Of a stretch of DNA of 64,000 bases, positions 1 to 64,000 are shown in pieces. The position numbers and the translations under genes were made by a program. The stretch's first letter is position 1; each line of letters starts with the position of its first letter. The DNA lies in the NCBI GenBank assembly GCA_963681965.1, contig OY820579.1:96001-160000 (forward strand). The letters are read 5' to 3'. The DNA comes from a bacterium (GTDB taxonomy: Bacteria; Electryoneota; JAOADG01). The notes beneath the pieces are model-generated. The model saw only the letters and a program-made list of their open reading frames with translations. It was not told the DNA's origin and searched no databases.

Positions 1-1
1 G

Positions 2-640
2 TCAACGGGAGCGAAGAAATTAGAGTATCCGGTCGAAATTCTATCCGGTAAATCGGCGTCGGTCGGGATCTTACACGATACTGCCAGACTTGGTGGAACA
101 CTGGTCGTGATATCGGTCTGGATAATGAAAGTCGACCATCGGACAACTTCGACAGAATTAGTTCGGTTGTTGGAAGAGAAAAATAGTGTGCGTGGATCAT
201 TGCATTCTCATCCGCGATTCATCGCTTCCGATCAACGGATCATCGATCAAGTATTGGGAGTGGGTAAATATCAACTTCCGATGGAAACTTTCGAATCACC
301 TCAGATTCAACACAAAAATCTGGCGGAGGTTGACATACCAACAACACAGGAATTGGATGAAATGCCGCGTATTGTCGGGGGTATGGCGAGCCTTACGAGT
401 CACCTCTATTATCCAGCTTCGGCTCGGAGAGATAACGTCGGAGGTAAGGTTTTAATATCAATAATGATTGATACTTCAGGTAATATTGTAGAAAAACGTG
501 TTCTCAGGAGTGTAAGAAATGATATTGATTCTATGGCTCTTAAAGCACTTGATTCGATACGTTTCACACAACCGCGGGTAAAAGGGCATAGTGTTCGGGT
601 ATGGGTTACGCTTCCGATTGCCTTTCAACTGAACAAATGA
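2..640 (+). CDS. tonB: TonB-family energy transducer, C-terminal domain (5' end probably outside the window)
   Basis: C-terminal pattern MPRIVGG...LYYPASARRDNVGGKVLISIMIDTSGNI...FTQPRVKGHSVRVWVTLPIAFQL is typical of TonB_C. Frame +2 has no stop from nt 2 to the listed start at 107. Confidence 0.8.
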   Translation, partial: STGAKKLEYPVEILSGKSASVGILHDTARLGGTLVVISVWIMKVDHRTTSTELVRLLEEKNSVRGSLHSHPRFIASDQRIIDQVLGVGKYQLPMETFESPQIQHKNLAEVDIPTTQELDEMPRIVGGMASLTSHLYYPASARRDNVGGKVLISIMIDTSGNIVEKRVLRSVRNDIDSMALKALDSIRFTQPRVKGHSVRVWVTLPIAFQLNK

Positions 641-644
641 AAAA

Positions 645-780
645 TCGAACTTTGTGTAACCGAGAGAAATTTGCCGAACTTATTTGAATGCGATTACGCT
701 ACAAAAGAATTACATATGTCTGTAATTATCATACTATTATAAAACACTACTAGTAATTAGTAAGTTTACACAAAGTACGA
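645..780. repeat. 136-bp AT-rich segment bounded by 15-bp imperfect inverted repeats (possible MITE remnant)
   Basis: TCGAACTTTGTGTAA (645-659) matches the reverse complement of 766-780 (TCGTACTTTGTGTAA) at 14/15 positions. Confidence 0.35.
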
Positions 781-999
781 CTGATAATGCTTTTCCCAGA
801 TACAATGCAAATGTGTATTCGGGGTCACACATTCGTGAAGAGCACTGTGAAACATCATTGCATTTCTCCTCTTTGTAGCTTACTATAAGACTAATCATTC
901 GCGCTGTTACTTCTGCTTTGAATTTCTCACCGATGCGAAACCTATAGAATTCGATGCAAGTTTAGTCGATCTTGTGCCGATAAAATGAAAGGACATGGA

Positions 1000-1122
1000 A
1001 TGCGCAAAGTATCGTCTTGGATTACTTCCAGTGGACGAGCTAAACCGCTGCTATTCTGGTCAATGATTACGATCGCGATGCTCGTTTTATTACTGAGAGC
1101 CGAAGCCTGTACGTTGTTGTAA
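1000..1122 (+). CDS. putative 40-aa single-pass membrane peptide
   Basis: MRKVSSWITSSGRAKPLLFWSMITIAMLVLLLRAEACTLL*. AAAGGA lies 6 nt upstream of the ATG, and a strong hairpin follows at 1211-1245. Below the ORF-track length cutoff. Confidence 0.4.
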   Translation: MRKVSSWITSSGRAKPLLFWSMITIAMLVLLLRAEACTLL

Positions 1123-1210
1123 ATCGAATCGGTGTTTCTACTTTCACTGCGCTTCGAAAAGAATATTGTTAGCGTTTTATCTGCGGATAAATCCGCAACC
1201 TCGATAAATG

Positions 1211-1245
1211 AATAAACGGGTAGACCCTTGGTCTACCCGTTTATT
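1211..1245. terminator. bidirectional intrinsic terminator
   Basis: Perfect 16-bp stem AATAAACGGGTAGACC / GGTCTACCCGTTTATT with a 3-nt loop, between convergent genes. Confidence 0.8.
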
Positions 1246-1265
1246 TACTCAAAAAAAAGCATTTG

Positions 1266-1379
1266 TAGTGGTTCTTGAAAATAAGTTGTCATGATTCGGT
1301 GTCTGGCTTCGCCTGACCTGCGGGCGGACACGGGGGTCCGCCCCTACTACCGATAACAACTTGTTTTCAATCGATACTA
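1266..1379 (-). mobile_element. REP-containing MITE-like element, copy A (114 bp)
   Basis: Terminal arms TCTTGAAAATAAGTTGT ... ACAACTTGTTTTCAA. The minus strand reads GTAGGGGCGGACCCCCGTGTCCGCCCG. Closely similar copies lie at 19236, 36431 and 63089. Confidence 0.8.
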
Positions 1380-1381
1380 AA

Positions 1382-3211
1382 TTACTCGTCGAATGCCCAT
1401 CGTTTCAGTTTACCGAGTCGATCCGGCGTATTCTTCTCGAATGGAAGTGGACGTCCACGGGTATCGACAACCAACCCGACCACACCACCAGTAAGATCCG
1501 CTTCCATGCTCTTGCCCGGTCCGGCACCCACATCGAACCCACGTACTGGATTGACCGATACTTTAGCCGATTCACCCAGTTTCAATTCATAAAGCTTCAG
1601 CTCACCGTAGCGTTGGGTAATATCTATGGATCGACCAGCTGAAGTCGTTCCTTTCACACTTACGCAATCCTTGCCTTCCTTGCTGCTTCCTACCGGAGCG
1701 ATACAGGTTCCGAGCCAGACAATACAATCCTTCTCGAACACTTCCACTGCAGCTTTCTTCGCATCGGGATGGGGAACCGATGCCAACACACCGAGTTGCG
1801 GCATCATGAAGATCGAGTCCACTGCCAACTTGGTGACTCCTTCGGGTAAGAAACTGTCGATCATCATGTGCATCGATTGCGAACGGCGTGGGGCATGGGA
1901 TAACACACCACCGGAACCAACGATTAGATCCAATTCCATCATTTTTACCAGTGTTTCGCCGGAAGAGGTTTGCTCGAACGTGTCGCTGATCGTTCGTTCC
2001 TGTTGAACGCCCTTCAAGGAAACGGCAAAGGCTTTGTGCTGGACGAATGCAAGGCGCAATGCTTCGCGGGCAATCGCTTGCTCGACCATCAGTTCCTCCC
2101 GTGTCTGAGGAATGGTGGTCGGTCGAATCATTTTGTTCGCAATTCGATTTCGCAGTTCATTTTCCGGTAAATCGAAAGGTACCCAGCGCATGATATTGTC
2201 GAGTCCAGCCTCGGCGAGCACATTGGAAATAGAATAACTCATTCCGAGATTGGCGGATACGGTTCGGTTGAAGAGACTCGAAAAGACCGAGAATACGTCA
2301 GTAGTAGCACCTCCGATGTCGACTCCTACGACGTTGATTTTATGTTGTTTAGCAATTTCCTGCATAATATCGCCGACAGCACCCGGGGTTGGCATAATCG
2401 GAGCATCGGTCCAGCCCATTAATTTGGAGTAGCCGGGCGCTTGCTGCATCACGTGTTCCATGAATAACTCGTGGACGGCATCGCGTGCCGGTCGGGTATT
2501 TTCCCGTTCGAGTACCGGTCTGAGGTTGTCAACGACGGTTAATTTGACCGTTCCCTCAAGGGTTTTGGAGACTTCGGCTGCGGCGTCTTTATTTCCGGCG
2601 TAAATCACAGGAAGATTGTAACCGTGACCCAGTCGTGCTTTGGGTCGGGCAGCACGCAACAATTCCGCCATTTCGACGACGTGCTTGGTGGTTCCACCAT
2701 CGACCCCACCGGACAGCAGCAACATATCGGGGCGCAATTTTCTAATCCGTTCAATTTTCTGGTGGGGCAATCGCCCATCGTTGGATGCCAATGTATCCAT
2801 CACAATCGCACCGGCGCTGTATGCGGCACGAGTAGCCGATTCGGCACTCATCTGCTTGACCACGCCAGCTACCATCATTTGCAAACCACCACCGGCGGAG
2901 GAAGTGGAAATGTAGATGTCACATCCTTCTTTCTCGGTTGCAGGTCGGAGGATCCGGTCTTCGTTTTTTGAATCCTGTTCGATAAACTTCTTGCCGCGCA
3001 GTTCTTCGACTTCCATGACCGCGTTCAGTACCCCGCGGGTAACATCTTCAAATGGCGCTTCAACGGTAGTCGGCGCTTCACCGCGGATGGTCTGTCGATA
3101 TTCTTCGACGCCGGTTTCGGGATTCTTCACCAATTCGATCAGAATTGCTTTCGTAGTCGTAGAACCGCAGTCGGTTGCAAGAATGGTTTTGATTCGTTGT
3201 GGCAATGCCAT
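1382..3211 (-). CDS. glmL: glutamate mutase L (GlmL/MutL)-family actin-like ATPase, putative B12-enzyme reactivase
   Basis: ASKHA phosphate motifs TDCGSTTTK and VDIGGATTDVFS, plus SSAGGGL and LLSGGVDGG. The start was moved to ATG 3211 (MALPQ), which has GGAG 7 nt upstream. Confidence 0.8.
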   Translation of the reverse strand: MALPQRIKTILATDCGSTTTKAILIELVKNPETGVEEYRQTIRGEAPTTVEAPFEDVTRGVLNAVMEVEELRGKKFIEQDSKNEDRILRPATEKEGCDIYISTSSAGGGLQMMVAGVVKQMSAESATRAAYSAGAIVMDTLASNDGRLPHQKIERIRKLRPDMLLLSGGVDGGTTKHVVEMAELLRAARPKARLGHGYNLPVIYAGNKDAAAEVSKTLEGTVKLTVVDNLRPVLERENTRPARDAVHELFMEHVMQQAPGYSKLMGWTDAPIMPTPGAVGDIMQEIAKQHKINVVGVDIGGATTDVFSVFSSLFNRTVSANLGMSYSISNVLAEAGLDNIMRWVPFDLPENELRNRIANKMIRPTTIPQTREELMVEQAIAREALRLAFVQHKAFAVSLKGVQQERTISDTFEQTSSGETLVKMMELDLIVGSGGVLSHAPRRSQSMHMMIDSFLPEGVTKLAVDSIFMMPQLGVLASVPHPDAKKAAVEVFEKDCIVWLGTCIAPVGSSKEGKDCVSVKGTTSAGRSIDITQRYGELKLYELKLGESAKVSVNPVRGFDVGAGPGKSMEADLTGGVVGLVVDTRGRPLPFEKNTPDRLGKLKRWAFDE

Positions 3212-3422
3212 CTGGTAACTCCATACCCTAAGTTTTCGGTTTCTTCCAATACAATCTTCTAATATAAGTATTGGGAATGTGATTGGGAATAGACGATTTT
3301 CGACCGGGCACAAGCCACCGATTTCCAAATTACCCGGCAACTCACCATAGAATTCGGTTACCGATGATATTGCCCCGATAACCGTAATTACTGATTAATT
3401 TTCGAGATCTCGGTGGAGTGAA

Positions 3423-3451
3423 TTGATATTCCTATCACGTTCGGTTATACT
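3423..3451 (+). promoter_or_regulatory. sigma70-type promoter for the glgC operon
   Basis: TTGATA-17 nt-TATACT, about 80 nt upstream of the glgC ATG. Confidence 0.55.
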
Positions 3452-3530
3452 GTAATTATGAATAAGGGATTTCCACAGCGATTAACCTCCATTGACCCTT
3501 TCCATTCAACCCTTACAATCACGGTCCATT

Positions 3531-4760
3531 ATGTTTCAACAGACGACAACCTTGATTCTAGCTGGCGGTCGCGGCGAGCGTCTATATCCGCTAACGAAAA
3601 CCCGCGCCAAACCGGCTGTTCCATTCGGCGGCAGCTATCGGGTAATCGATTTTACACTTTCCAATTGCCTCAATAGCGGTGTCTCGCGCGTTCACATGCT
3701 CACTCAATACTCCTCTTTGACACTGGATCGACACATCCGGGAAGCGTGGAACGGTTTCGGTCGCGAACATGGGATGTATGTGGAGTTAGTTCCCCCTCAA
3801 GGACGGTTAGTCGATCGCTGGTACGCCGGCACTGCCGATGCGATTTATCAAAATTTATTTCTGCTGGAAGAAGAGCGACCCGAACGGGTGATGATTCTCT
3901 CCGGCGATCATATCTACAAGATGGACTACCGACTGTTTGCCGATGCCCACGAACGAAACGGTGCGGATTTAACTGTGGCAGTGCTACCGGTACCGATCGA
4001 ACAGGCTTCGAATTTCGGTGTCCTATCACTGGACAGTCACAATCGAATTACTCATTTTGCCGAAAAACCGGAACACCCCGAATCGATCCCCGACGATTCT
4101 ACTCGCGCGTGGGTTTCAATGGGTGTGTACTGTTTTCGGACAACTGAATTGGTAAAAGCTTTGGTCGCCGATTTACGCCGCGAAAACTCCTCACGCGATT
4201 TTGGAAAGGATGTCATTCCGTGGATGATCGCATCGGGGTTCCGCGTGTTTGGATATCCCTTCCGAGATGAAAACAAGAAATCGGAATTGTACTGGCGCGA
4301 TATCGGATCGATCGATCAATATTATCTGGCGAATATGGATCTGGTGGAAGTCGATCCGCAATTCAATCTGTACGATCAGAATTGGCGTGTCTTCACTGGC
4401 AACCGGTACGATCTGCCGCCGGCAAAAACGGTGTTTGACGACGACGATCGCCGCGGCGAAGCAGTTGATTCATTGTTATCTCCGGGTGTGATTGTAAGTG
4501 GTGCTACCGTTCGTCGCTCGGTTCTGTCTTACGGCTGTTTTGTCCATTCGTGGGCGACCGTCGAGCGAAGTATTGTTTTGTCATACGCCGATATCGGTCG
4601 TCATGCGAAAATTCAGAATGCGATTGTCGAAGGTGGCGTAAAGGTGGCAGAAGGCGACGAGATTGGTTTCGACCCAGTTGCCGATAAAGAGCGTTTTACC
4701 GTGACACCGGGGGGTATTGTCGTCGTAACGGCAACCGATCCCGAACGTCGACGGTTATAA
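3531..4760 (+). CDS. glgC: glucose-1-phosphate adenylyltransferase (ADP-glucose pyrophosphorylase)
   Basis: LAGGRGERLYPLTKTRAKPAVPFGG, WYAGTADAIYQN, LSGDHIYKMDY, FAEKP, DFGKDVIP and YWRDIG motifs. Start placed at ATG 3531. Confidence 0.95.
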   Translation: MFQQTTTLILAGGRGERLYPLTKTRAKPAVPFGGSYRVIDFTLSNCLNSGVSRVHMLTQYSSLTLDRHIREAWNGFGREHGMYVELVPPQGRLVDRWYAGTADAIYQNLFLLEEERPERVMILSGDHIYKMDYRLFADAHERNGADLTVAVLPVPIEQASNFGVLSLDSHNRITHFAEKPEHPESIPDDSTRAWVSMGVYCFRTTELVKALVADLRRENSSRDFGKDVIPWMIASGFRVFGYPFRDENKKSELYWRDIGSIDQYYLANMDLVEVDPQFNLYDQNWRVFTGNRYDLPPAKTVFDDDDRRGEAVDSLLSPGVIVSGATVRRSVLSYGCFVHSWATVERSIVLSYADIGRHAKIQNAIVEGGVKVAEGDEIGFDPVADKERFTVTPGGIVVVTATDPERRRL

Positions 4761-4767
4761 TTTAATT

Positions 4768-7332
4768 TTGGTTTCGAATCGAGTTGTAGTGAGCAAAGGA
4801 CCAATTCACAGTCTAATCGTGTCGAACGATCCCTCACGCTGGGAAGAATTAATTCTTGCCGCGGGAATCGATTCTGTTTTGACTCCGATTGCGCCCGATC
4901 CCGAATTGGTACTGCAGGAAATCACAATTGGATTCTATCCATTAGTGATTCTAGCTCCCGATTCGTGTGTCTTCGACCAAACATTTTACGATCAAGCAGC
5001 TCATTTAATTCCCGGATCGAGTTTTCTGATTGCGACTACTACCGAATGCAATTACGACTCGATTCGATTTAGCGATCAAATTTCGGTTCGGTGTGTCGAT
5101 ATTAATTCTCCCATTGAATTCTGGACAACGACGATTCTTCAAGCGGTTGAACAGTGGCACGAGCGGAGTGCCACTCACGACGAAGCGGCAGTGGTTGAAC
5201 GTTTATCCGGGTTCTATCACACATTGCTGGAAGGGATTCCCCAAGGCATCGCGATATTCAATAATTCCTGCCGCTTGATTGTGTGCAATCGCGTTTTCGA
5301 GACAACAATCGGTCGATCCAAACTCGAATTGTTAAATCACACCTGCGCCGACATCTGTAGTTCGATTTGCACCGACCAATCGAGCTGTATCGTCGAACAG
5401 ACACTTCATTTCGGCGAGCAACAACGCTTGGTCATTCAGATACCCAATTCCGCCGGTGACCCGAGAACAATAGAATTTCGCACAGAACGATTATTGTCCA
5501 GCGATCAGAAGCCACTGGTATTGTTACTCAGCACCGATGTATCGAAGCGAATCGAATTAGAATCTCGATTATCGCAACAAAACGATTTTCTGGAACGACT
5601 GCTTTATCAAGCACCGATTGGCATCATCGTCACCAATTCCGATTTCATCATTCAGATGCACAACAATCGATTTTCCGATCGCATTAAACCGGAATTCGGG
5701 ATTCAGACCGGGCAATCGCTACGATTTCATCCGCTCAATGCAAACAACCGGTTGATCGAATATCTCGAATTCGCGTTATCGCATACCGAAACTCTGAAAC
5801 CGATTCAAATATGGGTTGAAGGAAAAAAAGAGAATCTGTATTTATCGCTCAGCGCGGGTACCGTACACGATTCGATGAATCGACCGGAAGGTTTGATCAT
5901 TACCATCGAAGATGTTACCGAAGAGTATAAACTGTTGCAGGAAATTGCGACGAAAGAAGAAGATCGCGGTCGCCGGATTTCCGAGTTGCAGATGCTCGGC
6001 GAAGTGAGTCGCGCGCTACATTCGGCAAAAGATCTCGACGAAGTACTTTATCTAATTCTGGTTGCTGTGACTTCCGATATGGGTATCGGCTTTAACCGCG
6101 CGTTCTTTTTACTGCTCGACCCGAGCACATCCGAATTGACTGGTCAATTAGCAATCGGTCCGGGCAGTTCGGACGAAGCCGGCAAGATCTGGAGCGATCT
6201 CGGCAATAAGAAATTAACGCTTCAGGAACTTTTCGCCGATTGGCGCGGTCAAATAGGATCGAATCGTGCCGTCAACGAGATGGTAAATCGATTGAAGATT
6301 TCGTTGAAAGTGGGTGAGTCGCAGATCTCGAAGGTGGTCTCGGAAAAGAAAGCCGCTATCCTTCGCCGAAGCGATTCCACTGACGATGCTATCTGGAATG
6401 TGCTCAACTGCGACGAATGCGCAGTGGTTCCACTCAATTCGAAAGAGCGAGCGGAAGGTGTACTGCTGGTCGATAACGCGATCAATCGAAATATGATCGT
6501 CGAACAACAATTAGATCAATTGGAACGATTTACCGATATTGCTGCTACCGCGGTGTTGCATGCTCGATGGTATAAGCAGTTGGAACAACGGCTACGCGAT
6601 CTTCGCAGCGCCAACACCGAATTACGGGAAAATCGCGATAAATTGATTCGAAGCGAGCGATTAATCGCTATTGGTGAGATTGCCGCCACAGTCGCACATG
6701 AAATCCGGAACCCGATGGCAGCAATTGGCGGATTGGCTCGATTAATTCAATCGGAACTCCCTCCGGAGAACTCGCTTCAGACTTATTTAACAACCATCGT
6801 TGATGAAATTCATCGGTTAGAACGTATTGTTAATGACACACTTGACTTTGTAAAACCGTGGCGCTCGAAATTTGCCATGACGCAACTCCCGGAAATTGTT
6901 AGTAAAACGCTAAAATTACTAGCAGCGGAGCTGGATAATGAACAATATTATATCCAGACGTATTTCGATCCGGGTGCCGAGTGGGTCGTACTCGATATTG
7001 ATCAAATTCATCAAGTGATTTACAATTTGATCAAAAATGCTATTCATGCGATGCCGGAAGGGGGCATCATTGTAGTCACGACGAAACGTACCGAGATTGA
7101 AATCGAACTCGATGTCCGGGATTACGGTAAAGGGATCTCGCAAGAGGTTTCGGATCGGATTTTCGATCCCTTTTTTACCACGAAAGCCACAGGGTCGGGT
7201 ATCGGATTATCGGTCAGTCGTCAGATCATGAAACAGCATGGCGGTCAATTAGCCCATATTCCAGTCGAAGGACCAGGCGCCATGTTCCGGTTAACATTTC
7301 CCATACCGGATAAGGAGAGTCACCATGATTAA
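4768..7332 (+). CDS. PAS-PAS-GAF sensor histidine kinase
   Basis: H-box VAHEIRNP, N-box NLIKNAIHAM, G1 DYGKGI, F-box FDPFFTTK and G2 GSGIGL. GAF-like segment IGFNRAFFLLLD...GVLLVDN. The start codon (TTG) is uncertain. Confidence 0.9.
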   Translation: MVSNRVVVSKGPIHSLIVSNDPSRWEELILAAGIDSVLTPIAPDPELVLQEITIGFYPLVILAPDSCVFDQTFYDQAAHLIPGSSFLIATTTECNYDSIRFSDQISVRCVDINSPIEFWTTTILQAVEQWHERSATHDEAAVVERLSGFYHTLLEGIPQGIAIFNNSCRLIVCNRVFETTIGRSKLELLNHTCADICSSICTDQSSCIVEQTLHFGEQQRLVIQIPNSAGDPRTIEFRTERLLSSDQKPLVLLLSTDVSKRIELESRLSQQNDFLERLLYQAPIGIIVTNSDFIIQMHNNRFSDRIKPEFGIQTGQSLRFHPLNANNRLIEYLEFALSHTETLKPIQIWVEGKKENLYLSLSAGTVHDSMNRPEGLIITIEDVTEEYKLLQEIATKEEDRGRRISELQMLGEVSRALHSAKDLDEVLYLILVAVTSDMGIGFNRAFFLLLDPSTSELTGQLAIGPGSSDEAGKIWSDLGNKKLTLQELFADWRGQIGSNRAVNEMVNRLKISLKVGESQISKVVSEKKAAILRRSDSTDDAIWNVLNCDECAVVPLNSKERAEGVLLVDNAINRNMIVEQQLDQLERFTDIAATAVLHARWYKQLEQRLRDLRSANTELRENRDKLIRSERLIAIGEIAATVAHEIRNPMAAIGGLARLIQSELPPENSLQTYLTTIVDEIHRLERIVNDTLDFVKPWRSKFAMTQLPEIVSKTLKLLAAELDNEQYYIQTYFDPGAEWVVLDIDQIHQVIYNLIKNAIHAMPEGGIIVVTTKRTEIEIELDVRDYGKGISQEVSDRIFDPFFTTKATGSGIGLSVSRQIMKQHGGQLAHIPVEGPGAMFRLTFPIPDKESHHD

Positions 7333-7705
7333 GAGGGTATTAGTTGCCGAAGACGAAGCGGCATTGCGAATGCTATACGAACACGCATTCCGCAAGGCGG
7401 GTTTCGAACCGGTTATCGTCGGCTCGGCGAAAGAAGCGGTCGATAAAGCACATGAAGAGAATTTCGGTTGCATCGTACTCGATATAAAAATGCCGGGGAT
7501 GGACGGTATTGAAGGGATGCAACGGATCCTCGTCGGTGGAAAACGGTGTCCCATTGTCCTGAATACTGCCTATACATCTTACAAAGATAATTTTTTGACT
7601 TGGTCGGCTGATGCTTACGTGATCAAATCATCCGACACGCAACCACTGATTGACATCGTTGCCAAGCTAATGGACAAAAGCGGTGAACCAGAATCCCAGC
7701 GATAA
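7325..7705 (+). CDS. single-domain response regulator (receiver only)
   Basis: VAEDE, LDIKMPGMDG, NTAY and YVIKS motifs. Has an AAGGAG RBS and overlaps the kinase stop. Confidence 0.9.
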   Translation: MIKRVLVAEDEAALRMLYEHAFRKAGFEPVIVGSAKEAVDKAHEENFGCIVLDIKMPGMDGIEGMQRILVGGKRCPIVLNTAYTSYKDNFLTWSADAYVIKSSDTQPLIDIVAKLMDKSGEPESQR

Positions 7706-7753
7706 CTCGCGTATACGAGCCAAATTACGAATAATCGGCAACATATAATCTAC

Positions 7754-7778
7754 TCCACGAGTAAATCTTACTCGTGGA
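7754..7778 (+). terminator. hairpin, probable terminator of glgC-HK-RR
   Basis: 11-bp perfect stem TCCACGAGTAA / TTACTCGTGGA. The U-tract is weak. Confidence 0.4.
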
Positions 7779-7934
7779 AATCGCGTTTTGTTTCTGATCA
7801 AAACCGATGTCTCAATTAATAATTAATCCAATAATTACCATATAGATACGCCACATTATTTTTATCTATCCAAACAACTTCAATTTCAATTCCCGCGATC
7901 AAGCATAAACTTGTCCATCTGCGACAAAATTTCA

Positions 7935-7963
7935 TTGCCTGAGCAGTAATAATACTGTATTAT
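7935..7963 (+). promoter_or_regulatory. possible sigma70 promoter with a palindrome in the spacer
   Basis: TTGCCT-17 nt-TATTAT. The spacer contains CAGTA-ATAA-TACTG. Confidence 0.35.
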
Positions 7964-8024
7964 CCTAATGATTTAGTCGGTTTTCGATTCAAATTGATTC
8001 TTGTTGTATGTGATGGAGGATTCT

Positions 8025-11000
8025 ATGTGTAAGCGATCTTTTGGGTTATGGTGTGTGCTCTTTCTTCTGGCATCATTCCTTCCTGTTTGTGCATTTGCGC
8101 AAACGATAACTGTTACCAATCCCGAAGCCGGGGCAACTTGGGCGATCGGAACCACGCAAGTAATTCATTATACCGTTTCCGGTGCGACGACTGGATCATT
8201 ATCGATCGAGATCAATCGTAGTTTCCCGCTGGATTCCGGATGGGTTCGGATCGGTGAAGCGCGTGTTCCGAGCGAGAATTTTACCTGGACAGTGACTGGA
8301 CCGGTGAATCATACGAGCCGTATTCGCGTCGTCCTCGTCAATACGACTGTTGTCGGTTTATCTCCGGGTAACTTCTCAATTACCGAGTCGCCGACGAATC
8401 CGACTTTGACGATCACTGCGCCGGTTGGTGGCGAACGTTGGGCAATTGGTACTACACAACGAATCGGTTGGCGTGCGACCAATCTAACCGGAAATGTAAC
8501 GATTCGCATGTTGCGACTAAATGGAACCGATACGCTTTGGACGGAACTTGGTCACGCGGTTTTGCCATCGGATGGTTTTAATTGGGTCGTGGCTGGACCA
8601 GCCAGCGAGCGCGCGCGCATCTATCTGACAGCCGGAAACCTCACTGCAGTTTCGAACCTCTTTGCAATTGTGTCAAATGCTTTGCCATCGATAACAGTGA
8701 ATGCACCAAATGGCGGCGAGCGATGGTTGGTTGGCAGTACACAGCGCATCACTTGGACAGCGGTAAATTTAACAGGATCGGTTCTGATCGAGTTGAATCG
8801 GAGTTTTCCGGGTGACAGCATGTGGACTACTATCGGTCAGGCAACCCTACCGAGTGACGGCTTCTCGTGGGTGGTTACCGGTCCGATCACGACCACAGCC
8901 CGAATCCGGGTTCGAGTAGCAAATTCCTCGGCAAGCTATAGTGACATCTCGAATGAAAATTTTGCCATATATACTGAAAATCCGGCTCCCGTAGTTCGTG
9001 TGACTTCGCCCAATGGAGGTGAACGGTGGGCGATCGGTAGTACTCAACATATTACTTGGACTGCTCCGAATATGACGGGTACTGCAATTATTCGATTACT
9101 TCGATTCAATGGTACCGATTCGCTATGGACCGAACTCGGTCGAGTTACTCTTCCGTCCGAAGGGTTTGCATGGATAGTAACAGGACCGGCGTCGGAACGG
9201 GCGCTTATATCTGTAACGGTGGGTAACGTAAGCGATGTTTCCGATGGTACATTCTCAATCGTTTCAGTGGCTTTTCCAAGCATTACAGTCAATGCACCGA
9301 ACGGTGGTGAGCGCTGGTTGGTTGGCAGTACGCAACGCATCAGTTTTACCGCGGTCAATCTGACTGGTCTGGTTCAAATTGAATTGAATCGCAACTTCCC
9401 CAACGACAGTATGTGGGTACCATTAGGTCACGTTGCACTCCCGAGTGACGGCTTTTCTTGGGTTGTTACCGACCCAGTAACGACAACCGCTCGCATTCGG
9501 GTTCGCTCGCTCAATACTTCAGCGATTTACAGCGATATTTCGAATGAAAATTTCGCGATCTATACCGAAGAACCACCACCACAATTGATCACGGTCATTT
9601 CACCAAATGGCGGTGAACGCTGGCAGGTAGGAAGTACACAACAGATCACGTGGTCAACGCGTAATTACACAGGTCCCATCACGATCTTACTGAATCGGAA
9701 TTTCCCCGGCGATAGCAACTGGATCACGATTGGACAGATTACTGGAAACGTTCAAAGCTTTTCCTGGACGGTAACCGATCCGATCAGTGAACGTTGCCGC
9801 ATCAGATTAGTTTCTCCGACACTTCCCCCATTTCCGGTGGAAGACATCTCCAATGCGAATTTCTCAATCGTGGCACCTGAAACCACTGGGATGACAATTT
9901 TAAGCCCCAATGGTGGTGAGCGATGGGCAATCGGAACAACTCAGTGTGTCACCTGGGTCTCGCGCAATTACGGTGGCGCGGTCACTATCGAATTGAATCG
10001 GAATTTCCCAAGTGACAGTATGTGGGAAGTTATCGGTCAGGTTAATACCGCGACAATTGGGAGATTTGAATGGATCGTCACCGGTCATGTCAGTGAGCAG
10101 TGTCGCATTCGATTGACAACTCCGGTTGTTCCACCCTTTGCCGTAGACGACATTTCCGATCACAATTTCGCAATAGTCAATGGAGATGTACATCCATCGA
10201 TCGTAGTAGGCGCCCCGAATGGCGGCGAGCGGTGGATCATCGGCTCGAGTCAACGGATTAGCTGGCGAGCCACCGGATTAGTCGGGGATGTTTCGATTCA
10301 AATCAATCGACATTTCCCGTTGGATTCGATGTGGGAATTCATCGGTACTGCTACTTTACCGAGTGACGGTTTCACTTGGATTGTATCGGGACCGGTAACG
10401 AGCACAGCCCGAATTATGGTTCGGGCAATGAATTACAACGTCGATTATAGCGATATTTCGAACGAGAATTTCGGAATTGCCGAAAACAATCCCACACCCA
10501 TCACGGTCTTGACACCAAATGGTGGCGAGGTTTGGAATGTCGGTACCGAACAGCGAATTACTTACACTACCGCTAATCTCTCGGGCAGTGTAACAATCCA
10601 ATTAAATCGCAACTTCCCATCTGAAACCGACTGGGAGACATTGGGACAATCAACGATCGAACGCGGAGTGTACGTTTGGCGCGTAATTGGACCGGTGAGT
10701 CGTACTTGCCGCATCAGAGTGATGAATACTGTTGGGCACGATATTTCGGATAATAATTTCGGAATCGTCGAAGAGATTCCCAGCATTGTCGTTACAGCTC
10801 CAAACGGTGGCGAGCGCTGGCAAATTGGATCATCCCAACGGATTTCCTGGCATGCTTCCGCAGGACTTGTCGGGGGTGTCTCTATTCAACTGAGTCGACA
10901 TTTTCCATCCGATTCCGTCTGGGAAATTCTTGGAACAACACCCTCAGGCGACGGATTTACCTGGGTTGTTACCGGACCGGTGACCACGACGGCACGTATT

Positions 11001-12026
11001 CGGGTTCGGGCAATGAACTATAATGTCGATTATTTCGATATCTCCAATGAGAATTTCTCGATTATTTCTGCCGATACGACACGCATGCGCGTTGTACGAC
11101 CGAATGGATATGAAGTCTGGACGATCGGTTCGGATCAACGAATAACCTGGGCATCGCATCTAACCGCTGGTACGGCAGTAATCTCTTTGAATCGGAATTT
11201 CCCGGGCGATTCAGGCTGGGTGATTTTGGGACATGCCGTTTTACCGAGCGATGGATTCACTTGGCACGTAACTGGTCCCATCACCGAACGTGCTCGAATT
11301 CGAGTGATGGTTGAGCGGATTGGCGATGTTTCCGACGCCAATTTCCGGATTGTAGAAAGTCATCCGGTACCCGGACCGCGAATTGTGGTTACCTCTCCGG
11401 CTGGTGGCGATGCATGGGCAATCGGATCGCAACACGCGATCACATGGCAAACTGAAGGAGTTACCGGTGATGTGGTTGTCCAACTCAATCGCTCAGTCGA
11501 GTTACCGAGATTGGGAAGCAGTGGCATCGCCAGTACTGGTAATCCCAGTTCCAATCCACCTTCCCCCAATCCAGTTGCCGGGTGGGAAACCATCGGTACG
11601 GCAGCAGTGACTGCCCATCAGATGAATTGGGAAGTCACCGGACCGATCAGCACCACATGTATGATCCGAATTCTGTCTCGCACCAATTCGACTACGATTA
11701 GTGGTATGACTGTCGATAATTTCTCGATCGTGGGATCTCGTCCGATCGATGCACCGATCGTCGACAATGGCGATGCGATATCGATTCATCCCAATCCGTT
11801 CAACGCTTCAACGACCATCAGCTATACGCTTTTGACATCGGGAAGCGTTCGACTAGCGGTTTTCGATATCATGGGTCATGAAGTTGCGACCTTCGCCAAC
11901 GGAATTCAGGAATCAGGCATTCATTCGGTCAATTTCAACGGTTCGCATTTACCCAGTGGAATGTATTTTGTTTCACTGCGAGCCGCTAATCAGAATACTA
12001 TCAAGAAAGTCTATTTACTGAAGTAA
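8025..12026 (+). CDS. secreted protein with 12 tandem ~100-aa Ig-like (Kre9/KNH-like) repeats and a T9SS type-A-like C-terminal domain
   Basis: GGAGGA RBS before ATG 8025 and a signal peptide ending AFA-Q. Twelve copies of ITVxxPNGGERWxxGSTQxITW...DISNxNFxI. C-terminus HPNPFNAST...LPSGMYFVSL...KKVYLLK. Confidence 0.85.
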   Translation: MCKRSFGLWCVLFLLASFLPVCAFAQTITVTNPEAGATWAIGTTQVIHYTVSGATTGSLSIEINRSFPLDSGWVRIGEARVPSENFTWTVTGPVNHTSRIRVVLVNTTVVGLSPGNFSITESPTNPTLTITAPVGGERWAIGTTQRIGWRATNLTGNVTIRMLRLNGTDTLWTELGHAVLPSDGFNWVVAGPASERARIYLTAGNLTAVSNLFAIVSNALPSITVNAPNGGERWLVGSTQRITWTAVNLTGSVLIELNRSFPGDSMWTTIGQATLPSDGFSWVVTGPITTTARIRVRVANSSASYSDISNENFAIYTENPAPVVRVTSPNGGERWAIGSTQHITWTAPNMTGTAIIRLLRFNGTDSLWTELGRVTLPSEGFAWIVTGPASERALISVTVGNVSDVSDGTFSIVSVAFPSITVNAPNGGERWLVGSTQRISFTAVNLTGLVQIELNRNFPNDSMWVPLGHVALPSDGFSWVVTDPVTTTARIRVRSLNTSAIYSDISNENFAIYTEEPPPQLITVISPNGGERWQVGSTQQITWSTRNYTGPITILLNRNFPGDSNWITIGQITGNVQSFSWTVTDPISERCRIRLVSPTLPPFPVEDISNANFSIVAPETTGMTILSPNGGERWAIGTTQCVTWVSRNYGGAVTIELNRNFPSDSMWEVIGQVNTATIGRFEWIVTGHVSEQCRIRLTTPVVPPFAVDDISDHNFAIVNGDVHPSIVVGAPNGGERWIIGSSQRISWRATGLVGDVSIQINRHFPLDSMWEFIGTATLPSDGFTWIVSGPVTSTARIMVRAMNYNVDYSDISNENFGIAENNPTPITVLTPNGGEVWNVGTEQRITYTTANLSGSVTIQLNRNFPSETDWETLGQSTIERGVYVWRVIGPVSRTCRIRVMNTVGHDISDNNFGIVEEIPSIVVTAPNGGERWQIGSSQRISWHASAGLVGGVSIQLSRHFPSDSVWEILGTTPSGDGFTWVVTGPVTTTARIRVRAMNYNVDYFDISNENFSIISADTTRMRVVRPNGYEVWTIGSDQRITWASHLTAGTAVISLNRNFPGDSGWVILGHAVLPSDGFTWHVTGPITERARIRVMVERIGDVSDANFRIVESHPVPGPRIVVTSPAGGDAWAIGSQHAITWQTEGVTGDVVVQLNRSVELPRLGSSGIASTGNPSSNPPSPNPVAGWETIGTAAVTAHQMNWEVTGPISTTCMIRILSRTNSTTISGMTVDNFSIVGSRPIDAPIVDNGDAISIHPNPFNASTTISYTLLTSGSVRLAVFDIMGHEVATFANGIQESGIHSVNFNGSHLPSGMYFVSLRAANQNTIKKVYLLK

Positions 12027-12051
12027 CGGTCTCTTCAATCTAAACTAACAG

Positions 12052-12071
12052 AGGCGGGCATTTGCCCGCCT
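12052..12071. terminator. intrinsic terminator between convergent genes
   Basis: AGGCGGGC-ATTT-GCCCGCCT followed by TTGCTGTTT. Confidence 0.65.
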
Positions 12072-12136
12072 TTGCTGTTTCTATCCGCACGCTAACAACG
12101 ATATTCTATGCTTCACCAACAAGACCAAAATAAAAC

Positions 12137-12447
12137 ATCTGCGGGCGGGCATGGGAGCCCGCCCCTACTTCAGATAACAACTCCGATTCAAGAGATACTA
12201 TATTTTCTACTCGGCTTTGCCGAACGTGTACAGACCAGCGTGTTCATACCAACATTAGAGATCTGCAGGCGGGCATGGGAACCCGCCCCTACTTCAGATA
12301 ACAACTCCGATTCAAGAGATACTATATTTTCTACTCGGCTTTGCCGAACGTGTACAGACAGGAGTGTTTGTACCTTCAAATACCTGCGGGCGGGCGTGGG
12401 AGCCCGCCCCTACTTCAGATAACAACTCCGATTCAAGATATACTATA
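12137..12447 (-). repeat. tandem array of three REP-containing units (periods 124 and 121 bp)
   Basis: Units start at 12137, 12261 and 12382. Each carries a variant of GGGCGGGC-ATGGGA-GCCCGCCCCTAC followed by TTCAGATAACAACTCCGATTCAAGA(G/T)ATACTATA, which is the right half of the dispersed element. Confidence 0.85.
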
Positions 12448-12453
12448 TATCAA

Positions 12454-15400
12454 TCAAGAATTTGGTGTTACGTTTCCAGCCACCGAAGTGACCATCGATT
12501 CGATCGTAGTATCGGAGATATGGACTTTCTGCTTTGTCTTTGCAAAGCGATCCATAAAGGAGTACATCACCGGAACAAGTACAAGGGTTAATACTAACGA
12601 TGAAAGTAGACCTCCGATAATTACCACGCCCATACCGGCACGCATCTCGGCACCTTCACCCAAAGCAATCGCCAGCGGTAACATACCGATGATCATAGTC
12701 GAAGTAGTCATTAAAATCGGTCGCAACCGCAATGGACCAGCAGTCAAGAGCGATTCTTTCATCGACATTCCGGTGTCCCGCAACTGGATTGTGAAATCCA
12801 CCAGCAGAATTCCGTTTTTCGTCACCAATCCGATTAGAATCAGAATACCGATCATCGAGAACATCGACAAAGTATACCCGGTTAGCGCCAAACCAAATAG
12901 CGCACCGATCATTGCCACTGGCACGGAAAACATAACGGTAAAGGGGTGGATATAACTTTCATACAGCGTCACAAGAATCATGTAGACAAATAGAATCGAG
13001 AGCATGATTGCCTGCATCATGTCGGTCATCATTGTCCGCATATTCTCGACATCGCCAAAAGCGTAGAACGAAACACCTTGCGGTGGTTTGTATTGTGCAA
13101 TTTCCCGGTCGAATGCGCCTTGCACTTCCGATAGAGAGTGACCCATGATATTCGAGGAAACCGTTACATAACGCTCGCGGTCTTTCCGGGATATTCCGGA
13201 AGGTCCACTATTACGTTCAATGTTGGCGACTTCGGATAATTTCACCATTTGACCGATGTGATTCTTGATTTCAATCTGTCCGATCAATGATGGATCGTTA
13301 CGATATCGTGGAATCAGAATCGAGCGCATGTCGACTTCGATTTCACCGGTTCGGAATCGGGTTAACTCGGCGCCATTGATAGCATTACGCAATGCAATTG
13401 CGACTTCACCCGGTGTCAGGAAGCTATTGGCGGCTTTCTCGCGATCCACGATAATTTGCAATTCCGGCGATCCGAGATCGTAGGACGATTTGACATCGCG
13501 TGTTCCGGGGATCTTTCGCATGACGCTCAATACATGCTGAACTGCAACTTGTACCGAGTCGAGATCCTGTCCGCGGACTTCATACTGAATCGGTGCGTCA
13601 TCGGCATTACCGAATAGTCCGATTTCATTGATTTGCACTTCCATTCCGGGAATCTGCTCGATATAGCGCCGGATCTCGTTTTGAATGACAATCGTCGGTC
13701 GATTACGCTCTTTTCGTTTCACCAATTTGACTTGAATATTTCCGAGACGCGAATTTTCTTCCAACCCCATTCCCGATTCTTGTTGTCCGATCACCGAAAA
13801 GACCTGTTTCACTTCCGGGATCTGGAGAACGAAATTCTCGATACGCGCCATGACAGCACTATTTTCGGTTAATGGAGTACCTAGCGGCATCTTCGTGAAT
13901 ACCGCAAATTCGCCGCGGTCGGTTTTCGGAATAAAATCGGCGCCCACAAATCCCAATGGAACGAGGGCAATCGAAAGCAACATCAATCCCGATATAATCA
14001 GGATCACCCGGATTCGATGATTCAACGCCCAAACCAAGATTCTTCGATAGAAGTTTTCCAATACATGGAATTTCTCCTCGAACCAAGATCCGAACCGCCG
14101 CATCCACTTCTCACCCTCGACATTCTCGCTAGAATTCAACCGACTGGCAAGTAAAGGGGTGACAGTAAATGAAACCAACAGCGACATTAACACTGCCGAT
14201 ACAAATACCCCGGAAAATTCCCGGAAGATATTTCCGACCAAGCCGCCGAGGAACGCTACTGGCAAGAAGGTAACCACGTCGACCAGCGTGATCGAAACGG
14301 CAGCCAAGCCGATTTCGTTTCGACCTTTCACTGCGGCAGTAACCGGATCTGCACCTTTCTTCATCCACCGATGAATATTTTCCAAGACGACAATCGAATC
14401 GTCGACCAACACACCGATGACCATACCGAGCGCCATCATCGTCATCAAATTGATCGAGAAATTGAATGCCGCCATCGCAATAAAGGTCGAGACGATAGAA
14501 AGAGGGATTGCCACCAATACAATTAATGAGTTTCGCGCCGAATGCAAAAAGATCATTAAAATCAAGGCAACAGTGATTAGCGCTTCAACGATATTCTTTT
14601 GAACTTCGGCAATCGAAGATTTATTGAATACAGTGATATCCTGCGCAATTTCGAATTTCACCAGACCTTTGTACTCTTTTTCCAGCTTTTTCAATTCGCT
14701 TTGAACTTGAGCTGACGTCTTGACACTGTTGGCTTGTGCCTGTTTGACAATCTGCATTCCCAACGATTGATTTTTATTTAAGCGAGCAATCGATCGATCG
14801 GATTTAATCGTATCGCTAACAACCGCAACATCGCGCAGAAAAATTGCCCCACCGTTGCGAAGACCAATTCTGGTACGCTCGATTTCAGCAAGCGTCTTGA
14901 ACTTACCCGCAACGCGAACGATGAAGTCCTGCGATTTTCCATAGACTTTTCCCGCAGGAATATCAAGATTTTCGGCTGCCAAAACTTGATTGACATCATC
15001 GAGCGACAAACCATGCGTTTTCAGTTTATCGGGATCGATTGCGATTTGAATTTCCCGGGTCTCCGCACCTGACATGGTTACTTGCCCGACACCGGGAATC
15101 TGCTCAAGACGCGGGCGAATTTTTTTATCGACAAACGTGAATAGATCGGCATTCGATAGATCGCTGCTCACCGCCAACCGCAAGATTGGCAATGCGCCAA
15201 TATCCGATTTATATAATTGGGGTTCTTTGGAGTCGACTGGTAAATTTGCCCGGGTCGCATTTACCACACGTTGCGTTTCCTGCAATGCGATATCGCCGTT
15301 GGCAGACATATCGAATTCAAGAACGACCACCGAAACATTTTCCCGATTGAATGTTCGGATGTGTTTCAATTTATTCAGCGAGACCACGGCATCTTCGATT

Positions 15401-15597
15401 GGCTTCGAAACCATTGTTTCGACTTCTCGCGGTCCCGAACCTGGCCAAATCGTCACAATCGAGACCCACGGCCAGTTCATGGATGGCAGTAGATCTACTG
15501 CCAGGCGCTGATAGGATATTAGACCCAAGACAGCGATCGCGAGGAAGAACATCACCACCGCTGCTGGTCGTTTTATTGCTAATTCAGTCAATGTCAT
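12454..15597 (-). CDS. RND efflux permease (AcrB/SwrC-like)
   Basis: 1047 aa. GVLVDDSIVVLEN, KNGILLVD and RLRPILMT motifs, with two large periplasmic loops. Confidence 0.95.
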   Translation of the reverse strand: MTLTELAIKRPAAVVMFFLAIAVLGLISYQRLAVDLLPSMNWPWVSIVTIWPGSGPREVETMVSKPIEDAVVSLNKLKHIRTFNRENVSVVVLEFDMSANGDIALQETQRVVNATRANLPVDSKEPQLYKSDIGALPILRLAVSSDLSNADLFTFVDKKIRPRLEQIPGVGQVTMSGAETREIQIAIDPDKLKTHGLSLDDVNQVLAAENLDIPAGKVYGKSQDFIVRVAGKFKTLAEIERTRIGLRNGGAIFLRDVAVVSDTIKSDRSIARLNKNQSLGMQIVKQAQANSVKTSAQVQSELKKLEKEYKGLVKFEIAQDITVFNKSSIAEVQKNIVEALITVALILMIFLHSARNSLIVLVAIPLSIVSTFIAMAAFNFSINLMTMMALGMVIGVLVDDSIVVLENIHRWMKKGADPVTAAVKGRNEIGLAAVSITLVDVVTFLPVAFLGGLVGNIFREFSGVFVSAVLMSLLVSFTVTPLLASRLNSSENVEGEKWMRRFGSWFEEKFHVLENFYRRILVWALNHRIRVILIISGLMLLSIALVPLGFVGADFIPKTDRGEFAVFTKMPLGTPLTENSAVMARIENFVLQIPEVKQVFSVIGQQESGMGLEENSRLGNIQVKLVKRKERNRPTIVIQNEIRRYIEQIPGMEVQINEIGLFGNADDAPIQYEVRGQDLDSVQVAVQHVLSVMRKIPGTRDVKSSYDLGSPELQIIVDREKAANSFLTPGEVAIALRNAINGAELTRFRTGEIEVDMRSILIPRYRNDPSLIGQIEIKNHIGQMVKLSEVANIERNSGPSGISRKDRERYVTVSSNIMGHSLSEVQGAFDREIAQYKPPQGVSFYAFGDVENMRTMMTDMMQAIMLSILFVYMILVTLYESYIHPFTVMFSVPVAMIGALFGLALTGYTLSMFSMIGILILIGLVTKNGILLVDFTIQLRDTGMSMKESLLTAGPLRLRPILMTTSTMIIGMLPLAIALGEGAEMRAGMGVVIIGGLLSSLVLTLVLVPVMYSFMDRFAKTKQKVHISDTTIESMVTSVAGNVTPNS

Positions 15598-15684
15598 TTC
15601 AATTCCCCTTCGGGAAGTGGTTCTATTCTGTGCGAGTCGATTCGATCAACTCAAAATTCTTTACTAATCAGTCGATTGGTGGAA

Positions 15685-16734
15685 TTATTCCATCACCAAC
15701 GCGATCGGCGAACCTTGCGAGAGTTGTTGGTTGCCAACCGTAATCACGGTATCGCCTCGGGCAATTCCTTCCACTGCAATTCGATCGCCGAAATTGCCAA
15801 CCACGCGAATGATCTGTTTCTCGGCTTTTTTATTTTTCGCCAAGTAGACGACGGATCGTCCTGCATCGGGCAATACTGCCACTCGCGGGAGGAGAATCCC
15901 ATTCGTAACGGTTCCACCGGAAACAACCGCTCGTGCAAACATTCCCGATTTCAGTTTACCATTGCCCGCGATTCGGATTTCTACCGGGAAGGTCCGTTGA
16001 CCGGTGGTCGCGCGACTACCGATTGCAAATACTTTTCCTTGAACCGTATCGCGCAACGCATCGACAATCACCGTCGCAGTCGCACCTTGTGGAATGAAAC
16101 GGAAATTCTCTTCCGCCACTTGGATCGTCAATTTAAGCGATCCGATGTCGACCAGTTGCACCACCGGTACACCGCGTTCGACCATTTGCCCGACTTCCGT
16201 GAGCTTCGCAGCAACCGTACCGGAAAATGGCGCACGAACTGTCGCTTCGTTGTAAGTCTTCAAAGTCACTTTGTAACCGACTTCGGCACTCTTCATCCCC
16301 AACCTTGCACTCTCCAAATCGCTTTCCGAAATGCTTTTTTGATCGTACAATCGCGTCAATCGATCGTAATCCATTTTGGCTTTATCGAATGCGATTTTCG
16401 CGCGGTCGGCATCGAGTTTATACAATTCGTCATCGATTCGGACCAGTGGGCTACCCTCTTTAACGAAACTCCCGACCTCGACTAGAATTTCTTTTACTCG
16501 TCCACCGGTTTCGGTAGCAATCATCGACTCTTTGTTGCCAGTAAGGGCGCCAGTTTCCTCGATATATCGAGTGTATTCCGTGGTGTCGGCGATTAACCCT
16601 CTCACAGCGACTATTCCGGTATACGCTTCACTTAAAGAATCGCTTTTCGCTTCGCGAGTGATTTTTCCAACGACGATCAGAATTAGAATGACGAGGACTC
16701 CACCATACATATACCATCTAATTTTTTTACCCAT
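15685..16734 (-). CDS. RND membrane fusion (periplasmic adaptor) protein
   Basis: N-terminal TM helix, GRVKEILVEVGSFVKEGSPLVRID, VRAPFSG and LKSGMFAR. Confidence 0.92.
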   Translation of the reverse strand: MGKKIRWYMYGGVLVILILIVVGKITREAKSDSLSEAYTGIVAVRGLIADTTEYTRYIEETGALTGNKESMIATETGGRVKEILVEVGSFVKEGSPLVRIDDELYKLDADRAKIAFDKAKMDYDRLTRLYDQKSISESDLESARLGMKSAEVGYKVTLKTYNEATVRAPFSGTVAAKLTEVGQMVERGVPVVQLVDIGSLKLTIQVAEENFRFIPQGATATVIVDALRDTVQGKVFAIGSRATTGQRTFPVEIRIAGNGKLKSGMFARAVVSGGTVTNGILLPRVAVLPDAGRSVVYLAKNKKAEKQIIRVVGNFGDRIAVEGIARGDTVITVGNQQLSQGSPIALVME

Positions 16735-16867
16735 GGCAGGTAACTCCTTTATAAACTGAAATGTTTTATGATGTAACTTTCCAAACTCATTCCGGCTATC
16801 TTCCCATAACCATAACTTGATCTCAACCCGATACTTTTGGGGATCTCAGTAAATCTCGGTCGGTCGT

Positions 16868-18190
16868 CTATTGACGATAGGGAGTCGTTCCGGCAGCCAT
16901 TCTCGTTTCGGCACACGCCACCAATCGATCGAATTTCGCTTGCGCTAATGCGACTTTGGCAACCATTTCATCGAGGTGTGCCGCATCCATTTCCAATGGA
17001 GTAATTTGACCTTGTGCGAGTTTGGTTTGTGCGATTTGCCGTGCTTGTACTGCTTGCTCAACGGTAGTTGAAGCAGCTTGTTCATTCATTATCGCCGTTC
17101 GATACGAATCGATTGCGGATTCAAATTGGAGCTTCGCGCCACGTTCGGCTTGTTCGAGAGATAATTGGGACTTTTTCCAGTCGGCTTTGAATTGCTGTGC
17201 CTTTCCGGATACCTGACCACTGGTCCAAATCGGAATCTGAATGGCGACACTTCCGACGAGCGACGATGCATTGTTGTAGGGATTGATCGCCCACTTTTCG
17301 TTGCCCCACTGCCACGCATACTTCAATTGTGCACCGATCGTAGGCATACCCATGTTTTTGTAAATGGTATAGCCATTCCGGTACACATCGGTGTAGTATT
17401 TCAAACCCTGAAGATCGGGACGAGAATTTATGTGACTGCGGAGTTGGTCGATCGATTCGACGATTGTATCTGTTGCAGAAATCGAAAGCGCACCATCGAC
17501 CGTGACGTTCGAATCAAGTGCAATTCCCAATGCTTCGCGGAATGCCATTTCGGAGAGTTTGAGATTGTTTTCAGCTTGCAGCATTTGCGGCTTCTGGTTA
17601 TTGACTTGGACTTGCGCGCGTAACACATCGTAGTCACTCATCATTCCGACATCGCGCAAGCGCTTGACTTTCGTCAACGCACTATCACTAACTGCCAACC
17701 CATTCCGCCGGACATCGACCACTTCTCGCAGCAATTGAACCGTCCAATACTTCTTCATGATATCGAGTTCAAGTTCGCGTGTAGTATTTTCCGTCAAGTG
17801 CATGTTAGCGGTGCGTGCCGAATATGCTGCTGCCAATCCGGCACCAATACGACCGAAAGTATAGAGTGGCTGTGAAAGCGTTGCTTCACCGATAGCACCG
17901 TTATCAAGCTGTTGCGGTACTTTTTGCATTTCGCCGGTCGACATATTCGGTTGATAGATTTCGAGCTTTTTCCAAGCGCGCTGATATGCGACCGTTCCGG
18001 AAATTTGCGGTAGCGCATTCGACCAGGCTTCTTTGATTTGCCCATTCACTTTCATTTGGTCGATAACGGGACCCTGTTGCTTGAGCGAACGTTTTTTCCC
18101 GAGGGCGATCGCCTCGTCGAGTGTTATCGCTTGCGCGGAAAAAACGCAAATCAGTAGCAACAGCAGAACTTTAAGAGTTCCTGTGTTCAT
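16868..18190 (-). CDS. TolC-family outer membrane efflux protein
   Basis: Signal peptide, ITLDEAI, LSQPLYTFG and QIPIWTSG, helical repeats, and position in the efflux operon. Confidence 0.9.
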   Translation of the reverse strand: MNTGTLKVLLLLLICVFSAQAITLDEAIALGKKRSLKQQGPVIDQMKVNGQIKEAWSNALPQISGTVAYQRAWKKLEIYQPNMSTGEMQKVPQQLDNGAIGEATLSQPLYTFGRIGAGLAAAYSARTANMHLTENTTRELELDIMKKYWTVQLLREVVDVRRNGLAVSDSALTKVKRLRDVGMMSDYDVLRAQVQVNNQKPQMLQAENNLKLSEMAFREALGIALDSNVTVDGALSISATDTIVESIDQLRSHINSRPDLQGLKYYTDVYRNGYTIYKNMGMPTIGAQLKYAWQWGNEKWAINPYNNASSLVGSVAIQIPIWTSGQVSGKAQQFKADWKKSQLSLEQAERGAKLQFESAIDSYRTAIMNEQAASTTVEQAVQARQIAQTKLAQGQITPLEMDAAHLDEMVAKVALAQAKFDRLVACAETRMAAGTTPYRQ

Positions 18191-18220
18191 GAGAAATGAC
18201 TCCCATATCGTAGTTGGTTA

Positions 18221-18832
18221 CTACGATTCCGAATGGTTGTTTTTGTTTACTGCCAAGGCATCATAGAAGAGTTTGGTCGCTACTTCAAGAACACCTAGTA
18301 CATCGACATTCGGATCCAATTGTTTACGTGTAAAAAGCCCGTTGTACATGGCGGAAATCGCCTGCGAAACGTACAACGGATTGGTCGATCGAAACTTTCC
18401 GTCCTGCACTGCTTCTTGAATAAGCGTACTGACAATCTGATCCCAATCCCGGAGGTAACCTGCTAGCTTTCCACCGATCTCGGGAAACCGACTCGCCAAA
18501 CTGTTCAATTGGCAGAAAACTTGATCGCGTTCCGGATTCGTCATTTTGGTTCGATACAACTCGGAATGAACTTTATAGAGCGTTTCGGCACCGTAATCAT
18601 TCTGTGCCATTTGAACGACATCCATCTGTTCGTCGTGGATATATCGGTCAGTCAAGGCAAACAGGATTTCCAACTTGCTCTTGAAATACCAGTAAATCGC
18701 ACCTTTCGAGAGACCCGCCTGCTTGGCGATCTCATCGACAGTTGTATTTTCATACCCGTGTTCAACAAACAATGTTGTTGCAGCATCAAGAATTTGTTCC
18801 CGACGCACGTCTTCGGTTTGATGCTCAGTCAT
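18221..18832 (-). CDS. TetR/AcrR family transcriptional regulator
   Basis: REQILDAATTLFVEHGYENTTVDEIAKQAGLSKGAIYWYFKSK helix-turn-helix. Start at ATG 18832 with GGGAG upstream. Confidence 0.93.
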   Translation of the reverse strand: MTEHQTEDVRREQILDAATTLFVEHGYENTTVDEIAKQAGLSKGAIYWYFKSKLEILFALTDRYIHDEQMDVVQMAQNDYGAETLYKVHSELYRTKMTNPERDQVFCQLNSLASRFPEIGGKLAGYLRDWDQIVSTLIQEAVQDGKFRSTNPLYVSQAISAMYNGLFTRKQLDPNVDVLGVLEVATKLFYDALAVNKNNHSES

Positions 18833-18847
18833 ATTACAAATCTCCCT

Positions 18848-18861
18848 ACTGACTGGTCGGT
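18848..18861. promoter_or_regulatory. putative TetR operator 1
   Basis: Near-palindrome ACTGACTGGTCGGT next to the tetR RBS. Its reverse complement matches operator 2 at 13/14 positions. Confidence 0.65.
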
Positions 18862-18933
18862 CTTGGTGTAAGTGTGAAAGAAAATTCAAAAAGTTGCAGT
18901 TCGGATTCACTCAATCTGACTGCTCTCATTTAA

Positions 18934-18947
18934 ACCAACCAGTCAGT
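18934..18947. promoter_or_regulatory. putative TetR operator 2
   Basis: ACCAACCAGTCAGT overlapping the predicted transcription start. Confidence 0.65.
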
Positions 18948-18949
18948 AT

Positions 18950-18979
18950 ATGATACGAACTTTATAGTCGGTTTGTCAA
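18950..18979 (-). promoter_or_regulatory. sigma70 promoter of tetR-tolC-MFP-RND
   Basis: Minus strand TTGACA-18 nt-TATCAT. Confidence 0.6.
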
Positions 18980-19129
18980 GTGAGATATTATATAGTTGTA
19001 AATTAACGTGATAATATATTATGATCCAATAAGTATTCAATTCTTAGAATCTTATACCGACTTAGCGGTCGAGATGCAGTTCTCGTACATATTCTGGAAA
19101 AGACCCAACATATAAAAATGTCAGAATCG

Positions 19130-19166
19130 AAAAAAAACCGGGACTGGTCGTTGACCAATCCCGGTT
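19130..19166 (-). terminator. intrinsic terminator (minus strand)
   Basis: 14-bp stem AACCGGGATTGGTC / GACCAGTCCCGGTT with one G-U pair, followed by a T-run on the minus strand. Confidence 0.8.
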
Positions 19167-19235
19167 GAAATCAAGTTAAAAAATGTCTGATTCTCGGAGT
19201 GAAAAACTCGGCACTATGTCGATGCAGCGAGATTA

Positions 19236-19348
19236 TAGTGATTCTTGAAATAAGTTGTCATGATTCGGTGTCAGGCTTCGCCTGACCTGCGGGCGGACGC
19301 GGGGGTCCGCCCCTACTACCGATAACAACTTATTTTCAAGTGATACTC
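19236..19348 (-). mobile_element. REP-containing MITE-like element, copy B
   Basis: Same terminal arms, GTCAGGC-TTC-GCCTGAC hairpin and GGGCGGAC...GTCCGCCCCTAC palindrome as copy A. Confidence 0.8.
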
Positions 19349-19887
19349 TACTTACCAGTTAGTCCCTTGGCAAATCGAATTGCATTCTGCACGTAGTGAT
19401 CGGCGTTATGCCAATTGATCGTTCTTTCTTCTTCGGTAAGAATACGTTTCACTTTCGCTGGAATACCCATTACGACTGCACCTTCCGGCACTTCCATTCC
19501 GGGAGGCACAACCGCACCAGCTCCGATTTGTGCCCCTTTTCGGATAATGGCTCCATTCAGTACTATCGCTCCAATTCCGATCAGGGCTTCATCTTCGATC
19601 GTACAGCCATGCAAGATTACATTGTGTCCGACAGTGACATTATCGCCAATCTTAGTGGGATACCCTCGGTCGACATGAACAACGGTGCCATCCTGGATAT
19701 TGGTTCGCTCGCCGATTACGATATCATCGATATCGCCGCGAATGGTCACATTGAACCAGACACTGGCAGCAGCGCCGATTTTAACTCGACCGACAACGAC
19801 GGCATTGGGAGCGATCCAAGCCGACTCGGCGATCTCCGGTGCAATCCCATCCAGCACACCGATAACTGGTTGTGGTAGATTACTCAT
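19348..19887 (-). CDS. gamma-class carbonic anhydrase family protein (YrdA-like)
   Basis: Hexapeptide repeats, IRGD, TNIQDGTVVH and VGHNVILHGC (three Zn-binding His). Confidence 0.93.
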   Translation of the reverse strand: MSNLPQPVIGVLDGIAPEIAESAWIAPNAVVVGRVKIGAAASVWFNVTIRGDIDDIVIGERTNIQDGTVVHVDRGYPTKIGDNVTVGHNVILHGCTIEDEALIGIGAIVLNGAIIRKGAQIGAGAVVPPGMEVPEGAVVMGIPAKVKRILTEEERTINWHNADHYVQNAIRFAKGLTGK

Positions 19888-19956
19888 TGCTATGCTCCAT
19901 TTAATATGAAATGCATCCGAGTCGATGCATCTTTCGAAGTTGTGTGATTGGTAGGG

Positions 19957-20553
19957 TTACTTTCCAGTCGGCATCAATCGACCGATGATTATACCGATCA
20001 CGATACCGGTTAAAAAGACGACTGTTACGGTACGCCAGTTCAAGACTTCGCGTCCTTTTCCTTCGGCCGTGAATTTGATCGTGAAGACATAGCCCAATCC
20101 ATTCATGATCCAGATGAATGGTAACGACAGTGCCCATACTAAGATCGGACCGACTACCGGGATTAAACCGATCAATGCGACAAGACCGGTGAAGAGTTGC
20201 GAGATCAAACCAAATACAACCAGTACGGTTGCGATAAGCGGTTTATCGACACCGAGCAACACAGCAGTCACTGCAGCAAAGACGGCGATAAAAAGGACGA
20301 TGAAGCGATTACGGAACCACTTTTTACGGTGGCTTGGATCTTTTGGCGGTTCAAGCAGTTTTAAGAAAGCGCTTTTCGAGCGATCCAGACTCCCTTCCGT
20401 GGTTTCACCCGGTTGTGAAGGGAGTTCATCAGGCAGTGGTTCTTCACGCTCGGGTTGGAGCATGTGAACCAGATTGACTTCGACTTTTTTTAATTCGTCG
20501 CCAATCCGATTGATCTGATCGACCGTCTGTTTGTTTTTTCGCTTCTTGGCCAT
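19957..20553 (-). CDS. hypothetical membrane protein
   Basis: Charged N-terminal ~80 aa followed by about four hydrophobic segments. No family recognised. Confidence 0.7.
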   Translation of the reverse strand: MAKKRKNKQTVDQINRIGDELKKVEVNLVHMLQPEREEPLPDELPSQPGETTEGSLDRSKSAFLKLLEPPKDPSHRKKWFRNRFIVLFIAVFAAVTAVLLGVDKPLIATVLVVFGLISQLFTGLVALIGLIPVVGPILVWALSLPFIWIMNGLGYVFTIKFTAEGKGREVLNWRTVTVVFLTGIVIGIIIGRLMPTGK

Positions 20554-20709
20554 CGCCTAAACATAATATTGAGAAAAGACGATGACAACTAACTGCGTAT
20601 ATTCTGGTGTTTCAAATCATAACAGTAGGATTTTCAGTAATCAGGACATTTCCGCAGAAAACAGTTCCGGGACTTGTCCGATTGCATTGATTAACTGTAG
20701 ATTACAACC

Positions 20710-21465
20710 ATGCACATATTTTTCTCCGATGTCCACCTAATGAGTGGTCGCGCCGACGATCTTGAGCAGCGCGACCGCGTGATCCGCTTTCTGAAAAATG
20801 TCGCTAGCCAAGCAGAAGGGCTGTGGATTGGCGGCGACCTCTTCGATTTCTGGTACGAATGGCGTCATGCGATCCCGAAAATTCATTTCGAAGTTGTTGC
20901 CGCACTCAAGAAATTGGTCGATCAGGGTGTTGCCGTTCATCTGATACCTGGTAATCACGATTTCGCCATTTCCAACTTCTTCACCGATCAAATTGGAGCA
21001 ACAATTCACCACAGTCCGAGTGAAATCGAGCTCGATGGTCAGCGGATTTACTGGCACCACGGCGATGGCGTGGCTCCCAGCGATGGTGGATATCGATTGC
21101 TCAAGCGGGTGTTGCATAATCGCACAGCGCAAGCGATGTTTCGCTGGATTCATCCCGATGTCGCGATGGGTATTGCTTTAATGACATCGAAAAGTTCTCG
21201 ATACAAATCGGACACAATCGGCGTTCCACCCGACGAAGAATACGAGGCATTTGCCAAAGAGATACTAGCTCTCGGAAAAAACGACGTTGTGCTAATGGGT
21301 CACACGCATATTCCTCGAATCGATCGATTCGGACAAGGGTGGTATATCAATACCGGCGATTTCATTATCGAACGAACCTACGTCGTGTTGGAAAACGGAA
21401 AGTGGCGAATGGAACGCTTCGAATACGATCCGAAGTTGGGTCACAATCAAATTCGAAAAAAGTAA
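20710..21465 (+). CDS. lpxH: UDP-2,3-diacylglucosamine diphosphatase (calcineurin-like metallophosphoesterase)
   Basis: SDVH, GDLFDFW, GNHD, HGD, DGGYRLLKRV, WIHPD and GHTH motifs. Confidence 0.8.
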   Translation: MHIFFSDVHLMSGRADDLEQRDRVIRFLKNVASQAEGLWIGGDLFDFWYEWRHAIPKIHFEVVAALKKLVDQGVAVHLIPGNHDFAISNFFTDQIGATIHHSPSEIELDGQRIYWHHGDGVAPSDGGYRLLKRVLHNRTAQAMFRWIHPDVAMGIALMTSKSSRYKSDTIGVPPDEEYEAFAKEILALGKNDVVLMGHTHIPRIDRFGQGWYINTGDFIIERTYVVLENGKWRMERFEYDPKLGHNQIRKK

Positions 21466-21501
21466 CGACACACTCGAATCGAAAATCGTAGATTAGAAAC
21501 A

Positions 21502-23628
21502 ATGAATTTATTACAACGCGAACCAACACCAATTTTACCCAATCAACCGCGCGAGTTTCATCTTCCGACGCCGCGTAATTACTATCTCCATTGGTTTCGA
21601 TGGGTGTTGTACGGCGTGCTTTGTTTCAGTTTCGGGTTGGGAATTGGAGCGGGTGTCTGGTGGTATTACAAAGATGAACTACCCGCGATATCGGTACTGG
21701 AAAAATACGAACCGAAACTAGCATCGAAAGTCTTTTCCGCCGATGGTGTGATGTTGACCGAATTCTTCGAAGAGCGCCGTGAATATGTCACCTTGAATCA
21801 CATCCCAGCCGACATGAAAAACGCGGTGTTATCGATCGAAGATCAACGATTCTACTCACACTGGGGTCTGGATTTAATCGGTATTTTCCGCGCGATTGCG
21901 GAGAATGCGCTCACTCACGCCCGTAGACAAGGCGCCAGCACATTAACGCAGCAGCTCGCGCGCAATCTCTATTTCGGACCGGAAAAACGCCTCAGCCGGA
22001 AAATCAAAGAACAACTCACAGCGATTCAGATCGAACGAACCTACGCGAAAAATGAAATTCTAGAGATGTACTTAACACAGGTATATTTCGGACACGGAGC
22101 ACACGGTGTCGGTGCTGCGGCACGCCGATTTTTCTCGAAGGACATCACGAAGTTAACGCTTCCGGAATGTGCATTGTTAGCTGGAATGATTCAGACGCCG
22201 GGTCGCAATTCACCAATCAAATATCCGACGAAAGCGAAATCGCGCCGCGACATCGTCTTGAAAAAGATGTACGAACTGGATTTTATTTCATCCCGGCAAT
22301 ATGCCGCCGCAGTCCAGTCACCGCTCGGTCTAAATCCTTCCGAAGGGAACGATGCGCTCGGGATCGCACCCTATTTTACTGAAATGGTGCGACAAGAGAT
22401 GGAAGAGCGTAATGATTCCCTCGGTGTCGACTATTTGAAAGACGGATTGAAGATCTCCACGACACTGGACGCTAAACTGCAGGGGTGGCTGGAGCAATCG
22501 ATCCGCGATCACATGCGCGAACAGGATAAAATTTATTCAGTTCAATCCTACAAGCGGTTAGGGGGAGAAAACTGGCTTCGACGCGCGCATCCTAAGATCT
22601 TTGTTAAATACGGCAATATTGAAAACAATCCGGTATTATTAGATTCACTTCTACCCGAACGCGATAAACTTCAGGTCGCGGCAGCAGCGATCGATCCAAA
22701 GACCGGCGGGATCCTCGCGATGGTAGGCGGTCGCAGTTTTGCACGATCGAAATACAATCGAGCAGTTCAGGCAACCCGACAACCGGGATCGACCTTTAAA
22801 CCGTTCGTGTATGCGACTGCATTGAATATGGGTTTTGAACCGGACACGAAAGTATCGAATGCATCGATTACGATCTCGATACCGGGTGCGAAAGTGTGGC
22901 ATCCAACGAATTACGATGGGAAATCGGGTGGAGTTTTTCAGTTTCGGGACGCCTTAAAACAATCTTTAAATCTTTGTGCAATAAGAGTCTGCAAAGATTT
23001 TACCGGTATTCAACCGGTGATCGATTTCGCTCACAAAATGGGGATCACCTCCCAAATTCAGCACTATCTACCGATCGCAATTGGTGCGAACGGCTTAAAA
23101 CTGATCGAAGTGGTTAATGCTTACGGAGCCTGGGGACAAGGCGGTGTGCTTCCGAAGACATATTATGTGTCGAAGGTCGAAGACAATACGAATGCGATGC
23201 TGTTTCAACGTCGCACGCAACGCACCGAAGTCGTGGATGAGACGACCGCATACCTCATCACCGATATGCTTCGCGATGTGATCAATGCCGGTACTGGCGC
23301 TCCGGCACGCTATACCTATCATTTTCGCGCCGATGCTGCCGGTAAAACGGGTACCACGAATAGCTTTACCGATGCTTGGTTCGTCGGTTACACTCCGCAA
23401 ATTGCACTCGGAGTGTGGGTTGGTTTCGACGACCCGGCTCGATCGCTCGGTCCGAAAAAAACCGGTGGTGTAATGGCACTTCCGATCTGGGCGAATACAA
23501 TGGTGAAAGCATTCGATGCCGGCAAGTTTACCGACGAACGATTTCACTGCCCCGCAACTGTGGACACCGTAAAACGAAAGCGAAAAATCGAAACTCCGAA
23601 TAGAGACCGCTCCAAAAAGCAATTATAA
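21502..23628 (+). CDS. mrcA: class A penicillin-binding protein 1A
   Basis: Transglycosylase motifs EDQRFYSHWG, GASTLTQQLARN and RKIKE. Transpeptidase motifs STFK, SLN and KTGT. Confidence 0.93.
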   Translation: MNLLQREPTPILPNQPREFHLPTPRNYYLHWFRWVLYGVLCFSFGLGIGAGVWWYYKDELPAISVLEKYEPKLASKVFSADGVMLTEFFEERREYVTLNHIPADMKNAVLSIEDQRFYSHWGLDLIGIFRAIAENALTHARRQGASTLTQQLARNLYFGPEKRLSRKIKEQLTAIQIERTYAKNEILEMYLTQVYFGHGAHGVGAAARRFFSKDITKLTLPECALLAGMIQTPGRNSPIKYPTKAKSRRDIVLKKMYELDFISSRQYAAAVQSPLGLNPSEGNDALGIAPYFTEMVRQEMEERNDSLGVDYLKDGLKISTTLDAKLQGWLEQSIRDHMREQDKIYSVQSYKRLGGENWLRRAHPKIFVKYGNIENNPVLLDSLLPERDKLQVAAAAIDPKTGGILAMVGGRSFARSKYNRAVQATRQPGSTFKPFVYATALNMGFEPDTKVSNASITISIPGAKVWHPTNYDGKSGGVFQFRDALKQSLNLCAIRVCKDFTGIQPVIDFAHKMGITSQIQHYLPIAIGANGLKLIEVVNAYGAWGQGGVLPKTYYVSKVEDNTNAMLFQRRTQRTEVVDETTAYLITDMLRDVINAGTGAPARYTYHFRADAAGKTGTTNSFTDAWFVGYTPQIALGVWVGFDDPARSLGPKKTGGVMALPIWANTMVKAFDAGKFTDERFHCPATVDTVKRKRKIETPNRDRSKKQL

Positions 23629-23643
23629 CCGATATGAATTGTT

Positions 23644-23795
23644 AAGTTGTTCTTGAAGGTTAGTTGTCATGATTCGGTGTCCGCCATACGGCGAACAGGT
23701 AAAGACAAGCGTATCTGTACCTACATTAGATACCTGCGGGCGGACACGGGGGTCCGCCCCTACTTCCGATAACAACTGATTTTCAAGAGATTCTG
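23644..23795 (-). mobile_element. REP-containing MITE-like element, long variant (copy C, ~150 bp)
   Basis: Same arms and REP. The GCTTCGC hairpin is replaced by a ~50-bp segment homologous to the linker of the 12.2-kb tandem units. Confidence 0.75.
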
Positions 23796-24057
23796 TAGTA
23801 TTCTTCATCCCACACGGAAACTTCTCTCCGATAATCCCTTCAAATTCCACTAATTACATCCAAAACCGCGATAATGCACTGAGCGGTGGATCGATTATCA
23901 CGGGCTATTCAGCGGAAAAAACACGAGAAATAAGATTCTGGGCGAATATTTTATTAGCCCGTTTTGTTTTTGGGTTGAATTTCACAAAAAATGAAGATAC
24001 ATTGTTTGTTAGCTTCAAATTAATACTTCTTGTTCACCTCAAAATTGCGAGATTACC

Positions 24058-27000
24058 ATGTACAATCTTTGCCGAAAATCTGCTTCTTTGGTATTGTTAT
24101 TTGTGGTCTTTTCAGTGTTCGCTATTCAGGCTTTTGCAACCGAGATATCTTCCAGAGCGAGCAAACAGAACGCGAATACTCAATTTCCCGTGACGATCGG
24201 TTCGAATAACGAAATCGACGTTGCAGTGGGTATCGGAAGCGGCGTGTATGTATCGCGCTATCCGATCACAGAATATTACTGGTTCACCCGAAATCAATCG
24301 CTCTATACCGCTGCCGAGATCGGTCGTGCGGGAATGATTTCGCATTTACGGTGGTATCCCACTACAGCGCGAAGCTGGGCAAATACCGGTGGTTCGAATC
24401 AAGTAAAGATTTACATTGGCACCACCAGTTCCTCGAGCTTGACGAGTCAGACTTATTCCACGAGTGGTTTGACTCTGGTCTATCAGAACAACTCGTATAC
24501 AGGTGTATCAGTCGCAAATGCGTGGCAAGAATTCGACATCACCGACTATTATTACAACGGTACCGAAAATCTGATCGTTGTCACCGAAATCAATCTCGCC
24601 AACTGGAGTTCTCCCAGTACCGGCGAAGACTACCGCAATAGCGGTACAAGCGGTATTTACTTGAATCAGCACTGGGAACGCGACAACACCCCACCGGTCG
24701 TATCCGGAACGCTCGATACGTTACGTCCGAATCTTCAAATTGAATTCAGTACTTCTGCTCCAGCATTACCGATTCTGGTATCGCCTGCGAACAACGCAAC
24801 CAATATTGCGGTCACGACTGCAGTTAACTGGACGAATGGTGCGAATACTGCGAATGTCGATCTATTCTTTTCAAACAACCAAGCACTAGTTTCGGCAATG
24901 GATACGACGGTTCGCGTACTTTCGGCATCGACGGCAACGACATTCGATCCGACTGGCGACTTGAATGCGGGTGTAACCTATTACTGGCGAGTGCTGGCGC
25001 GTAATGCCGGCGGCGAAACAACCGCAGGTACAATCTGGCAATTCACCACCGCTTCCCCCCCATTGACTGGAACGAAAACAGTTGGTGGCACCAGTCCGGA
25101 TTATCCCACTTTTACCGATGCGATCAACGCGTTGATTGCATACGGGGTAGGTAGCAGCGGTATCACATTCAGTGTTCGTCCGGGTACTTACAACGAACGT
25201 ATCGTGATTCCACAGATTACCGGTGCATCGACCACTTCTCACATCATCTTCCAGAAAGAGAGCGGTACGGTTACAGTCGCAATGGCTGGAACGAGTGGCT
25301 CGAGCGATGCAATTGTGAAATTGAATGCTGCAGACTACATCGAATTGCGCGGAATTGACGTACTCGATCTTGGAACCGACGACACGAACTATAACGAGTA
25401 TGGTTTTTATGTAACCAACTCCACTGCGACGAACGGTGCAAATGGCAATATTATCGCCAATTCAACGATCACCATGCACCGCGCGAATGTCAATAGCCGA
25501 GCGATTTTCCAAAATTACAGCATTACACCGACGGCTCAGACCGGTGCCAATAGCGACAACAAGTACTTGGACTTGAAAATATCCAATACGGCATACGGTA
25601 TTTTCATTAATAGCCACAGCACCTATCGCGATCTCAATACCGAAATCGGTTCGACTTCTTCCGATTTAGCGTATGCCAATCGTACCGTAATCGGCAATGG
25701 TGGAATTGACGACATCGGTTCCATCAATACTACCTATGGTATCTATATCGGTTATGCTCAAAGAACGCTGATTCACGATTGCGATATCCAAAATCTATTC
25801 ACGTCCAGTCCCGGAACAAGTGTTTATGGCGTAACCATGATGAACACTTACGGTATTTCGGAACTCTACAACAATCGAATTTTCAACTTACGCAATACTT
25901 CCGGTTCGATTTCCGCTACTGGATACATGTACGGCGTTTATGCCAATGCTTCTTCAGGGGCAGGCAACGAGATCCGAGTTTACAACAACTACATCTCGGG
26001 TTTTTCGAATCCCCGCACTTCGGAAGTCACCACTGTTTATTTGTACGGTATCTATAGCAGTCAATCTTCGGGACTTTGCTATATCGACCACAACGCCATT
26101 CTGATGAATCCGTCGACAGTCGGTGCTTCAACGACATGTTTGCAGGTTTCGAACACATCATATGTTCGCAACAATATTCTGGCGAATACGACACCGAACC
26201 AGTTCACCGCCAAGCATTACATCATTCTCACGATTACGAACAATCCGGTATCCAATTACAACAGCTATTATCTGCCCAATTTGTATGGTGGATATTTCGG
26301 AATCAGCGCGAGCACCGATCGGCTGGGTATCGACGATTGGCGCGCTTACACTTCGCAAGACAATCAATCGACCGAAGGAAATCCCCGATTTGTCGACGGC
26401 TCAAGCGGCAATCTTCATATTCAAGCCGGTGTGAAAACGGCAATCAACAATACCGGTACACCGATCGCATGGGTGACAACCGATATCAACGGAATTATTC
26501 GAAATACCGGAACCCCCGACATCGGACCGAACGAAGGGATTTTCGTTTCGACGACGCCATTGATGGGAACAAAGACAGTTGGCGGTACATCGGCAGATTA
26601 CGCGACGCTAGTCGATGCCGTAGAAGCCCTCGCAAAATATGGCATCGGTACGAATGGGGTCACATTCAGTGTTCGACCCGGCACCTATAACGGTCCAATC
26701 ACGATTCCTTATTTGCCCGATGCGAGCGACCGCACGCCGGCGAATTTCATCAAAGAATCGGGGACTGTTACTGTGACTGCCACCGGAACGAGTGGCAATT
26801 ACGATGCAATTTTGCGGTTGCAGGGGTGTGACTGGGTGACATTCGACGGTATCGATTTTGTCGATGGCGGGTCGAGTTCAGCCGATTATTGCGAGTTTGG
26901 TGTATGGGTTGGTGGTACATCGGGAACCAACGGTGCGACCAATAATACGATCAAGAACTCGACGATTACGATGCATCGCGCGAATAGCAATGCAAATTGC

Positions 27001-30000
27001 GTATACCAATATTCGTACAACCAGCCTGTGACTTACGCCGGAACAAACAATTACAATCATTATCTCAATTTGAAACTATCTAATGCTCGCAATGGCATCT
27101 ATGTGTTCGGCAATTCGAGTAATTACGACTACGGTACGGAAATTGGATCAACGTCGACCGATCCCTCCTTCGCTTCGCGTTTCACCGTGGGTTCAGGCGG
27201 TGTCGACGATATCGGTACATCCGGTTATCATTGTTACGGCATCTTTGCCTATTATCAGGATGGAATTCGCATTCACGATTGCGATGTCTCGAATGTCACC
27301 GCTAGCGCATCCGGCTACAACGTGTACGGTATTGCAATTTCTTATACTAGCGGAACCTGCTATCTCAACGGCAACCGGATCTACAATCTCCGTCAGACCT
27401 ATCCCTCATCGGCTACGACGGGAAATATCTACGGAATTCTGTTGAGTAATTTTGCCGAAATGCGTGTTACGAATAACATGATCTCGGGATTGAGTCACGC
27501 GCGCACTACCGAAGTTGGTTCTTTTTACATTTATGGTATCTACCAAAGTTCCGGTACAACAATCTACGTCGATAACAACTCGTTTTTACTCAATCCGACC
27601 AACGGTAATGTAACCAACGCTTGTTTGTTCTTGACTAGTGGTACTCAATATGTCCGGAACAACATTTTCGTCAACCGAACCCCGAATCAGACGACCTCGA
27701 AGCATTACGCCATCTACATGAATGGCGGTACTTTGACTTCGAATTACAATTTATTCCAGATTCCGAATCAAACGAATGGAATTGTCGGGTACAACTCATC
27801 CGATTACGCCACGCTCGATGCATGGCAGCAAAATACCGGTCGCGATTATAATTCGCTTCAAGGCGAACCACGGTTCCGCGATGAAGCAAATAACAATCTT
27901 CGCATCACTCCAAACGTTTATACTCCGATCAATAATTCGGGTACTCCCGTGGCAACGGTTTTGACCGACGCTTTCGGTACGACTCGCAACGCAACGACTC
28001 CCGATATCGGCGCGGAAGAAGGCAACTTTGTCGCTGCCACCCCGTTGACCGGGATCAAGACAATCGGTGGAACTACCCCGGATTACCCGACCTTTACCGC
28101 TGCATTATCCGATCTGCAATTGCTGGGTGTCGGTACCGGCGGTGTGATATTCCTCGTTCGACCGGGTGTTTACACCGAACAGTTAGTGGTATTGCCGATC
28201 AACAATACTTCATCAACCAATCCGGTGATTTTCCAGCGCGACACTGGTCCAGTCACATTGACTTGCACTGGAACAGTGGCATCGAACGATTATATCGTCA
28301 AATTGATGGGTTGCCGTTGGGTTACATTCGACGGAATCAATGTCACTGACGCAGGAACTTCCACTTCGAATTATGTGGAGTATGGTTACTATGTAACGAA
28401 TTTATCCGGTGCGTCAGGTGCACAGAATAACACAATCAAAAATGCGACGATTATACTGAACCGCGTCAATACCGGTTCCATCGGCGTCATGCAAGATTAC
28501 AGTTTGACTCCGGTTGCGCAAACGGGCGCAAACAACAGCAATCATTATTTGAATCTCAAGATCTCAAATGTCCGCTATGGTATTTATCTCCGGGGTAGCA
28601 GTAATTACCGCGACCAGAGCGTCGAAATCGGTTCGACTTCGACAATGATCGGGGATACTACTCGTTTGACAATCGGTTCGGGAGGGGTCGACGATCTCAG
28701 TGGCAGTGGCTCTATATACGGCATTTACATGACTTATCAGGAAGCCGTGCGGGTCCACGATTGCGATATTAGCAACCTGACAACAACTTCTACCTCCAGC
28801 GGGGTGTTTGGTATCTATACCAGTTATTTGTATGGGGTCAACGAAATCAGTGCGAACCGCATTTATAATCTCAAGAACGGTTCCGGCGATATCTCCGCCA
28901 GTGGCAGTTTGTACGGCGCTTTTCTGTATGCTGTTACAGGTACTGGAAACGAAATCCGATTCTATAACAATACAATATCAGGTTTCACTCATTCGCGAAC
29001 TACTGAAGTCAATACAATATACACTTCCGGTGTCTATGCCTCGAATGGTTTTTGCTACATCGATAACAATAGTATCGCGATTACACCGTCGATGATTTCG
29101 AACTCTTCGACCGGTATTTACATTGTCGGCGCTACCACCACGATCCGGAACAATATTATCACCAATGTCACCGGTACTCAGACGACCGCGAAACATTACG
29201 GTATTGTTTATAACAGCGGTTCATTTTCCAATTCGAACAATAATTTATTCCACATTCCCAATGTTCGGAACGGTTTTATCGGATATTACACCGCCGATCA
29301 ACTTACTCTCGATTCTTGGCAAGGCGCTACCGGTTACGACTATACCTCGAAAATCGGCAACCCTCTATTCTTGAATGAAAGTGCCAACGATTTACGAATT
29401 TTACCGGGTACAGCTTCTCCAGTCAACAATTCAGGTACTCCAATTGTCTGGATTACGCGCGACTTGGAAAATACTACTCGCCACGTTACCACTCCGGATA
29501 TCGGCGCTCAAGAAGGCAACTTCATTTCCAGCGCTCCGTTAACCGGAACGAAAACTATCGGGGGCACTAGTCCCGATTACGCAACATTTACCGATGCACT
29601 CACAGCATTGCAATTGTACGGTGTCGGAAGCGGTGGCGTGACGTTCAGTGTTCGACCAGGAGTTTATTCAGAACAGTTGGTCGTACTGCCGATATCGGGC
29701 ACCTCGATGAGCAACCCGGTCATTTTCCAACGGGAATCGGATGCTGTGACGGTCAGCGTTGCCGGTACATCATTGACCACTGATGCAGCAATCAAGCTAT
29801 TTGGCTGCGATTGGGTAACGTTCGACGGAATCAATGTGCAGGACGCCGGAACGAGTTCAGACAATTATCTTGAATACGGATATCAGGTCATGAATCAAAC
29901 CGGTGCGAACGGTGCGACCAACAACACGATCAAGAACGCGCGTATCGCAATGAACCGGATTTATACCGGTTCCTACGGCGTCTACCAAAATCTCTACGTC

Positions 30001-33000
30001 ACTCCTTCGCAGCAATCGGGCGCCAACAGCAGCAATCATTATCTCAATCTGAAGATCACGAATTGCCGGACAGGTATGTATTTTACCGGCAATGGATCTT
30101 ATCACGATCAATTCAACGAAATCGGTTCGACGACTAGTGTCCTAGCCGATACGAACCGGATGGTGATTGGCTGCTACGGTCCTGACGATATCGGAAGTGC
30201 TACCTCTTCTTACGGTATGTATCTGATCAATCAGGATGCGATTCGGGTTCACGATGCCGATATCTGCAATGTCGGTAGCACTTCAGTCAGTGGTGCTTCA
30301 TACGGTATCATGACATCGTCATTGTACGGCACCAGTGAAATCTTCAACAATCGGATCTACAACATCCGCAATGCATCGGGCGATGCGAATGCCAGTGGTG
30401 GTGTCTACGGAGCTGTGTTGAATGCCAGCACGACCGGCACCAACGAATTACGGTTCTACAACAATACGATCTCGGGCATCAACCATCCCCGTACGACTGA
30501 AACCACCAGTATTTATATGATGGGAATCTATGCTACCAGTGGTGTTTGCAATGTCTATAACAACAGCGTTCTGGTCAATCCGACCACAATTGGATGTTCG
30601 AATACTGTAGTTTATGTCAACGGTGCTACCCTCACACTGATGAACAATATTCTGATGAATCGCACTGCCAATCAATCGACTGCGAAGCATTACATCATTT
30701 ATTACTCGGGTGGAACATTAAGCAATTCTAACTACAACTTGATCTACTACCCGAATGTTACTAACGGTTCAATGGGATATTACACTAGCGAATTTTCAAC
30801 GCTGGATGCTTGGCAACAGTATTACGGGTACGATCCGCAATCGCGTCAAGGGAATCCATTTTTTGCGAATGAAGTAAACAACGATTTGCGCATCGTAAGC
30901 GGTGCAGCTTCTCCGGTCAACAACAACGGTTATACGACCGCCTGGATCACCCGAGACATCGAAGGTACGCTTCGCAACGCAACCAATCCGGATATCGGTG
31001 CACATGAAGGTAACTTCACTTCCTCGGCACCATTGACCGGAATCAAGACGATTGGCGGAACATCACCGGATTACGCATCATTTACCGACGCATTGAACGC
31101 GCTTCAGATTTTCGGAGTTGGCACTGGTGGCGTCACATTCAACGCTCGACCCGGTACTTATGCCGAACAGCTCACAGTTTTACCGATCACTGGTGCGTCA
31201 ACATCGAATCCAGTCATTTTCCGTCGCGAATCGGATCCGGTAACGATCGCTGTCGTCGGTGGTTCGGGAACAACCGACGCAGCCGTCAAGTTGAACGGTT
31301 GCGATTGGGTTACATTCGATGGGATCAATGTCACCGATCTCGGTACCAGTAGCTCGAACTACCTCGAGTACGGTTATTACATCGTCAATTTCGCCGGTGC
31401 AAACGGTGCAACCAACAACACGATCAAGAATGCGACGATCGTGTTAAACCGCACCAATACAAGTTCCTCGGCAATTTACCAGAACGTGGTTTTATCACCA
31501 ACTTCCACCAACGGTACTAACAGTTACAACAAGTATCTGAATTTGAAAATATCGAATACCCGCTGGGGTATCTCATTATTCGGGCACTCAACGTATCGGG
31601 ATATCGGGTGCGAAATCGGATCGATCAGCGGTAGCTTGACTGATCTCAATCGTTTGTCGATCGGTTTCGGGGGTAGTGACGATATCGGCAGCACCAGCCA
31701 GACCTACGGTATGTATATCAGCGCTCAAGAAGGAATCCGAATTCACGATTGCGATATCGGTAATTTGGTTTCTTCGAGTACTTCTTCGTCGGTAATCGGC
31801 GTGTACATGACGAACTGTTATGGCGTAAACGAAATTTCCGGGAGCCGGATTTACAACTTGAAACTCTCCGGCGTCGATGCCAACTCGACAGGCTCTCTGA
31901 TCGGAATTTATGTAAATAATAACACCACTGCCGGTATTGAAGTGCGGTGCTTCAACAATATGATCTCCAACTTCTCGCATCCTCGAACGGTGGAATTGGC
32001 AACGATGTACGTCTACGGTATTTGTGTCAATTCGGGTACGTGTTACATCGATAACAATAACATTGTAATGAATGGTTTGTTAGCCGGTGTCTCGAATGCG
32101 AATATCTACGAAAGTAGCAGTAACGCCAGCATTTCGCTACGGAACAATATTTTGATCAATCGAACGGCAGCTCAGACAACTTCGAAGCACTATCTAATTT
32201 ATCGTGGATCCGCTACGCTGAATGCGTCCAATAACAACCTCCTCTATATCTTGAATTCATCGAATGGATTCGTCGGTTATTATTCGAGCGATCTGTCGAC
32301 TTGGGACAATTGGTATTCCAATACGAGCTTCGACAACAACTCGATCGTCGGCAATCCTTTCCTGATGGATGAAACGAACAACGATTTGAGGGTTACCGTA
32401 GGAACGGCAACACCGATCAATAACGCCGGAACGCCGATTGCGTGGATCACTCGCGATCTGGAAGGAAACTTACGCAACGTATCGACTCCGGACATCGGTG
32501 CTCAGGAAGGCAATTTTATTTCCAGCAATCCGCTTACTGGAATTAAAACCATCGGTGGCGTGTCACCCGACTACGCAACCTTCAACGATGCGACGACAGC
32601 GTTGCAACTTTACGGTGTGGGCAGTGGCGGCGTGACCTTCCTGGTTCGCCCGGGAACTTATCAGGAAGCAATCACAGTGCTTCCGATTTATAATACGTCG
32701 ACCACTAATCCGGTTATATTCCGGAAACAATCGAATACGGTTATCGTAGCGCCAGTCGGTACTTCCGGTAACGACGCCGCAATCAAATTGGTCGGATGCA
32801 ATTGGGTTACGTTCGATGGAATCGATGTTTCGGATTCGCTCAATACCAGTTTGACGAATATAGATTTCGCCTATCAGTTGACGAACTACACCGGTCGAAT
32901 CGGTGCGACGAACAATACGATTCAGAATAGTATCATCACCTTAAATCGGACGGTTAGCACTTCACGCGGTATTTATCAGATGTTGAGTTACACTCCGTTG

Positions 33001-36000
33001 CAACAATCCGGCGCCAACAGTTACAACAGATTCTTGAATTTGAAGATCGGTAATGCCCGGTACGGTGTGTTTATCAATGCGAACGGTACTTACCACGACA
33101 TCGGTACCGAGATTGGATCGAATCCGACCGACTTGACTGCCTCGACCCGCTTCACGATCGGATTCAATGGACAGGATGACATCGGTGGTGCCGGCGCGAC
33201 CTACGGTATTTACGCTACCAGTCAAGAAGCGATTCGGATTCACGATTGCGATGTTCAAAATATGTTCACTTCGGTTAGTACCAGCAGCATATACGCAGTC
33301 TATTTGAATTCGACTTACGGAGTCAGTGAAATTAGTGGTACCCGGATTGGCAATCTGCGCAATACTTCCACCGACGTCGCAGCCACCGGCAATATCAACG
33401 GTATCAATGCATCCATCGTTTCCGGTACACATGAACTGCGCGTCTTCAATAACTTCATCTCTGGATTCACCCATCCACGTACCACCGAATCGGCGACACT
33501 ATATCTTTATGGTGCAATTTTCTCTACCGGAACCATTTATTGCGATAACAATACGATCGTGATGAACCCCAACACGGTCGGATCGTCGAATGCGAACATT
33601 TCCGCGACCAGCGCGGTGCTAACTGCCCGCAATAATATTTTATACAACAGCACCGGCGTTCAAAGTACCGCGAAACACTACGGTTTCTATTGTCCCACCG
33701 GTACGTCTCTCGCGGCGAATTACAATGTGTTCCAGTTGTTGAATACCGGCGCAGTTTTCGGTTATCTCGGCACTTCGAGTTACACGACGCTTGCGACCTG
33801 GCGCACTGGCAGCGGTTCCGATAACAATAGTGTTGCCAGCGATCCATATTTGACCGATATCGTTAATCGGAATTTGCATATTCAAGTAGGTCTCGAGACT
33901 CCGGTTAGTAACGCCGGAACTCAGATCACGTGGATTACCAAGGATATTGACAGCGAGACTCGAAGCAATCCTCCAGATATCGGTGCCGATGAAGGTTACT
34001 TTGGATTCATCGTGATCAATCCCAATCCGGCGTCAAATGCATCGAATGTACCGACGAATACTAATTTGAGCTGGAGTGCTTCACCGTATGCGACAGGTTA
34101 CGATGTGTATTTCGGACCGTCTTCACCGCCATCGTTGGTTTCTTCCAATCAGACAGGTACGACATACACTCCATCGAGCAGTCTAGTTCGCAACTCTCCG
34201 TATTTTTGGAAAGTAATTCCGCGAAATGGCGCAACAGTTGGAACCGGTTTAGTATGGTCGTTTACGACTGGTGCCGGTGCGGCGCCGAATGGACCGATCA
34301 GTCCAACGATTACTGGAGTCACCGGTAGTTCGCAAGTCATCAATTGGGTTGATAATTCCAATGATGAAACGGGATTCTTAATTCAGAGTTCGACCGATGG
34401 TTCATCGTTCACGAATTTAATTTCGGTTACGGCTGGCACCACCAGTTGGTCACATAATGTGATTCCGTCGAATACGCATTACTGGTACCGCGTTTACGCT
34501 TACAATGCCAGCGGTAATTCAGTATCGTATGCCGAAGTGAATTCGTGGACATTGGCGAATGTTCCTCAATCACCAACGATTGGAACGATCGGCTCAACGT
34601 TCGTTCAATTAACTCCGCGTAACGGCACGACCACCAACCCGGCTATTACGACCTATGCGATCTTCGAAAGCCGCACCGGTCTTTATGTGCAAGCTGACGG
34701 TACGATGGGCACTTCGGTTGTCTGGCGTACCCTGACCGATTGGGCGACGATAACAGTCAACGGATTAACTGCCAGTGCGCCGCATGGATTCTCGACCAAA
34801 GCGCGAAATGGTGGCAATGTCGAAACGGCTTTATCAACCGCCTCGACACTTACAACTGCGAGTGTATCAGAGTCGTTCGCCGGAACAAGCTTCCCGCCAC
34901 TCGGCTGGTCGATTACGAATAGCGATGGCAGCATTACCTGGTCGCGATTCACTGGAACCAATTCCGGTAACGGAACTGCTACTGTCAACTTCCCGGCATA
35001 CTATCCCGGTACCGATCAGCAGGATGTTCTTTGGTCACCGGCTTTTTCAACATTGAATGTCGGCGATGCATCGGTTTCATTCCAATGGTGGTATCAGAGC
35101 GGATATTCCGGTAATGACGGGTTGGAAGTTCTGTTATCGACCGATAGTGGAGCCACATCGACTTCGCTGTGGTTACGTCGCGGTGTAACGACCACGCCGA
35201 ATTTGGGTACCGGTACTACTGGCACGTTGAATTATCCCGCAGCATCCGATTGGTCAGCGGCATCGATCTCGTTACCAATTTCGATGCTGAACCAATCATC
35301 GTTAAGGATCGGCTTCCGGTCGTACAATCAATACGGACCGGCAGTGTTCCTTGACAACGTCAATATTTCCACGACTCAAATTCCGCGGTATGCGTTTTCA
35401 CCGACTACATTCGACTTCGGTGAATCGCCGGTTCATTCGAATACGCAGAGCAACGTTTGGGTTGTGAATCGCGGTACTGAAGCGGTACAGATCACTTCGG
35501 CGGCAATTACCGGTCCGAAATTCGCGACGGCATTTTCATTGCCGATGACGATTCCAGTGTCCGATAGTATACCACTCACACTAACATTCAATCCCGATAC
35601 AACGATTACATTCCGTGATACTTTGCGGATTCAATTATCGACTGGCGCGCAACTGACATTACCCGTCAGCGGATTGGGATTCGGCAACTACATTTCATTG
35701 TCGCGCACATCAGTTTCCTTCCCAAATGTCATTGAACCGACCCGGAGCGATTCAATCACGGTGTATGTTCGCGTGCAAGGAAATGCCTCACTCGAAGATG
35801 CGTATTTCACTACGTTATCCGGTCCGTTCAGTGGTGGTCCAAATCCGTGGGTAAGTGTGCAACCGGGCGATTCCGGCGCTGTCAAGCTGTATTTCCAACC
35901 GATGACGCAAGGAGTTTTCTCGGGATCGATCGCATTTGTTTGCAGTGCGATCAATACCGATACAATTCGGATCACACTATCCGGAACTGCGGCATTTGTG

Positions 36001-36357
36001 CCTGCAGCACCAGGTGGATTGACAATTACACGCGCCAGTGAAAATGCACTACTCAATTGGGCGCGGGTCGATACGTCGCTCAACGGCGTGCCATTGACGG
36101 TAGGACGGTATCTGATTTACTACCGCGACAATGGTACCGGACCGTGGTACTTCTTAACATTCACGGAAGGGGCGAGTACAACATCGTATACTCACGTCGG
36201 CGTATTTACTTATAGTCCGGCGATGTATTATCGGATTAAAGCTTGGATCGGTACCGGTTCGAGCGATAGTATCATCGACGACACCCCGTCCGGAACTCCG
36301 GAGGCGGTGATGATGAAGCGTTTGGACAATGATTTGATTCAGACGATGAAGCGGTAG
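24058..36357 (+). CDS. giant secreted/surface protein (4099 aa) with six ~498-aa putative beta-helix repeats plus FN3- and Ig-like domains
   Basis: Signal peptide. Repeats start PLTGxKTIGGTSPDY at 25060, 26557, 28042, 29536, 31030 and 32530 and end PDIGxxEG. FN3-like WVDNSNDETGF...YWYRVYAYN segment and C-terminal Ig-like modules. Confidence 0.88.
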   Translation: MYNLCRKSASLVLLFVVFSVFAIQAFATEISSRASKQNANTQFPVTIGSNNEIDVAVGIGSGVYVSRYPITEYYWFTRNQSLYTAAEIGRAGMISHLRWYPTTARSWANTGGSNQVKIYIGTTSSSSLTSQTYSTSGLTLVYQNNSYTGVSVANAWQEFDITDYYYNGTENLIVVTEINLANWSSPSTGEDYRNSGTSGIYLNQHWERDNTPPVVSGTLDTLRPNLQIEFSTSAPALPILVSPANNATNIAVTTAVNWTNGANTANVDLFFSNNQALVSAMDTTVRVLSASTATTFDPTGDLNAGVTYYWRVLARNAGGETTAGTIWQFTTASPPLTGTKTVGGTSPDYPTFTDAINALIAYGVGSSGITFSVRPGTYNERIVIPQITGASTTSHIIFQKESGTVTVAMAGTSGSSDAIVKLNAADYIELRGIDVLDLGTDDTNYNEYGFYVTNSTATNGANGNIIANSTITMHRANVNSRAIFQNYSITPTAQTGANSDNKYLDLKISNTAYGIFINSHSTYRDLNTEIGSTSSDLAYANRTVIGNGGIDDIGSINTTYGIYIGYAQRTLIHDCDIQNLFTSSPGTSVYGVTMMNTYGISELYNNRIFNLRNTSGSISATGYMYGVYANASSGAGNEIRVYNNYISGFSNPRTSEVTTVYLYGIYSSQSSGLCYIDHNAILMNPSTVGASTTCLQVSNTSYVRNNILANTTPNQFTAKHYIILTITNNPVSNYNSYYLPNLYGGYFGISASTDRLGIDDWRAYTSQDNQSTEGNPRFVDGSSGNLHIQAGVKTAINNTGTPIAWVTTDINGIIRNTGTPDIGPNEGIFVSTTPLMGTKTVGGTSADYATLVDAVEALAKYGIGTNGVTFSVRPGTYNGPITIPYLPDASDRTPANFIKESGTVTVTATGTSGNYDAILRLQGCDWVTFDGIDFVDGGSSSADYCEFGVWVGGTSGTNGATNNTIKNSTITMHRANSNANCVYQYSYNQPVTYAGTNNYNHYLNLKLSNARNGIYVFGNSSNYDYGTEIGSTSTDPSFASRFTVGSGGVDDIGTSGYHCYGIFAYYQDGIRIHDCDVSNVTASASGYNVYGIAISYTSGTCYLNGNRIYNLRQTYPSSATTGNIYGILLSNFAEMRVTNNMISGLSHARTTEVGSFYIYGIYQSSGTTIYVDNNSFLLNPTNGNVTNACLFLTSGTQYVRNNIFVNRTPNQTTSKHYAIYMNGGTLTSNYNLFQIPNQTNGIVGYNSSDYATLDAWQQNTGRDYNSLQGEPRFRDEANNNLRITPNVYTPINNSGTPVATVLTDAFGTTRNATTPDIGAEEGNFVAATPLTGIKTIGGTTPDYPTFTAALSDLQLLGVGTGGVIFLVRPGVYTEQLVVLPINNTSSTNPVIFQRDTGPVTLTCTGTVASNDYIVKLMGCRWVTFDGINVTDAGTSTSNYVEYGYYVTNLSGASGAQNNTIKNATIILNRVNTGSIGVMQDYSLTPVAQTGANNSNHYLNLKISNVRYGIYLRGSSNYRDQSVEIGSTSTMIGDTTRLTIGSGGVDDLSGSGSIYGIYMTYQEAVRVHDCDISNLTTTSTSSGVFGIYTSYLYGVNEISANRIYNLKNGSGDISASGSLYGAFLYAVTGTGNEIRFYNNTISGFTHSRTTEVNTIYTSGVYASNGFCYIDNNSIAITPSMISNSSTGIYIVGATTTIRNNIITNVTGTQTTAKHYGIVYNSGSFSNSNNNLFHIPNVRNGFIGYYTADQLTLDSWQGATGYDYTSKIGNPLFLNESANDLRILPGTASPVNNSGTPIVWITRDLENTTRHVTTPDIGAQEGNFISSAPLTGTKTIGGTSPDYATFTDALTALQLYGVGSGGVTFSVRPGVYSEQLVVLPISGTSMSNPVIFQRESDAVTVSVAGTSLTTDAAIKLFGCDWVTFDGINVQDAGTSSDNYLEYGYQVMNQTGANGATNNTIKNARIAMNRIYTGSYGVYQNLYVTPSQQSGANSSNHYLNLKITNCRTGMYFTGNGSYHDQFNEIGSTTSVLADTNRMVIGCYGPDDIGSATSSYGMYLINQDAIRVHDADICNVGSTSVSGASYGIMTSSLYGTSEIFNNRIYNIRNASGDANASGGVYGAVLNASTTGTNELRFYNNTISGINHPRTTETTSIYMMGIYATSGVCNVYNNSVLVNPTTIGCSNTVVYVNGATLTLMNNILMNRTANQSTAKHYIIYYSGGTLSNSNYNLIYYPNVTNGSMGYYTSEFSTLDAWQQYYGYDPQSRQGNPFFANEVNNDLRIVSGAASPVNNNGYTTAWITRDIEGTLRNATNPDIGAHEGNFTSSAPLTGIKTIGGTSPDYASFTDALNALQIFGVGTGGVTFNARPGTYAEQLTVLPITGASTSNPVIFRRESDPVTIAVVGGSGTTDAAVKLNGCDWVTFDGINVTDLGTSSSNYLEYGYYIVNFAGANGATNNTIKNATIVLNRTNTSSSAIYQNVVLSPTSTNGTNSYNKYLNLKISNTRWGISLFGHSTYRDIGCEIGSISGSLTDLNRLSIGFGGSDDIGSTSQTYGMYISAQEGIRIHDCDIGNLVSSSTSSSVIGVYMTNCYGVNEISGSRIYNLKLSGVDANSTGSLIGIYVNNNTTAGIEVRCFNNMISNFSHPRTVELATMYVYGICVNSGTCYIDNNNIVMNGLLAGVSNANIYESSSNASISLRNNILINRTAAQTTSKHYLIYRGSATLNASNNNLLYILNSSNGFVGYYSSDLSTWDNWYSNTSFDNNSIVGNPFLMDETNNDLRVTVGTATPINNAGTPIAWITRDLEGNLRNVSTPDIGAQEGNFISSNPLTGIKTIGGVSPDYATFNDATTALQLYGVGSGGVTFLVRPGTYQEAITVLPIYNTSTTNPVIFRKQSNTVIVAPVGTSGNDAAIKLVGCNWVTFDGIDVSDSLNTSLTNIDFAYQLTNYTGRIGATNNTIQNSIITLNRTVSTSRGIYQMLSYTPLQQSGANSYNRFLNLKIGNARYGVFINANGTYHDIGTEIGSNPTDLTASTRFTIGFNGQDDIGGAGATYGIYATSQEAIRIHDCDVQNMFTSVSTSSIYAVYLNSTYGVSEISGTRIGNLRNTSTDVAATGNINGINASIVSGTHELRVFNNFISGFTHPRTTESATLYLYGAIFSTGTIYCDNNTIVMNPNTVGSSNANISATSAVLTARNNILYNSTGVQSTAKHYGFYCPTGTSLAANYNVFQLLNTGAVFGYLGTSSYTTLATWRTGSGSDNNSVASDPYLTDIVNRNLHIQVGLETPVSNAGTQITWITKDIDSETRSNPPDIGADEGYFGFIVINPNPASNASNVPTNTNLSWSASPYATGYDVYFGPSSPPSLVSSNQTGTTYTPSSSLVRNSPYFWKVIPRNGATVGTGLVWSFTTGAGAAPNGPISPTITGVTGSSQVINWVDNSNDETGFLIQSSTDGSSFTNLISVTAGTTSWSHNVIPSNTHYWYRVYAYNASGNSVSYAEVNSWTLANVPQSPTIGTIGSTFVQLTPRNGTTTNPAITTYAIFESRTGLYVQADGTMGTSVVWRTLTDWATITVNGLTASAPHGFSTKARNGGNVETALSTASTLTTASVSESFAGTSFPPLGWSITNSDGSITWSRFTGTNSGNGTATVNFPAYYPGTDQQDVLWSPAFSTLNVGDASVSFQWWYQSGYSGNDGLEVLLSTDSGATSTSLWLRRGVTTTPNLGTGTTGTLNYPAASDWSAASISLPISMLNQSSLRIGFRSYNQYGPAVFLDNVNISTTQIPRYAFSPTTFDFGESPVHSNTQSNVWVVNRGTEAVQITSAAITGPKFATAFSLPMTIPVSDSIPLTLTFNPDTTITFRDTLRIQLSTGAQLTLPVSGLGFGNYISLSRTSVSFPNVIEPTRSDSITVYVRVQGNASLEDAYFTTLSGPFSGGPNPWVSVQPGDSGAVKLYFQPMTQGVFSGSIAFVCSAINTDTIRITLSGTAAFVPAAPGGLTITRASENALLNWARVDTSLNGVPLTVGRYLIYYRDNGTGPWYFLTFTEGASTTSYTHVGVFTYSPAMYYRIKAWIGTGSSDSIIDDTPSGTPEAVMMKRLDNDLIQTMKR

Positions 36358-36372
36358 AAATTCTACAGTAAT

Positions 36373-36407
36373 AAAAACGGGTGGCGAGGATTGCCACCCG
36401 TTTTTTT
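36373..36407. terminator. bidirectional intrinsic terminator
   Basis: AAAAACGGGTGGCGA-GGA-TTGCCACCCGTTTTTTT. Confidence 0.85.
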
Positions 36408-36430
36408 GTCGGTGATATCTCAATTGTATA

Positions 36431-36544
36431 CAGTGGTTCTATAAAATCAGTTGTCATGATTCGGTGTCAGGCTTCGCCTGACCTGCGGGCGGACACGGGG
36501 TTCCGCACCTACTACCGATAACAACTTATTTTCAAGAGATACTA
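36431..36544 (-). mobile_element. REP-containing MITE-like element, copy D (114 bp)
   Basis: Same structure as copy A, with two substitutions in the REP arm. Confidence 0.8.
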
Positions 36545-36548
36545 TACA

Positions 36549-36797
36549 CTAATGCGAAAGACATTTCGGACACCGGATATGCTCGGTGCGAAATATTTCT
36601 ACCGTACCGACTCCATGACAAGCATAACAGGTTTTTTCCAATGCATCGTTGCCACTACCATGACAAAAAGTGCACTGCACCTTCACTTCACACAATCGAT
36701 CAATCCAACCAGTATCATTGCAATTGGGACACTGTCGATCCGAAATTTGCGAATTCTTTTGGGAAGATATTTTAGTATTATCGAACTGCTGCGACAT
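36549..36797 (-). CDS. small DnaJ-type Cys-rich zinc-finger protein (82 aa)
   Basis: CPNCNDTG, CTFCHGSG, CYACHGVG and CPKC. ATG 36797 overlaps the 3' end of the protease gene. Confidence 0.75.
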   Translation of the reverse strand: MSQQFDNTKISSQKNSQISDRQCPNCNDTGWIDRLCEVKVQCTFCHGSGNDALEKTCYACHGVGTVEIFRTEHIRCPKCLSH

Positions 36798-37254
36798 CTT
36801 TATCAATCCACTCTTCAATTAACTGAACTGCAACAGGAAGCGCATTTCGAACCGATTCCGAAATACCCTCCGATAGGGTTACCAAGTCTTCCGCCTCGAC
36901 CGTCAGAATGTCGACAGTGGTCGGCATGGTGTAACCGAGATTCTCACCCAATCGTAATGCAACTGGCAGATTGATCTGGTGATTCGACATTAATCTTACC
37001 GTTGGAATTGGATCACTAGCGGACAATATTCGAATTGTACCCGGTGTATCTCGCTGCGTCTGAATGGTATCGACAATCAGGACCCGATCGCGACCATTCA
37101 ACAGATCGAGTAACGCGAATCCGGCGATCGCAGCCGCGGTTACGTCCGCGATCGCCGATACCTCCCCCTTTTCCCGCAAGAGATCTGCAATTTTAAAACC
37201 GAAACCGTCGTCACTGATGATCTCATTTCCCAAACAGAGAATTAACGGTTTCAA
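36778..37254 (-). CDS. [NiFe]-hydrogenase maturation endopeptidase
   Basis: LCLGNEIISDDGFG, LIVD and SNHQINL motifs. The TTG start at 37254 overlaps the mvhA stop and has GGAGGA upstream. Confidence 0.9.
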   Translation of the reverse strand: MKPLILCLGNEIISDDGFGFKIADLLREKGEVSAIADVTAAAIAGFALLDLLNGRDRVLIVDTIQTQRDTPGTIRILSASDPIPTVRLMSNHQINLPVALRLGENLGYTMPTTVDILTVEAEDLVTLSEGISESVRNALPVAVQLIEEWIDKDVAAVR

Positions 37255-38735
37255 CAATTCCTCCGGGTACTTCCGACAATCTCGCCAGTCTCGGCATCGT
37301 GAATAACAATTTCCAATGGGAGCGATCCATTCAGCGAATGCGTCGCGCAACCAAAGCAGGGATCATAGGCGCGAAACGCCATTTCGATTCGATTCAGCAT
37401 CCCGTCGGTGATCTCTGTTCCCTTTTTGATCAACCCTTCCGCAGCTTTCTTAATCGACATTGTGATCGGCGCGTTGTTGTTGGTCGTACCGACAATGAGA
37501 TTCGCTTCCGTCACGATTCCGTTTTGATCGGTCTTGTAATGATGGGTCAATATTCCGCGCGGTGCTTCGACAATTCCGACTCCCTCTCCCACGATACCCG
37601 TTGGAATCGTTTGAATTTCATCGGAAGTAATTTCTTCGTCTTGTGCTCCAGCGAGGGTCGCTTCACAGGCATACACCATCTCGACAACACGTGCCCAGTG
37701 CGTTGCCAAGGTCTGTTGTACCATGGTTTTACCGCTGCGATCGCCAGTGAGGGTATCGTAAAAACGCTCGTACTCTGCTTGCGCCAGCGGTGTCGCCATG
37801 CCATCGGAGACATTCAATCGCGACAGCGGCGATGCTTTGTATACCCCGGACGTAACACCGTCGACAAAGCCATTCCAACCGACTTTCTTGAGGTAGGGAT
37901 ACTTCAAATAGCTGTAAGTTTCAACATGCTCAGCGATATGTTCGAGATAGTCTTTCGGTTGATATCGACAGAATTCCTTTCCGTCGGGATCGACTACGCG
38001 AACCGTGCCATCGTAAAAATTCACTTTATTGTGTTCATCGACCAGACCAATATTATAGGTCTTGTGGGTGTAAGCATCGGAAAGAATCATATCGACATAC
38101 GCTTGATTCGCAAGCACAATATCGTCGAACACTTTGATCGTGAATTTCGCAAACTCCACCATCGCTTTGCCAATTTCGATCAACTCCTCACGCTCGGCTT
38201 TCGAAACACGTTTGGCGTTGCCTCCGGGAATGGCTGTTACAGGATGGACTTTCTTTCCACCGATGATCTCGATCACACGCTGACTGCGAGCACGATGAGC
38301 AATGACTTTCTTTCCGGCTTCGATACCGACTTTTGCAATGACTCCCAAAATATTACGTTCGGCAGCAGGGGCATCCGGTCCGACGACAAAATCGGGACCG
38401 CCGAGAGCGTAGAAATGGGTCGCATGATCCCCGGCATAAAAACCGTTATACATCAGCGAACGCAATTTGAATGCCGCTGGCGGGATCGTCACGCCATACA
38501 CGGCATCGGTCGCTTTTGCCGCAGCCAAGTGGTGCGCGTCAGGACAGACACCGCAAATCCGGGTGGTGATCCGTGCCAGTTCTTCAACTGGACGACCTTG
38601 ACAGAATTTTTCAAACCCGCGTAGTTCCGGAATTTGGAAGTAGCAATTTGCAATGGATCCATCGTCGTTGACGAAGAGTTGAATTTTACCATGACCCTCG
38701 AGTCGAGTGATTGGATCAATCGTAATCGATTTCAT
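37251..38735 (-). CDS. mvhA: group 3c [NiFe]-hydrogenase large subunit
   Basis: ITRLEGHG, L1 RICGVCPDAH, VEAPRG and L2 RAYDPCFGCATH followed by a cleavable tail. Adjacent to mvhG, mvhD and hdr genes. Confidence 0.92.
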   Translation of the reverse strand: MKSITIDPITRLEGHGKIQLFVNDDGSIANCYFQIPELRGFEKFCQGRPVEELARITTRICGVCPDAHHLAAAKATDAVYGVTIPPAAFKLRSLMYNGFYAGDHATHFYALGGPDFVVGPDAPAAERNILGVIAKVGIEAGKKVIAHRARSQRVIEIIGGKKVHPVTAIPGGNAKRVSKAEREELIEIGKAMVEFAKFTIKVFDDIVLANQAYVDMILSDAYTHKTYNIGLVDEHNKVNFYDGTVRVVDPDGKEFCRYQPKDYLEHIAEHVETYSYLKYPYLKKVGWNGFVDGVTSGVYKASPLSRLNVSDGMATPLAQAEYERFYDTLTGDRSGKTMVQQTLATHWARVVEMVYACEATLAGAQDEEITSDEIQTIPTGIVGEGVGIVEAPRGILTHHYKTDQNGIVTEANLIVGTTNNNAPITMSIKKAAEGLIKKGTEITDGMLNRIEMAFRAYDPCFGCATHSLNGSLPLEIVIHDAETGEIVGSTRRNC

Positions 38736-39703
38736 AATTGTACCCTCCTCAACAAAGAATCCGGCAAGGAAAATCGGTAGAAGGTACCCAACGGATCTGG
38801 TAGTGTTTGGATAATTCGATCGATTTCAGCCGGATCGGAAGAATCGATCACGCTGGCAAGCGCCGAAGCCATTTTCGCACCTTGATCGCGAACATTGAGT
38901 GGCGCTCCATAACAGCCACGACAAGGCATTCCGGCACTAACACATTTAGCACCACACCCACCACGCGTGGCAGGACCATTGCAAACGATACCCTGCTCCA
39001 TCAAACAAATTTCGGGGTCGGTTTTGATCGCAAACGGTCGAACGAACGATTTCACTTTTTTGACATCGCGTTTTCGATCGCACTCATCGCAACAAGTCTT
39101 GTCCGTCGCACCTAAGATCGAACCATGCGGAGGAAGCGGTTTTCCGTTACTGAGTATATCGATTACCGCCCCCACAACAGCGGCAATTTGATCGGATTGC
39201 GGTGGACAACCGGGAATGATATAGTCGACATCGACACATTGACAGAGCGTACGCACGGTATTCCAGAGTTGGGGAATTTTTAAATCGCCCTCGGGTACTG
39301 TGGTAAGCGGTCGTGGTCGAATTCCATTGGGATTGACGGTCGATGGCGAATCGGAATAGGCATACTGCATGATCGATTCCAGATCGTAGAAATTAGCCAA
39401 ACCGGGAATACATCCTTCCGATGCACAACTTCCGAAGGCAACCAGTACGACTGATTTTTTCCGGAGGAGGTCGGCAATATGGAGATTTTCATCGCTCCGG
39501 ATTGCGCCATTAAATAACGTCAAAGTGATCGATTTATCGGGCATTGCTTCGACATCGGCATATTTAAAATCAGTGGCACAGGGCCAGAGGCAGATATCGA
39601 AAAAATCCGCGACAGCCAGAATTTTTTCTTCGATATCGAGAATGGCGATATCGCAACCGCCGCAGGAAGCCGCCCAATAGATCGCTAGTTTAGGTTTATC
39701 CAT
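38732..39703 (-). CDS. mvhG: group 3c [NiFe]-hydrogenase small subunit
   Basis: ASCGGC, GSCASEG, PGCPP, CDEC, CNGPATRGGCGAKC and PCRGC. No Tat leader. Confidence 0.92.
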   Translation of the reverse strand: MDKPKLAIYWAASCGGCDIAILDIEEKILAVADFFDICLWPCATDFKYADVEAMPDKSITLTLFNGAIRSDENLHIADLLRKKSVVLVAFGSCASEGCIPGLANFYDLESIMQYAYSDSPSTVNPNGIRPRPLTTVPEGDLKIPQLWNTVRTLCQCVDVDYIIPGCPPQSDQIAAVVGAVIDILSNGKPLPPHGSILGATDKTCCDECDRKRDVKKVKSFVRPFAIKTDPEICLMEQGIVCNGPATRGGCGAKCVSAGMPCRGCYGAPLNVRDQGAKMASALASVIDSSDPAEIDRIIQTLPDPLGTFYRFSLPDSLLRRVQL

Positions 39704-39716
39704 GTTCAGGATCCTC

Positions 39717-40193
39717 TTATTGTTCGATTGCGATTGATTGCGTTGTCTCGTGGTGTATTTTCCTTAGATCGTCCGGATTGAAATGGACTTCTTTCAAAAC
39801 TAGCGGTCCGAGTGCTCTAATCTGATTAGTAAATTCGGAGATCACTTCCTGAAAACGGGCACCTTCGGAAGCCGAAACCCATTCCAATCTCAGCCGTGTC
39901 GGATCGATTCCCATTCCGGCAATAATCGTTTTAGTAAAGGGAATCCGTCGGAGACATTTGTAATTGCCTTCGACATAGTGACAATCTCCGGGGTGGCAAC
40001 CGCACACCAACACTCCATCGGCACCGCACCGGAAGGCATCGAGGATAAATCCCGGATCGACGCGACCACTGCACATTACCCGGATTCCTACCACATTGGG
40101 TGGGTACTTCATGCGCGCAGTTCCGGCGAGATCCGCTCCGGTATAACTGCACCAATTACAGAGAAAACCGACAATTCTAGGTTCGAAGATCAT
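39717..40193 (-). CDS. mvhD: MvhD [2Fe-2S] subunit
   Basis: FLCNWCSYTGADLAG, IRVMCSGRVDP, GCHPGDCHY and LEWVSASEG. ATG 40193 overlaps the upstream stop (ATGA). Confidence 0.95.
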   Translation of the reverse strand: MIFEPRIVGFLCNWCSYTGADLAGTARMKYPPNVVGIRVMCSGRVDPGFILDAFRCGADGVLVCGCHPGDCHYVEGNYKCLRRIPFTKTIIAGMGIDPTRLRLEWVSASEGARFQEVISEFTNQIRALGPLVLKEVHFNPDDLRKIHHETTQSIAIEQ

Positions 40194-41947
40194 GCGAATA
40201 TCCCCTCGATTTGTGCGTAAATCTGTTGATCGGTGAAATGCCGAGCCTTGATTGCACCTGCGGGACAAGCGGCAACACAAGTACCGCACGACTTGCACAA
40301 AGCAGAATTGACCCGACTGATTTTCAAATCGGGGAAGAACTCGATGGCTGAATAGGGACAGAGATCGTTACAATAACGACAACCACCGCAATTTTCTTCC
40401 ACTACTTCGGCAAATGCCGCATCCATCATGATCTCACCCTGACACATCAGTTTCATCACCTGAGCTGCGGCTGCACCGCCTTGTGCGACAGTGTCGGGAA
40501 TGTCTTTTGGTCCTTGACAAACTCCGGCAAGAAATACACCGTCGGTCGTTGTCGATACCGGTGCAAGTTTCGGATGCGCTTCGATGAACCAGCCATCGGC
40601 ACCAGTCGAAATATTGAATTTGCGACCGGTAGCATAGGCATCTTTACGCGCTTCGAGTGCAGTACAGAGAATGACCATATCGACGGGAATTTCGCGGTAC
40701 TTTCCGAGCAAAGTATCTTCGCAATGAACGATGAGCGGTCCGGAACTATCGGCACGATAGTCCGCCATTGTAACTTCTGCCGCCTTGCCACGGATTACCG
40801 TAACGTTCTCCTCCAGAATTCGTTGATAGAATTCCTCGTAGCCCTTTCCGAAACTCCGGATGTCGATATAGAGTTGATAAACCTCCGCGTTGGTTTTTTC
40901 TTTTACCAAGTGCGAGAATTTGAAAGCATACATACAACAAACCCGGCTACAGTAGCGATGATGCTTCTCGTCGCGACTTCCGATACAATGCAGGATGGCA
41001 ATCGATTGCGGTTCGCGACCATTTTCCATCAGTACTTTTCCACCCGTCGGACCAGCGGCATTGTTCATCAACTCGAATTCTTCGGCACTGATGACATTCG
41101 GTAACTTTCCGTAACCATACTGTTTCATCACAGTCGGATCGAAGCTATCGAAACCGGTAGCAACGACGATAGCACCGACATCGATCGACTCGACTGTTTC
41201 TTTCGCCTCATAATCGATGCATTCCTTGGGACAGACTTGGGCACAGATTCCACAGCCGTCGGTATTGAAATGGATGCAATTATCTTTGACGATGATCGGC
41301 ACATTCGGTACCGCTTGTCGGAATGGAAGTGTAATGGCGGTATTGGGACCGAGAAATAAATCGCGGTGCACCACTTCCTTATGATCCATTTCTTCCAACA
41401 CGATATGACCGGTGGGACAAACCGTGGCACAAGCTCCGCAAAGGATACAATCGTTACTCGTCTCGCCGAACGGCGTTGTGACCGAGCGCCAGATACCGCG
41501 ATCACCGAATGCCAGCGCGTGTGCGCCAACCACTTCATCGCAAACCCGGACGCACAAACCACAAAGAATACAGGTATCGGTTCCATAACCCCATCGCGGT
41601 TCGGTTATTCCCACTTTCGCAGCTAAATCGGTAAGCACTGGAACTGGAGCGCAACGGCTCATCAGCATTTCGAGATTAATGCGGCGACTATTGATCACCC
41701 GAGGTGAATCGGTCGTGATTTCAAGACCTTCCCATGCAGGATAATTGCAGGAAGTAACAATTTTTGTCCACCCTTTTCCATCACCGGCTTCAACAGCACA
41801 AATTCGACATGCGGCATATGGTGTCATATAGGGGTAGTAGCAGAGGGTCGGGATATCGATGTTGAGCTGTCGCGCAGCTTCCAACACAAACGATCCATCT
41901 TCCACTTCGATCGGTTTTCCGTCGATGGTAATATGCACTTTACTCAT
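40190..41947 (-). CDS. fusion of an N-terminal NuoG/HoxU/BamI-like Fe-S domain with the C-terminal part of HdrA
   Basis: N-terminal ~185 aa: IPTLCY, ACRICAVE, SC ([2Fe-2S]), CILCGLCVRVC and CILCGACATVCP. Remainder: PFRQAVPN, VGAIVVATG, GPTGG, HCIGSRD, YCSRVCCMYAFK, HPKLAPV, GVFLAGVCQGPKDIPDTV and two C-terminal ferredoxin motifs. Confidence 0.9.
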   Translation of the reverse strand: MSKVHITIDGKPIEVEDGSFVLEAARQLNIDIPTLCYYPYMTPYAACRICAVEAGDGKGWTKIVTSCNYPAWEGLEITTDSPRVINSRRINLEMLMSRCAPVPVLTDLAAKVGITEPRWGYGTDTCILCGLCVRVCDEVVGAHALAFGDRGIWRSVTTPFGETSNDCILCGACATVCPTGHIVLEEMDHKEVVHRDLFLGPNTAITLPFRQAVPNVPIIVKDNCIHFNTDGCGICAQVCPKECIDYEAKETVESIDVGAIVVATGFDSFDPTVMKQYGYGKLPNVISAEEFELMNNAAGPTGGKVLMENGREPQSIAILHCIGSRDEKHHRYCSRVCCMYAFKFSHLVKEKTNAEVYQLYIDIRSFGKGYEEFYQRILEENVTVIRGKAAEVTMADYRADSSGPLIVHCEDTLLGKYREIPVDMVILCTALEARKDAYATGRKFNISTGADGWFIEAHPKLAPVSTTTDGVFLAGVCQGPKDIPDTVAQGGAAAAQVMKLMCQGEIMMDAAFAEVVEENCGGCRYCNDLCPYSAIEFFPDLKISRVNSALCKSCGTCVAACPAGAIKARHFTDQQIYAQIEGIFA

Positions 41948-43977
41948 TTTACCACCTCCTCAGCGATCTTAGGTGCCGGTTTCGGTTTCGGAACAAGTGG
42001 TTTGAATAGCTCGCGGGCACGCTGCTGAACTATATCGCCTTCTCCGCGTTTCACGCGCTTAATGCTGTTAAATTTGCAAACTTGATAACAACCACCGCAC
42101 TGTTCGCATAAATCTTGAACGATCGAATGCAGTTCTTTCGTGTTACCCAGAATTGCATTCGTCGGACAGGCTTTCACACAAACATGACAGCCGGTACAGG
42201 TTTCATTGATGGCATGCGCGACAAGTTTCTTGCAGACACCAGCCGGACAACGTTTATCGCGGATATGCGCGACATATTCCTGCCGGAAGTAGCGGATGGT
42301 TGAAAGCACCGGATTCGGGGCGCTTCCACCTAATTGACACAACGACGTATCGATGATAACCTGCGACAGACGCTCGAGTTCGTCAATATCGCTCATCTCT
42401 CCTTCCCCTTCGGAGATCCGATTGAGGATATTGAGCATTGTTCGCAGCCCTTCCCGACATGGCAGGCATTTTCCGCAACTCTCTTCCTGCAAGAAATTGA
42501 GGAAGTAGCGGGCAACATCGACCATGCAAGAATCTTCGTCCATCACGATCATACCGCCCGAACCCATCATCGATCCAACTTTGGTCAATTCGTCGAAATC
42601 GACGGGAAGATCGAGCAAACTTTCGGCGGCTTCCTCCATGACATCGTCGCCATACGCTTCCATACTTTCGCGAATCTTTTTCTCGGCAGTTTCTACTACC
42701 AGGGTACCACCCGACGGACCACCGGTTTGCACGGCTTTGAATTTCTTTTTACCCAGCACACCACCACCGATATCGTATAAAATCTCGCGTAATGTGATGC
42801 CCATGGGGACTTCTACCAAACCGGTATTGTTCACCTTGCCGGTAAGTGCAAAAACTTTCGTTCCTTTCGAACCTTCAGTGCCGATTTTCGCGTATTCCGA
42901 AGCACCGAGTTCGATGATAATCGGAACATTCGCCCAAGTTTCGACGTTGTTCAAACAAGAGGGTTTATTCCAGAGACCGAATTCAACGGTGTGGATATAC
43001 TTGGCGCGCGGTTCACCCACTTTTCCTTCGAGTGATGCCATAAGTGCGGTTGATTCGCCGCAGACAAACGCGCCACCACCACGCGATACTTCAATATCGA
43101 AACTGAAATCCGACCCGAGAATATTTTTACCCAGCAATCCGTGCGCGCGAGCAGCCGCCAGCGCGATATTCAGATTCGTCACCGCCAACGGGTATTCATT
43201 GCGAACATACACATACCCTTGGATACTTCCGATCGCATACGCTCCGATGATCATTCCTTCGACTACAGAGTGCGGATTCCCTTCCAACAGCGATCGATCC
43301 ATAAAAGCACCGGGATCGCCTTCGTCGGCGTTGCAGATAACATATTTCGGTTCACCTTTGGCGCGACGACAGGTATTCCACTTTTTGGCAGTGAGAAAAC
43401 CACCACCACCGCGACCGCGAAGTCCGGAGATCTTGATTTGTTCGATCACTTCCGGCGGTTGAAAGTCGGTAAGCACTTTCGCCAGTGACTGATATCCACC
43501 CAAAGCGATATAATCTTGAATCGAGGTGGGATCCATTCGACCGTTTTTACCGAAAATCAGTCGCTTCTGTTTTTTATAGAAGGGGATATCGTATTCGTGC
43601 TCGATAACTTTCTTTGTGATTGGATCGTGATACAGCAGTTTACTGACTGTCTTCTCGCCCATCAGTGTTTGTTCGACAATCAATTTGACATCTTCCGGCT
43701 TCACTTTTTGGTAAAATAGACCCAACGGGTGGACAACCATTAGTGGACCACGCTCGCAAAAGCCGTGACAACCGGTTGTTTTCAACTCTACGACTTTATC
43801 CAACCCGGTGTCCGCCAGTTCTTTCCGCAACGCATTGACCACTTTTTGACAACCACAGGCAAGGCAACCGGTACCAGCACAAACCGAAATCATGGTCTTT
43901 CTGCTCTCGCGTATTTTTGCTTCCCGATCGCGCATTTCACATAATTCTTTAGGAGAATTCAAACGCAGGTCACTCAT
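41944..43977 (-). CDS. NuoF/HydB-like NADH- and FMN-binding subunit with N-terminal [2Fe-2S] and C-terminal 2x[4Fe-4S] domains
   Basis: CAGTGC...GCHGFC, GLRGRGGGGF, CNADEGDPGAFMDR, AFVCGE, GGPSGG, ESCGKCLPCREG, HIRDKRCPAGVC, CTGCHVCVKACP and CEQCGGCYQVC. Confidence 0.93.
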   Translation of the reverse strand: MSDLRLNSPKELCEMRDREAKIRESRKTMISVCAGTGCLACGCQKVVNALRKELADTGLDKVVELKTTGCHGFCERGPLMVVHPLGLFYQKVKPEDVKLIVEQTLMGEKTVSKLLYHDPITKKVIEHEYDIPFYKKQKRLIFGKNGRMDPTSIQDYIALGGYQSLAKVLTDFQPPEVIEQIKISGLRGRGGGGFLTAKKWNTCRRAKGEPKYVICNADEGDPGAFMDRSLLEGNPHSVVEGMIIGAYAIGSIQGYVYVRNEYPLAVTNLNIALAAARAHGLLGKNILGSDFSFDIEVSRGGGAFVCGESTALMASLEGKVGEPRAKYIHTVEFGLWNKPSCLNNVETWANVPIIIELGASEYAKIGTEGSKGTKVFALTGKVNNTGLVEVPMGITLREILYDIGGGVLGKKKFKAVQTGGPSGGTLVVETAEKKIRESMEAYGDDVMEEAAESLLDLPVDFDELTKVGSMMGSGGMIVMDEDSCMVDVARYFLNFLQEESCGKCLPCREGLRTMLNILNRISEGEGEMSDIDELERLSQVIIDTSLCQLGGSAPNPVLSTIRYFRQEYVAHIRDKRCPAGVCKKLVAHAINETCTGCHVCVKACPTNAILGNTKELHSIVQDLCEQCGGCYQVCKFNSIKRVKRGEGDIVQQRARELFKPLVPKPKPAPKIAEEVVK

Positions 43978-44495
43978 ATTTCTTCCTCCTCCTCGTCAAC
44001 TCCCCTTTCCGTTCCTCCTTTTAAATCCGACAACATGCGATCGACCTTGGTAGTGGTCATATTTCCGTAATACTCGCCGTTCGCCGTGATTAGCGGTCCA
44101 AGCGCACAGGCACCGAGACAGTTGACAGTTTCAAAGCTGAATTCAAGATCTTTGGAGGTTTCGCCCGGTTGGATGTGTAGTGCCGATTCCAATTTATCGA
44201 GAATCACGCGAGCACCGCGAACGTGACACGCAGTACCGGTACAAACACAAATGTGATTCTTTCCTTTCGGCTTCAATGAAAATGTCCGATAGAATGTAGC
44301 GACGCCATAGATCTGAGCAATCGGCAGATTCATTTTTTCTGCTACCAGTTGCAACGCTTCCTTCGGTAGATACCGAAAGTGCTTCTGAATATCCTGCATG
44401 ATCATGATCAGCGCTGTCGGTTTGGCTTCGTAGCTTAGTACGATCGATTTAATTTCCTGTTCCAAATCGAATTTGTTATCAAGTGATGGCATCAT
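43974..44495 (-). CDS. NuoE/HydC-like [2Fe-2S] subunit
   Basis: YGVATFY, VCTGTACHVRGA and NCLGACALGP. Confidence 0.93.
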   Translation of the reverse strand: MMPSLDNKFDLEQEIKSIVLSYEAKPTALIMIMQDIQKHFRYLPKEALQLVAEKMNLPIAQIYGVATFYRTFSLKPKGKNHICVCTGTACHVRGARVILDKLESALHIQPGETSKDLEFSFETVNCLGACALGPLITANGEYYGNMTTTKVDRMLSDLKGGTERGVDEEEEEI

Positions 44496-45466
44496 CGGCT
44501 ACCTCCCTGTGGTATCTGCGATGCTTCCGGCATCGGTTGTGCTCCAGTCAACGTGGTTAAATCGGTATCGGGACCGATTCGATCGCGATGGCGAATCTCC
44601 AGCGCCTTTCCTTCTTTAAAGACTTTTCCACCCATGATCAATCGACGCATCTTCGGTAACGGTCGACTGGGGCACGCTTCATAGCAGGATCCGCAACTAT
44701 TGCACTTTTCAGTATCGACGTACCGGGCTTTTTTGCGAACTTTGATTTCAAAATTTCCGATGTATCCTTTTACTTCATCGACTTCGGACCAAGTCATTAA
44801 TTTGATGCGAGGATGTTTTCCCACTGCGACCATTTTCGGAGTAAGAATACAAGCAGCACAATCGAGTGTCGGAAAAGTCTTATCGAATTGCGACATATGT
44901 CCACCGATCGATGGCTCCCGTTCGACCAGCACAACATCAAATCCGGCATCAGCGATCTGTAGCGACGCTTCAATTCCAGCAATACCGCCACCTACCACCA
45001 TGACACGCTTGGTGATTGCCACCCGGCGCATTTCCAATTCTTCATGGTATTTCACACGCGCGATCGCGGCTTTAATGATTGCATAGGCTTTTTCGGTCGC
45101 GGCAACAGGATCGATCGTCACCCAACTCACCTGTTCGCGAATATTCGCCATCTCGAACAAGTAGCGATTCATCCCGGCAGCTTCGACCGCTTTTCGGAAA
45201 GTCGATTCGTGCATCAGCGGGCTACAGGCAGCGACCACTACGCGGTTCAATTTGTATTCGCGGATATCGGCTTGAATCAATTCCTGCCCCGGATCGGAGC
45301 ACATGAATCGGTAGTGGCGGGCAACAGCGACACTCGGCAGATGCGAACAGCGTTCGGCGATGGCGGCTACATCGACATTTTTCGCGATGTTTGTTCCGCA
45401 ATGGCAGACATATACTCCCACTCGAATCAACGAAGCACCATTTCCATTCGAATGAATATCACTCAT
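44492..45466 (-). CDS. hdrA: heterodisulfide reductase subunit A, N-terminal part only
   Basis: GVYVCHCGTNI, MCSDPGQ, AACSP, ANIREQ, GGGIAG, DKTFPTLDCAACIL and KKARYVDTEKCNSCGSCYEACP, followed by a ~55-aa non-HdrA tail. Confidence 0.9.
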   Translation of the reverse strand: MSDIHSNGNGASLIRVGVYVCHCGTNIAKNVDVAAIAERCSHLPSVAVARHYRFMCSDPGQELIQADIREYKLNRVVVAACSPLMHESTFRKAVEAAGMNRYLFEMANIREQVSWVTIDPVAATEKAYAIIKAAIARVKYHEELEMRRVAITKRVMVVGGGIAGIEASLQIADAGFDVVLVEREPSIGGHMSQFDKTFPTLDCAACILTPKMVAVGKHPRIKLMTWSEVDEVKGYIGNFEIKVRKKARYVDTEKCNSCGSCYEACPSRPLPKMRRLIMGGKVFKEGKALEIRHRDRIGPDTDLTTLTGAQPMPEASQIPQGGSR

Positions 45467-46341
45467 AGCGTACTCGCTTTCTCGAATGGAGTTCGGTATG
45501 TTAGCGGTACAATCATTTTGTTGAGATCCAAATCATCGTCGGAGATACCGAGTGCCATTCCCAACAACTGGCTGAAATAGAGGATGGGAATCGAGTAATT
45601 CGTTTTGTAAGCAGCATTAATTTGCGGTTGATAGGCTTCCAAGTTCATTTCGCAAAGCGGGCATGCTGTAGAAATCACATTCGCATCGTTCTCGATCGCA
45701 GCTTCGATCAGATCCACGCAAAGCTTCAAAGCGATGGTTTCGTCGGTCATCATCAGCATACCGCCGCAGCATTTGACTTTCATCGGATAGTATGTCACTT
45801 CGGCACCAAGCGCGGTTAACAATCGATCCATCGACTGTGGATCATCGACATCGTCGAAATAGCCATTCGGACGAACAATCTGACAGCCGTAGTATGGGGC
45901 GACTTTCAAACCGGTAAGCGGATGCTTCACTCGTTTCTTGATCTCATCGATCCCAACATCGTTGACCAGAATATCGAGCGGGTGTCTCACTAGTGTTTGT
46001 CCATCGTAGTGCAGATTTGCCGCCGATAGCGCTTCGTTGATATGATCGCGCGATGGTGGATCGTTATTGATCTGATGATTGGTTTTGCGTAAAATCGTGT
46101 AGCAACTGCTGCAAGGTGCACAGACATCGAGATGTTCTCGTGCTGCAATAGCAAGATTTCGTGCGCTCAATGCATAGCTGACAATTTTTTTGCTCGACAT
46201 ATACATCGTAGCACCGCAACAGTTCCAATCCTGGATCTCGACTAATTCAACATCCAACGCTTTGAACACTGCTCGGATCGACCGATCATACGGTTTTCCG
46301 GTATATTCCAGACTGCATCCGGGATAATAGGCGTATCGCAT
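45463..46341 (-). CDS. hdrB: heterodisulfide reductase subunit B
   Basis: YYPGCSL, DWNCCG, PCSSC, YYGCQ, CCGG and ACPLC (two CCG domains). Confidence 0.95.
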   Translation of the reverse strand: MRYAYYPGCSLEYTGKPYDRSIRAVFKALDVELVEIQDWNCCGATMYMSSKKIVSYALSARNLAIAAREHLDVCAPCSSCYTILRKTNHQINNDPPSRDHINEALSAANLHYDGQTLVRHPLDILVNDVGIDEIKKRVKHPLTGLKVAPYYGCQIVRPNGYFDDVDDPQSMDRLLTALGAEVTYYPMKVKCCGGMLMMTDETIALKLCVDLIEAAIENDANVISTACPLCEMNLEAYQPQINAAYKTNYSIPILYFSQLLGMALGISDDDLDLNKMIVPLTYRTPFEKASTL

Positions 46342-46916
46342 CAGGAATCTCCTGTCTTCTCTGCACGATCGATGATCGCACGTACATCGTCGATTTGTTT
46401 CACCGGTTTCGGTACAATACCCAACCGACCGCGACTCATCATCTTTAAACCAAATCCAGTGCTTTTGACGAGTTGCATTGGGTTCGCACGCAAGTAGTAA
46501 CGGATTCCCAATCCCATTTCATAATTGCGACCGTACCGTTTCACGTTATCCGTAAAACTCTTTGCGAGCACATTCACCGGAAAATCTTTCGGAAAGATTT
46601 CATGCTCCATCGCCAAGCGTTTTAACGCATATAGCGTATCAGTGACTCTGATACCGACTGGACAACGCACCGTGCAAGCATAACAGGATGCACAAATCCA
46701 GATTGCCCGGCTATGGAGAATTTCTTCGAGCATCCCTGCTCGAAACAACGCCACGATGTCGCGCGGTGTTCGGTCCATCGCATACGACACGGGACAACTA
46801 CCCGTACAGGTTCCACATTGAAGGCAATTCTTGATTTTATGACCTTCGGGAAAACTGTTGACGTGTTGCCAGAATGCCGTACGCAAAGCAGCTTCTTTGG
46901 TAGAAATTGAATCCAT
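46341..46916 (-). CDS. hdrC: heterodisulfide reductase subunit C
   Basis: CLQCGTCTGSCP and WICASCYACTVRCP. Start at ATG 46916 with GGGAG upstream. Confidence 0.93.
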   Translation of the reverse strand: MDSISTKEAALRTAFWQHVNSFPEGHKIKNCLQCGTCTGSCPVSYAMDRTPRDIVALFRAGMLEEILHSRAIWICASCYACTVRCPVGIRVTDTLYALKRLAMEHEIFPKDFPVNVLAKSFTDNVKRYGRNYEMGLGIRYYLRANPMQLVKSTGFGLKMMSRGRLGIVPKPVKQIDDVRAIIDRAEKTGDS

Positions 46917-47218
46917 TACTACTCCCACTTGAGTGAAGGAGAATCGTTCAAGCTTTTTCGGAATCCGAAAAGACGCTAAAACTCGAAATAATGAAACATT
47001 CGGAATGGTGTAAAAAAGTATTTAAGACCAATGGTTCGACAGGTATCGCGATAATAATTTGCGGTTTGATCGAATCGACATAGTCAATTCTCATTACCTG
47101 CGAAATAAGTGAGATCAATAGGTGTGATGGACATTTTGTCCGATTTGCGCGAGCGAGTGAGAAAATTGGGGACGCAACCCGGCAAAATGTTAGTTAGTGT
47201 TCCAATACTCGGATCGAA

Positions 47219-47477
47219 ATGATAAATAATTCACAATCTTAAAAACAGTCCTGCCAGCGATACAATGCAAGTTAATCTCTTATGTTATCTTATTGAGTTG
47301 TATTAAATGCTAAATAACAATACGATACATTAGTTACCCCGTAATTTATCGGGAATCGATTCAATCTCCAAGGCAAAATTGAAAATGTAAAATATTTCAC
47401 GATCATTTTTTCAAATTTGATGCAAACACCTGCAAACAAACAAGAGACGAGTTAGCAATATGTTACATTATTCACAT
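47219..47477. promoter_or_regulatory. three Rex-like (or CRP-family) 18-bp boxes upstream of the hdr-mvh operon
   Basis: ATGATAAATAATTCACAA (47219-36), ATGTAAAATATTTCACGA (47385-402) and ATGTTACATTATTCACAT (47460-77), compared with consensus TTGTGAAnnnnTTCACAA. Confidence 0.45.
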
Positions 47478-47955
47478 AATATTCCTATTTACAGTATATT
47501 CAACAAGATAGGCATAATTTTATAATTTATGGCGGGTTACTTGCAAGAAATTGACTCGGACTCTCTCTGCGAGGTTTGATTTAAATCATCATTTGATCCA
47601 TTCACTCGAAGAATCGCTTTTTATTGTCAATTCTTGTCAAGCATTTTGGAAAATACTTCCCGGTTCAGGTGTTGATATCATCAGCCAATTACTCAAACTA
47701 TCCCTAAAAATCGTCATCGTATTATAAGTTATAAAAATACAATTACAGTTAATTGTAATATATTCGCATATCGATACACTTAGCGATTGCGAACAGGTGG
47801 TTTCAAAAAAACAGAAAAAATCGGTTTCGAATGTAATCGTATTGCTAGTTTTTTCGATTCGGGGTATCTTCGCAGTGTCGAACCATTTTCTCCCTTTTAT
47901 ACTTTTGAATTCTAGTTGTTCGTCACTGATTCATACTCGCCTACGGGAGGACATC

Positions 47956-50900
47956 ATGCGAATCGTACGAGTCATCACACTGATTCTCTTTCTGTTTACC
48001 TCTATTGCAGCAGTCGCTCGACCTTGGACACCAGAGGATGATGTCATCCTTGGCATTCCCTCGCCGAATTCGGTTCAGATTCAACTTGTAAGTTCCGATC
48101 ACGGTCATCTGCGTATACTGTTTACCAATCCCGACGTAAAAAAAGAGCAAGTCACTGCGAACAAGCAGGACTGGACCTTATTTACTATGGATGGCGAAAC
48201 GCGCACTTGGGAACAAGGCAAACCGGCAGTGCCAGTTATCTCACGCCCGATTTTGCTTCCGAACAAAGGGAACGTGAAATTACGAGTCGTGTCATCCAAT
48301 TACACCGAATACACGAACATCGATGTCCTACCGCAACAGCATACACCCGAAGAATCGACTGAAGGGTATGTTGAATATCCATTTGCAATGGATAACGATT
48401 TCTACCAGCAAGATCGCTGGTATCCCGAACAAGTCGCCGAATTAGGCGAACCGGCAATCTGCCGTGATGCCCGGACAGCGCTGCTTGCGATCCAGCCGGT
48501 TCAAGTGAATCCCCGCACCCGCACGGTCCGAGTCTATACTTCGATCGAAGTTGAAACTGTTCCGATTGGTGGAACGGGTATCAATGAAATTCTGGATCCG
48601 ATTCAACGTCCCGCACCAGGATTTGCACAATTTTATCGCGATATCATCGGTGCCGACGAACTTGCCGAATTGAATGCAACGGCAATGCCGGGTGCAATGA
48701 TGTTGATCTGCCGACCCGATTCCGGTGTCGTTCAAACACTACGACCTTATGTAGAGTGGCGGAATCGATCGGGTCGAACGACTCAAGTAGTGATGACGAC
48801 CGCAACAACCCCTTCAGCATTACGCGATATCATCCTTAATGCCTACAATACTTGGCCGTCATCGTTAGAATACGTGCAGTTAGTTGGGGATGGTGGTGAA
48901 TCCGGTTCCTATATGCTTCCGAGCTACAGCACTATCGGCTACACGGATCACGATATGGTCCGGCTAGTAGGCAATGACCCCATCGCCGATGTTTTCATCA
49001 GTCGCTGGACTTGCGACAATGCGCAAGATTTAGCTACACAAGTGTATCGCACCTACAATTACGAACGCACTCCGAATATGGGTTCAACTGGTGCAGATAC
49101 GTCCTGGTTTCGACGCGGCTGGGGTTATGCTGGAACGGGTTATAACATGACCTCCAACCCAACCGGTGTTCGATTTTGTTTGGAAATGATGAAAGTACGC
49201 GGTGTACCTCAATCGGGATTGTATTACGCAGAGCATTCCGGTGGAGTCGATGACGCTTTAATTCGCGCAAGAGTCAATCCAGGATTGTTATTCTGGGCGC
49301 ATCGCGCCTCTTACATCGGACAAATCTCTCCCACGAATGTTAGTTCTTTAACCAACACCAATAAGTGTTTTCTCAGTGCGAATATTACTTGCGGAACCGG
49401 TGAATGGTACGGCGCTAGTTCCGGAATTTCCGAAACTCTGATCCGCAACGGGACACCTGCAGCTCCTGCCGGTGCGTTGACTGCGATCTCGACGCAAACC
49501 GGTGGAACGCATCCCGCGCATAACATCTGTACGCTGACCGGTTGTTATTATGGTCTTGGTGTCAAGAATGCACAATATGCTGCAGGTTTGTATTACGAAG
49601 CGAAATTCCAACTCTGGCGTAATTTCTGGGGTTTTGGCGGCGATACGACCCAAGCCAGCAATTTTATTCATTGGAATAATGTAATGGGTGACGTTTCTGT
49701 TCGAATTTGGACTGGAGTACCGCGACGTATTTCTGCCAATATTCCGCAATCGCTTACCCGCGGTCAAAACATTCTTCCCGTAACAATCTATCAGCAGAAT
49801 ACGACTGTACCGATTGAAGGGGCATTGGTTACTGCATACAAAACGAACAGTACCGGATCCATTGAAACATTTGCGCGAATGCGATCGAATGCTTCCGGAC
49901 AGGTTTCGTTGTCACTTTCCAATTTGACCACCGGAAATTTGTACGTAACTGTCGTCGGCGACAAAGTTGGAATGAATTTAGTACCGATTATTGATACTGT
50001 TAGTATCGTTACTTCCGCATCAGATCTAACCTTTTCTGGATACGCCATCGTCGACAATAGCCAAGATGGTCGAGTTGGAAACAGCGATAACAATGCCAAC
50101 CCCGGCGAAACGGTCGATTTGAATATTCGCCTTCAGAATAGTGGAATATCTGCTGCCGTTACCAATATTTCAGCGACATTGGAATCTGGCAATCCGTTCG
50201 CGATCGCTGCACCGACCAGTGTGACCTATCGCAATTTGCCGGCTGGGGATAGTGCATACGGAAATTCGATGTTTCGAATTCGATTGTTGAATGGGTTACT
50301 CGACAACGATATAATTCCACTAACGTTGAATGTTGCCTATGGGGATACCAATCACCGGGCGATTTCGATTATTCTACCAATCAAATCGATGCGACTACAA
50401 TATCTCTCCTCTACTTTATCGCCTACCATAATCAGTGCGGGCGACACTGCATCGATCTGGTTGACGTTCCGAAATATCGGGAATCTCGCAACCAACACCA
50501 CGAATTCTGTGATGTTTGCCTACTCACCTTTGATTTCGATTCTTCAATCCGATGTGGTTTATCCGGCGTTGCCGATCGGCAATAATGTAACGACTCCTCT
50601 AATCCACCCATATAAAATCATCTGCGATGAAGCGCTCTCCGCAGGCTCAGTCGTCACCTTAGGCGTGGTATTCAATGCCGGTGCCGCGAACGACACGTTA
50701 AAATTTGCGATTCGAGTCGGTAGTCGAACGAGTCACGATCCTTGTGGACCCGATGCTTACGGATATATGGCATTCGACGAAAGCGATGTGAACTATCCCG
50801 AACATCCGACTTTCAGTTGGCAGAATATCGAAACTTCCGCGAGAAGGTTGAGTCTGAGCGATCCATCCGAAGGATCGGATCAAACGATGCTGTACCGGTT

Positions 50901-53118
50901 ACCGTTCCGAGCCAAGTATTACGGGCAATTTTACGATACGATCATGATCAATACCAATGCCTGGATGGCATTTGGGGTCTCTCGGGTCTGTGATTCGCTT
51001 ACCAATGGATCATCGATGCAATACGAGAGTAGTTTGTATACGAATTTCCGCAATTGGCGACTACCGGCTCAAGAAGGACCGCGCAACTTAGTCGCAGTCG
51101 GATGGCAAGACTTAGTGATCAGTTCTAGTCCCGATGGTGTATATGCTTACAACGATGTCACTAACGGGTGGTTCGTGATTACTTGGAAGGGATCGAATCT
51201 GAGCCAACCGGGAACGAATAGTGTCCAGCTACTAATAATGGATCCAACCCGATATCCAACTCCTACCGGCGATTGCAAATTATTGATGCAGATCAAGGAT
51301 TTCAGTGGCAATGTTTCGAGCTATCCACCGGATGTGAATTATGCGACCGTTGGTATCGAAGATTCAACCCGAACCCGCGCACTCGAATATGTCTACTGGG
51401 ATAGTCCCAATTCAGGGGCAATTGCGATGCCAAATTCGGCAACAACGAATTTGAATCGCGCGATTTTATTCACTACGCTTGCCTCTGCTGCCAGTGGTAC
51501 TCTTGAAGGCACAGTCACTTATAGTTCGAATAGTCAACCGGTTGCCAACAGCAGTATTTTAGTACTGAATGGTGGGTATTCCGCGATCACCGATTCGAAC
51601 GGTCACTATCAGATCAACAACATTCAGATTGGTACCTGTGCGGTTAGGGTGAGCAAATTTGGTCACAACACCGCTACCTCTCAGGTTACGATCACCCTCA
51701 ATACGGTATCGACATTAAATTTCCAATTAACGAAACCGGAACTGCAGATATCCTTAATGCCACAGGATACAGCACTCCGACCGAATGATTCGCTTTGGGC
51801 AGTGCTAACGCCGCAAAATCAAGATACGACGATGCATGTTTACGTCCGCAATACGGGTAATGGTCCGTTATCGTGCGATATCGAGTTAATTTCCCCTCAA
51901 ACTGTTTCGCTATGGGAGCGTCAATTTAGTTTCGATGCGTCGCAAGTCGTTGGAGGCGATCAACAACTTTCCGGTGTTGAATTCGATGGGAATAACTTCT
52001 GGATTTCAGGCGCGACCAATGGTTACGCTCGCCCCCATAAACTTTACAAGGTCGATCATACCGGGACTCAATTACTGGCAACTTACGATTGTCCGGATCC
52101 AACTAGTCTATTCGGTTGGCGTGATTTAGCTTGGGATGGTCATTATTTATATGGATCTTATACCAATCACATCGACAAGATCGATACTGCGAATGGTCAA
52201 GTCGTCGCCCAGTATCCAATCACTTCAATTTCATTAGCTCGCGGTATAGCAATCGATACTGCGGCAGGAATTATGTATTATGCCGAGCAAAACAGCGCGA
52301 TATACAAAATGCGCTTGTCCGATGGAACGATTACCGGATCGGTAACCTCACCACAAGGGTTATTCGGTTTAGGATGGTTCCCCAGCGATCCCGATGGAAA
52401 ACCGCTATATGCATTTTGCCGGGATTCGTCCTCGCGATCGCGTAATAACCGAATTTTCAAAATCAATCCTACCACCGGCGAAACGATGACAGCCGTCCGT
52501 ATTGGTTCAACACTTGAAAATGCAATGGGTTTAGCCATTACCCCGCGCTGGAATCCCATGACTTGGTCAGTAATCGGATTGCTCGACACACCATCGGGTA
52601 ACGATCATATCACGATCAATCAGTTGTCAGTCAATTTGACCTGGGTTAATTATTCACCGTCAACTCTGACATTACCCCCCAATAGTGCCGATAGTATTCG
52701 GGTTTCTCTAACTAGTCGATCACTACCGCTTTATCGGTACGCCGTGGCACTCCGGTTCACAACCAATGCGGTCACTCAGGTCGTTACGATTCCGGTAGTT
52801 ATGCTGATGGAAGACTCTCTCCAAGTGCAGTCGAATGAACGGATTATTCCCAAGAATTACAGTTTGGAACAGAATTATCCGAATCCATTCAATCCGATCA
52901 CCACGATTTCGTTTACTTTACCCCGAACGTCAAAAGTAAATCTGTCGATTTACAATGAATTAGGGCAGGAGATTGCGAGATTGTTAAGCGATCGATCACT
53001 GCATGCGGGAAAACACACCATTCAATTTGACGGCAGTCGGTTGGCGACTGGAATTTACTTCTACCAAATCGAAGCGGGATCCTTCATTTCCACACGAAAG
53101 ATGGCTTTGATTAAATAG
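47956..53118 (+). CDS. gingipain-like C25 peptidase family protein (propeptide, C25, Ig-like and propeller-like domains, T9SS-type CTD), paralog 1
   Basis: GGGAGG RBS before ATG 47956 and a signal peptide. GKPAVP...IQPVQVNP propeptide; YVQLVGD, DVFISRW, YNYERTP, ITCGTG and VMGD. C-terminus LEQNYPNPFNP...RKMALIK. Confidence 0.85.
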   Translation: MRIVRVITLILFLFTSIAAVARPWTPEDDVILGIPSPNSVQIQLVSSDHGHLRILFTNPDVKKEQVTANKQDWTLFTMDGETRTWEQGKPAVPVISRPILLPNKGNVKLRVVSSNYTEYTNIDVLPQQHTPEESTEGYVEYPFAMDNDFYQQDRWYPEQVAELGEPAICRDARTALLAIQPVQVNPRTRTVRVYTSIEVETVPIGGTGINEILDPIQRPAPGFAQFYRDIIGADELAELNATAMPGAMMLICRPDSGVVQTLRPYVEWRNRSGRTTQVVMTTATTPSALRDIILNAYNTWPSSLEYVQLVGDGGESGSYMLPSYSTIGYTDHDMVRLVGNDPIADVFISRWTCDNAQDLATQVYRTYNYERTPNMGSTGADTSWFRRGWGYAGTGYNMTSNPTGVRFCLEMMKVRGVPQSGLYYAEHSGGVDDALIRARVNPGLLFWAHRASYIGQISPTNVSSLTNTNKCFLSANITCGTGEWYGASSGISETLIRNGTPAAPAGALTAISTQTGGTHPAHNICTLTGCYYGLGVKNAQYAAGLYYEAKFQLWRNFWGFGGDTTQASNFIHWNNVMGDVSVRIWTGVPRRISANIPQSLTRGQNILPVTIYQQNTTVPIEGALVTAYKTNSTGSIETFARMRSNASGQVSLSLSNLTTGNLYVTVVGDKVGMNLVPIIDTVSIVTSASDLTFSGYAIVDNSQDGRVGNSDNNANPGETVDLNIRLQNSGISAAVTNISATLESGNPFAIAAPTSVTYRNLPAGDSAYGNSMFRIRLLNGLLDNDIIPLTLNVAYGDTNHRAISIILPIKSMRLQYLSSTLSPTIISAGDTASIWLTFRNIGNLATNTTNSVMFAYSPLISILQSDVVYPALPIGNNVTTPLIHPYKIICDEALSAGSVVTLGVVFNAGAANDTLKFAIRVGSRTSHDPCGPDAYGYMAFDESDVNYPEHPTFSWQNIETSARRLSLSDPSEGSDQTMLYRLPFRAKYYGQFYDTIMINTNAWMAFGVSRVCDSLTNGSSMQYESSLYTNFRNWRLPAQEGPRNLVAVGWQDLVISSSPDGVYAYNDVTNGWFVITWKGSNLSQPGTNSVQLLIMDPTRYPTPTGDCKLLMQIKDFSGNVSSYPPDVNYATVGIEDSTRTRALEYVYWDSPNSGAIAMPNSATTNLNRAILFTTLASAASGTLEGTVTYSSNSQPVANSSILVLNGGYSAITDSNGHYQINNIQIGTCAVRVSKFGHNTATSQVTITLNTVSTLNFQLTKPELQISLMPQDTALRPNDSLWAVLTPQNQDTTMHVYVRNTGNGPLSCDIELISPQTVSLWERQFSFDASQVVGGDQQLSGVEFDGNNFWISGATNGYARPHKLYKVDHTGTQLLATYDCPDPTSLFGWRDLAWDGHYLYGSYTNHIDKIDTANGQVVAQYPITSISLARGIAIDTAAGIMYYAEQNSAIYKMRLSDGTITGSVTSPQGLFGLGWFPSDPDGKPLYAFCRDSSSRSRNNRIFKINPTTGETMTAVRIGSTLENAMGLAITPRWNPMTWSVIGLLDTPSGNDHITINQLSVNLTWVNYSPSTLTLPPNSADSIRVSLTSRSLPLYRYAVALRFTTNAVTQVVTIPVVMLMEDSLQVQSNERIIPKNYSLEQNYPNPFNPITTISFTLPRTSKVNLSIYNELGQEIARLLSDRSLHAGKHTIQFDGSRLATGIYFYQIEAGSFISTRKMALIK

Positions 53119-53160
53119 TTATTTATTATGAATGTATACACCAATTCAAGTAGAATCGTC

Positions 53161-53192
53161 AAACGGGGCAAGTCTTGCCCCGTTTTTCTTTT
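53161..53192 (+). terminator. intrinsic terminator
   Basis: AAACGGGGCAA-GTC-TTGCCCCGTTTTTCTTTT. Confidence 0.85.
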
Positions 53193-53638
53193 CGGCGTAT
53201 CGGTATAATAGTCTAATTAGGGTCCTAAGAGGTGTGATGTATGCAAACGAGTTTTCAATATCTTGGCTAAAGCCCAATGAAATCCATATTTTCCCAAAAC
53301 CGGTAGATATCAAACAATAGAGTCATACATAGAAATTGAATTTCAATCTTACTATTTCACGAGGAGCGACCAAAAAACGGTTTTTTTTTGCGAAAGGATG
53401 TATTATTGTTGTTTGAGTTCTTATCTTGTGCCTGTTTGAATAATAGTTCAATTTTCGACAGTGACTTGAGTGATTGCGTAACGAACAGGATTATCAGCTA
53501 CAATATTCGAATTCGGTTTTATTTAATTAAAATCGATTACAACTTTTTTCCAGTTCCGTTATTATACGAGACCTCAAGTACGATTACATGATCGGGAAGT
53601 TGTAACTAGCTATCTCGCTTTGCATCTGGAGGTAAAAA

Positions 53639-56600
53639 ATGAATATTCGTTTTTGTTTGTTGTTCGCTATCGTCCTGCTTTTCGCCTCGATCGCGATTTC
53701 CCGCGATTGGACTCCTGCCGACGACGATATTCTCGGTGTACCGAATCCCAATACGGTTCAAATCCAAGTTGAGAAACTCGGTAGTGGTCACCTTCGATTG
53801 ACCTTCTCCAATCCCGAAGTAAAATTCGAACAGGTCACTGCCGACAAGCGTGACTGGACTTGGATCAATCTCGAAGGCGAAACCCGCAATTGGACGATTG
53901 GTAAGCCATCGGTTCCATCGATCGCGCGACCGGTTTTATTCCCCAATACCGGTAATGTGGATGTTCGGGTAGTATCGTCGCAGTATGTCGAATTCAAAGA
54001 CATGACCGTACTGCCACAACAACCCTATCCGAAAGAGACGAAAGACGGCTACGAGAATTTCCCGTTTACGATCGACAACGATTGCTATACTGCTGATAAA
54101 TGGTTTCCCGAAGAGCTATACCAGATCAGCCAACCGCAAATCCTTCGCGATGCGCGTATGGGTTTGCTGAGCGTTCAACCGGTTTCGGTGAATCCAGCGA
54201 CTCACACTGTTCGGGTTTATACCTCGATCGTGCTCGAAGTCGTTCCCACTGGCGGAATTGGCGAAAACGAATTGCTCACGAATACACCTCATCCATCGCC
54301 GGCATTTGCACAATTCTACCGCGACATCCTTGGCGCCGACGAATTGACTGAAGCAAACGCGACAGCACTTCCGGGACAGATGATCATTTACTGTCGAGCC
54401 GGTGCGGTAGCGACGATTCAACCCTACGTTAACTGGCGCTATCGTAGCGGTCGACCAACGCGGATCGACACGACAACTGCGACAAGTGAAGCGACGGTAT
54501 TTACGCGAATTCAAACCGCGTACAATTCCACAGCAGGCGTTGAAATGATTATTGTCGTAGGTGACGGTGGTACTTCTGCCGACGACTATACTTTCCCATC
54601 GTATTCGGTAAGCGGCGCTTATACCGATCATTCCTACGTCTGCTTGGCAGGTAACGATATCGTTGCCGATGCATTTATCAGTCGATGGAGTGCGACCACA
54701 GTCCAAGAGTTGGCAACGATGGTCAACCGCACGCTCAATTATGAGCGAACCCCGAACATGACCGACACGACTTGGTTCCGTCGCGGTTGGGGCTATGCCG
54801 GAGTTGCTCATAATATCATTTCGAATCGCACATGCGTCTGGTTCTGCATGTCGATGATGTCTGCACGCGGTGTTCCTGCGGGAAACATCAACTACGATGA
54901 GCACACCGGTTCTACCGGCAGCGCTCAATTCAATCTCCGCGGTAATCCGGGTATGTTATTCCAAGCACACCGCGCAGCTTATGTCGGAGAAATGTATCCA
55001 ACCGATGTTGCCGGCGTTACTACAAATGTGAATAAATGTTTCGTGACACTGAATATTACCTGTAGCAGCGGCAACTGGTATGGCGCCAGCTCGACCGGTA
55101 TTCACGAACAATGGATTCGCAATGGTACTCCGACCGCACCAGCAGGGGCATTAGCCGCGATGTCGACTTACACATCGTCGACTCACCCCTCGGCAAACAA
55201 TTGTATCGCGGCTGGTACGTATTATGGTCTTGGCGTGAAAAATGCGCGTCAACCCGCTGGCATGTTCTTCGAAGGGAAGTATCACCTGTGGCGAGACTTG
55301 TGGATTGGTCGTCAAGTCGATGCGACCAACTTCACCAATTGGAACAGTGTAATGGGTGATATCTCGGTCAATTTGTGGACTGGTGTTCCCCGGGCATTGA
55401 CGGCAAATATTCCGCAGCAAATTTCGCTTGGTCAAAACAATTTGACGTTGCGAGTCACCCGTCAAGCTGGTGGTGCACCGGTTTCAAATGCTTTGGTCAC
55501 AGTCTTGAAACAAAACACTTCGGGTCTGAACGAAACCTTCAATCGCGGCGTTACCGATGCCACCGGCACAGTAATTCTCCCGCTGACGAATAGTACAATC
55601 GGTAATTTGTACGTTACAGTTATTGGCAATAAAGTTGGCGACAACTTTATTCCGATTATCGATACCGTCGCCGTTGTGACTACCCCATCCGATGTAGTCA
55701 TTGCCCGATATTCAGTAACCGATGACACCAGCAATGGGCGAATTGGCAACAGCAACAGTCACGCCAATCCCGGTGAAACTGTCGACTTAAATATTCGGTT
55801 GACGAATCGCGGAACCACCGGAACAGTTTCGGGTATCAGTGCGACGATGACCTCGACCGACGACCGCGTCATCGTCAACAGCACACAAACCTATACCGAT
55901 TTGGCACCCTCCGACAGCGCGTACGGTGCTGGACAATTTCGTGTTCAGTTACTCGCCGGCTTGCGCAATGGCGATCAGATTCCGTTACGATTGCGAGTCA
56001 CTGCCACCGACACAAATCAGAATCGGGATCTCATTCTGATGCTGCCGATCGAGTCGATCCAAATGACTTTTATTTCGCGTACTTTGTCGCCCACTACGTT
56101 CAATCCCGGAACGACTTCCAATCTATCGATCACGGTTCGTAACAACGGATTGCTGGCTCCGCAAAATACCGATGTACGCATTTTCTCGCTATCTCCGTTC
56201 GTGACTATTGGAACTCCGAATGTGAGTTTCCCGACACTACCGATCGGTCAGAATGTTTCCAATCCAGCGAATCAAAATTTCCGGATTACCTCAAATACCC
56301 GTACGATTCCCGGTACCGATATTACACTTGGTGCGGCTTTCACCAACGGTGCTGTCCACGATACGCTGTATTTTACGGTTACTTCCGGCACACGTGCGAG
56401 TTCGGATCCCACCGGTCCGGATACATACGGCTATCTCGCATACGACGATACCGACACACGATATGAAATGGTCCCCACCTACAGTTGGATCAACAATGTT
56501 ACTCCGGCAAATCGGCTGAACATGACCGATGCCTCCGATGGAACCGATGCTTCGGTGTTAATTCGGTTACCTTTCCGCGCACGGTATTACGGTGCCGATT

Positions 56601-58789
56601 TCGATACAATCACGGTTTGTACGAATGGTTGGTTTTCTTATGGACCCGCGCGGGTTGTCGATGCACAGGGACAAGTTCATCTGATGTTCCATGCCCGGCA
56701 CTGGCCGCTACCAACTACCGATGGACCGAAGAATTTGGTCGCTGTCGATTGGCAAGATCTCTATATTCCTGCCGGACCAACTGGTGGTGTTTATACCAGT
56801 TACGATGCTCTCAATGGCTGGTATGTGATCACTTGGATTGGTACAGCCATGGTTGAAATGGGATCGGGTGCCAACGAATTTCAGGCGATTATCTACGATC
56901 CCGCTCGCTGGCCAGTTCCATCGGGTGACTGCGTGATGAAATTCCAATACAAGACACGCAACGGCGGCAATGGCGATGCCTATCCGTATGAGGTTGGTTA
57001 TACAACAATCGGTATCAGTGATTCGACCTATACGAAAGCATTACAATATTTCTACTGGCAGACATGGTCGGCGGGCGCTTCACCGCTTGCCACCGGATCG
57101 AATGTCAATCGCGCAGTCGTATTTACTACTTCACAGAATTTCATCAACGGTACTTTAGTTGGAACCGTCACGAAATCCTCCGACGGATCTCCGTTAGCCG
57201 GCGTTACCGTCTCGGCAGTGGAAAGCCGGAAGAGCGCCATCACCGATTCAGTAGGGCATTACCGGATTAGTGAAATTCAGATCGGCAGCTATCATTTCAT
57301 CGCTAGCAAGAACGGATATAATTCGGCGACCGATACAGTTACGATTCGCGAAGACCAAACTTCAACGGTTAATTTCTCATTGACCGCACCGAAGTTGCAG
57401 ATCGCGATCCATCCGGGCGATACGACGCTGGCTCCGCGCGACTCGTTGTATGCTCGTCTTACCACCCGTGGTCAAGACACGACGATGCATATTTACATGC
57501 GCAACACCGGAAACGGTCCGATGACTTGGAATGCGGCGATGTCATATTCGGGATCCACCGACGAAGTCGATACGCTTTGGAATACTCTACGAATGATTGA
57601 CGCCTCGACACTGGTGGGCGGCGATCCAATTCTCAGCGGCATCGAATTCGACGGGGAGCATTTCTGGATTACCGGTGCAACCACTGGTTATGCGCGACCC
57701 CACAAGTTGTACAAAGTCGATCGCAATTTCACTCAATTACTTGCCACATACGATTGTCCCGACCAGACCGGATTAATCGGATGGCGCGACTTGGCATTCG
57801 ACGGACGTTATTTGTATGCTTCCTACAGTAACTTTATCGACAAGATCGATACAGCAGATGGCAGCGTTGTTAGTCGAATTCCAATCACGACCATTTCAGT
57901 CGCCCGTGCGATGGCGGTCGATACTGTTGCCGGGGTTCTATATTATGCCGACCAAGCCAGTGCAATTTACAAACTGCGTCTTTCCGACAATACGGTAATC
58001 GGTTCTGTAACCTCTCCGCTTGGTTTGTTCGGTTTAGCCTGGTATCCGGCTGATCCAGACGGCATGCAATTGTATGCATTCAGTCGCGATCAATCGGGTC
58101 GAACTCGAGGCACGAGAATCATCAAGATCAATCCCACTACCGGCGCGTCATCATCGTTGATAACGCTGGGTTCGGCTACCGAAAATGCCAATGGTCTAAC
58201 GATCACTTGCCGGTGGAACCCAATGTTCTGGACAGTGGTTGCGATGCTTGAAAATCCCTCAGGCACCGATCATATCGGTTTATTCGAATTGACCGCCAAT
58301 CTAACTTGGATCAATTACGGACCGACCTCGGGAACTCTTGCAGCGGGACAAGCCGATACCGTCGACATCCATGTATCCAGTACTCATATGCCTGCGTTCC
58401 GATATTCGGTAGCGATGAATGTCACGACCAATACCGAGACGGCATTGATATCATTGCCTGTTGTTATGGATGTTGTTGTTCCCGATTCGACTAGCGTTCA
58501 ATTGAATTCACAATCGCTACCAATGCGCTATTCAATGGAACAAAATTATCCCAATCCATTCAATCCGATCACGTCGATCACCTTTGCGTTGCCACGAACC
58601 TCGAAAGTGAAAATGACGATATTGAATGAATTGGGTCAAGAAGTGACGCGATTGATCGCAAACGAAACTCTGCAAGCAGGTACTCATTCCGTGACCTTCA
58701 ACGGGAGTAAATTGGCGACTGGTATTTATTTCTACCGGATCGAAGCAGGTAGTTTCGTATCGACCAAGAAGATGGTTCTACTGAAGTAA
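53639..58789 (+). CDS. gingipain-like C25 peptidase family protein with T9SS-type CTD, paralog 2
   Basis: GGAGG RBS. Colinear with paralog 1 along its whole length (NPGETVDLNIRL, GPDTYGY, HKLYKVD, EQNYPNPFNPIT). Confidence 0.87.
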   Translation: MNIRFCLLFAIVLLFASIAISRDWTPADDDILGVPNPNTVQIQVEKLGSGHLRLTFSNPEVKFEQVTADKRDWTWINLEGETRNWTIGKPSVPSIARPVLFPNTGNVDVRVVSSQYVEFKDMTVLPQQPYPKETKDGYENFPFTIDNDCYTADKWFPEELYQISQPQILRDARMGLLSVQPVSVNPATHTVRVYTSIVLEVVPTGGIGENELLTNTPHPSPAFAQFYRDILGADELTEANATALPGQMIIYCRAGAVATIQPYVNWRYRSGRPTRIDTTTATSEATVFTRIQTAYNSTAGVEMIIVVGDGGTSADDYTFPSYSVSGAYTDHSYVCLAGNDIVADAFISRWSATTVQELATMVNRTLNYERTPNMTDTTWFRRGWGYAGVAHNIISNRTCVWFCMSMMSARGVPAGNINYDEHTGSTGSAQFNLRGNPGMLFQAHRAAYVGEMYPTDVAGVTTNVNKCFVTLNITCSSGNWYGASSTGIHEQWIRNGTPTAPAGALAAMSTYTSSTHPSANNCIAAGTYYGLGVKNARQPAGMFFEGKYHLWRDLWIGRQVDATNFTNWNSVMGDISVNLWTGVPRALTANIPQQISLGQNNLTLRVTRQAGGAPVSNALVTVLKQNTSGLNETFNRGVTDATGTVILPLTNSTIGNLYVTVIGNKVGDNFIPIIDTVAVVTTPSDVVIARYSVTDDTSNGRIGNSNSHANPGETVDLNIRLTNRGTTGTVSGISATMTSTDDRVIVNSTQTYTDLAPSDSAYGAGQFRVQLLAGLRNGDQIPLRLRVTATDTNQNRDLILMLPIESIQMTFISRTLSPTTFNPGTTSNLSITVRNNGLLAPQNTDVRIFSLSPFVTIGTPNVSFPTLPIGQNVSNPANQNFRITSNTRTIPGTDITLGAAFTNGAVHDTLYFTVTSGTRASSDPTGPDTYGYLAYDDTDTRYEMVPTYSWINNVTPANRLNMTDASDGTDASVLIRLPFRARYYGADFDTITVCTNGWFSYGPARVVDAQGQVHLMFHARHWPLPTTDGPKNLVAVDWQDLYIPAGPTGGVYTSYDALNGWYVITWIGTAMVEMGSGANEFQAIIYDPARWPVPSGDCVMKFQYKTRNGGNGDAYPYEVGYTTIGISDSTYTKALQYFYWQTWSAGASPLATGSNVNRAVVFTTSQNFINGTLVGTVTKSSDGSPLAGVTVSAVESRKSAITDSVGHYRISEIQIGSYHFIASKNGYNSATDTVTIREDQTSTVNFSLTAPKLQIAIHPGDTTLAPRDSLYARLTTRGQDTTMHIYMRNTGNGPMTWNAAMSYSGSTDEVDTLWNTLRMIDASTLVGGDPILSGIEFDGEHFWITGATTGYARPHKLYKVDRNFTQLLATYDCPDQTGLIGWRDLAFDGRYLYASYSNFIDKIDTADGSVVSRIPITTISVARAMAVDTVAGVLYYADQASAIYKLRLSDNTVIGSVTSPLGLFGLAWYPADPDGMQLYAFSRDQSGRTRGTRIIKINPTTGASSSLITLGSATENANGLTITCRWNPMFWTVVAMLENPSGTDHIGLFELTANLTWINYGPTSGTLAAGQADTVDIHVSSTHMPAFRYSVAMNVTTNTETALISLPVVMDVVVPDSTSVQLNSQSLPMRYSMEQNYPNPFNPITSITFALPRTSKVKMTILNELGQEVTRLIANETLQAGTHSVTFNGSKLATGIYFYRIEAGSFVSTKKMVLLK

Positions 58790-58804
58790 ATTGTTCATCA
58801 AGCG

Positions 58805-58839
58805 AAAAACGGGGCACGAATTGTGTCCCGTTTTTTTTT
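58805..58839 (+). terminator. intrinsic terminator
   Basis: AAAAACGGGGCAC-GAATT-GTGTCCCGTTTTTTTTT. Confidence 0.85.
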
Positions 58840-58920
58840 GCATTATTTCGCGACATATTTATATTTCCATTCCAATTGCCAGATCTTTATTGTATATTAT
58901 GAAAATAATTTTGGTACGAT

Positions 58921-60339
58921 ATGACTGATTCTACTCATCCTCTGCAAGAAAAATCCGAAGTCGTCGAATTAATCAAACCGATAATGGAAGCGGGAAGACA
59001 TCTGCAGCATCAAGGCGATCTCGTGAATGCGCGTCTACAGTTCACGCAAGCGCTTGCGATCTGCCGCGAGCGCATCGATCCGGTACGCGAGGCATTTTGC
59101 CTTCAAGTGATTGCTGCGATCGATCTCGATAGCGGTAATTTTGAATCGGCATTCGAAAATTACCAAAACGCTTACAACATACTTCTTGCGAACAATCGAC
59201 GCGATCACCTGATTCCTTCAATCAGTGGAATAGGATATCTTTACCAGATTCAGGGACAATACGATCTGGCGAAAAACAATGCGGAAGAAGCGCTATCACT
59301 TGCTCGCGAATTCAAACTGCGGCGTTTTGAAGCGGCGATGTTAGGTAACCTTGGGGTTCTTTACCTAGAATTAAAGGAAATCGAAAAGGCAGGCATACAT
59401 CTTGAGCAAGCCTTAGCGATACATCGGGAGGATGGCAATCGCGATCTGGAAGCGCAGTGTTTGATCGATTATGCCAAGGTTCTGACATTTTCCGAAAAAT
59501 TCGATGAAGCGATTGAAACCGCCAACCAAGCGTATCTCTTAGCGGTAGAATTGGGAATCCGGAACACCGAGGCAATCGCATTGTCCTCGAAAGGTCTAGC
59601 GCTTTTACAGGCGAATCATTGGCAAGAAAGCGTACAAGTTTCAACCCAAGCATTAGAGATCTTTCGAGAATTGGGAAATCGTAGATTCATACTGATCACA
59701 CTAACCAACATCGGACTGGCATTACAAAACGACAATCATCCGATCGAAGCGGAGAAAGCGTACCGGGAAGTAATCCAGATCTGTCGCGATCACGACGATC
59801 TTCACTCCCAGTTGTATGCCGTCATGAATCTTGGGATGTTAAATTTAGGGTTGGAAAAAACGGAAGAAGCGGAACACCAACTATTGGAAGCGATCGAAAT
59901 TGTTCGCGGCTCGCACAATTATTCCATCATGGCAGTCATTCTTATGGAGTTATCGTTACTCTACATCTCGATCAATTCCTGGGAACTGGCAACCGATTGT
60001 ATCGACCAGGCATTGACCCTTCCCAGCGAATGGGTTTCAGTCAACAAAAATCCACTGCTCTTCGCTGTTGCCAGCGCGTGCAAAGCCAAAATGTGCCATT
60101 GGGAGCAATCGGATGCATATTTGAAGCAAGTGGAAAATAATACCGATTGCAATCAAGAATACGAACAGGCTGCTCTATTGATTGCCACTGGATATCGAGC
60201 ACGTTTAAAAGGGGATCGCGAGACTGTTTACACGATAATGGAACAATTGAATCGTGAAATTAGTAAAGAATCGCTGTGCGTATTCAATGAATTAGGACTG
60301 TTTTACCGGATTTTCAGAAAACAGATGGCATTCGATTAA
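58921..60339 (+). CDS. tetratricopeptide repeat protein
   Basis: Repeated ~40-aa helical units (LGNLGVLY...LEQALAIHREDGNR; TQALEIFRELGNR...LTNIGLAL). No catalytic domain seen. Confidence 0.85.
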   Translation: MTDSTHPLQEKSEVVELIKPIMEAGRHLQHQGDLVNARLQFTQALAICRERIDPVREAFCLQVIAAIDLDSGNFESAFENYQNAYNILLANNRRDHLIPSISGIGYLYQIQGQYDLAKNNAEEALSLAREFKLRRFEAAMLGNLGVLYLELKEIEKAGIHLEQALAIHREDGNRDLEAQCLIDYAKVLTFSEKFDEAIETANQAYLLAVELGIRNTEAIALSSKGLALLQANHWQESVQVSTQALEIFRELGNRRFILITLTNIGLALQNDNHPIEAEKAYREVIQICRDHDDLHSQLYAVMNLGMLNLGLEKTEEAEHQLLEAIEIVRGSHNYSIMAVILMELSLLYISINSWELATDCIDQALTLPSEWVSVNKNPLLFAVASACKAKMCHWEQSDAYLKQVENNTDCNQEYEQAALLIATGYRARLKGDRETVYTIMEQLNREISKESLCVFNELGLFYRIFRKQMAFD

Positions 60340-60396
60340 TCCGAATTCGAACTCGAAATCGACTTTTTACCATTTACTCAGTTGCGAATTCGCCTA

Positions 60397-62775
60397 TCAT
60401 GATTTGTCGGTCAGATCCAGAATTTTTCGAACTTTGTTCGAGAGCGTTTTCAGTGAGAATGGTTTCGGTAAAAAATTCAGTTCGTAATTGAAGGTCTGGT
60501 TCTTTTCTAAAATATCGGCGGTATATCCGGAGATCAATAAATATTTGATGTCGGGATTCAATTTCATCAGCGTATCCGCCAGTTCGATTCCATTCATTTC
60601 CGGCATAATAACATCGGTAATTAATAATTGAATTGTCGATGGATTCTCAGTCGTGATTGAAATCGCTTCACTCGGACATGTGGCTGTGAGTACGTTGTAT
60701 CCCAATTGTTGCAGTTGTGATTGAACCATAAGAAGAATTGCCGATTCATCCTCAACGATTAAAATTGTTTCCCCTTTTCCGATTTGTAACGATTTGTCGA
60801 TTACACTTTGCTCGGACCCGACCTCACGGGCTATAATCGGTAAGTAAATTTTGAACGTGGATCCGCCACCTGCTTTGCTAATCAGATCAATGAAACCATG
60901 ATTCTGATTCACGATACCGTAAACTGTCGCCAACCCCAACCCGGTTCCTTGTCCGAGCGCTTTTGTAGTAAAAAATGGTTCGAAGATATGTTCGATATCC
61001 TCATTTCGAATTCCACACCCAGTATCGCTAATCGAGAGTACCGCATAATTACCCGGTTTAATCATTTGATGTAAAACCGAAAATTCTTCGGTAACGAGCA
61101 CAGGCTCGGTTTCAATCGCTATCGAACCGGTTCCGGTGATTGCATCTCGGGCGTTCACGGTAAGATTTGCCAATATCTGATCGAGCTGACTGGGATCGAT
61201 GAAGATATTTCCAATCCGGTGTCCGGGTTTCCAACTCAATTCGATATTCTCACCGATCAATCGCTGCAACATTTTCAACATCGACGAGACGGTTTCGTTC
61301 AAATCCAACAATTTGGGAATAACATTTTGCTTTCTGGCAAAAGCCAATAATTGCCTCGTCAAATCTGCAGACCGAACGGCGGCATTTTGAATTTCTTGAA
61401 TGTCGTTAAACAAGGGATTGTCGGTTTCAAGATTTTCCATCGCTAATTCGGTGTGACCGATAATTGCTTGCAGCATATTATTAAAATCGTGCGCAACACC
61501 ACCTGCCAATCTTCCAATCGATTCCATCTTCTGCAATTGTGCCAATTGGAGCTGCATTTTTTCACGTTCGATCGAGGCATGATACCGCTCGGTCGTATCG
61601 ATTGTGAATCCGGCAAGATAGCGCGGTTTTCCTTTGACACTAATGGGGAATTTAATCGTCGAGTAATGGCGATCATTTAACTCTTCTTCGATGGTGATCG
61701 CTTTCCCTTCGAACAGAATATTTTTATCGACAGCGATCATGCTTTCCGCCAGTGATTGCGGAAATAATTCAGTCATATCCTTACCGAGTATTTCATCGAT
61801 TGGGCGACCAAGCATCTGTTCGAAATTGCTACTTAACCGGATCGCTCGAATATTTTCATCTTTGAAAAACACGAATACCGGGCTGTGTTCCATGAATTGA
61901 GCAAATATTTCTTCACTCTCGTGCAGTGCTTCTTCGGTGTGAACTCGATCGGTAATATCGGTAATAATCGCACCCAGCAAAGGTTTACCGTTGGTCAAAT
62001 CGATGCGGAATTTTTGAGTAAAATAGATATGCTGCTTACCAAACTTGTCGGTCCATTCTTCCTGATATGCTGTCGATCCAGTTTCAAATACCTCACGATC
62101 CTTTGCCACCATCATATTAGCAACATCGGTTTCGAACAGCTCGTGTGGTGTTTTTCCAAACCATTGATCGAAGGGAAACATTTTTTTGAATTGATCGTTA
62201 CAATAAATCGGACGTAAATCGTTATCCTTTATTAGAATCAGAGCCGGCACGTAATCCATGAACCCTTTAAGCCGCGCTTCACTTTCCTGCAGCGCCAGTT
62301 CGGTATTTTTCCGGTTAGTAATGTCGGTGTGCGTTCCTGCAATTAATTCGGGTTTTCCTTCGGGGGTGTATCGGTAGATTTTTCCACGATCAAGAATCCA
62401 TATCCAATGACCGTCTTTATGTTTCATTCGATATTCGACTTCGTAAAATTCTTTTCTTCCCTCGCGATGATCTTTAATAGCAAGATTTGTTACTCCGAGA
62501 TCGTCGGGATGGACTTTCGATTTCCAGGTTTCATGCGATAACGGCTTCAACTCGTCGAGCGTGTACCCGAGAATATTCGCCCAGCGTTCGTTATATACAA
62601 CGGTATTGGAGATCGTATTCCACTGCCAAGTGCCAACATCAGCGCCATTAATTACACTAGACAACTGAAAATTGATTTCAGTTAGTTGTTCGGAGTTTGC
62701 CAGTAAACTGATTTGTTTTTTAAGTTCCGCGTTTTCGCGTTTCAATTGATTTATTAGCTGTTCTGTATCTTTCAT
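60397..62775 (-). CDS. cytoplasmic hybrid histidine kinase (3 PAS, HisKA, HATPase, receiver; CckA-like)
   Basis: [47 protein letters not shown] and [12 protein letters not shown]. Confidence 0.93.
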
Positions 62776-63088
62776 CTTCAATCTTCCATTCTACGCATTT
62801 CAGTTCAGTGAAGGATATTTACAATAGAAAATTGGGATTCGCCGTGAATCACTTGCCGCGGATTAGACTGGTATCACAGACTTGCGTGGAATCAGCAATG
62901 ATGCTCCAATCAACTCGACGTTTATGCAACTGTCAATGTACTCTAGTTTCGGAGTAAAGCGAACACTTATTGAGTAATTTAACAAAGAAACCGACTGCAT
63001 CGAAAAATATACCCTGTATTAGATAATTATCCGATAAGAAACTCAACGCTGATAGCCGCTACGATCAATGTATCGCAACGAATTATTA

Positions 63089-63202
63089 TAGTGGATCTTG
63101 AAAATAAGTTGTTATGATTTGGTGTCAGGCTTCGCCTGACCTGCGGGCGGATGCGGGGATCCGTCCCTACTTCCGAGAACAACTTATTTTCAAGAGATAC
63201 GA
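63089..63202 (-). mobile_element. REP-containing MITE-like element, copy E (114 bp)
   Basis: Perfect 17-bp arms TCTTGAAAATAAGTTGT / ACAACTTATTTTCAAGA. The REP carries a compensatory change (GGAT/ATCC). Confidence 0.8.
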
Positions 63203-63676
63203 TATCATCTTAGCGACCTGCCTATCCAATTCATTATCCCGATTAATTTCAAACCATATCGCCGACATGCTCATTCGGTTTCTACTTCATTCCATCTAAC
63301 GTCTTTATCGATAACCGATTGAATCTTAACATTCAAAATCATTTTTACTATCATTGATCATATGTAATTTATTTGTGCCAATACTCACAAACAGTTTTTA
63401 TGGTTTCTAGATATTACTTGCATGTTTCTCCTGTTTCAGCTACTTTTCATTGATCGATCGAAATAAACATATTTCGAGGAATATCACGATAATACCAGTG
63501 TTAATTTTATTGTCGAATTTGATTTCGCGAATTCATATCGAACAACGATTATTATGGTTATATCAAGTATTTTTTCGGTAATCGATCAATCCATGCTCTG
63601 ACCTTCTTTCTTCGTGTATCATTACCGCATTCGATTTTCCATCAAAAAATATTTATTACGTCTTCATGGAGGAAAT

Positions 63677-64000
63677 ATGTCCCCAATGCGCTTATTGCTT
63701 CGTTTATCATTTCTAACTCTATTTTTCTTATCGTTGTCACTTTCCGCAATCGCTCAACCTGCAGCTATAATCAATGAATGGACTCAAGGATTACCATCGG
63801 GTTGGTATGGCGAATTGTGGATCTCCCAAGCAGTGTGGTCCGAAATTCTGGTCGTCCAAGATAATTTGAACATGCAGAATTGGACATTGCGCGGACGCGA
63901 CGGTGGCATCACATTTTCGGGATCGATCTGGCAATCGGTACCAGCAGGTACTTTGATTGTGATCTACAATTCGTCCTCCCGCGATCCGATTCTTCCTACC
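63677..64000 (+). CDS. secreted protein, possibly with a lamin-tail-like domain (3' truncated by the window edge)
   Basis: GGAGGA RBS. Signal peptide MSPMRLLLRLSFLTLFFLSLSLSAIA, then IINEW...SEILVVQDNLNMQNWTL...VPAGTLIVIYN. Open to the end of the window and absent from the ORF track. Confidence 0.7.
   Translation, partial: MSPMRLLLRLSFLTLFFLSLSLSAIAQPAAIINEWTQGLPSGWYGELWISQAVWSEILVVQDNLNMQNWTLRGRDGGITFSGSIWQSVPAGTLIVIYNSSSRDPILPT

Follow-up and report, generated by a model that had tools for sequence, protein, structure and literature searches.

An apparently undescribed operon design in which a Bfu-type NAD(H)/ferredoxin module lies between the two parts of a split HdrA, beside a group 3c-type [NiFe]-hydrogenase

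HdrA-type and Bfu-type enzymes represent two of the four known electron-bifurcating families and differ in their chemistry. In the MvhAGD-HdrABC complexes of methanogens (PDB 5ODC, 8RVU and 9SW2; group 3c), H2-dependent reduction of heterodisulfide is coupled to that of ferredoxin, and HdrA is a single polypeptide whose contiguous inserted ferredoxin domain passes electrons to free ferredoxin or polyferredoxin, while the Bfu family includes Wor-Bfu of Acetomicrobium mobile (9MQX) and NiFe-HydABCSL (7T2R), a NiFe-Bfu enzyme whose hydrogenase is joined directly to BfuA with no Hdr. An MvhD-like subunit also belongs to Bam-Bfu, going by the roles generally assigned to subunits BamD-F. Within the account given in PMC9304861, Bam-Bfu (BamBCDEFGHI; the class II benzoyl-CoA reductase of Geobacter and Desulfosarcina) is the only described enzyme to combine an HdrA-type protein with BfuABC (BamGHI), and the Bfu core is defined by its extra clusters, an N-terminal [2Fe-2S] and two C-terminal [4Fe-4S]. 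In the solved methanogen complexes, the ferredoxin domain inserted in HdrA forms the low-potential branch from the bifurcating FAD (PMC13518236, PMC9012536), and in HdrL, or ANME-1 HdrA, an NfnB (GltD)-like NAD(P)H module interrupts this same domain (PMC9012536, S8 Fig legend).

Here we examine an operon in a window of 64,000 nucleotides from a bacterium of the Electryoneota (contig OY820579.1). An open reading frame listing and Pfam matches place ten genes in one direction on the minus strand, at 46928-36778 in window coordinates, and bear out the gene order of the original prediction: hdrC-hdrB-hdrA(N)-bfuC(nuoE)-bfuB(nuoF)-[bfuA-like::hdrA(C)]-mvhD-mvhG-mvhA-protease.

hdrC, 46341-46928, minus strand: 195 aa from GTG at 46928; 2x[4Fe-4S] ferredoxin-type subunit (Pfam Fer4_8/Fer4_17)
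hdrB, 45463-46341, minus strand: 292 aa; disulfide-reducing subunit with two CCG domains (two stretches matched by Pfam CCG, E 1.7e-27), and the translation shows both CCG motifs
hdrA(N), 44492-45466, minus strand: 324 aa; N-terminal Fe-S domain and first half of the FAD-binding domain, then, from the inserted ferredoxin domain, the first CxxCxxCxxxCP motif, followed by the stop
bfuC, nuoE-like, 43974-44495, minus strand: 173 aa; thioredoxin-like [2Fe-2S] (Pfam 2Fe-2S_thioredx, PF01257, E 6.6e-51)
bfuB, nuoF- or hydB-like, 41944-43977, minus strand: 677 aa; Pfam Complex1_51K and NADH_4Fe-4S with extra Fe-S domains
bfuA-like::hdrA(C) fusion gene, 40190-41947, minus strand: 585 aa; Fer2_4 and 4Fe-4S dicluster, then the C-terminal part of HdrA
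bfuA-like part of the fusion, 41363-41947, minus strand: about aa 1-195; [2Fe-2S] and 2x[4Fe-4S] (Pfam Fer2_4, Fer4_7)
[quoted passage not shown]
mvhD, 39717-40193, minus strand: 158 aa; [2Fe-2S] adaptor between hydrogenase and HdrA (Pfam FlpD, E 4.3e-53)
mvhG, 38732-39703, minus strand: 323 aa; [NiFe]-hydrogenase small subunit (Pfam Oxidored_q6; syntenic in related loci)
mvhA, 37251-38735, minus strand: 494 aa; group 3c-type [NiFe]-hydrogenase large subunit, by solved matches and L1/L2 motifs
HycI-type hydrogenase maturation endopeptidase, 36778-37254, minus strand: 158 aa (Pfam HycI, E 1.9e-12)

As predicted, eight of the nine junctions overlap when read from the sequence: one TGATG, six ATGA (the bfuC-bfuB junction among them) and one TTGA, with a single 13-nt spacer between mvhD and mvhG. 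The starts of mvhD and the protease were chosen at the overlap, that of the protease being a TTG overlapping the mvhA stop; longer ORFs with upstream GTG/TTG starts exist. For hdrC, homologues of which lie upstream of hdrB in related loci (tblastn), an alternative start is the ATG at 46916 used in the earlier prediction.

Aligned to the solved HdrA, the two HdrA pieces are complementary, and the cut separates the two Cys motifs carried by the inserted ferredoxin domain. HdrA(N) residues 15-267 correspond to 5ODC_A residues 5-258 (E 4.9e-97), which leaves this protein without half of the FAD domain, and fusion residues 166-584 correspond to 5ODC_A 245-650 (E 9.7e-106), retaining the EFE (290-292) and CCMYAFK (337-343) residues that had been noted in HdrA(C). 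Ahead of this region, fusion residues 4-195 align to residues 5-197 of the BfuA-like chain 9mqx_A (E 1.6e-34); Cys 36, 47, 50, 67, 126, 129, 132, 136, 167, 170, 173 and 177 of this part are invariant among 13 sequences, and a His-ligated cluster motif is absent from it. A Bfu-type BfuA is present only as this fused domain and not as a free subunit.

The NuoF-like subunit is of the HydB/BfuB type, in agreement with the HydBC-like NADH module originally proposed. Its Pfam domains (residues 25-103, 181-352, 487-571 and 591-642) comprise an N-terminal Trx-like [2Fe-2S] domain, the FMN/NADH site, SLBB, an N3-type [4Fe-4S] and a 2x[4Fe-4S] domain at the C-terminus. Among solved structures, the best matches, 9mqx_B (E 2.4e-222), 7t2r_B and 8a6t_B, are all of the Bfu/HydB type, and the alignment to 9mqx_B spans residues 23-644 with matched Cys motifs. 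Between the HdrA parts, on the evidence of these domains and alignments, lies a complete module of HydBC/Bfu type for NAD(H) and ferredoxin, linked covalently to HdrA(C). The predicted group 3c assignment of the hydrogenase also stands: MvhA carries L1 as RICGVCPDAHH and L2 as RAYDPCFGCATH in its 494-aa translation, corresponding to the group 3c motifs ICGxCxxxH and AYDPCxxCATH (PMC6085437), and is matched best by 5odc_F (E 1.2e-113), followed by 9sw2_F and 7t2r_D (E 3e-107).

The junctions had been taken as genuine rather than misassembled, and independent contigs agree. Logan contigs from two runs (X1 and X3), which belong to two studies, although one may be the source sample, span 37000-43324 and 43295-46950 without a difference and bridge 41300-41500, 41944-41947 and 44492-44495, including both sites at which HdrA is cut. 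Modelling, as the original prediction anticipated, reassembles the two HdrA pieces: HdrA(N) with the fusion protein scored 0.81, 0.81 and 0.80 in three runs against 0.01 for the best control; 58 of 80 solved complexes reached the score mark, as did 2 of 110 mismatched pairs. The runs share at least 92% of contacts, with a partner pLDDT of at least 82, and place HdrA(N) residues 254-291 against fusion residues 125-176 and 181-266. Memory of, or likeness to, solved HdrA structures may be a source of the high score.

Among 80 related genome loci, 32 carry the BfuA::HdrA(C) fusion, and these come from Zixibacteria, Ignavibacteria, Acidobacteriota, Chloroflexota, Planctomycetota, Verrucomicrobiota, Thermoplasmata and others; the fusion is found in 10 of the 41 genomes of the window's own phylum. 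Among the matches listed, all 120 protein clusters are BfuA::HdrA(C) fusions with PF13510 (579-604 aa, 62-100% identity, 99-100% query coverage). The full order from hdrC to mvhA (hdrC-hdrB-hdrA(N)-nuoE-nuoF-fusion-mvhD-mvhG-mvhA) occurs in 12 of the 32 fusion loci, some of the remainder being interrupted by contig ends. HdrA(N) is encoded as separate ORFs of 281-329 aa with an invariant Cys motif (19 aligned sequences), and in two metagenome-assembled genomes HdrA(N)::BfuC is a single ORF, so that Hdr is tied to Bfu by gene fusions on both sides, a Rosetta-stone form of support for their association. The synteny search proposed with the prediction has revealed a design that is neither unique nor degenerating, but is conserved across many phyla as judged from these sequences. 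Searches of the main texts of the full-text literature gave no description of the split-and-fused design, which is apparently new.

The same complete genome also holds a canonical, unsplit hdrCBA-mvhDGA paralogue locus (41-62% identity), which argues for a distinct function of the split operon rather than decay. All six subunit types of MvhAGD-HdrABC are present in the operon and find their best solved matches there, including MvhG and MvhD alongside an MvhA with L1 and L2, a two-CCG HdrB and a two-[4Fe-4S] HdrC. Unlike that complex, HdrA here consists of two polypeptides, encoded by two ORFs and cut in the inserted ferredoxin domain; three proteins that make up an NAD(H)/ferredoxin module are inserted at this point, with a fusion to HdrA(C), and the organism is a bacterium that lacks CoM/CoB metabolism. 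With the Bfu family the operon shares a full-domain BfuB, BfuC and a short BfuA-like domain. Here, however, BfuA is neither free nor carried on a catalytic domain but forms one chain with half of a different bifurcating flavoprotein, and a whole Mvh-Hdr complex takes up the 'third substrate' side. NiFe-Bfu differs in turn, as MvhD, a two-piece HdrA and HdrBC are part of the present operon, and MvhA is closer to 5odc_F than to 7t2r_D. In contrast to Bam-Bfu, a [NiFe] hydrogenase takes the place of tungsten BamBC (Pfam gave no AOR-family match, and so no tungsten BamB, in any of the ten encoded proteins), the split HdrA is joined to BfuA, and true HdrBC are present. Finally, HdrL represents an in-frame, single-domain insertion within one polypeptide, as in relatives such as the 1136-aa L071 protein, which bear Fer4_20 and Pyr_redox_2 between HdrA halves; here three genes of the unrelated NuoEFG/Bfu lineage physically split hdrA, and Pfam found no Fer4_20 or GltD-type match among the window proteins.

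We propose, with about even confidence, that the ten genes give rise to one cytoplasmic multi-subunit oxidoreductase that connects H2 with a disulfide, NAD(H) and ferredoxin, in which the low-potential branch of HdrA feeds the Bfu core. We infer a single complex with both bifurcation sites active. It would comprise MvhAGD, HdrBC, HdrA in two pieces and a BfuBC core anchored by the BfuA-like domain on HdrA(C). H2 would be oxidised at MvhA, with electrons passing through MvhG and MvhD to the HdrA FAD, where bifurcation would send the downhill electron through HdrC and HdrB to a putative disulfide; a DsrC homologue was not found in the genome. The low-potential electron would leave through the two-chain inserted ferredoxin domain and pass by the fused BfuA-like clusters to the BfuBC core, bypassing free ferredoxin, and the core would trade electrons with NAD+ and ferredoxin. 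Both coupling devices would then stand in series, coupling H2/H+, RSSR/RSH, NAD+/NADH and oxidised/reduced ferredoxin, while the unsplit Mvh-Hdr paralogue would run the ordinary ferredoxin-only reaction. Sequence sets no direction; in the preferred one, H2 would drive reduction of disulfide, NAD+ and ferredoxin, and the NAD+ step would provide a second downhill push that keeps ferredoxin reduction possible at low H2. The proposal is supported by the position of the fusion at the low-potential exit of HdrA, together with the evidence of domain content and split point, covalent linkage, synteny, translational coupling, modelling, the paralogue and the origin of the insert.

A more specific version of this proposal, which we regard as tentative and rather unlikely, is a two-stage cascade in which the low-potential electron from the HdrA flavin would be bifurcated again at the flavin/iron-sulfur site of Bfu, disulfide reduction paying for the first step and NAD+ reduction for the second. 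If the cascade is true, trace H2 in sediment could still yield ferredoxin well below -500 mV, and the enzyme would be the first natural one with two mechanistically different bifurcation sites covalently wired in series. Weighing against the main proposal, an H2-driven series reaction is strongly exergonic, and on paper each H2 gives less reduced ferredoxin than it would with the canonical enzyme; the advantage of series wiring is limited to low H2 or a very low-potential acceptor.

In the leading alternative, which we consider rather unlikely, electrons would flow the other way: Bfu would confurcate NADH and reduced ferredoxin into mid-potential electrons for HdrA, which would pass them to the disulfide (HdrBC) and/or protons (Mvh, with H2 evolution), making the enzyme an NADH/ferredoxin-dependent heterodisulfide reductase with a hydrogen valve. 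This is the role that Schut et al. propose for BamGHI beside the HdrA-like BamE, where Bfu donates electrons of about -400 mV to HdrA (PMC9304861). A cassette of HydS-like sensory [FeFe]-hydrogenase, HATPase and PHP accompanies the insert in 10 loci, which points to descent of the insert from a HydABC-type operon; in such operons BfuA connects the core with the site of the third substrate. Delta-proteobacterial variants (L021, L022 and L024) with split HdrA, Bfu and MvhD are without mvhGA, so that hydrogen is not an obligatory partner of the Hdr-Bfu core, and NiFe-Bfu (7t2r_D) is the second-ranking structural family for MvhA. [quoted passage not shown]

The Bfu-like proteins could also form a plain diaphorase, in which a NuoEF-like module without bifurcation only passes HdrA electrons to NAD+ or accepts them from NADH, leaving an H2:disulfide/NAD+ oxidoreductase with a single bifurcation site. 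The set of NuoE, NuoF and N-terminal NuoG domains is common to Hox diaphorases, HoxEFU being the diaphorase of group 3d hydrogenases, and 5xf9_B and 5xf9_D are among the matches. We nevertheless judge this quite unlikely, as the NuoF-like subunit has the extra N-terminal [2Fe-2S] and C-terminal 2x[4Fe-4S] that define the Bfu core (PMC9304861), and its matches to Bfu/HydB chains (E 1e-182 to 2.4e-222) lie far above those to complex I NuoF (E 1e-111 and weaker).

That two independent enzymes, Mvh-Hdr and one of BfuABC type, share an operon, or that assembly error or decay broke hdrA, is very improbable: a shared operon alone is no proof of a complex, but this reading is already contradicted by the covalent fusion of HdrA(C) to the BfuA-like domain in every case found, by a split kept with invariant Cys ligands and by the bridging contigs of two studies, and HdrA(N) alone is incomplete in its FAD domain while, with an intact paralogue elsewhere, the split copy would stay open only if used.

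The design probably hard-wires two energy-coupling devices into one enzyme. With two bifurcating families joined by gene fusion at the HdrA low-potential exit, and the simple substrate H2 alongside, it would offer a cleaner system than the Bam complex for studying how a pair of bifurcation sites work together. Among uncultured anaerobes of many phyla the design is common, and its pieces are at present annotated as 'heterodisulfide reductase subunit A' or '4Fe-4S dicluster domain-containing protein', names under which metabolic reconstructions probably misread the coupling of H2, NAD(H) and ferredoxin in these organisms.

The window operon consists of ten co-directional ORFs on the minus strand, running from 46928 to 36778, for which the ORF listing and Pfam gave the following assignments:

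HdrC, minus strand: 2x[4Fe-4S] match
HdrB, minus strand: two CCG domains
HdrA(N), 324 aa, minus strand: FAD/Rossmann start and one 4Fe-4S motif
NuoE-like protein, minus strand: thioredoxin-type [2Fe-2S] domain
NuoF-like protein, 677 aa, minus strand: Complex1_51K, SLBB and NADH_4Fe-4S, with an extra Trx-like [2Fe-2S] domain at the N-terminus and a 2x[4Fe-4S] domain at the C-terminus
Fusion protein, 585 aa, minus strand: Fer2_4 and a 4Fe-4S dicluster at the start, two further ferredoxin motifs at the end
MvhD, minus strand: FlpD
[NiFe] small subunit (MvhG), minus strand
[NiFe] large subunit (MvhA), minus strand
HycI-type protease, minus strand

The overlapping gene junctions claimed in the original prediction were recovered on reading the sequence (one TGATG, six ATGA and one TTGA, the ninth junction being a 13-nt spacer), and a purine-rich stretch lies ahead of every junction. 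In a consensus scan, promoter-like sites numbered 24 (16.0 +/- 4.7 expected) and terminator-like sites 10 (11.9 expected). Downstream, the operon is limited by a convergent giant ORF of 4099 aa (window 24058-36357, plus strand), the sole Pfam match of which is a HYDIN/VesB-like Ig domain near its C-terminus. Upstream, an 868-nt AT-richer spacer separates the operon from a divergent gene (window 47797-53118, plus strand) for a C25 (gingipain-type) peptidase of 1773 aa. Besides a propeptide and a CarboxypepD_reg domain, this protein has a T9SS C-terminal sorting domain, which, as judged from sequence, would fit an FCB-group host.

Alignment to solved structures locates the cut in HdrA. HdrA(N) aligned to residues 5-258 of 5ODC_A (HdrA; E 4.9e-97). 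The fusion aligned with 245-650 of this HdrA chain through its residues 166-584 (E 9.7e-106), and through its residues 4-195 with 9mqx_A, the short BfuA-like chain of a Wor-Bfu enzyme (E 1.6e-34). Shortly before its end, HdrA(N) carries a CxxCxxCxxxCP motif (C254-P265 by our own count, C255-P266 in the alignment list) that is invariant among 19 sequences and lines up with the first of the two Cys motifs in the 5ODC_A inserted ferredoxin domain. From its N-terminus, the fusion carries first a [2Fe-2S] site (C36, C47, C50, C67) and then a ferredoxin domain with a full 2x[4Fe-4S] set (C126-C136 and C167-C177). Next come a linker that is homologous to the one between the two Cys motifs of HdrA, the inserted domain's second Cys motif (C224/C232/C235/C239) and the remainder of HdrA; all of these cysteines are invariant across 13 fusion proteins. 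We read this arrangement as an inserted ferredoxin domain reassembled from two chains and abutting a BfuA-like ferredoxin domain. The proposal that the two halves of HdrA rejoin also passed in a predicted complex of HdrA(N) and the fusion, where predicted contacts link HdrA(N) residues 254-291 with fusion residues 125-176 and 181-266, and the tightest predicted pairs (e.g. fusion residue 261 with HdrA(N) residue 157) complete the FAD-domain sheet; since solved HdrA structures exist, this outcome expresses likeness to those structures and is not proof of binding. In addition, the NuoF-like subunit matched Bfu/HydB chains (9mqx_B, 2.4e-222; 7t2r_B, 2.6e-220; 8a6t_B, 4.5e-209) far better than complex I NuoF (2fug_1, 9.4e-111), and the top solved match of MvhA was 5odc_F (1.2e-113), followed by 9sw2_F and 7t2r_D (NiFe-Bfu large subunit). 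The L1 and L2 motifs, described as MvhA features in a passage of PMC6085437, are present in the translated window MvhA.

The flanks of the insertion, originally predicted to be genuine, are upheld by Logan contigs from runs of two studies, one of which runs may be the source sample; these contigs cover 37000-43324 and 43295-46950 with zero differences and bridge both flanks. The whole stretch is spanned by no single Logan contig, and all break at 43295-43324, in the FMN-domain region of nuoF, where the contigs of runs X1 and X3 overlap by 30 bases (their only break) and loose ends from other organisms branch. We take this break for an assembly-graph fork at conserved sequence, behind which there is probably a conserved 31-mer common to other metagenomic NuoF genes. 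Runs X4 and X5 gave fragments only, at 95-100% identity, and X5 showed two 'goes back' joints, in one contig each. Among the runs listed as containing the stretch, none was an RNA run.

A protein search returned at least 120 fusion clusters (579-604 aa, 62-100% identity, 99-100% coverage), with Fer2_4 in all those listed and with KSB1, Eisenbacteria and Thermoanaerobaculaceae as the source names given for some of them. In a scan with one genome per species, tblastn with the ten window proteins showed HdrA(C) fused directly to the BfuA-like part at 32 of 80 related loci, and the full order hdrC-hdrB-hdrA(N)-nuoE-nuoF-fusion-mvhD-mvhG-mvhA was found at 12 of these 32, several others ending at contig edges. 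Titles of the fusion loci include Zixibacteria, GN15, Ignavibacteria, Calditrichaeota, Armatimonadetes, Acidobacteriota, Aminicenantes, Chloroflexia, Dehalococcoidia, Planctomycetaceae, Verrucomicrobiota, Desulfobacterales and one Thermoplasmata archaeon; a cultured carrier sought among the 32 was not found, all titles being MAG or uncultured, and names were likewise absent when 10 of the clustered proteins were looked up. Within its own phylum, the full-length fusion lies in one open frame in 10 of 41 genomes (the window's own and 40 relatives). The design is thus not unique to the window; an architecture both unique and degenerating is what the original prediction had counted against itself.

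Variants of the locus bear on its function. Ten loci (L008, L010, L012-L017, L025 and L070) carry, between hdrA(N) and nuoE, a cassette of ~3.2-4.0 kb that is absent from the window. Its genes specify two HATPase proteins, a PHP phosphatase and a HydS-like protein that combines an [FeFe]-hydrogenase domain (Fe_hyd_lg_C) with a putative Fe-S domain (example at L012:2590-6330). HydS-type sensory cassettes go with HydABC operons, and the presence of such a cassette therefore suggests that the Bfu insert descended from a HydABC-type operon. A single ORF encodes HdrA(N) together with the NuoE-like domain at L023:1920-3596 (558 aa, Planctomycetaceae MAG) and L032:244-1497 (417 aa, Thermoplasmata MAG), which is a second Rosetta-stone link. 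Three loci from Desulfobacterales-type MAGs (L021, L022 and L024) lack mvhG and mvhA but keep the split hdrA, nuoE, nuoF, the fusion gene and mvhD, with more hdrA-like genes and hdrCB several kb downstream, and represent a hydrogenase-free form of the Hdr-Bfu core. At another locus the fusion ORF extends to 821 aa and mvhD was not detected (L003:9001-11466), and at yet another a second set of BfuA-like, nuoE and nuoF genes lies right behind the fusion gene, with no mvhDGA nearby (L018:8849-11940). Close HdrA relatives, e.g. at L071, are of the HdrL type (1136 aa) and carry a GltD-like module where the window operon has its Bfu insert, and in ANME-1 HdrA, as described in a passage of PMC9012536, an NfnB-like domain interrupts the inserted ferredoxin domain; the site is thus one at which NAD(P)H modules have been inserted repeatedly.

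In a quick HdrA(C) tree (IQ-TREE, LG+G4, SH-aLRT only; 84 rows with architecture labels by tblastn heuristics, 7 rows unlabelled), the window row falls inside a clade with full support, all 10 rows of which are Bfu-split. Across the tree, however, the Bfu-split rows are intermixed with canonical and HdrL-type ones, and their distribution requires no fewer than 7 changes on branches that are well supported. A single origin of the HdrA split is not shown by this tree, to which we give little weight on this point.

Accounts of solved methanogen complexes have electrons entering HdrA from MvhD via a C-terminal ferredoxin domain, and passages of PMC13518236 and PMC9012536 describe the inserted ferredoxin domain as the low-potential exit from the HdrA FAD in such complexes. 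Bfu cores, according to part of PMC9304861, exchange with NAD(H) and ferredoxin, the electrons of a third substrate arriving via BfuA. In the window operon it is at this low-potential exit of HdrA that the Bfu module has been spliced in and fused, which, given the exchange of the Bfu core with NAD(H) and ferredoxin, favours a series arrangement from H2 through HdrA to Bfu. We favour this arrangement overall, with roughly even confidence, and consider the physical wiring of Hdr to Bfu more likely than the proposed direction of flow. H2 electrons would reach the FAD of HdrA; a disulfide would then be reduced by the high-potential electron, and the low-potential electron would pass through BfuA and BfuBC to NAD+ plus ferredoxin. 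On inferred energetics, the second downhill step (NAD+) could push the potential of the electron reaching ferredoxin below the one-stage level at low H2. In the main rival, rather unlikely in our estimation, electrons would run as Schut et al. proposed for Bam-Bfu, where Bfu confurcates NADH and reduced ferredoxin and donates to HdrA. A non-bifurcating diaphorase is more doubtful still, being disfavoured by the Bfu-type cluster complement, and two unrelated enzymes, or an artefact, are contradicted by the gene fusions and highly improbable.

Judged from its genes, the window system is built from both Mvh-Hdr and Bfu and works like both. It departs from canonical Mvh-Hdr in one defining feature, a single-chain HdrA delivering to free ferredoxin, from Bam-Bfu in the absence of the tungsten subunit, and from HdrL in the absence of the in-frame GltD insertion. 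As originally supposed, the design is apparently undescribed: full-text searches turned up no account of NuoEF/Bfu genes combined with a split HdrA, nor the names Hdr-Bfu, Mvh-Bfu and variants, and an earlier listing is possible in Appel et al. 2021 (BBA 1862:148379) or in supplements (e.g. the Schut 2022 clade tables), which lay outside this search.

The host genome, G000 (99.9% complete), is a single contig of 4.24 Mb with five [NiFe] large-subunit genes; an [FeFe] hydrogenase was not found in it. DsrC is ruled out as disulfide partner in this genome, which has no PF04358 match. A canonical hdrC-hdrB-hdrA-mvhD-mvhG-mvhA locus with an unsplit 680-aa HdrA and without Bfu genes lies at G000:C1:4035214-4041914 (L081 ~5214-11914), its proteins 41-62% identical to those of the window. 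Furthermore, the genome holds three further NuoF paralogues, one of which, at ~1397-1400 kb (G000:C1:1396818-1398389, 51% identical), adjoins a [NiFe] large-subunit gene at 1399758. A single in-frame TGA separates the two parts of this paralogue that were matched; it may reflect selenocysteine, a frameshift or two genes.
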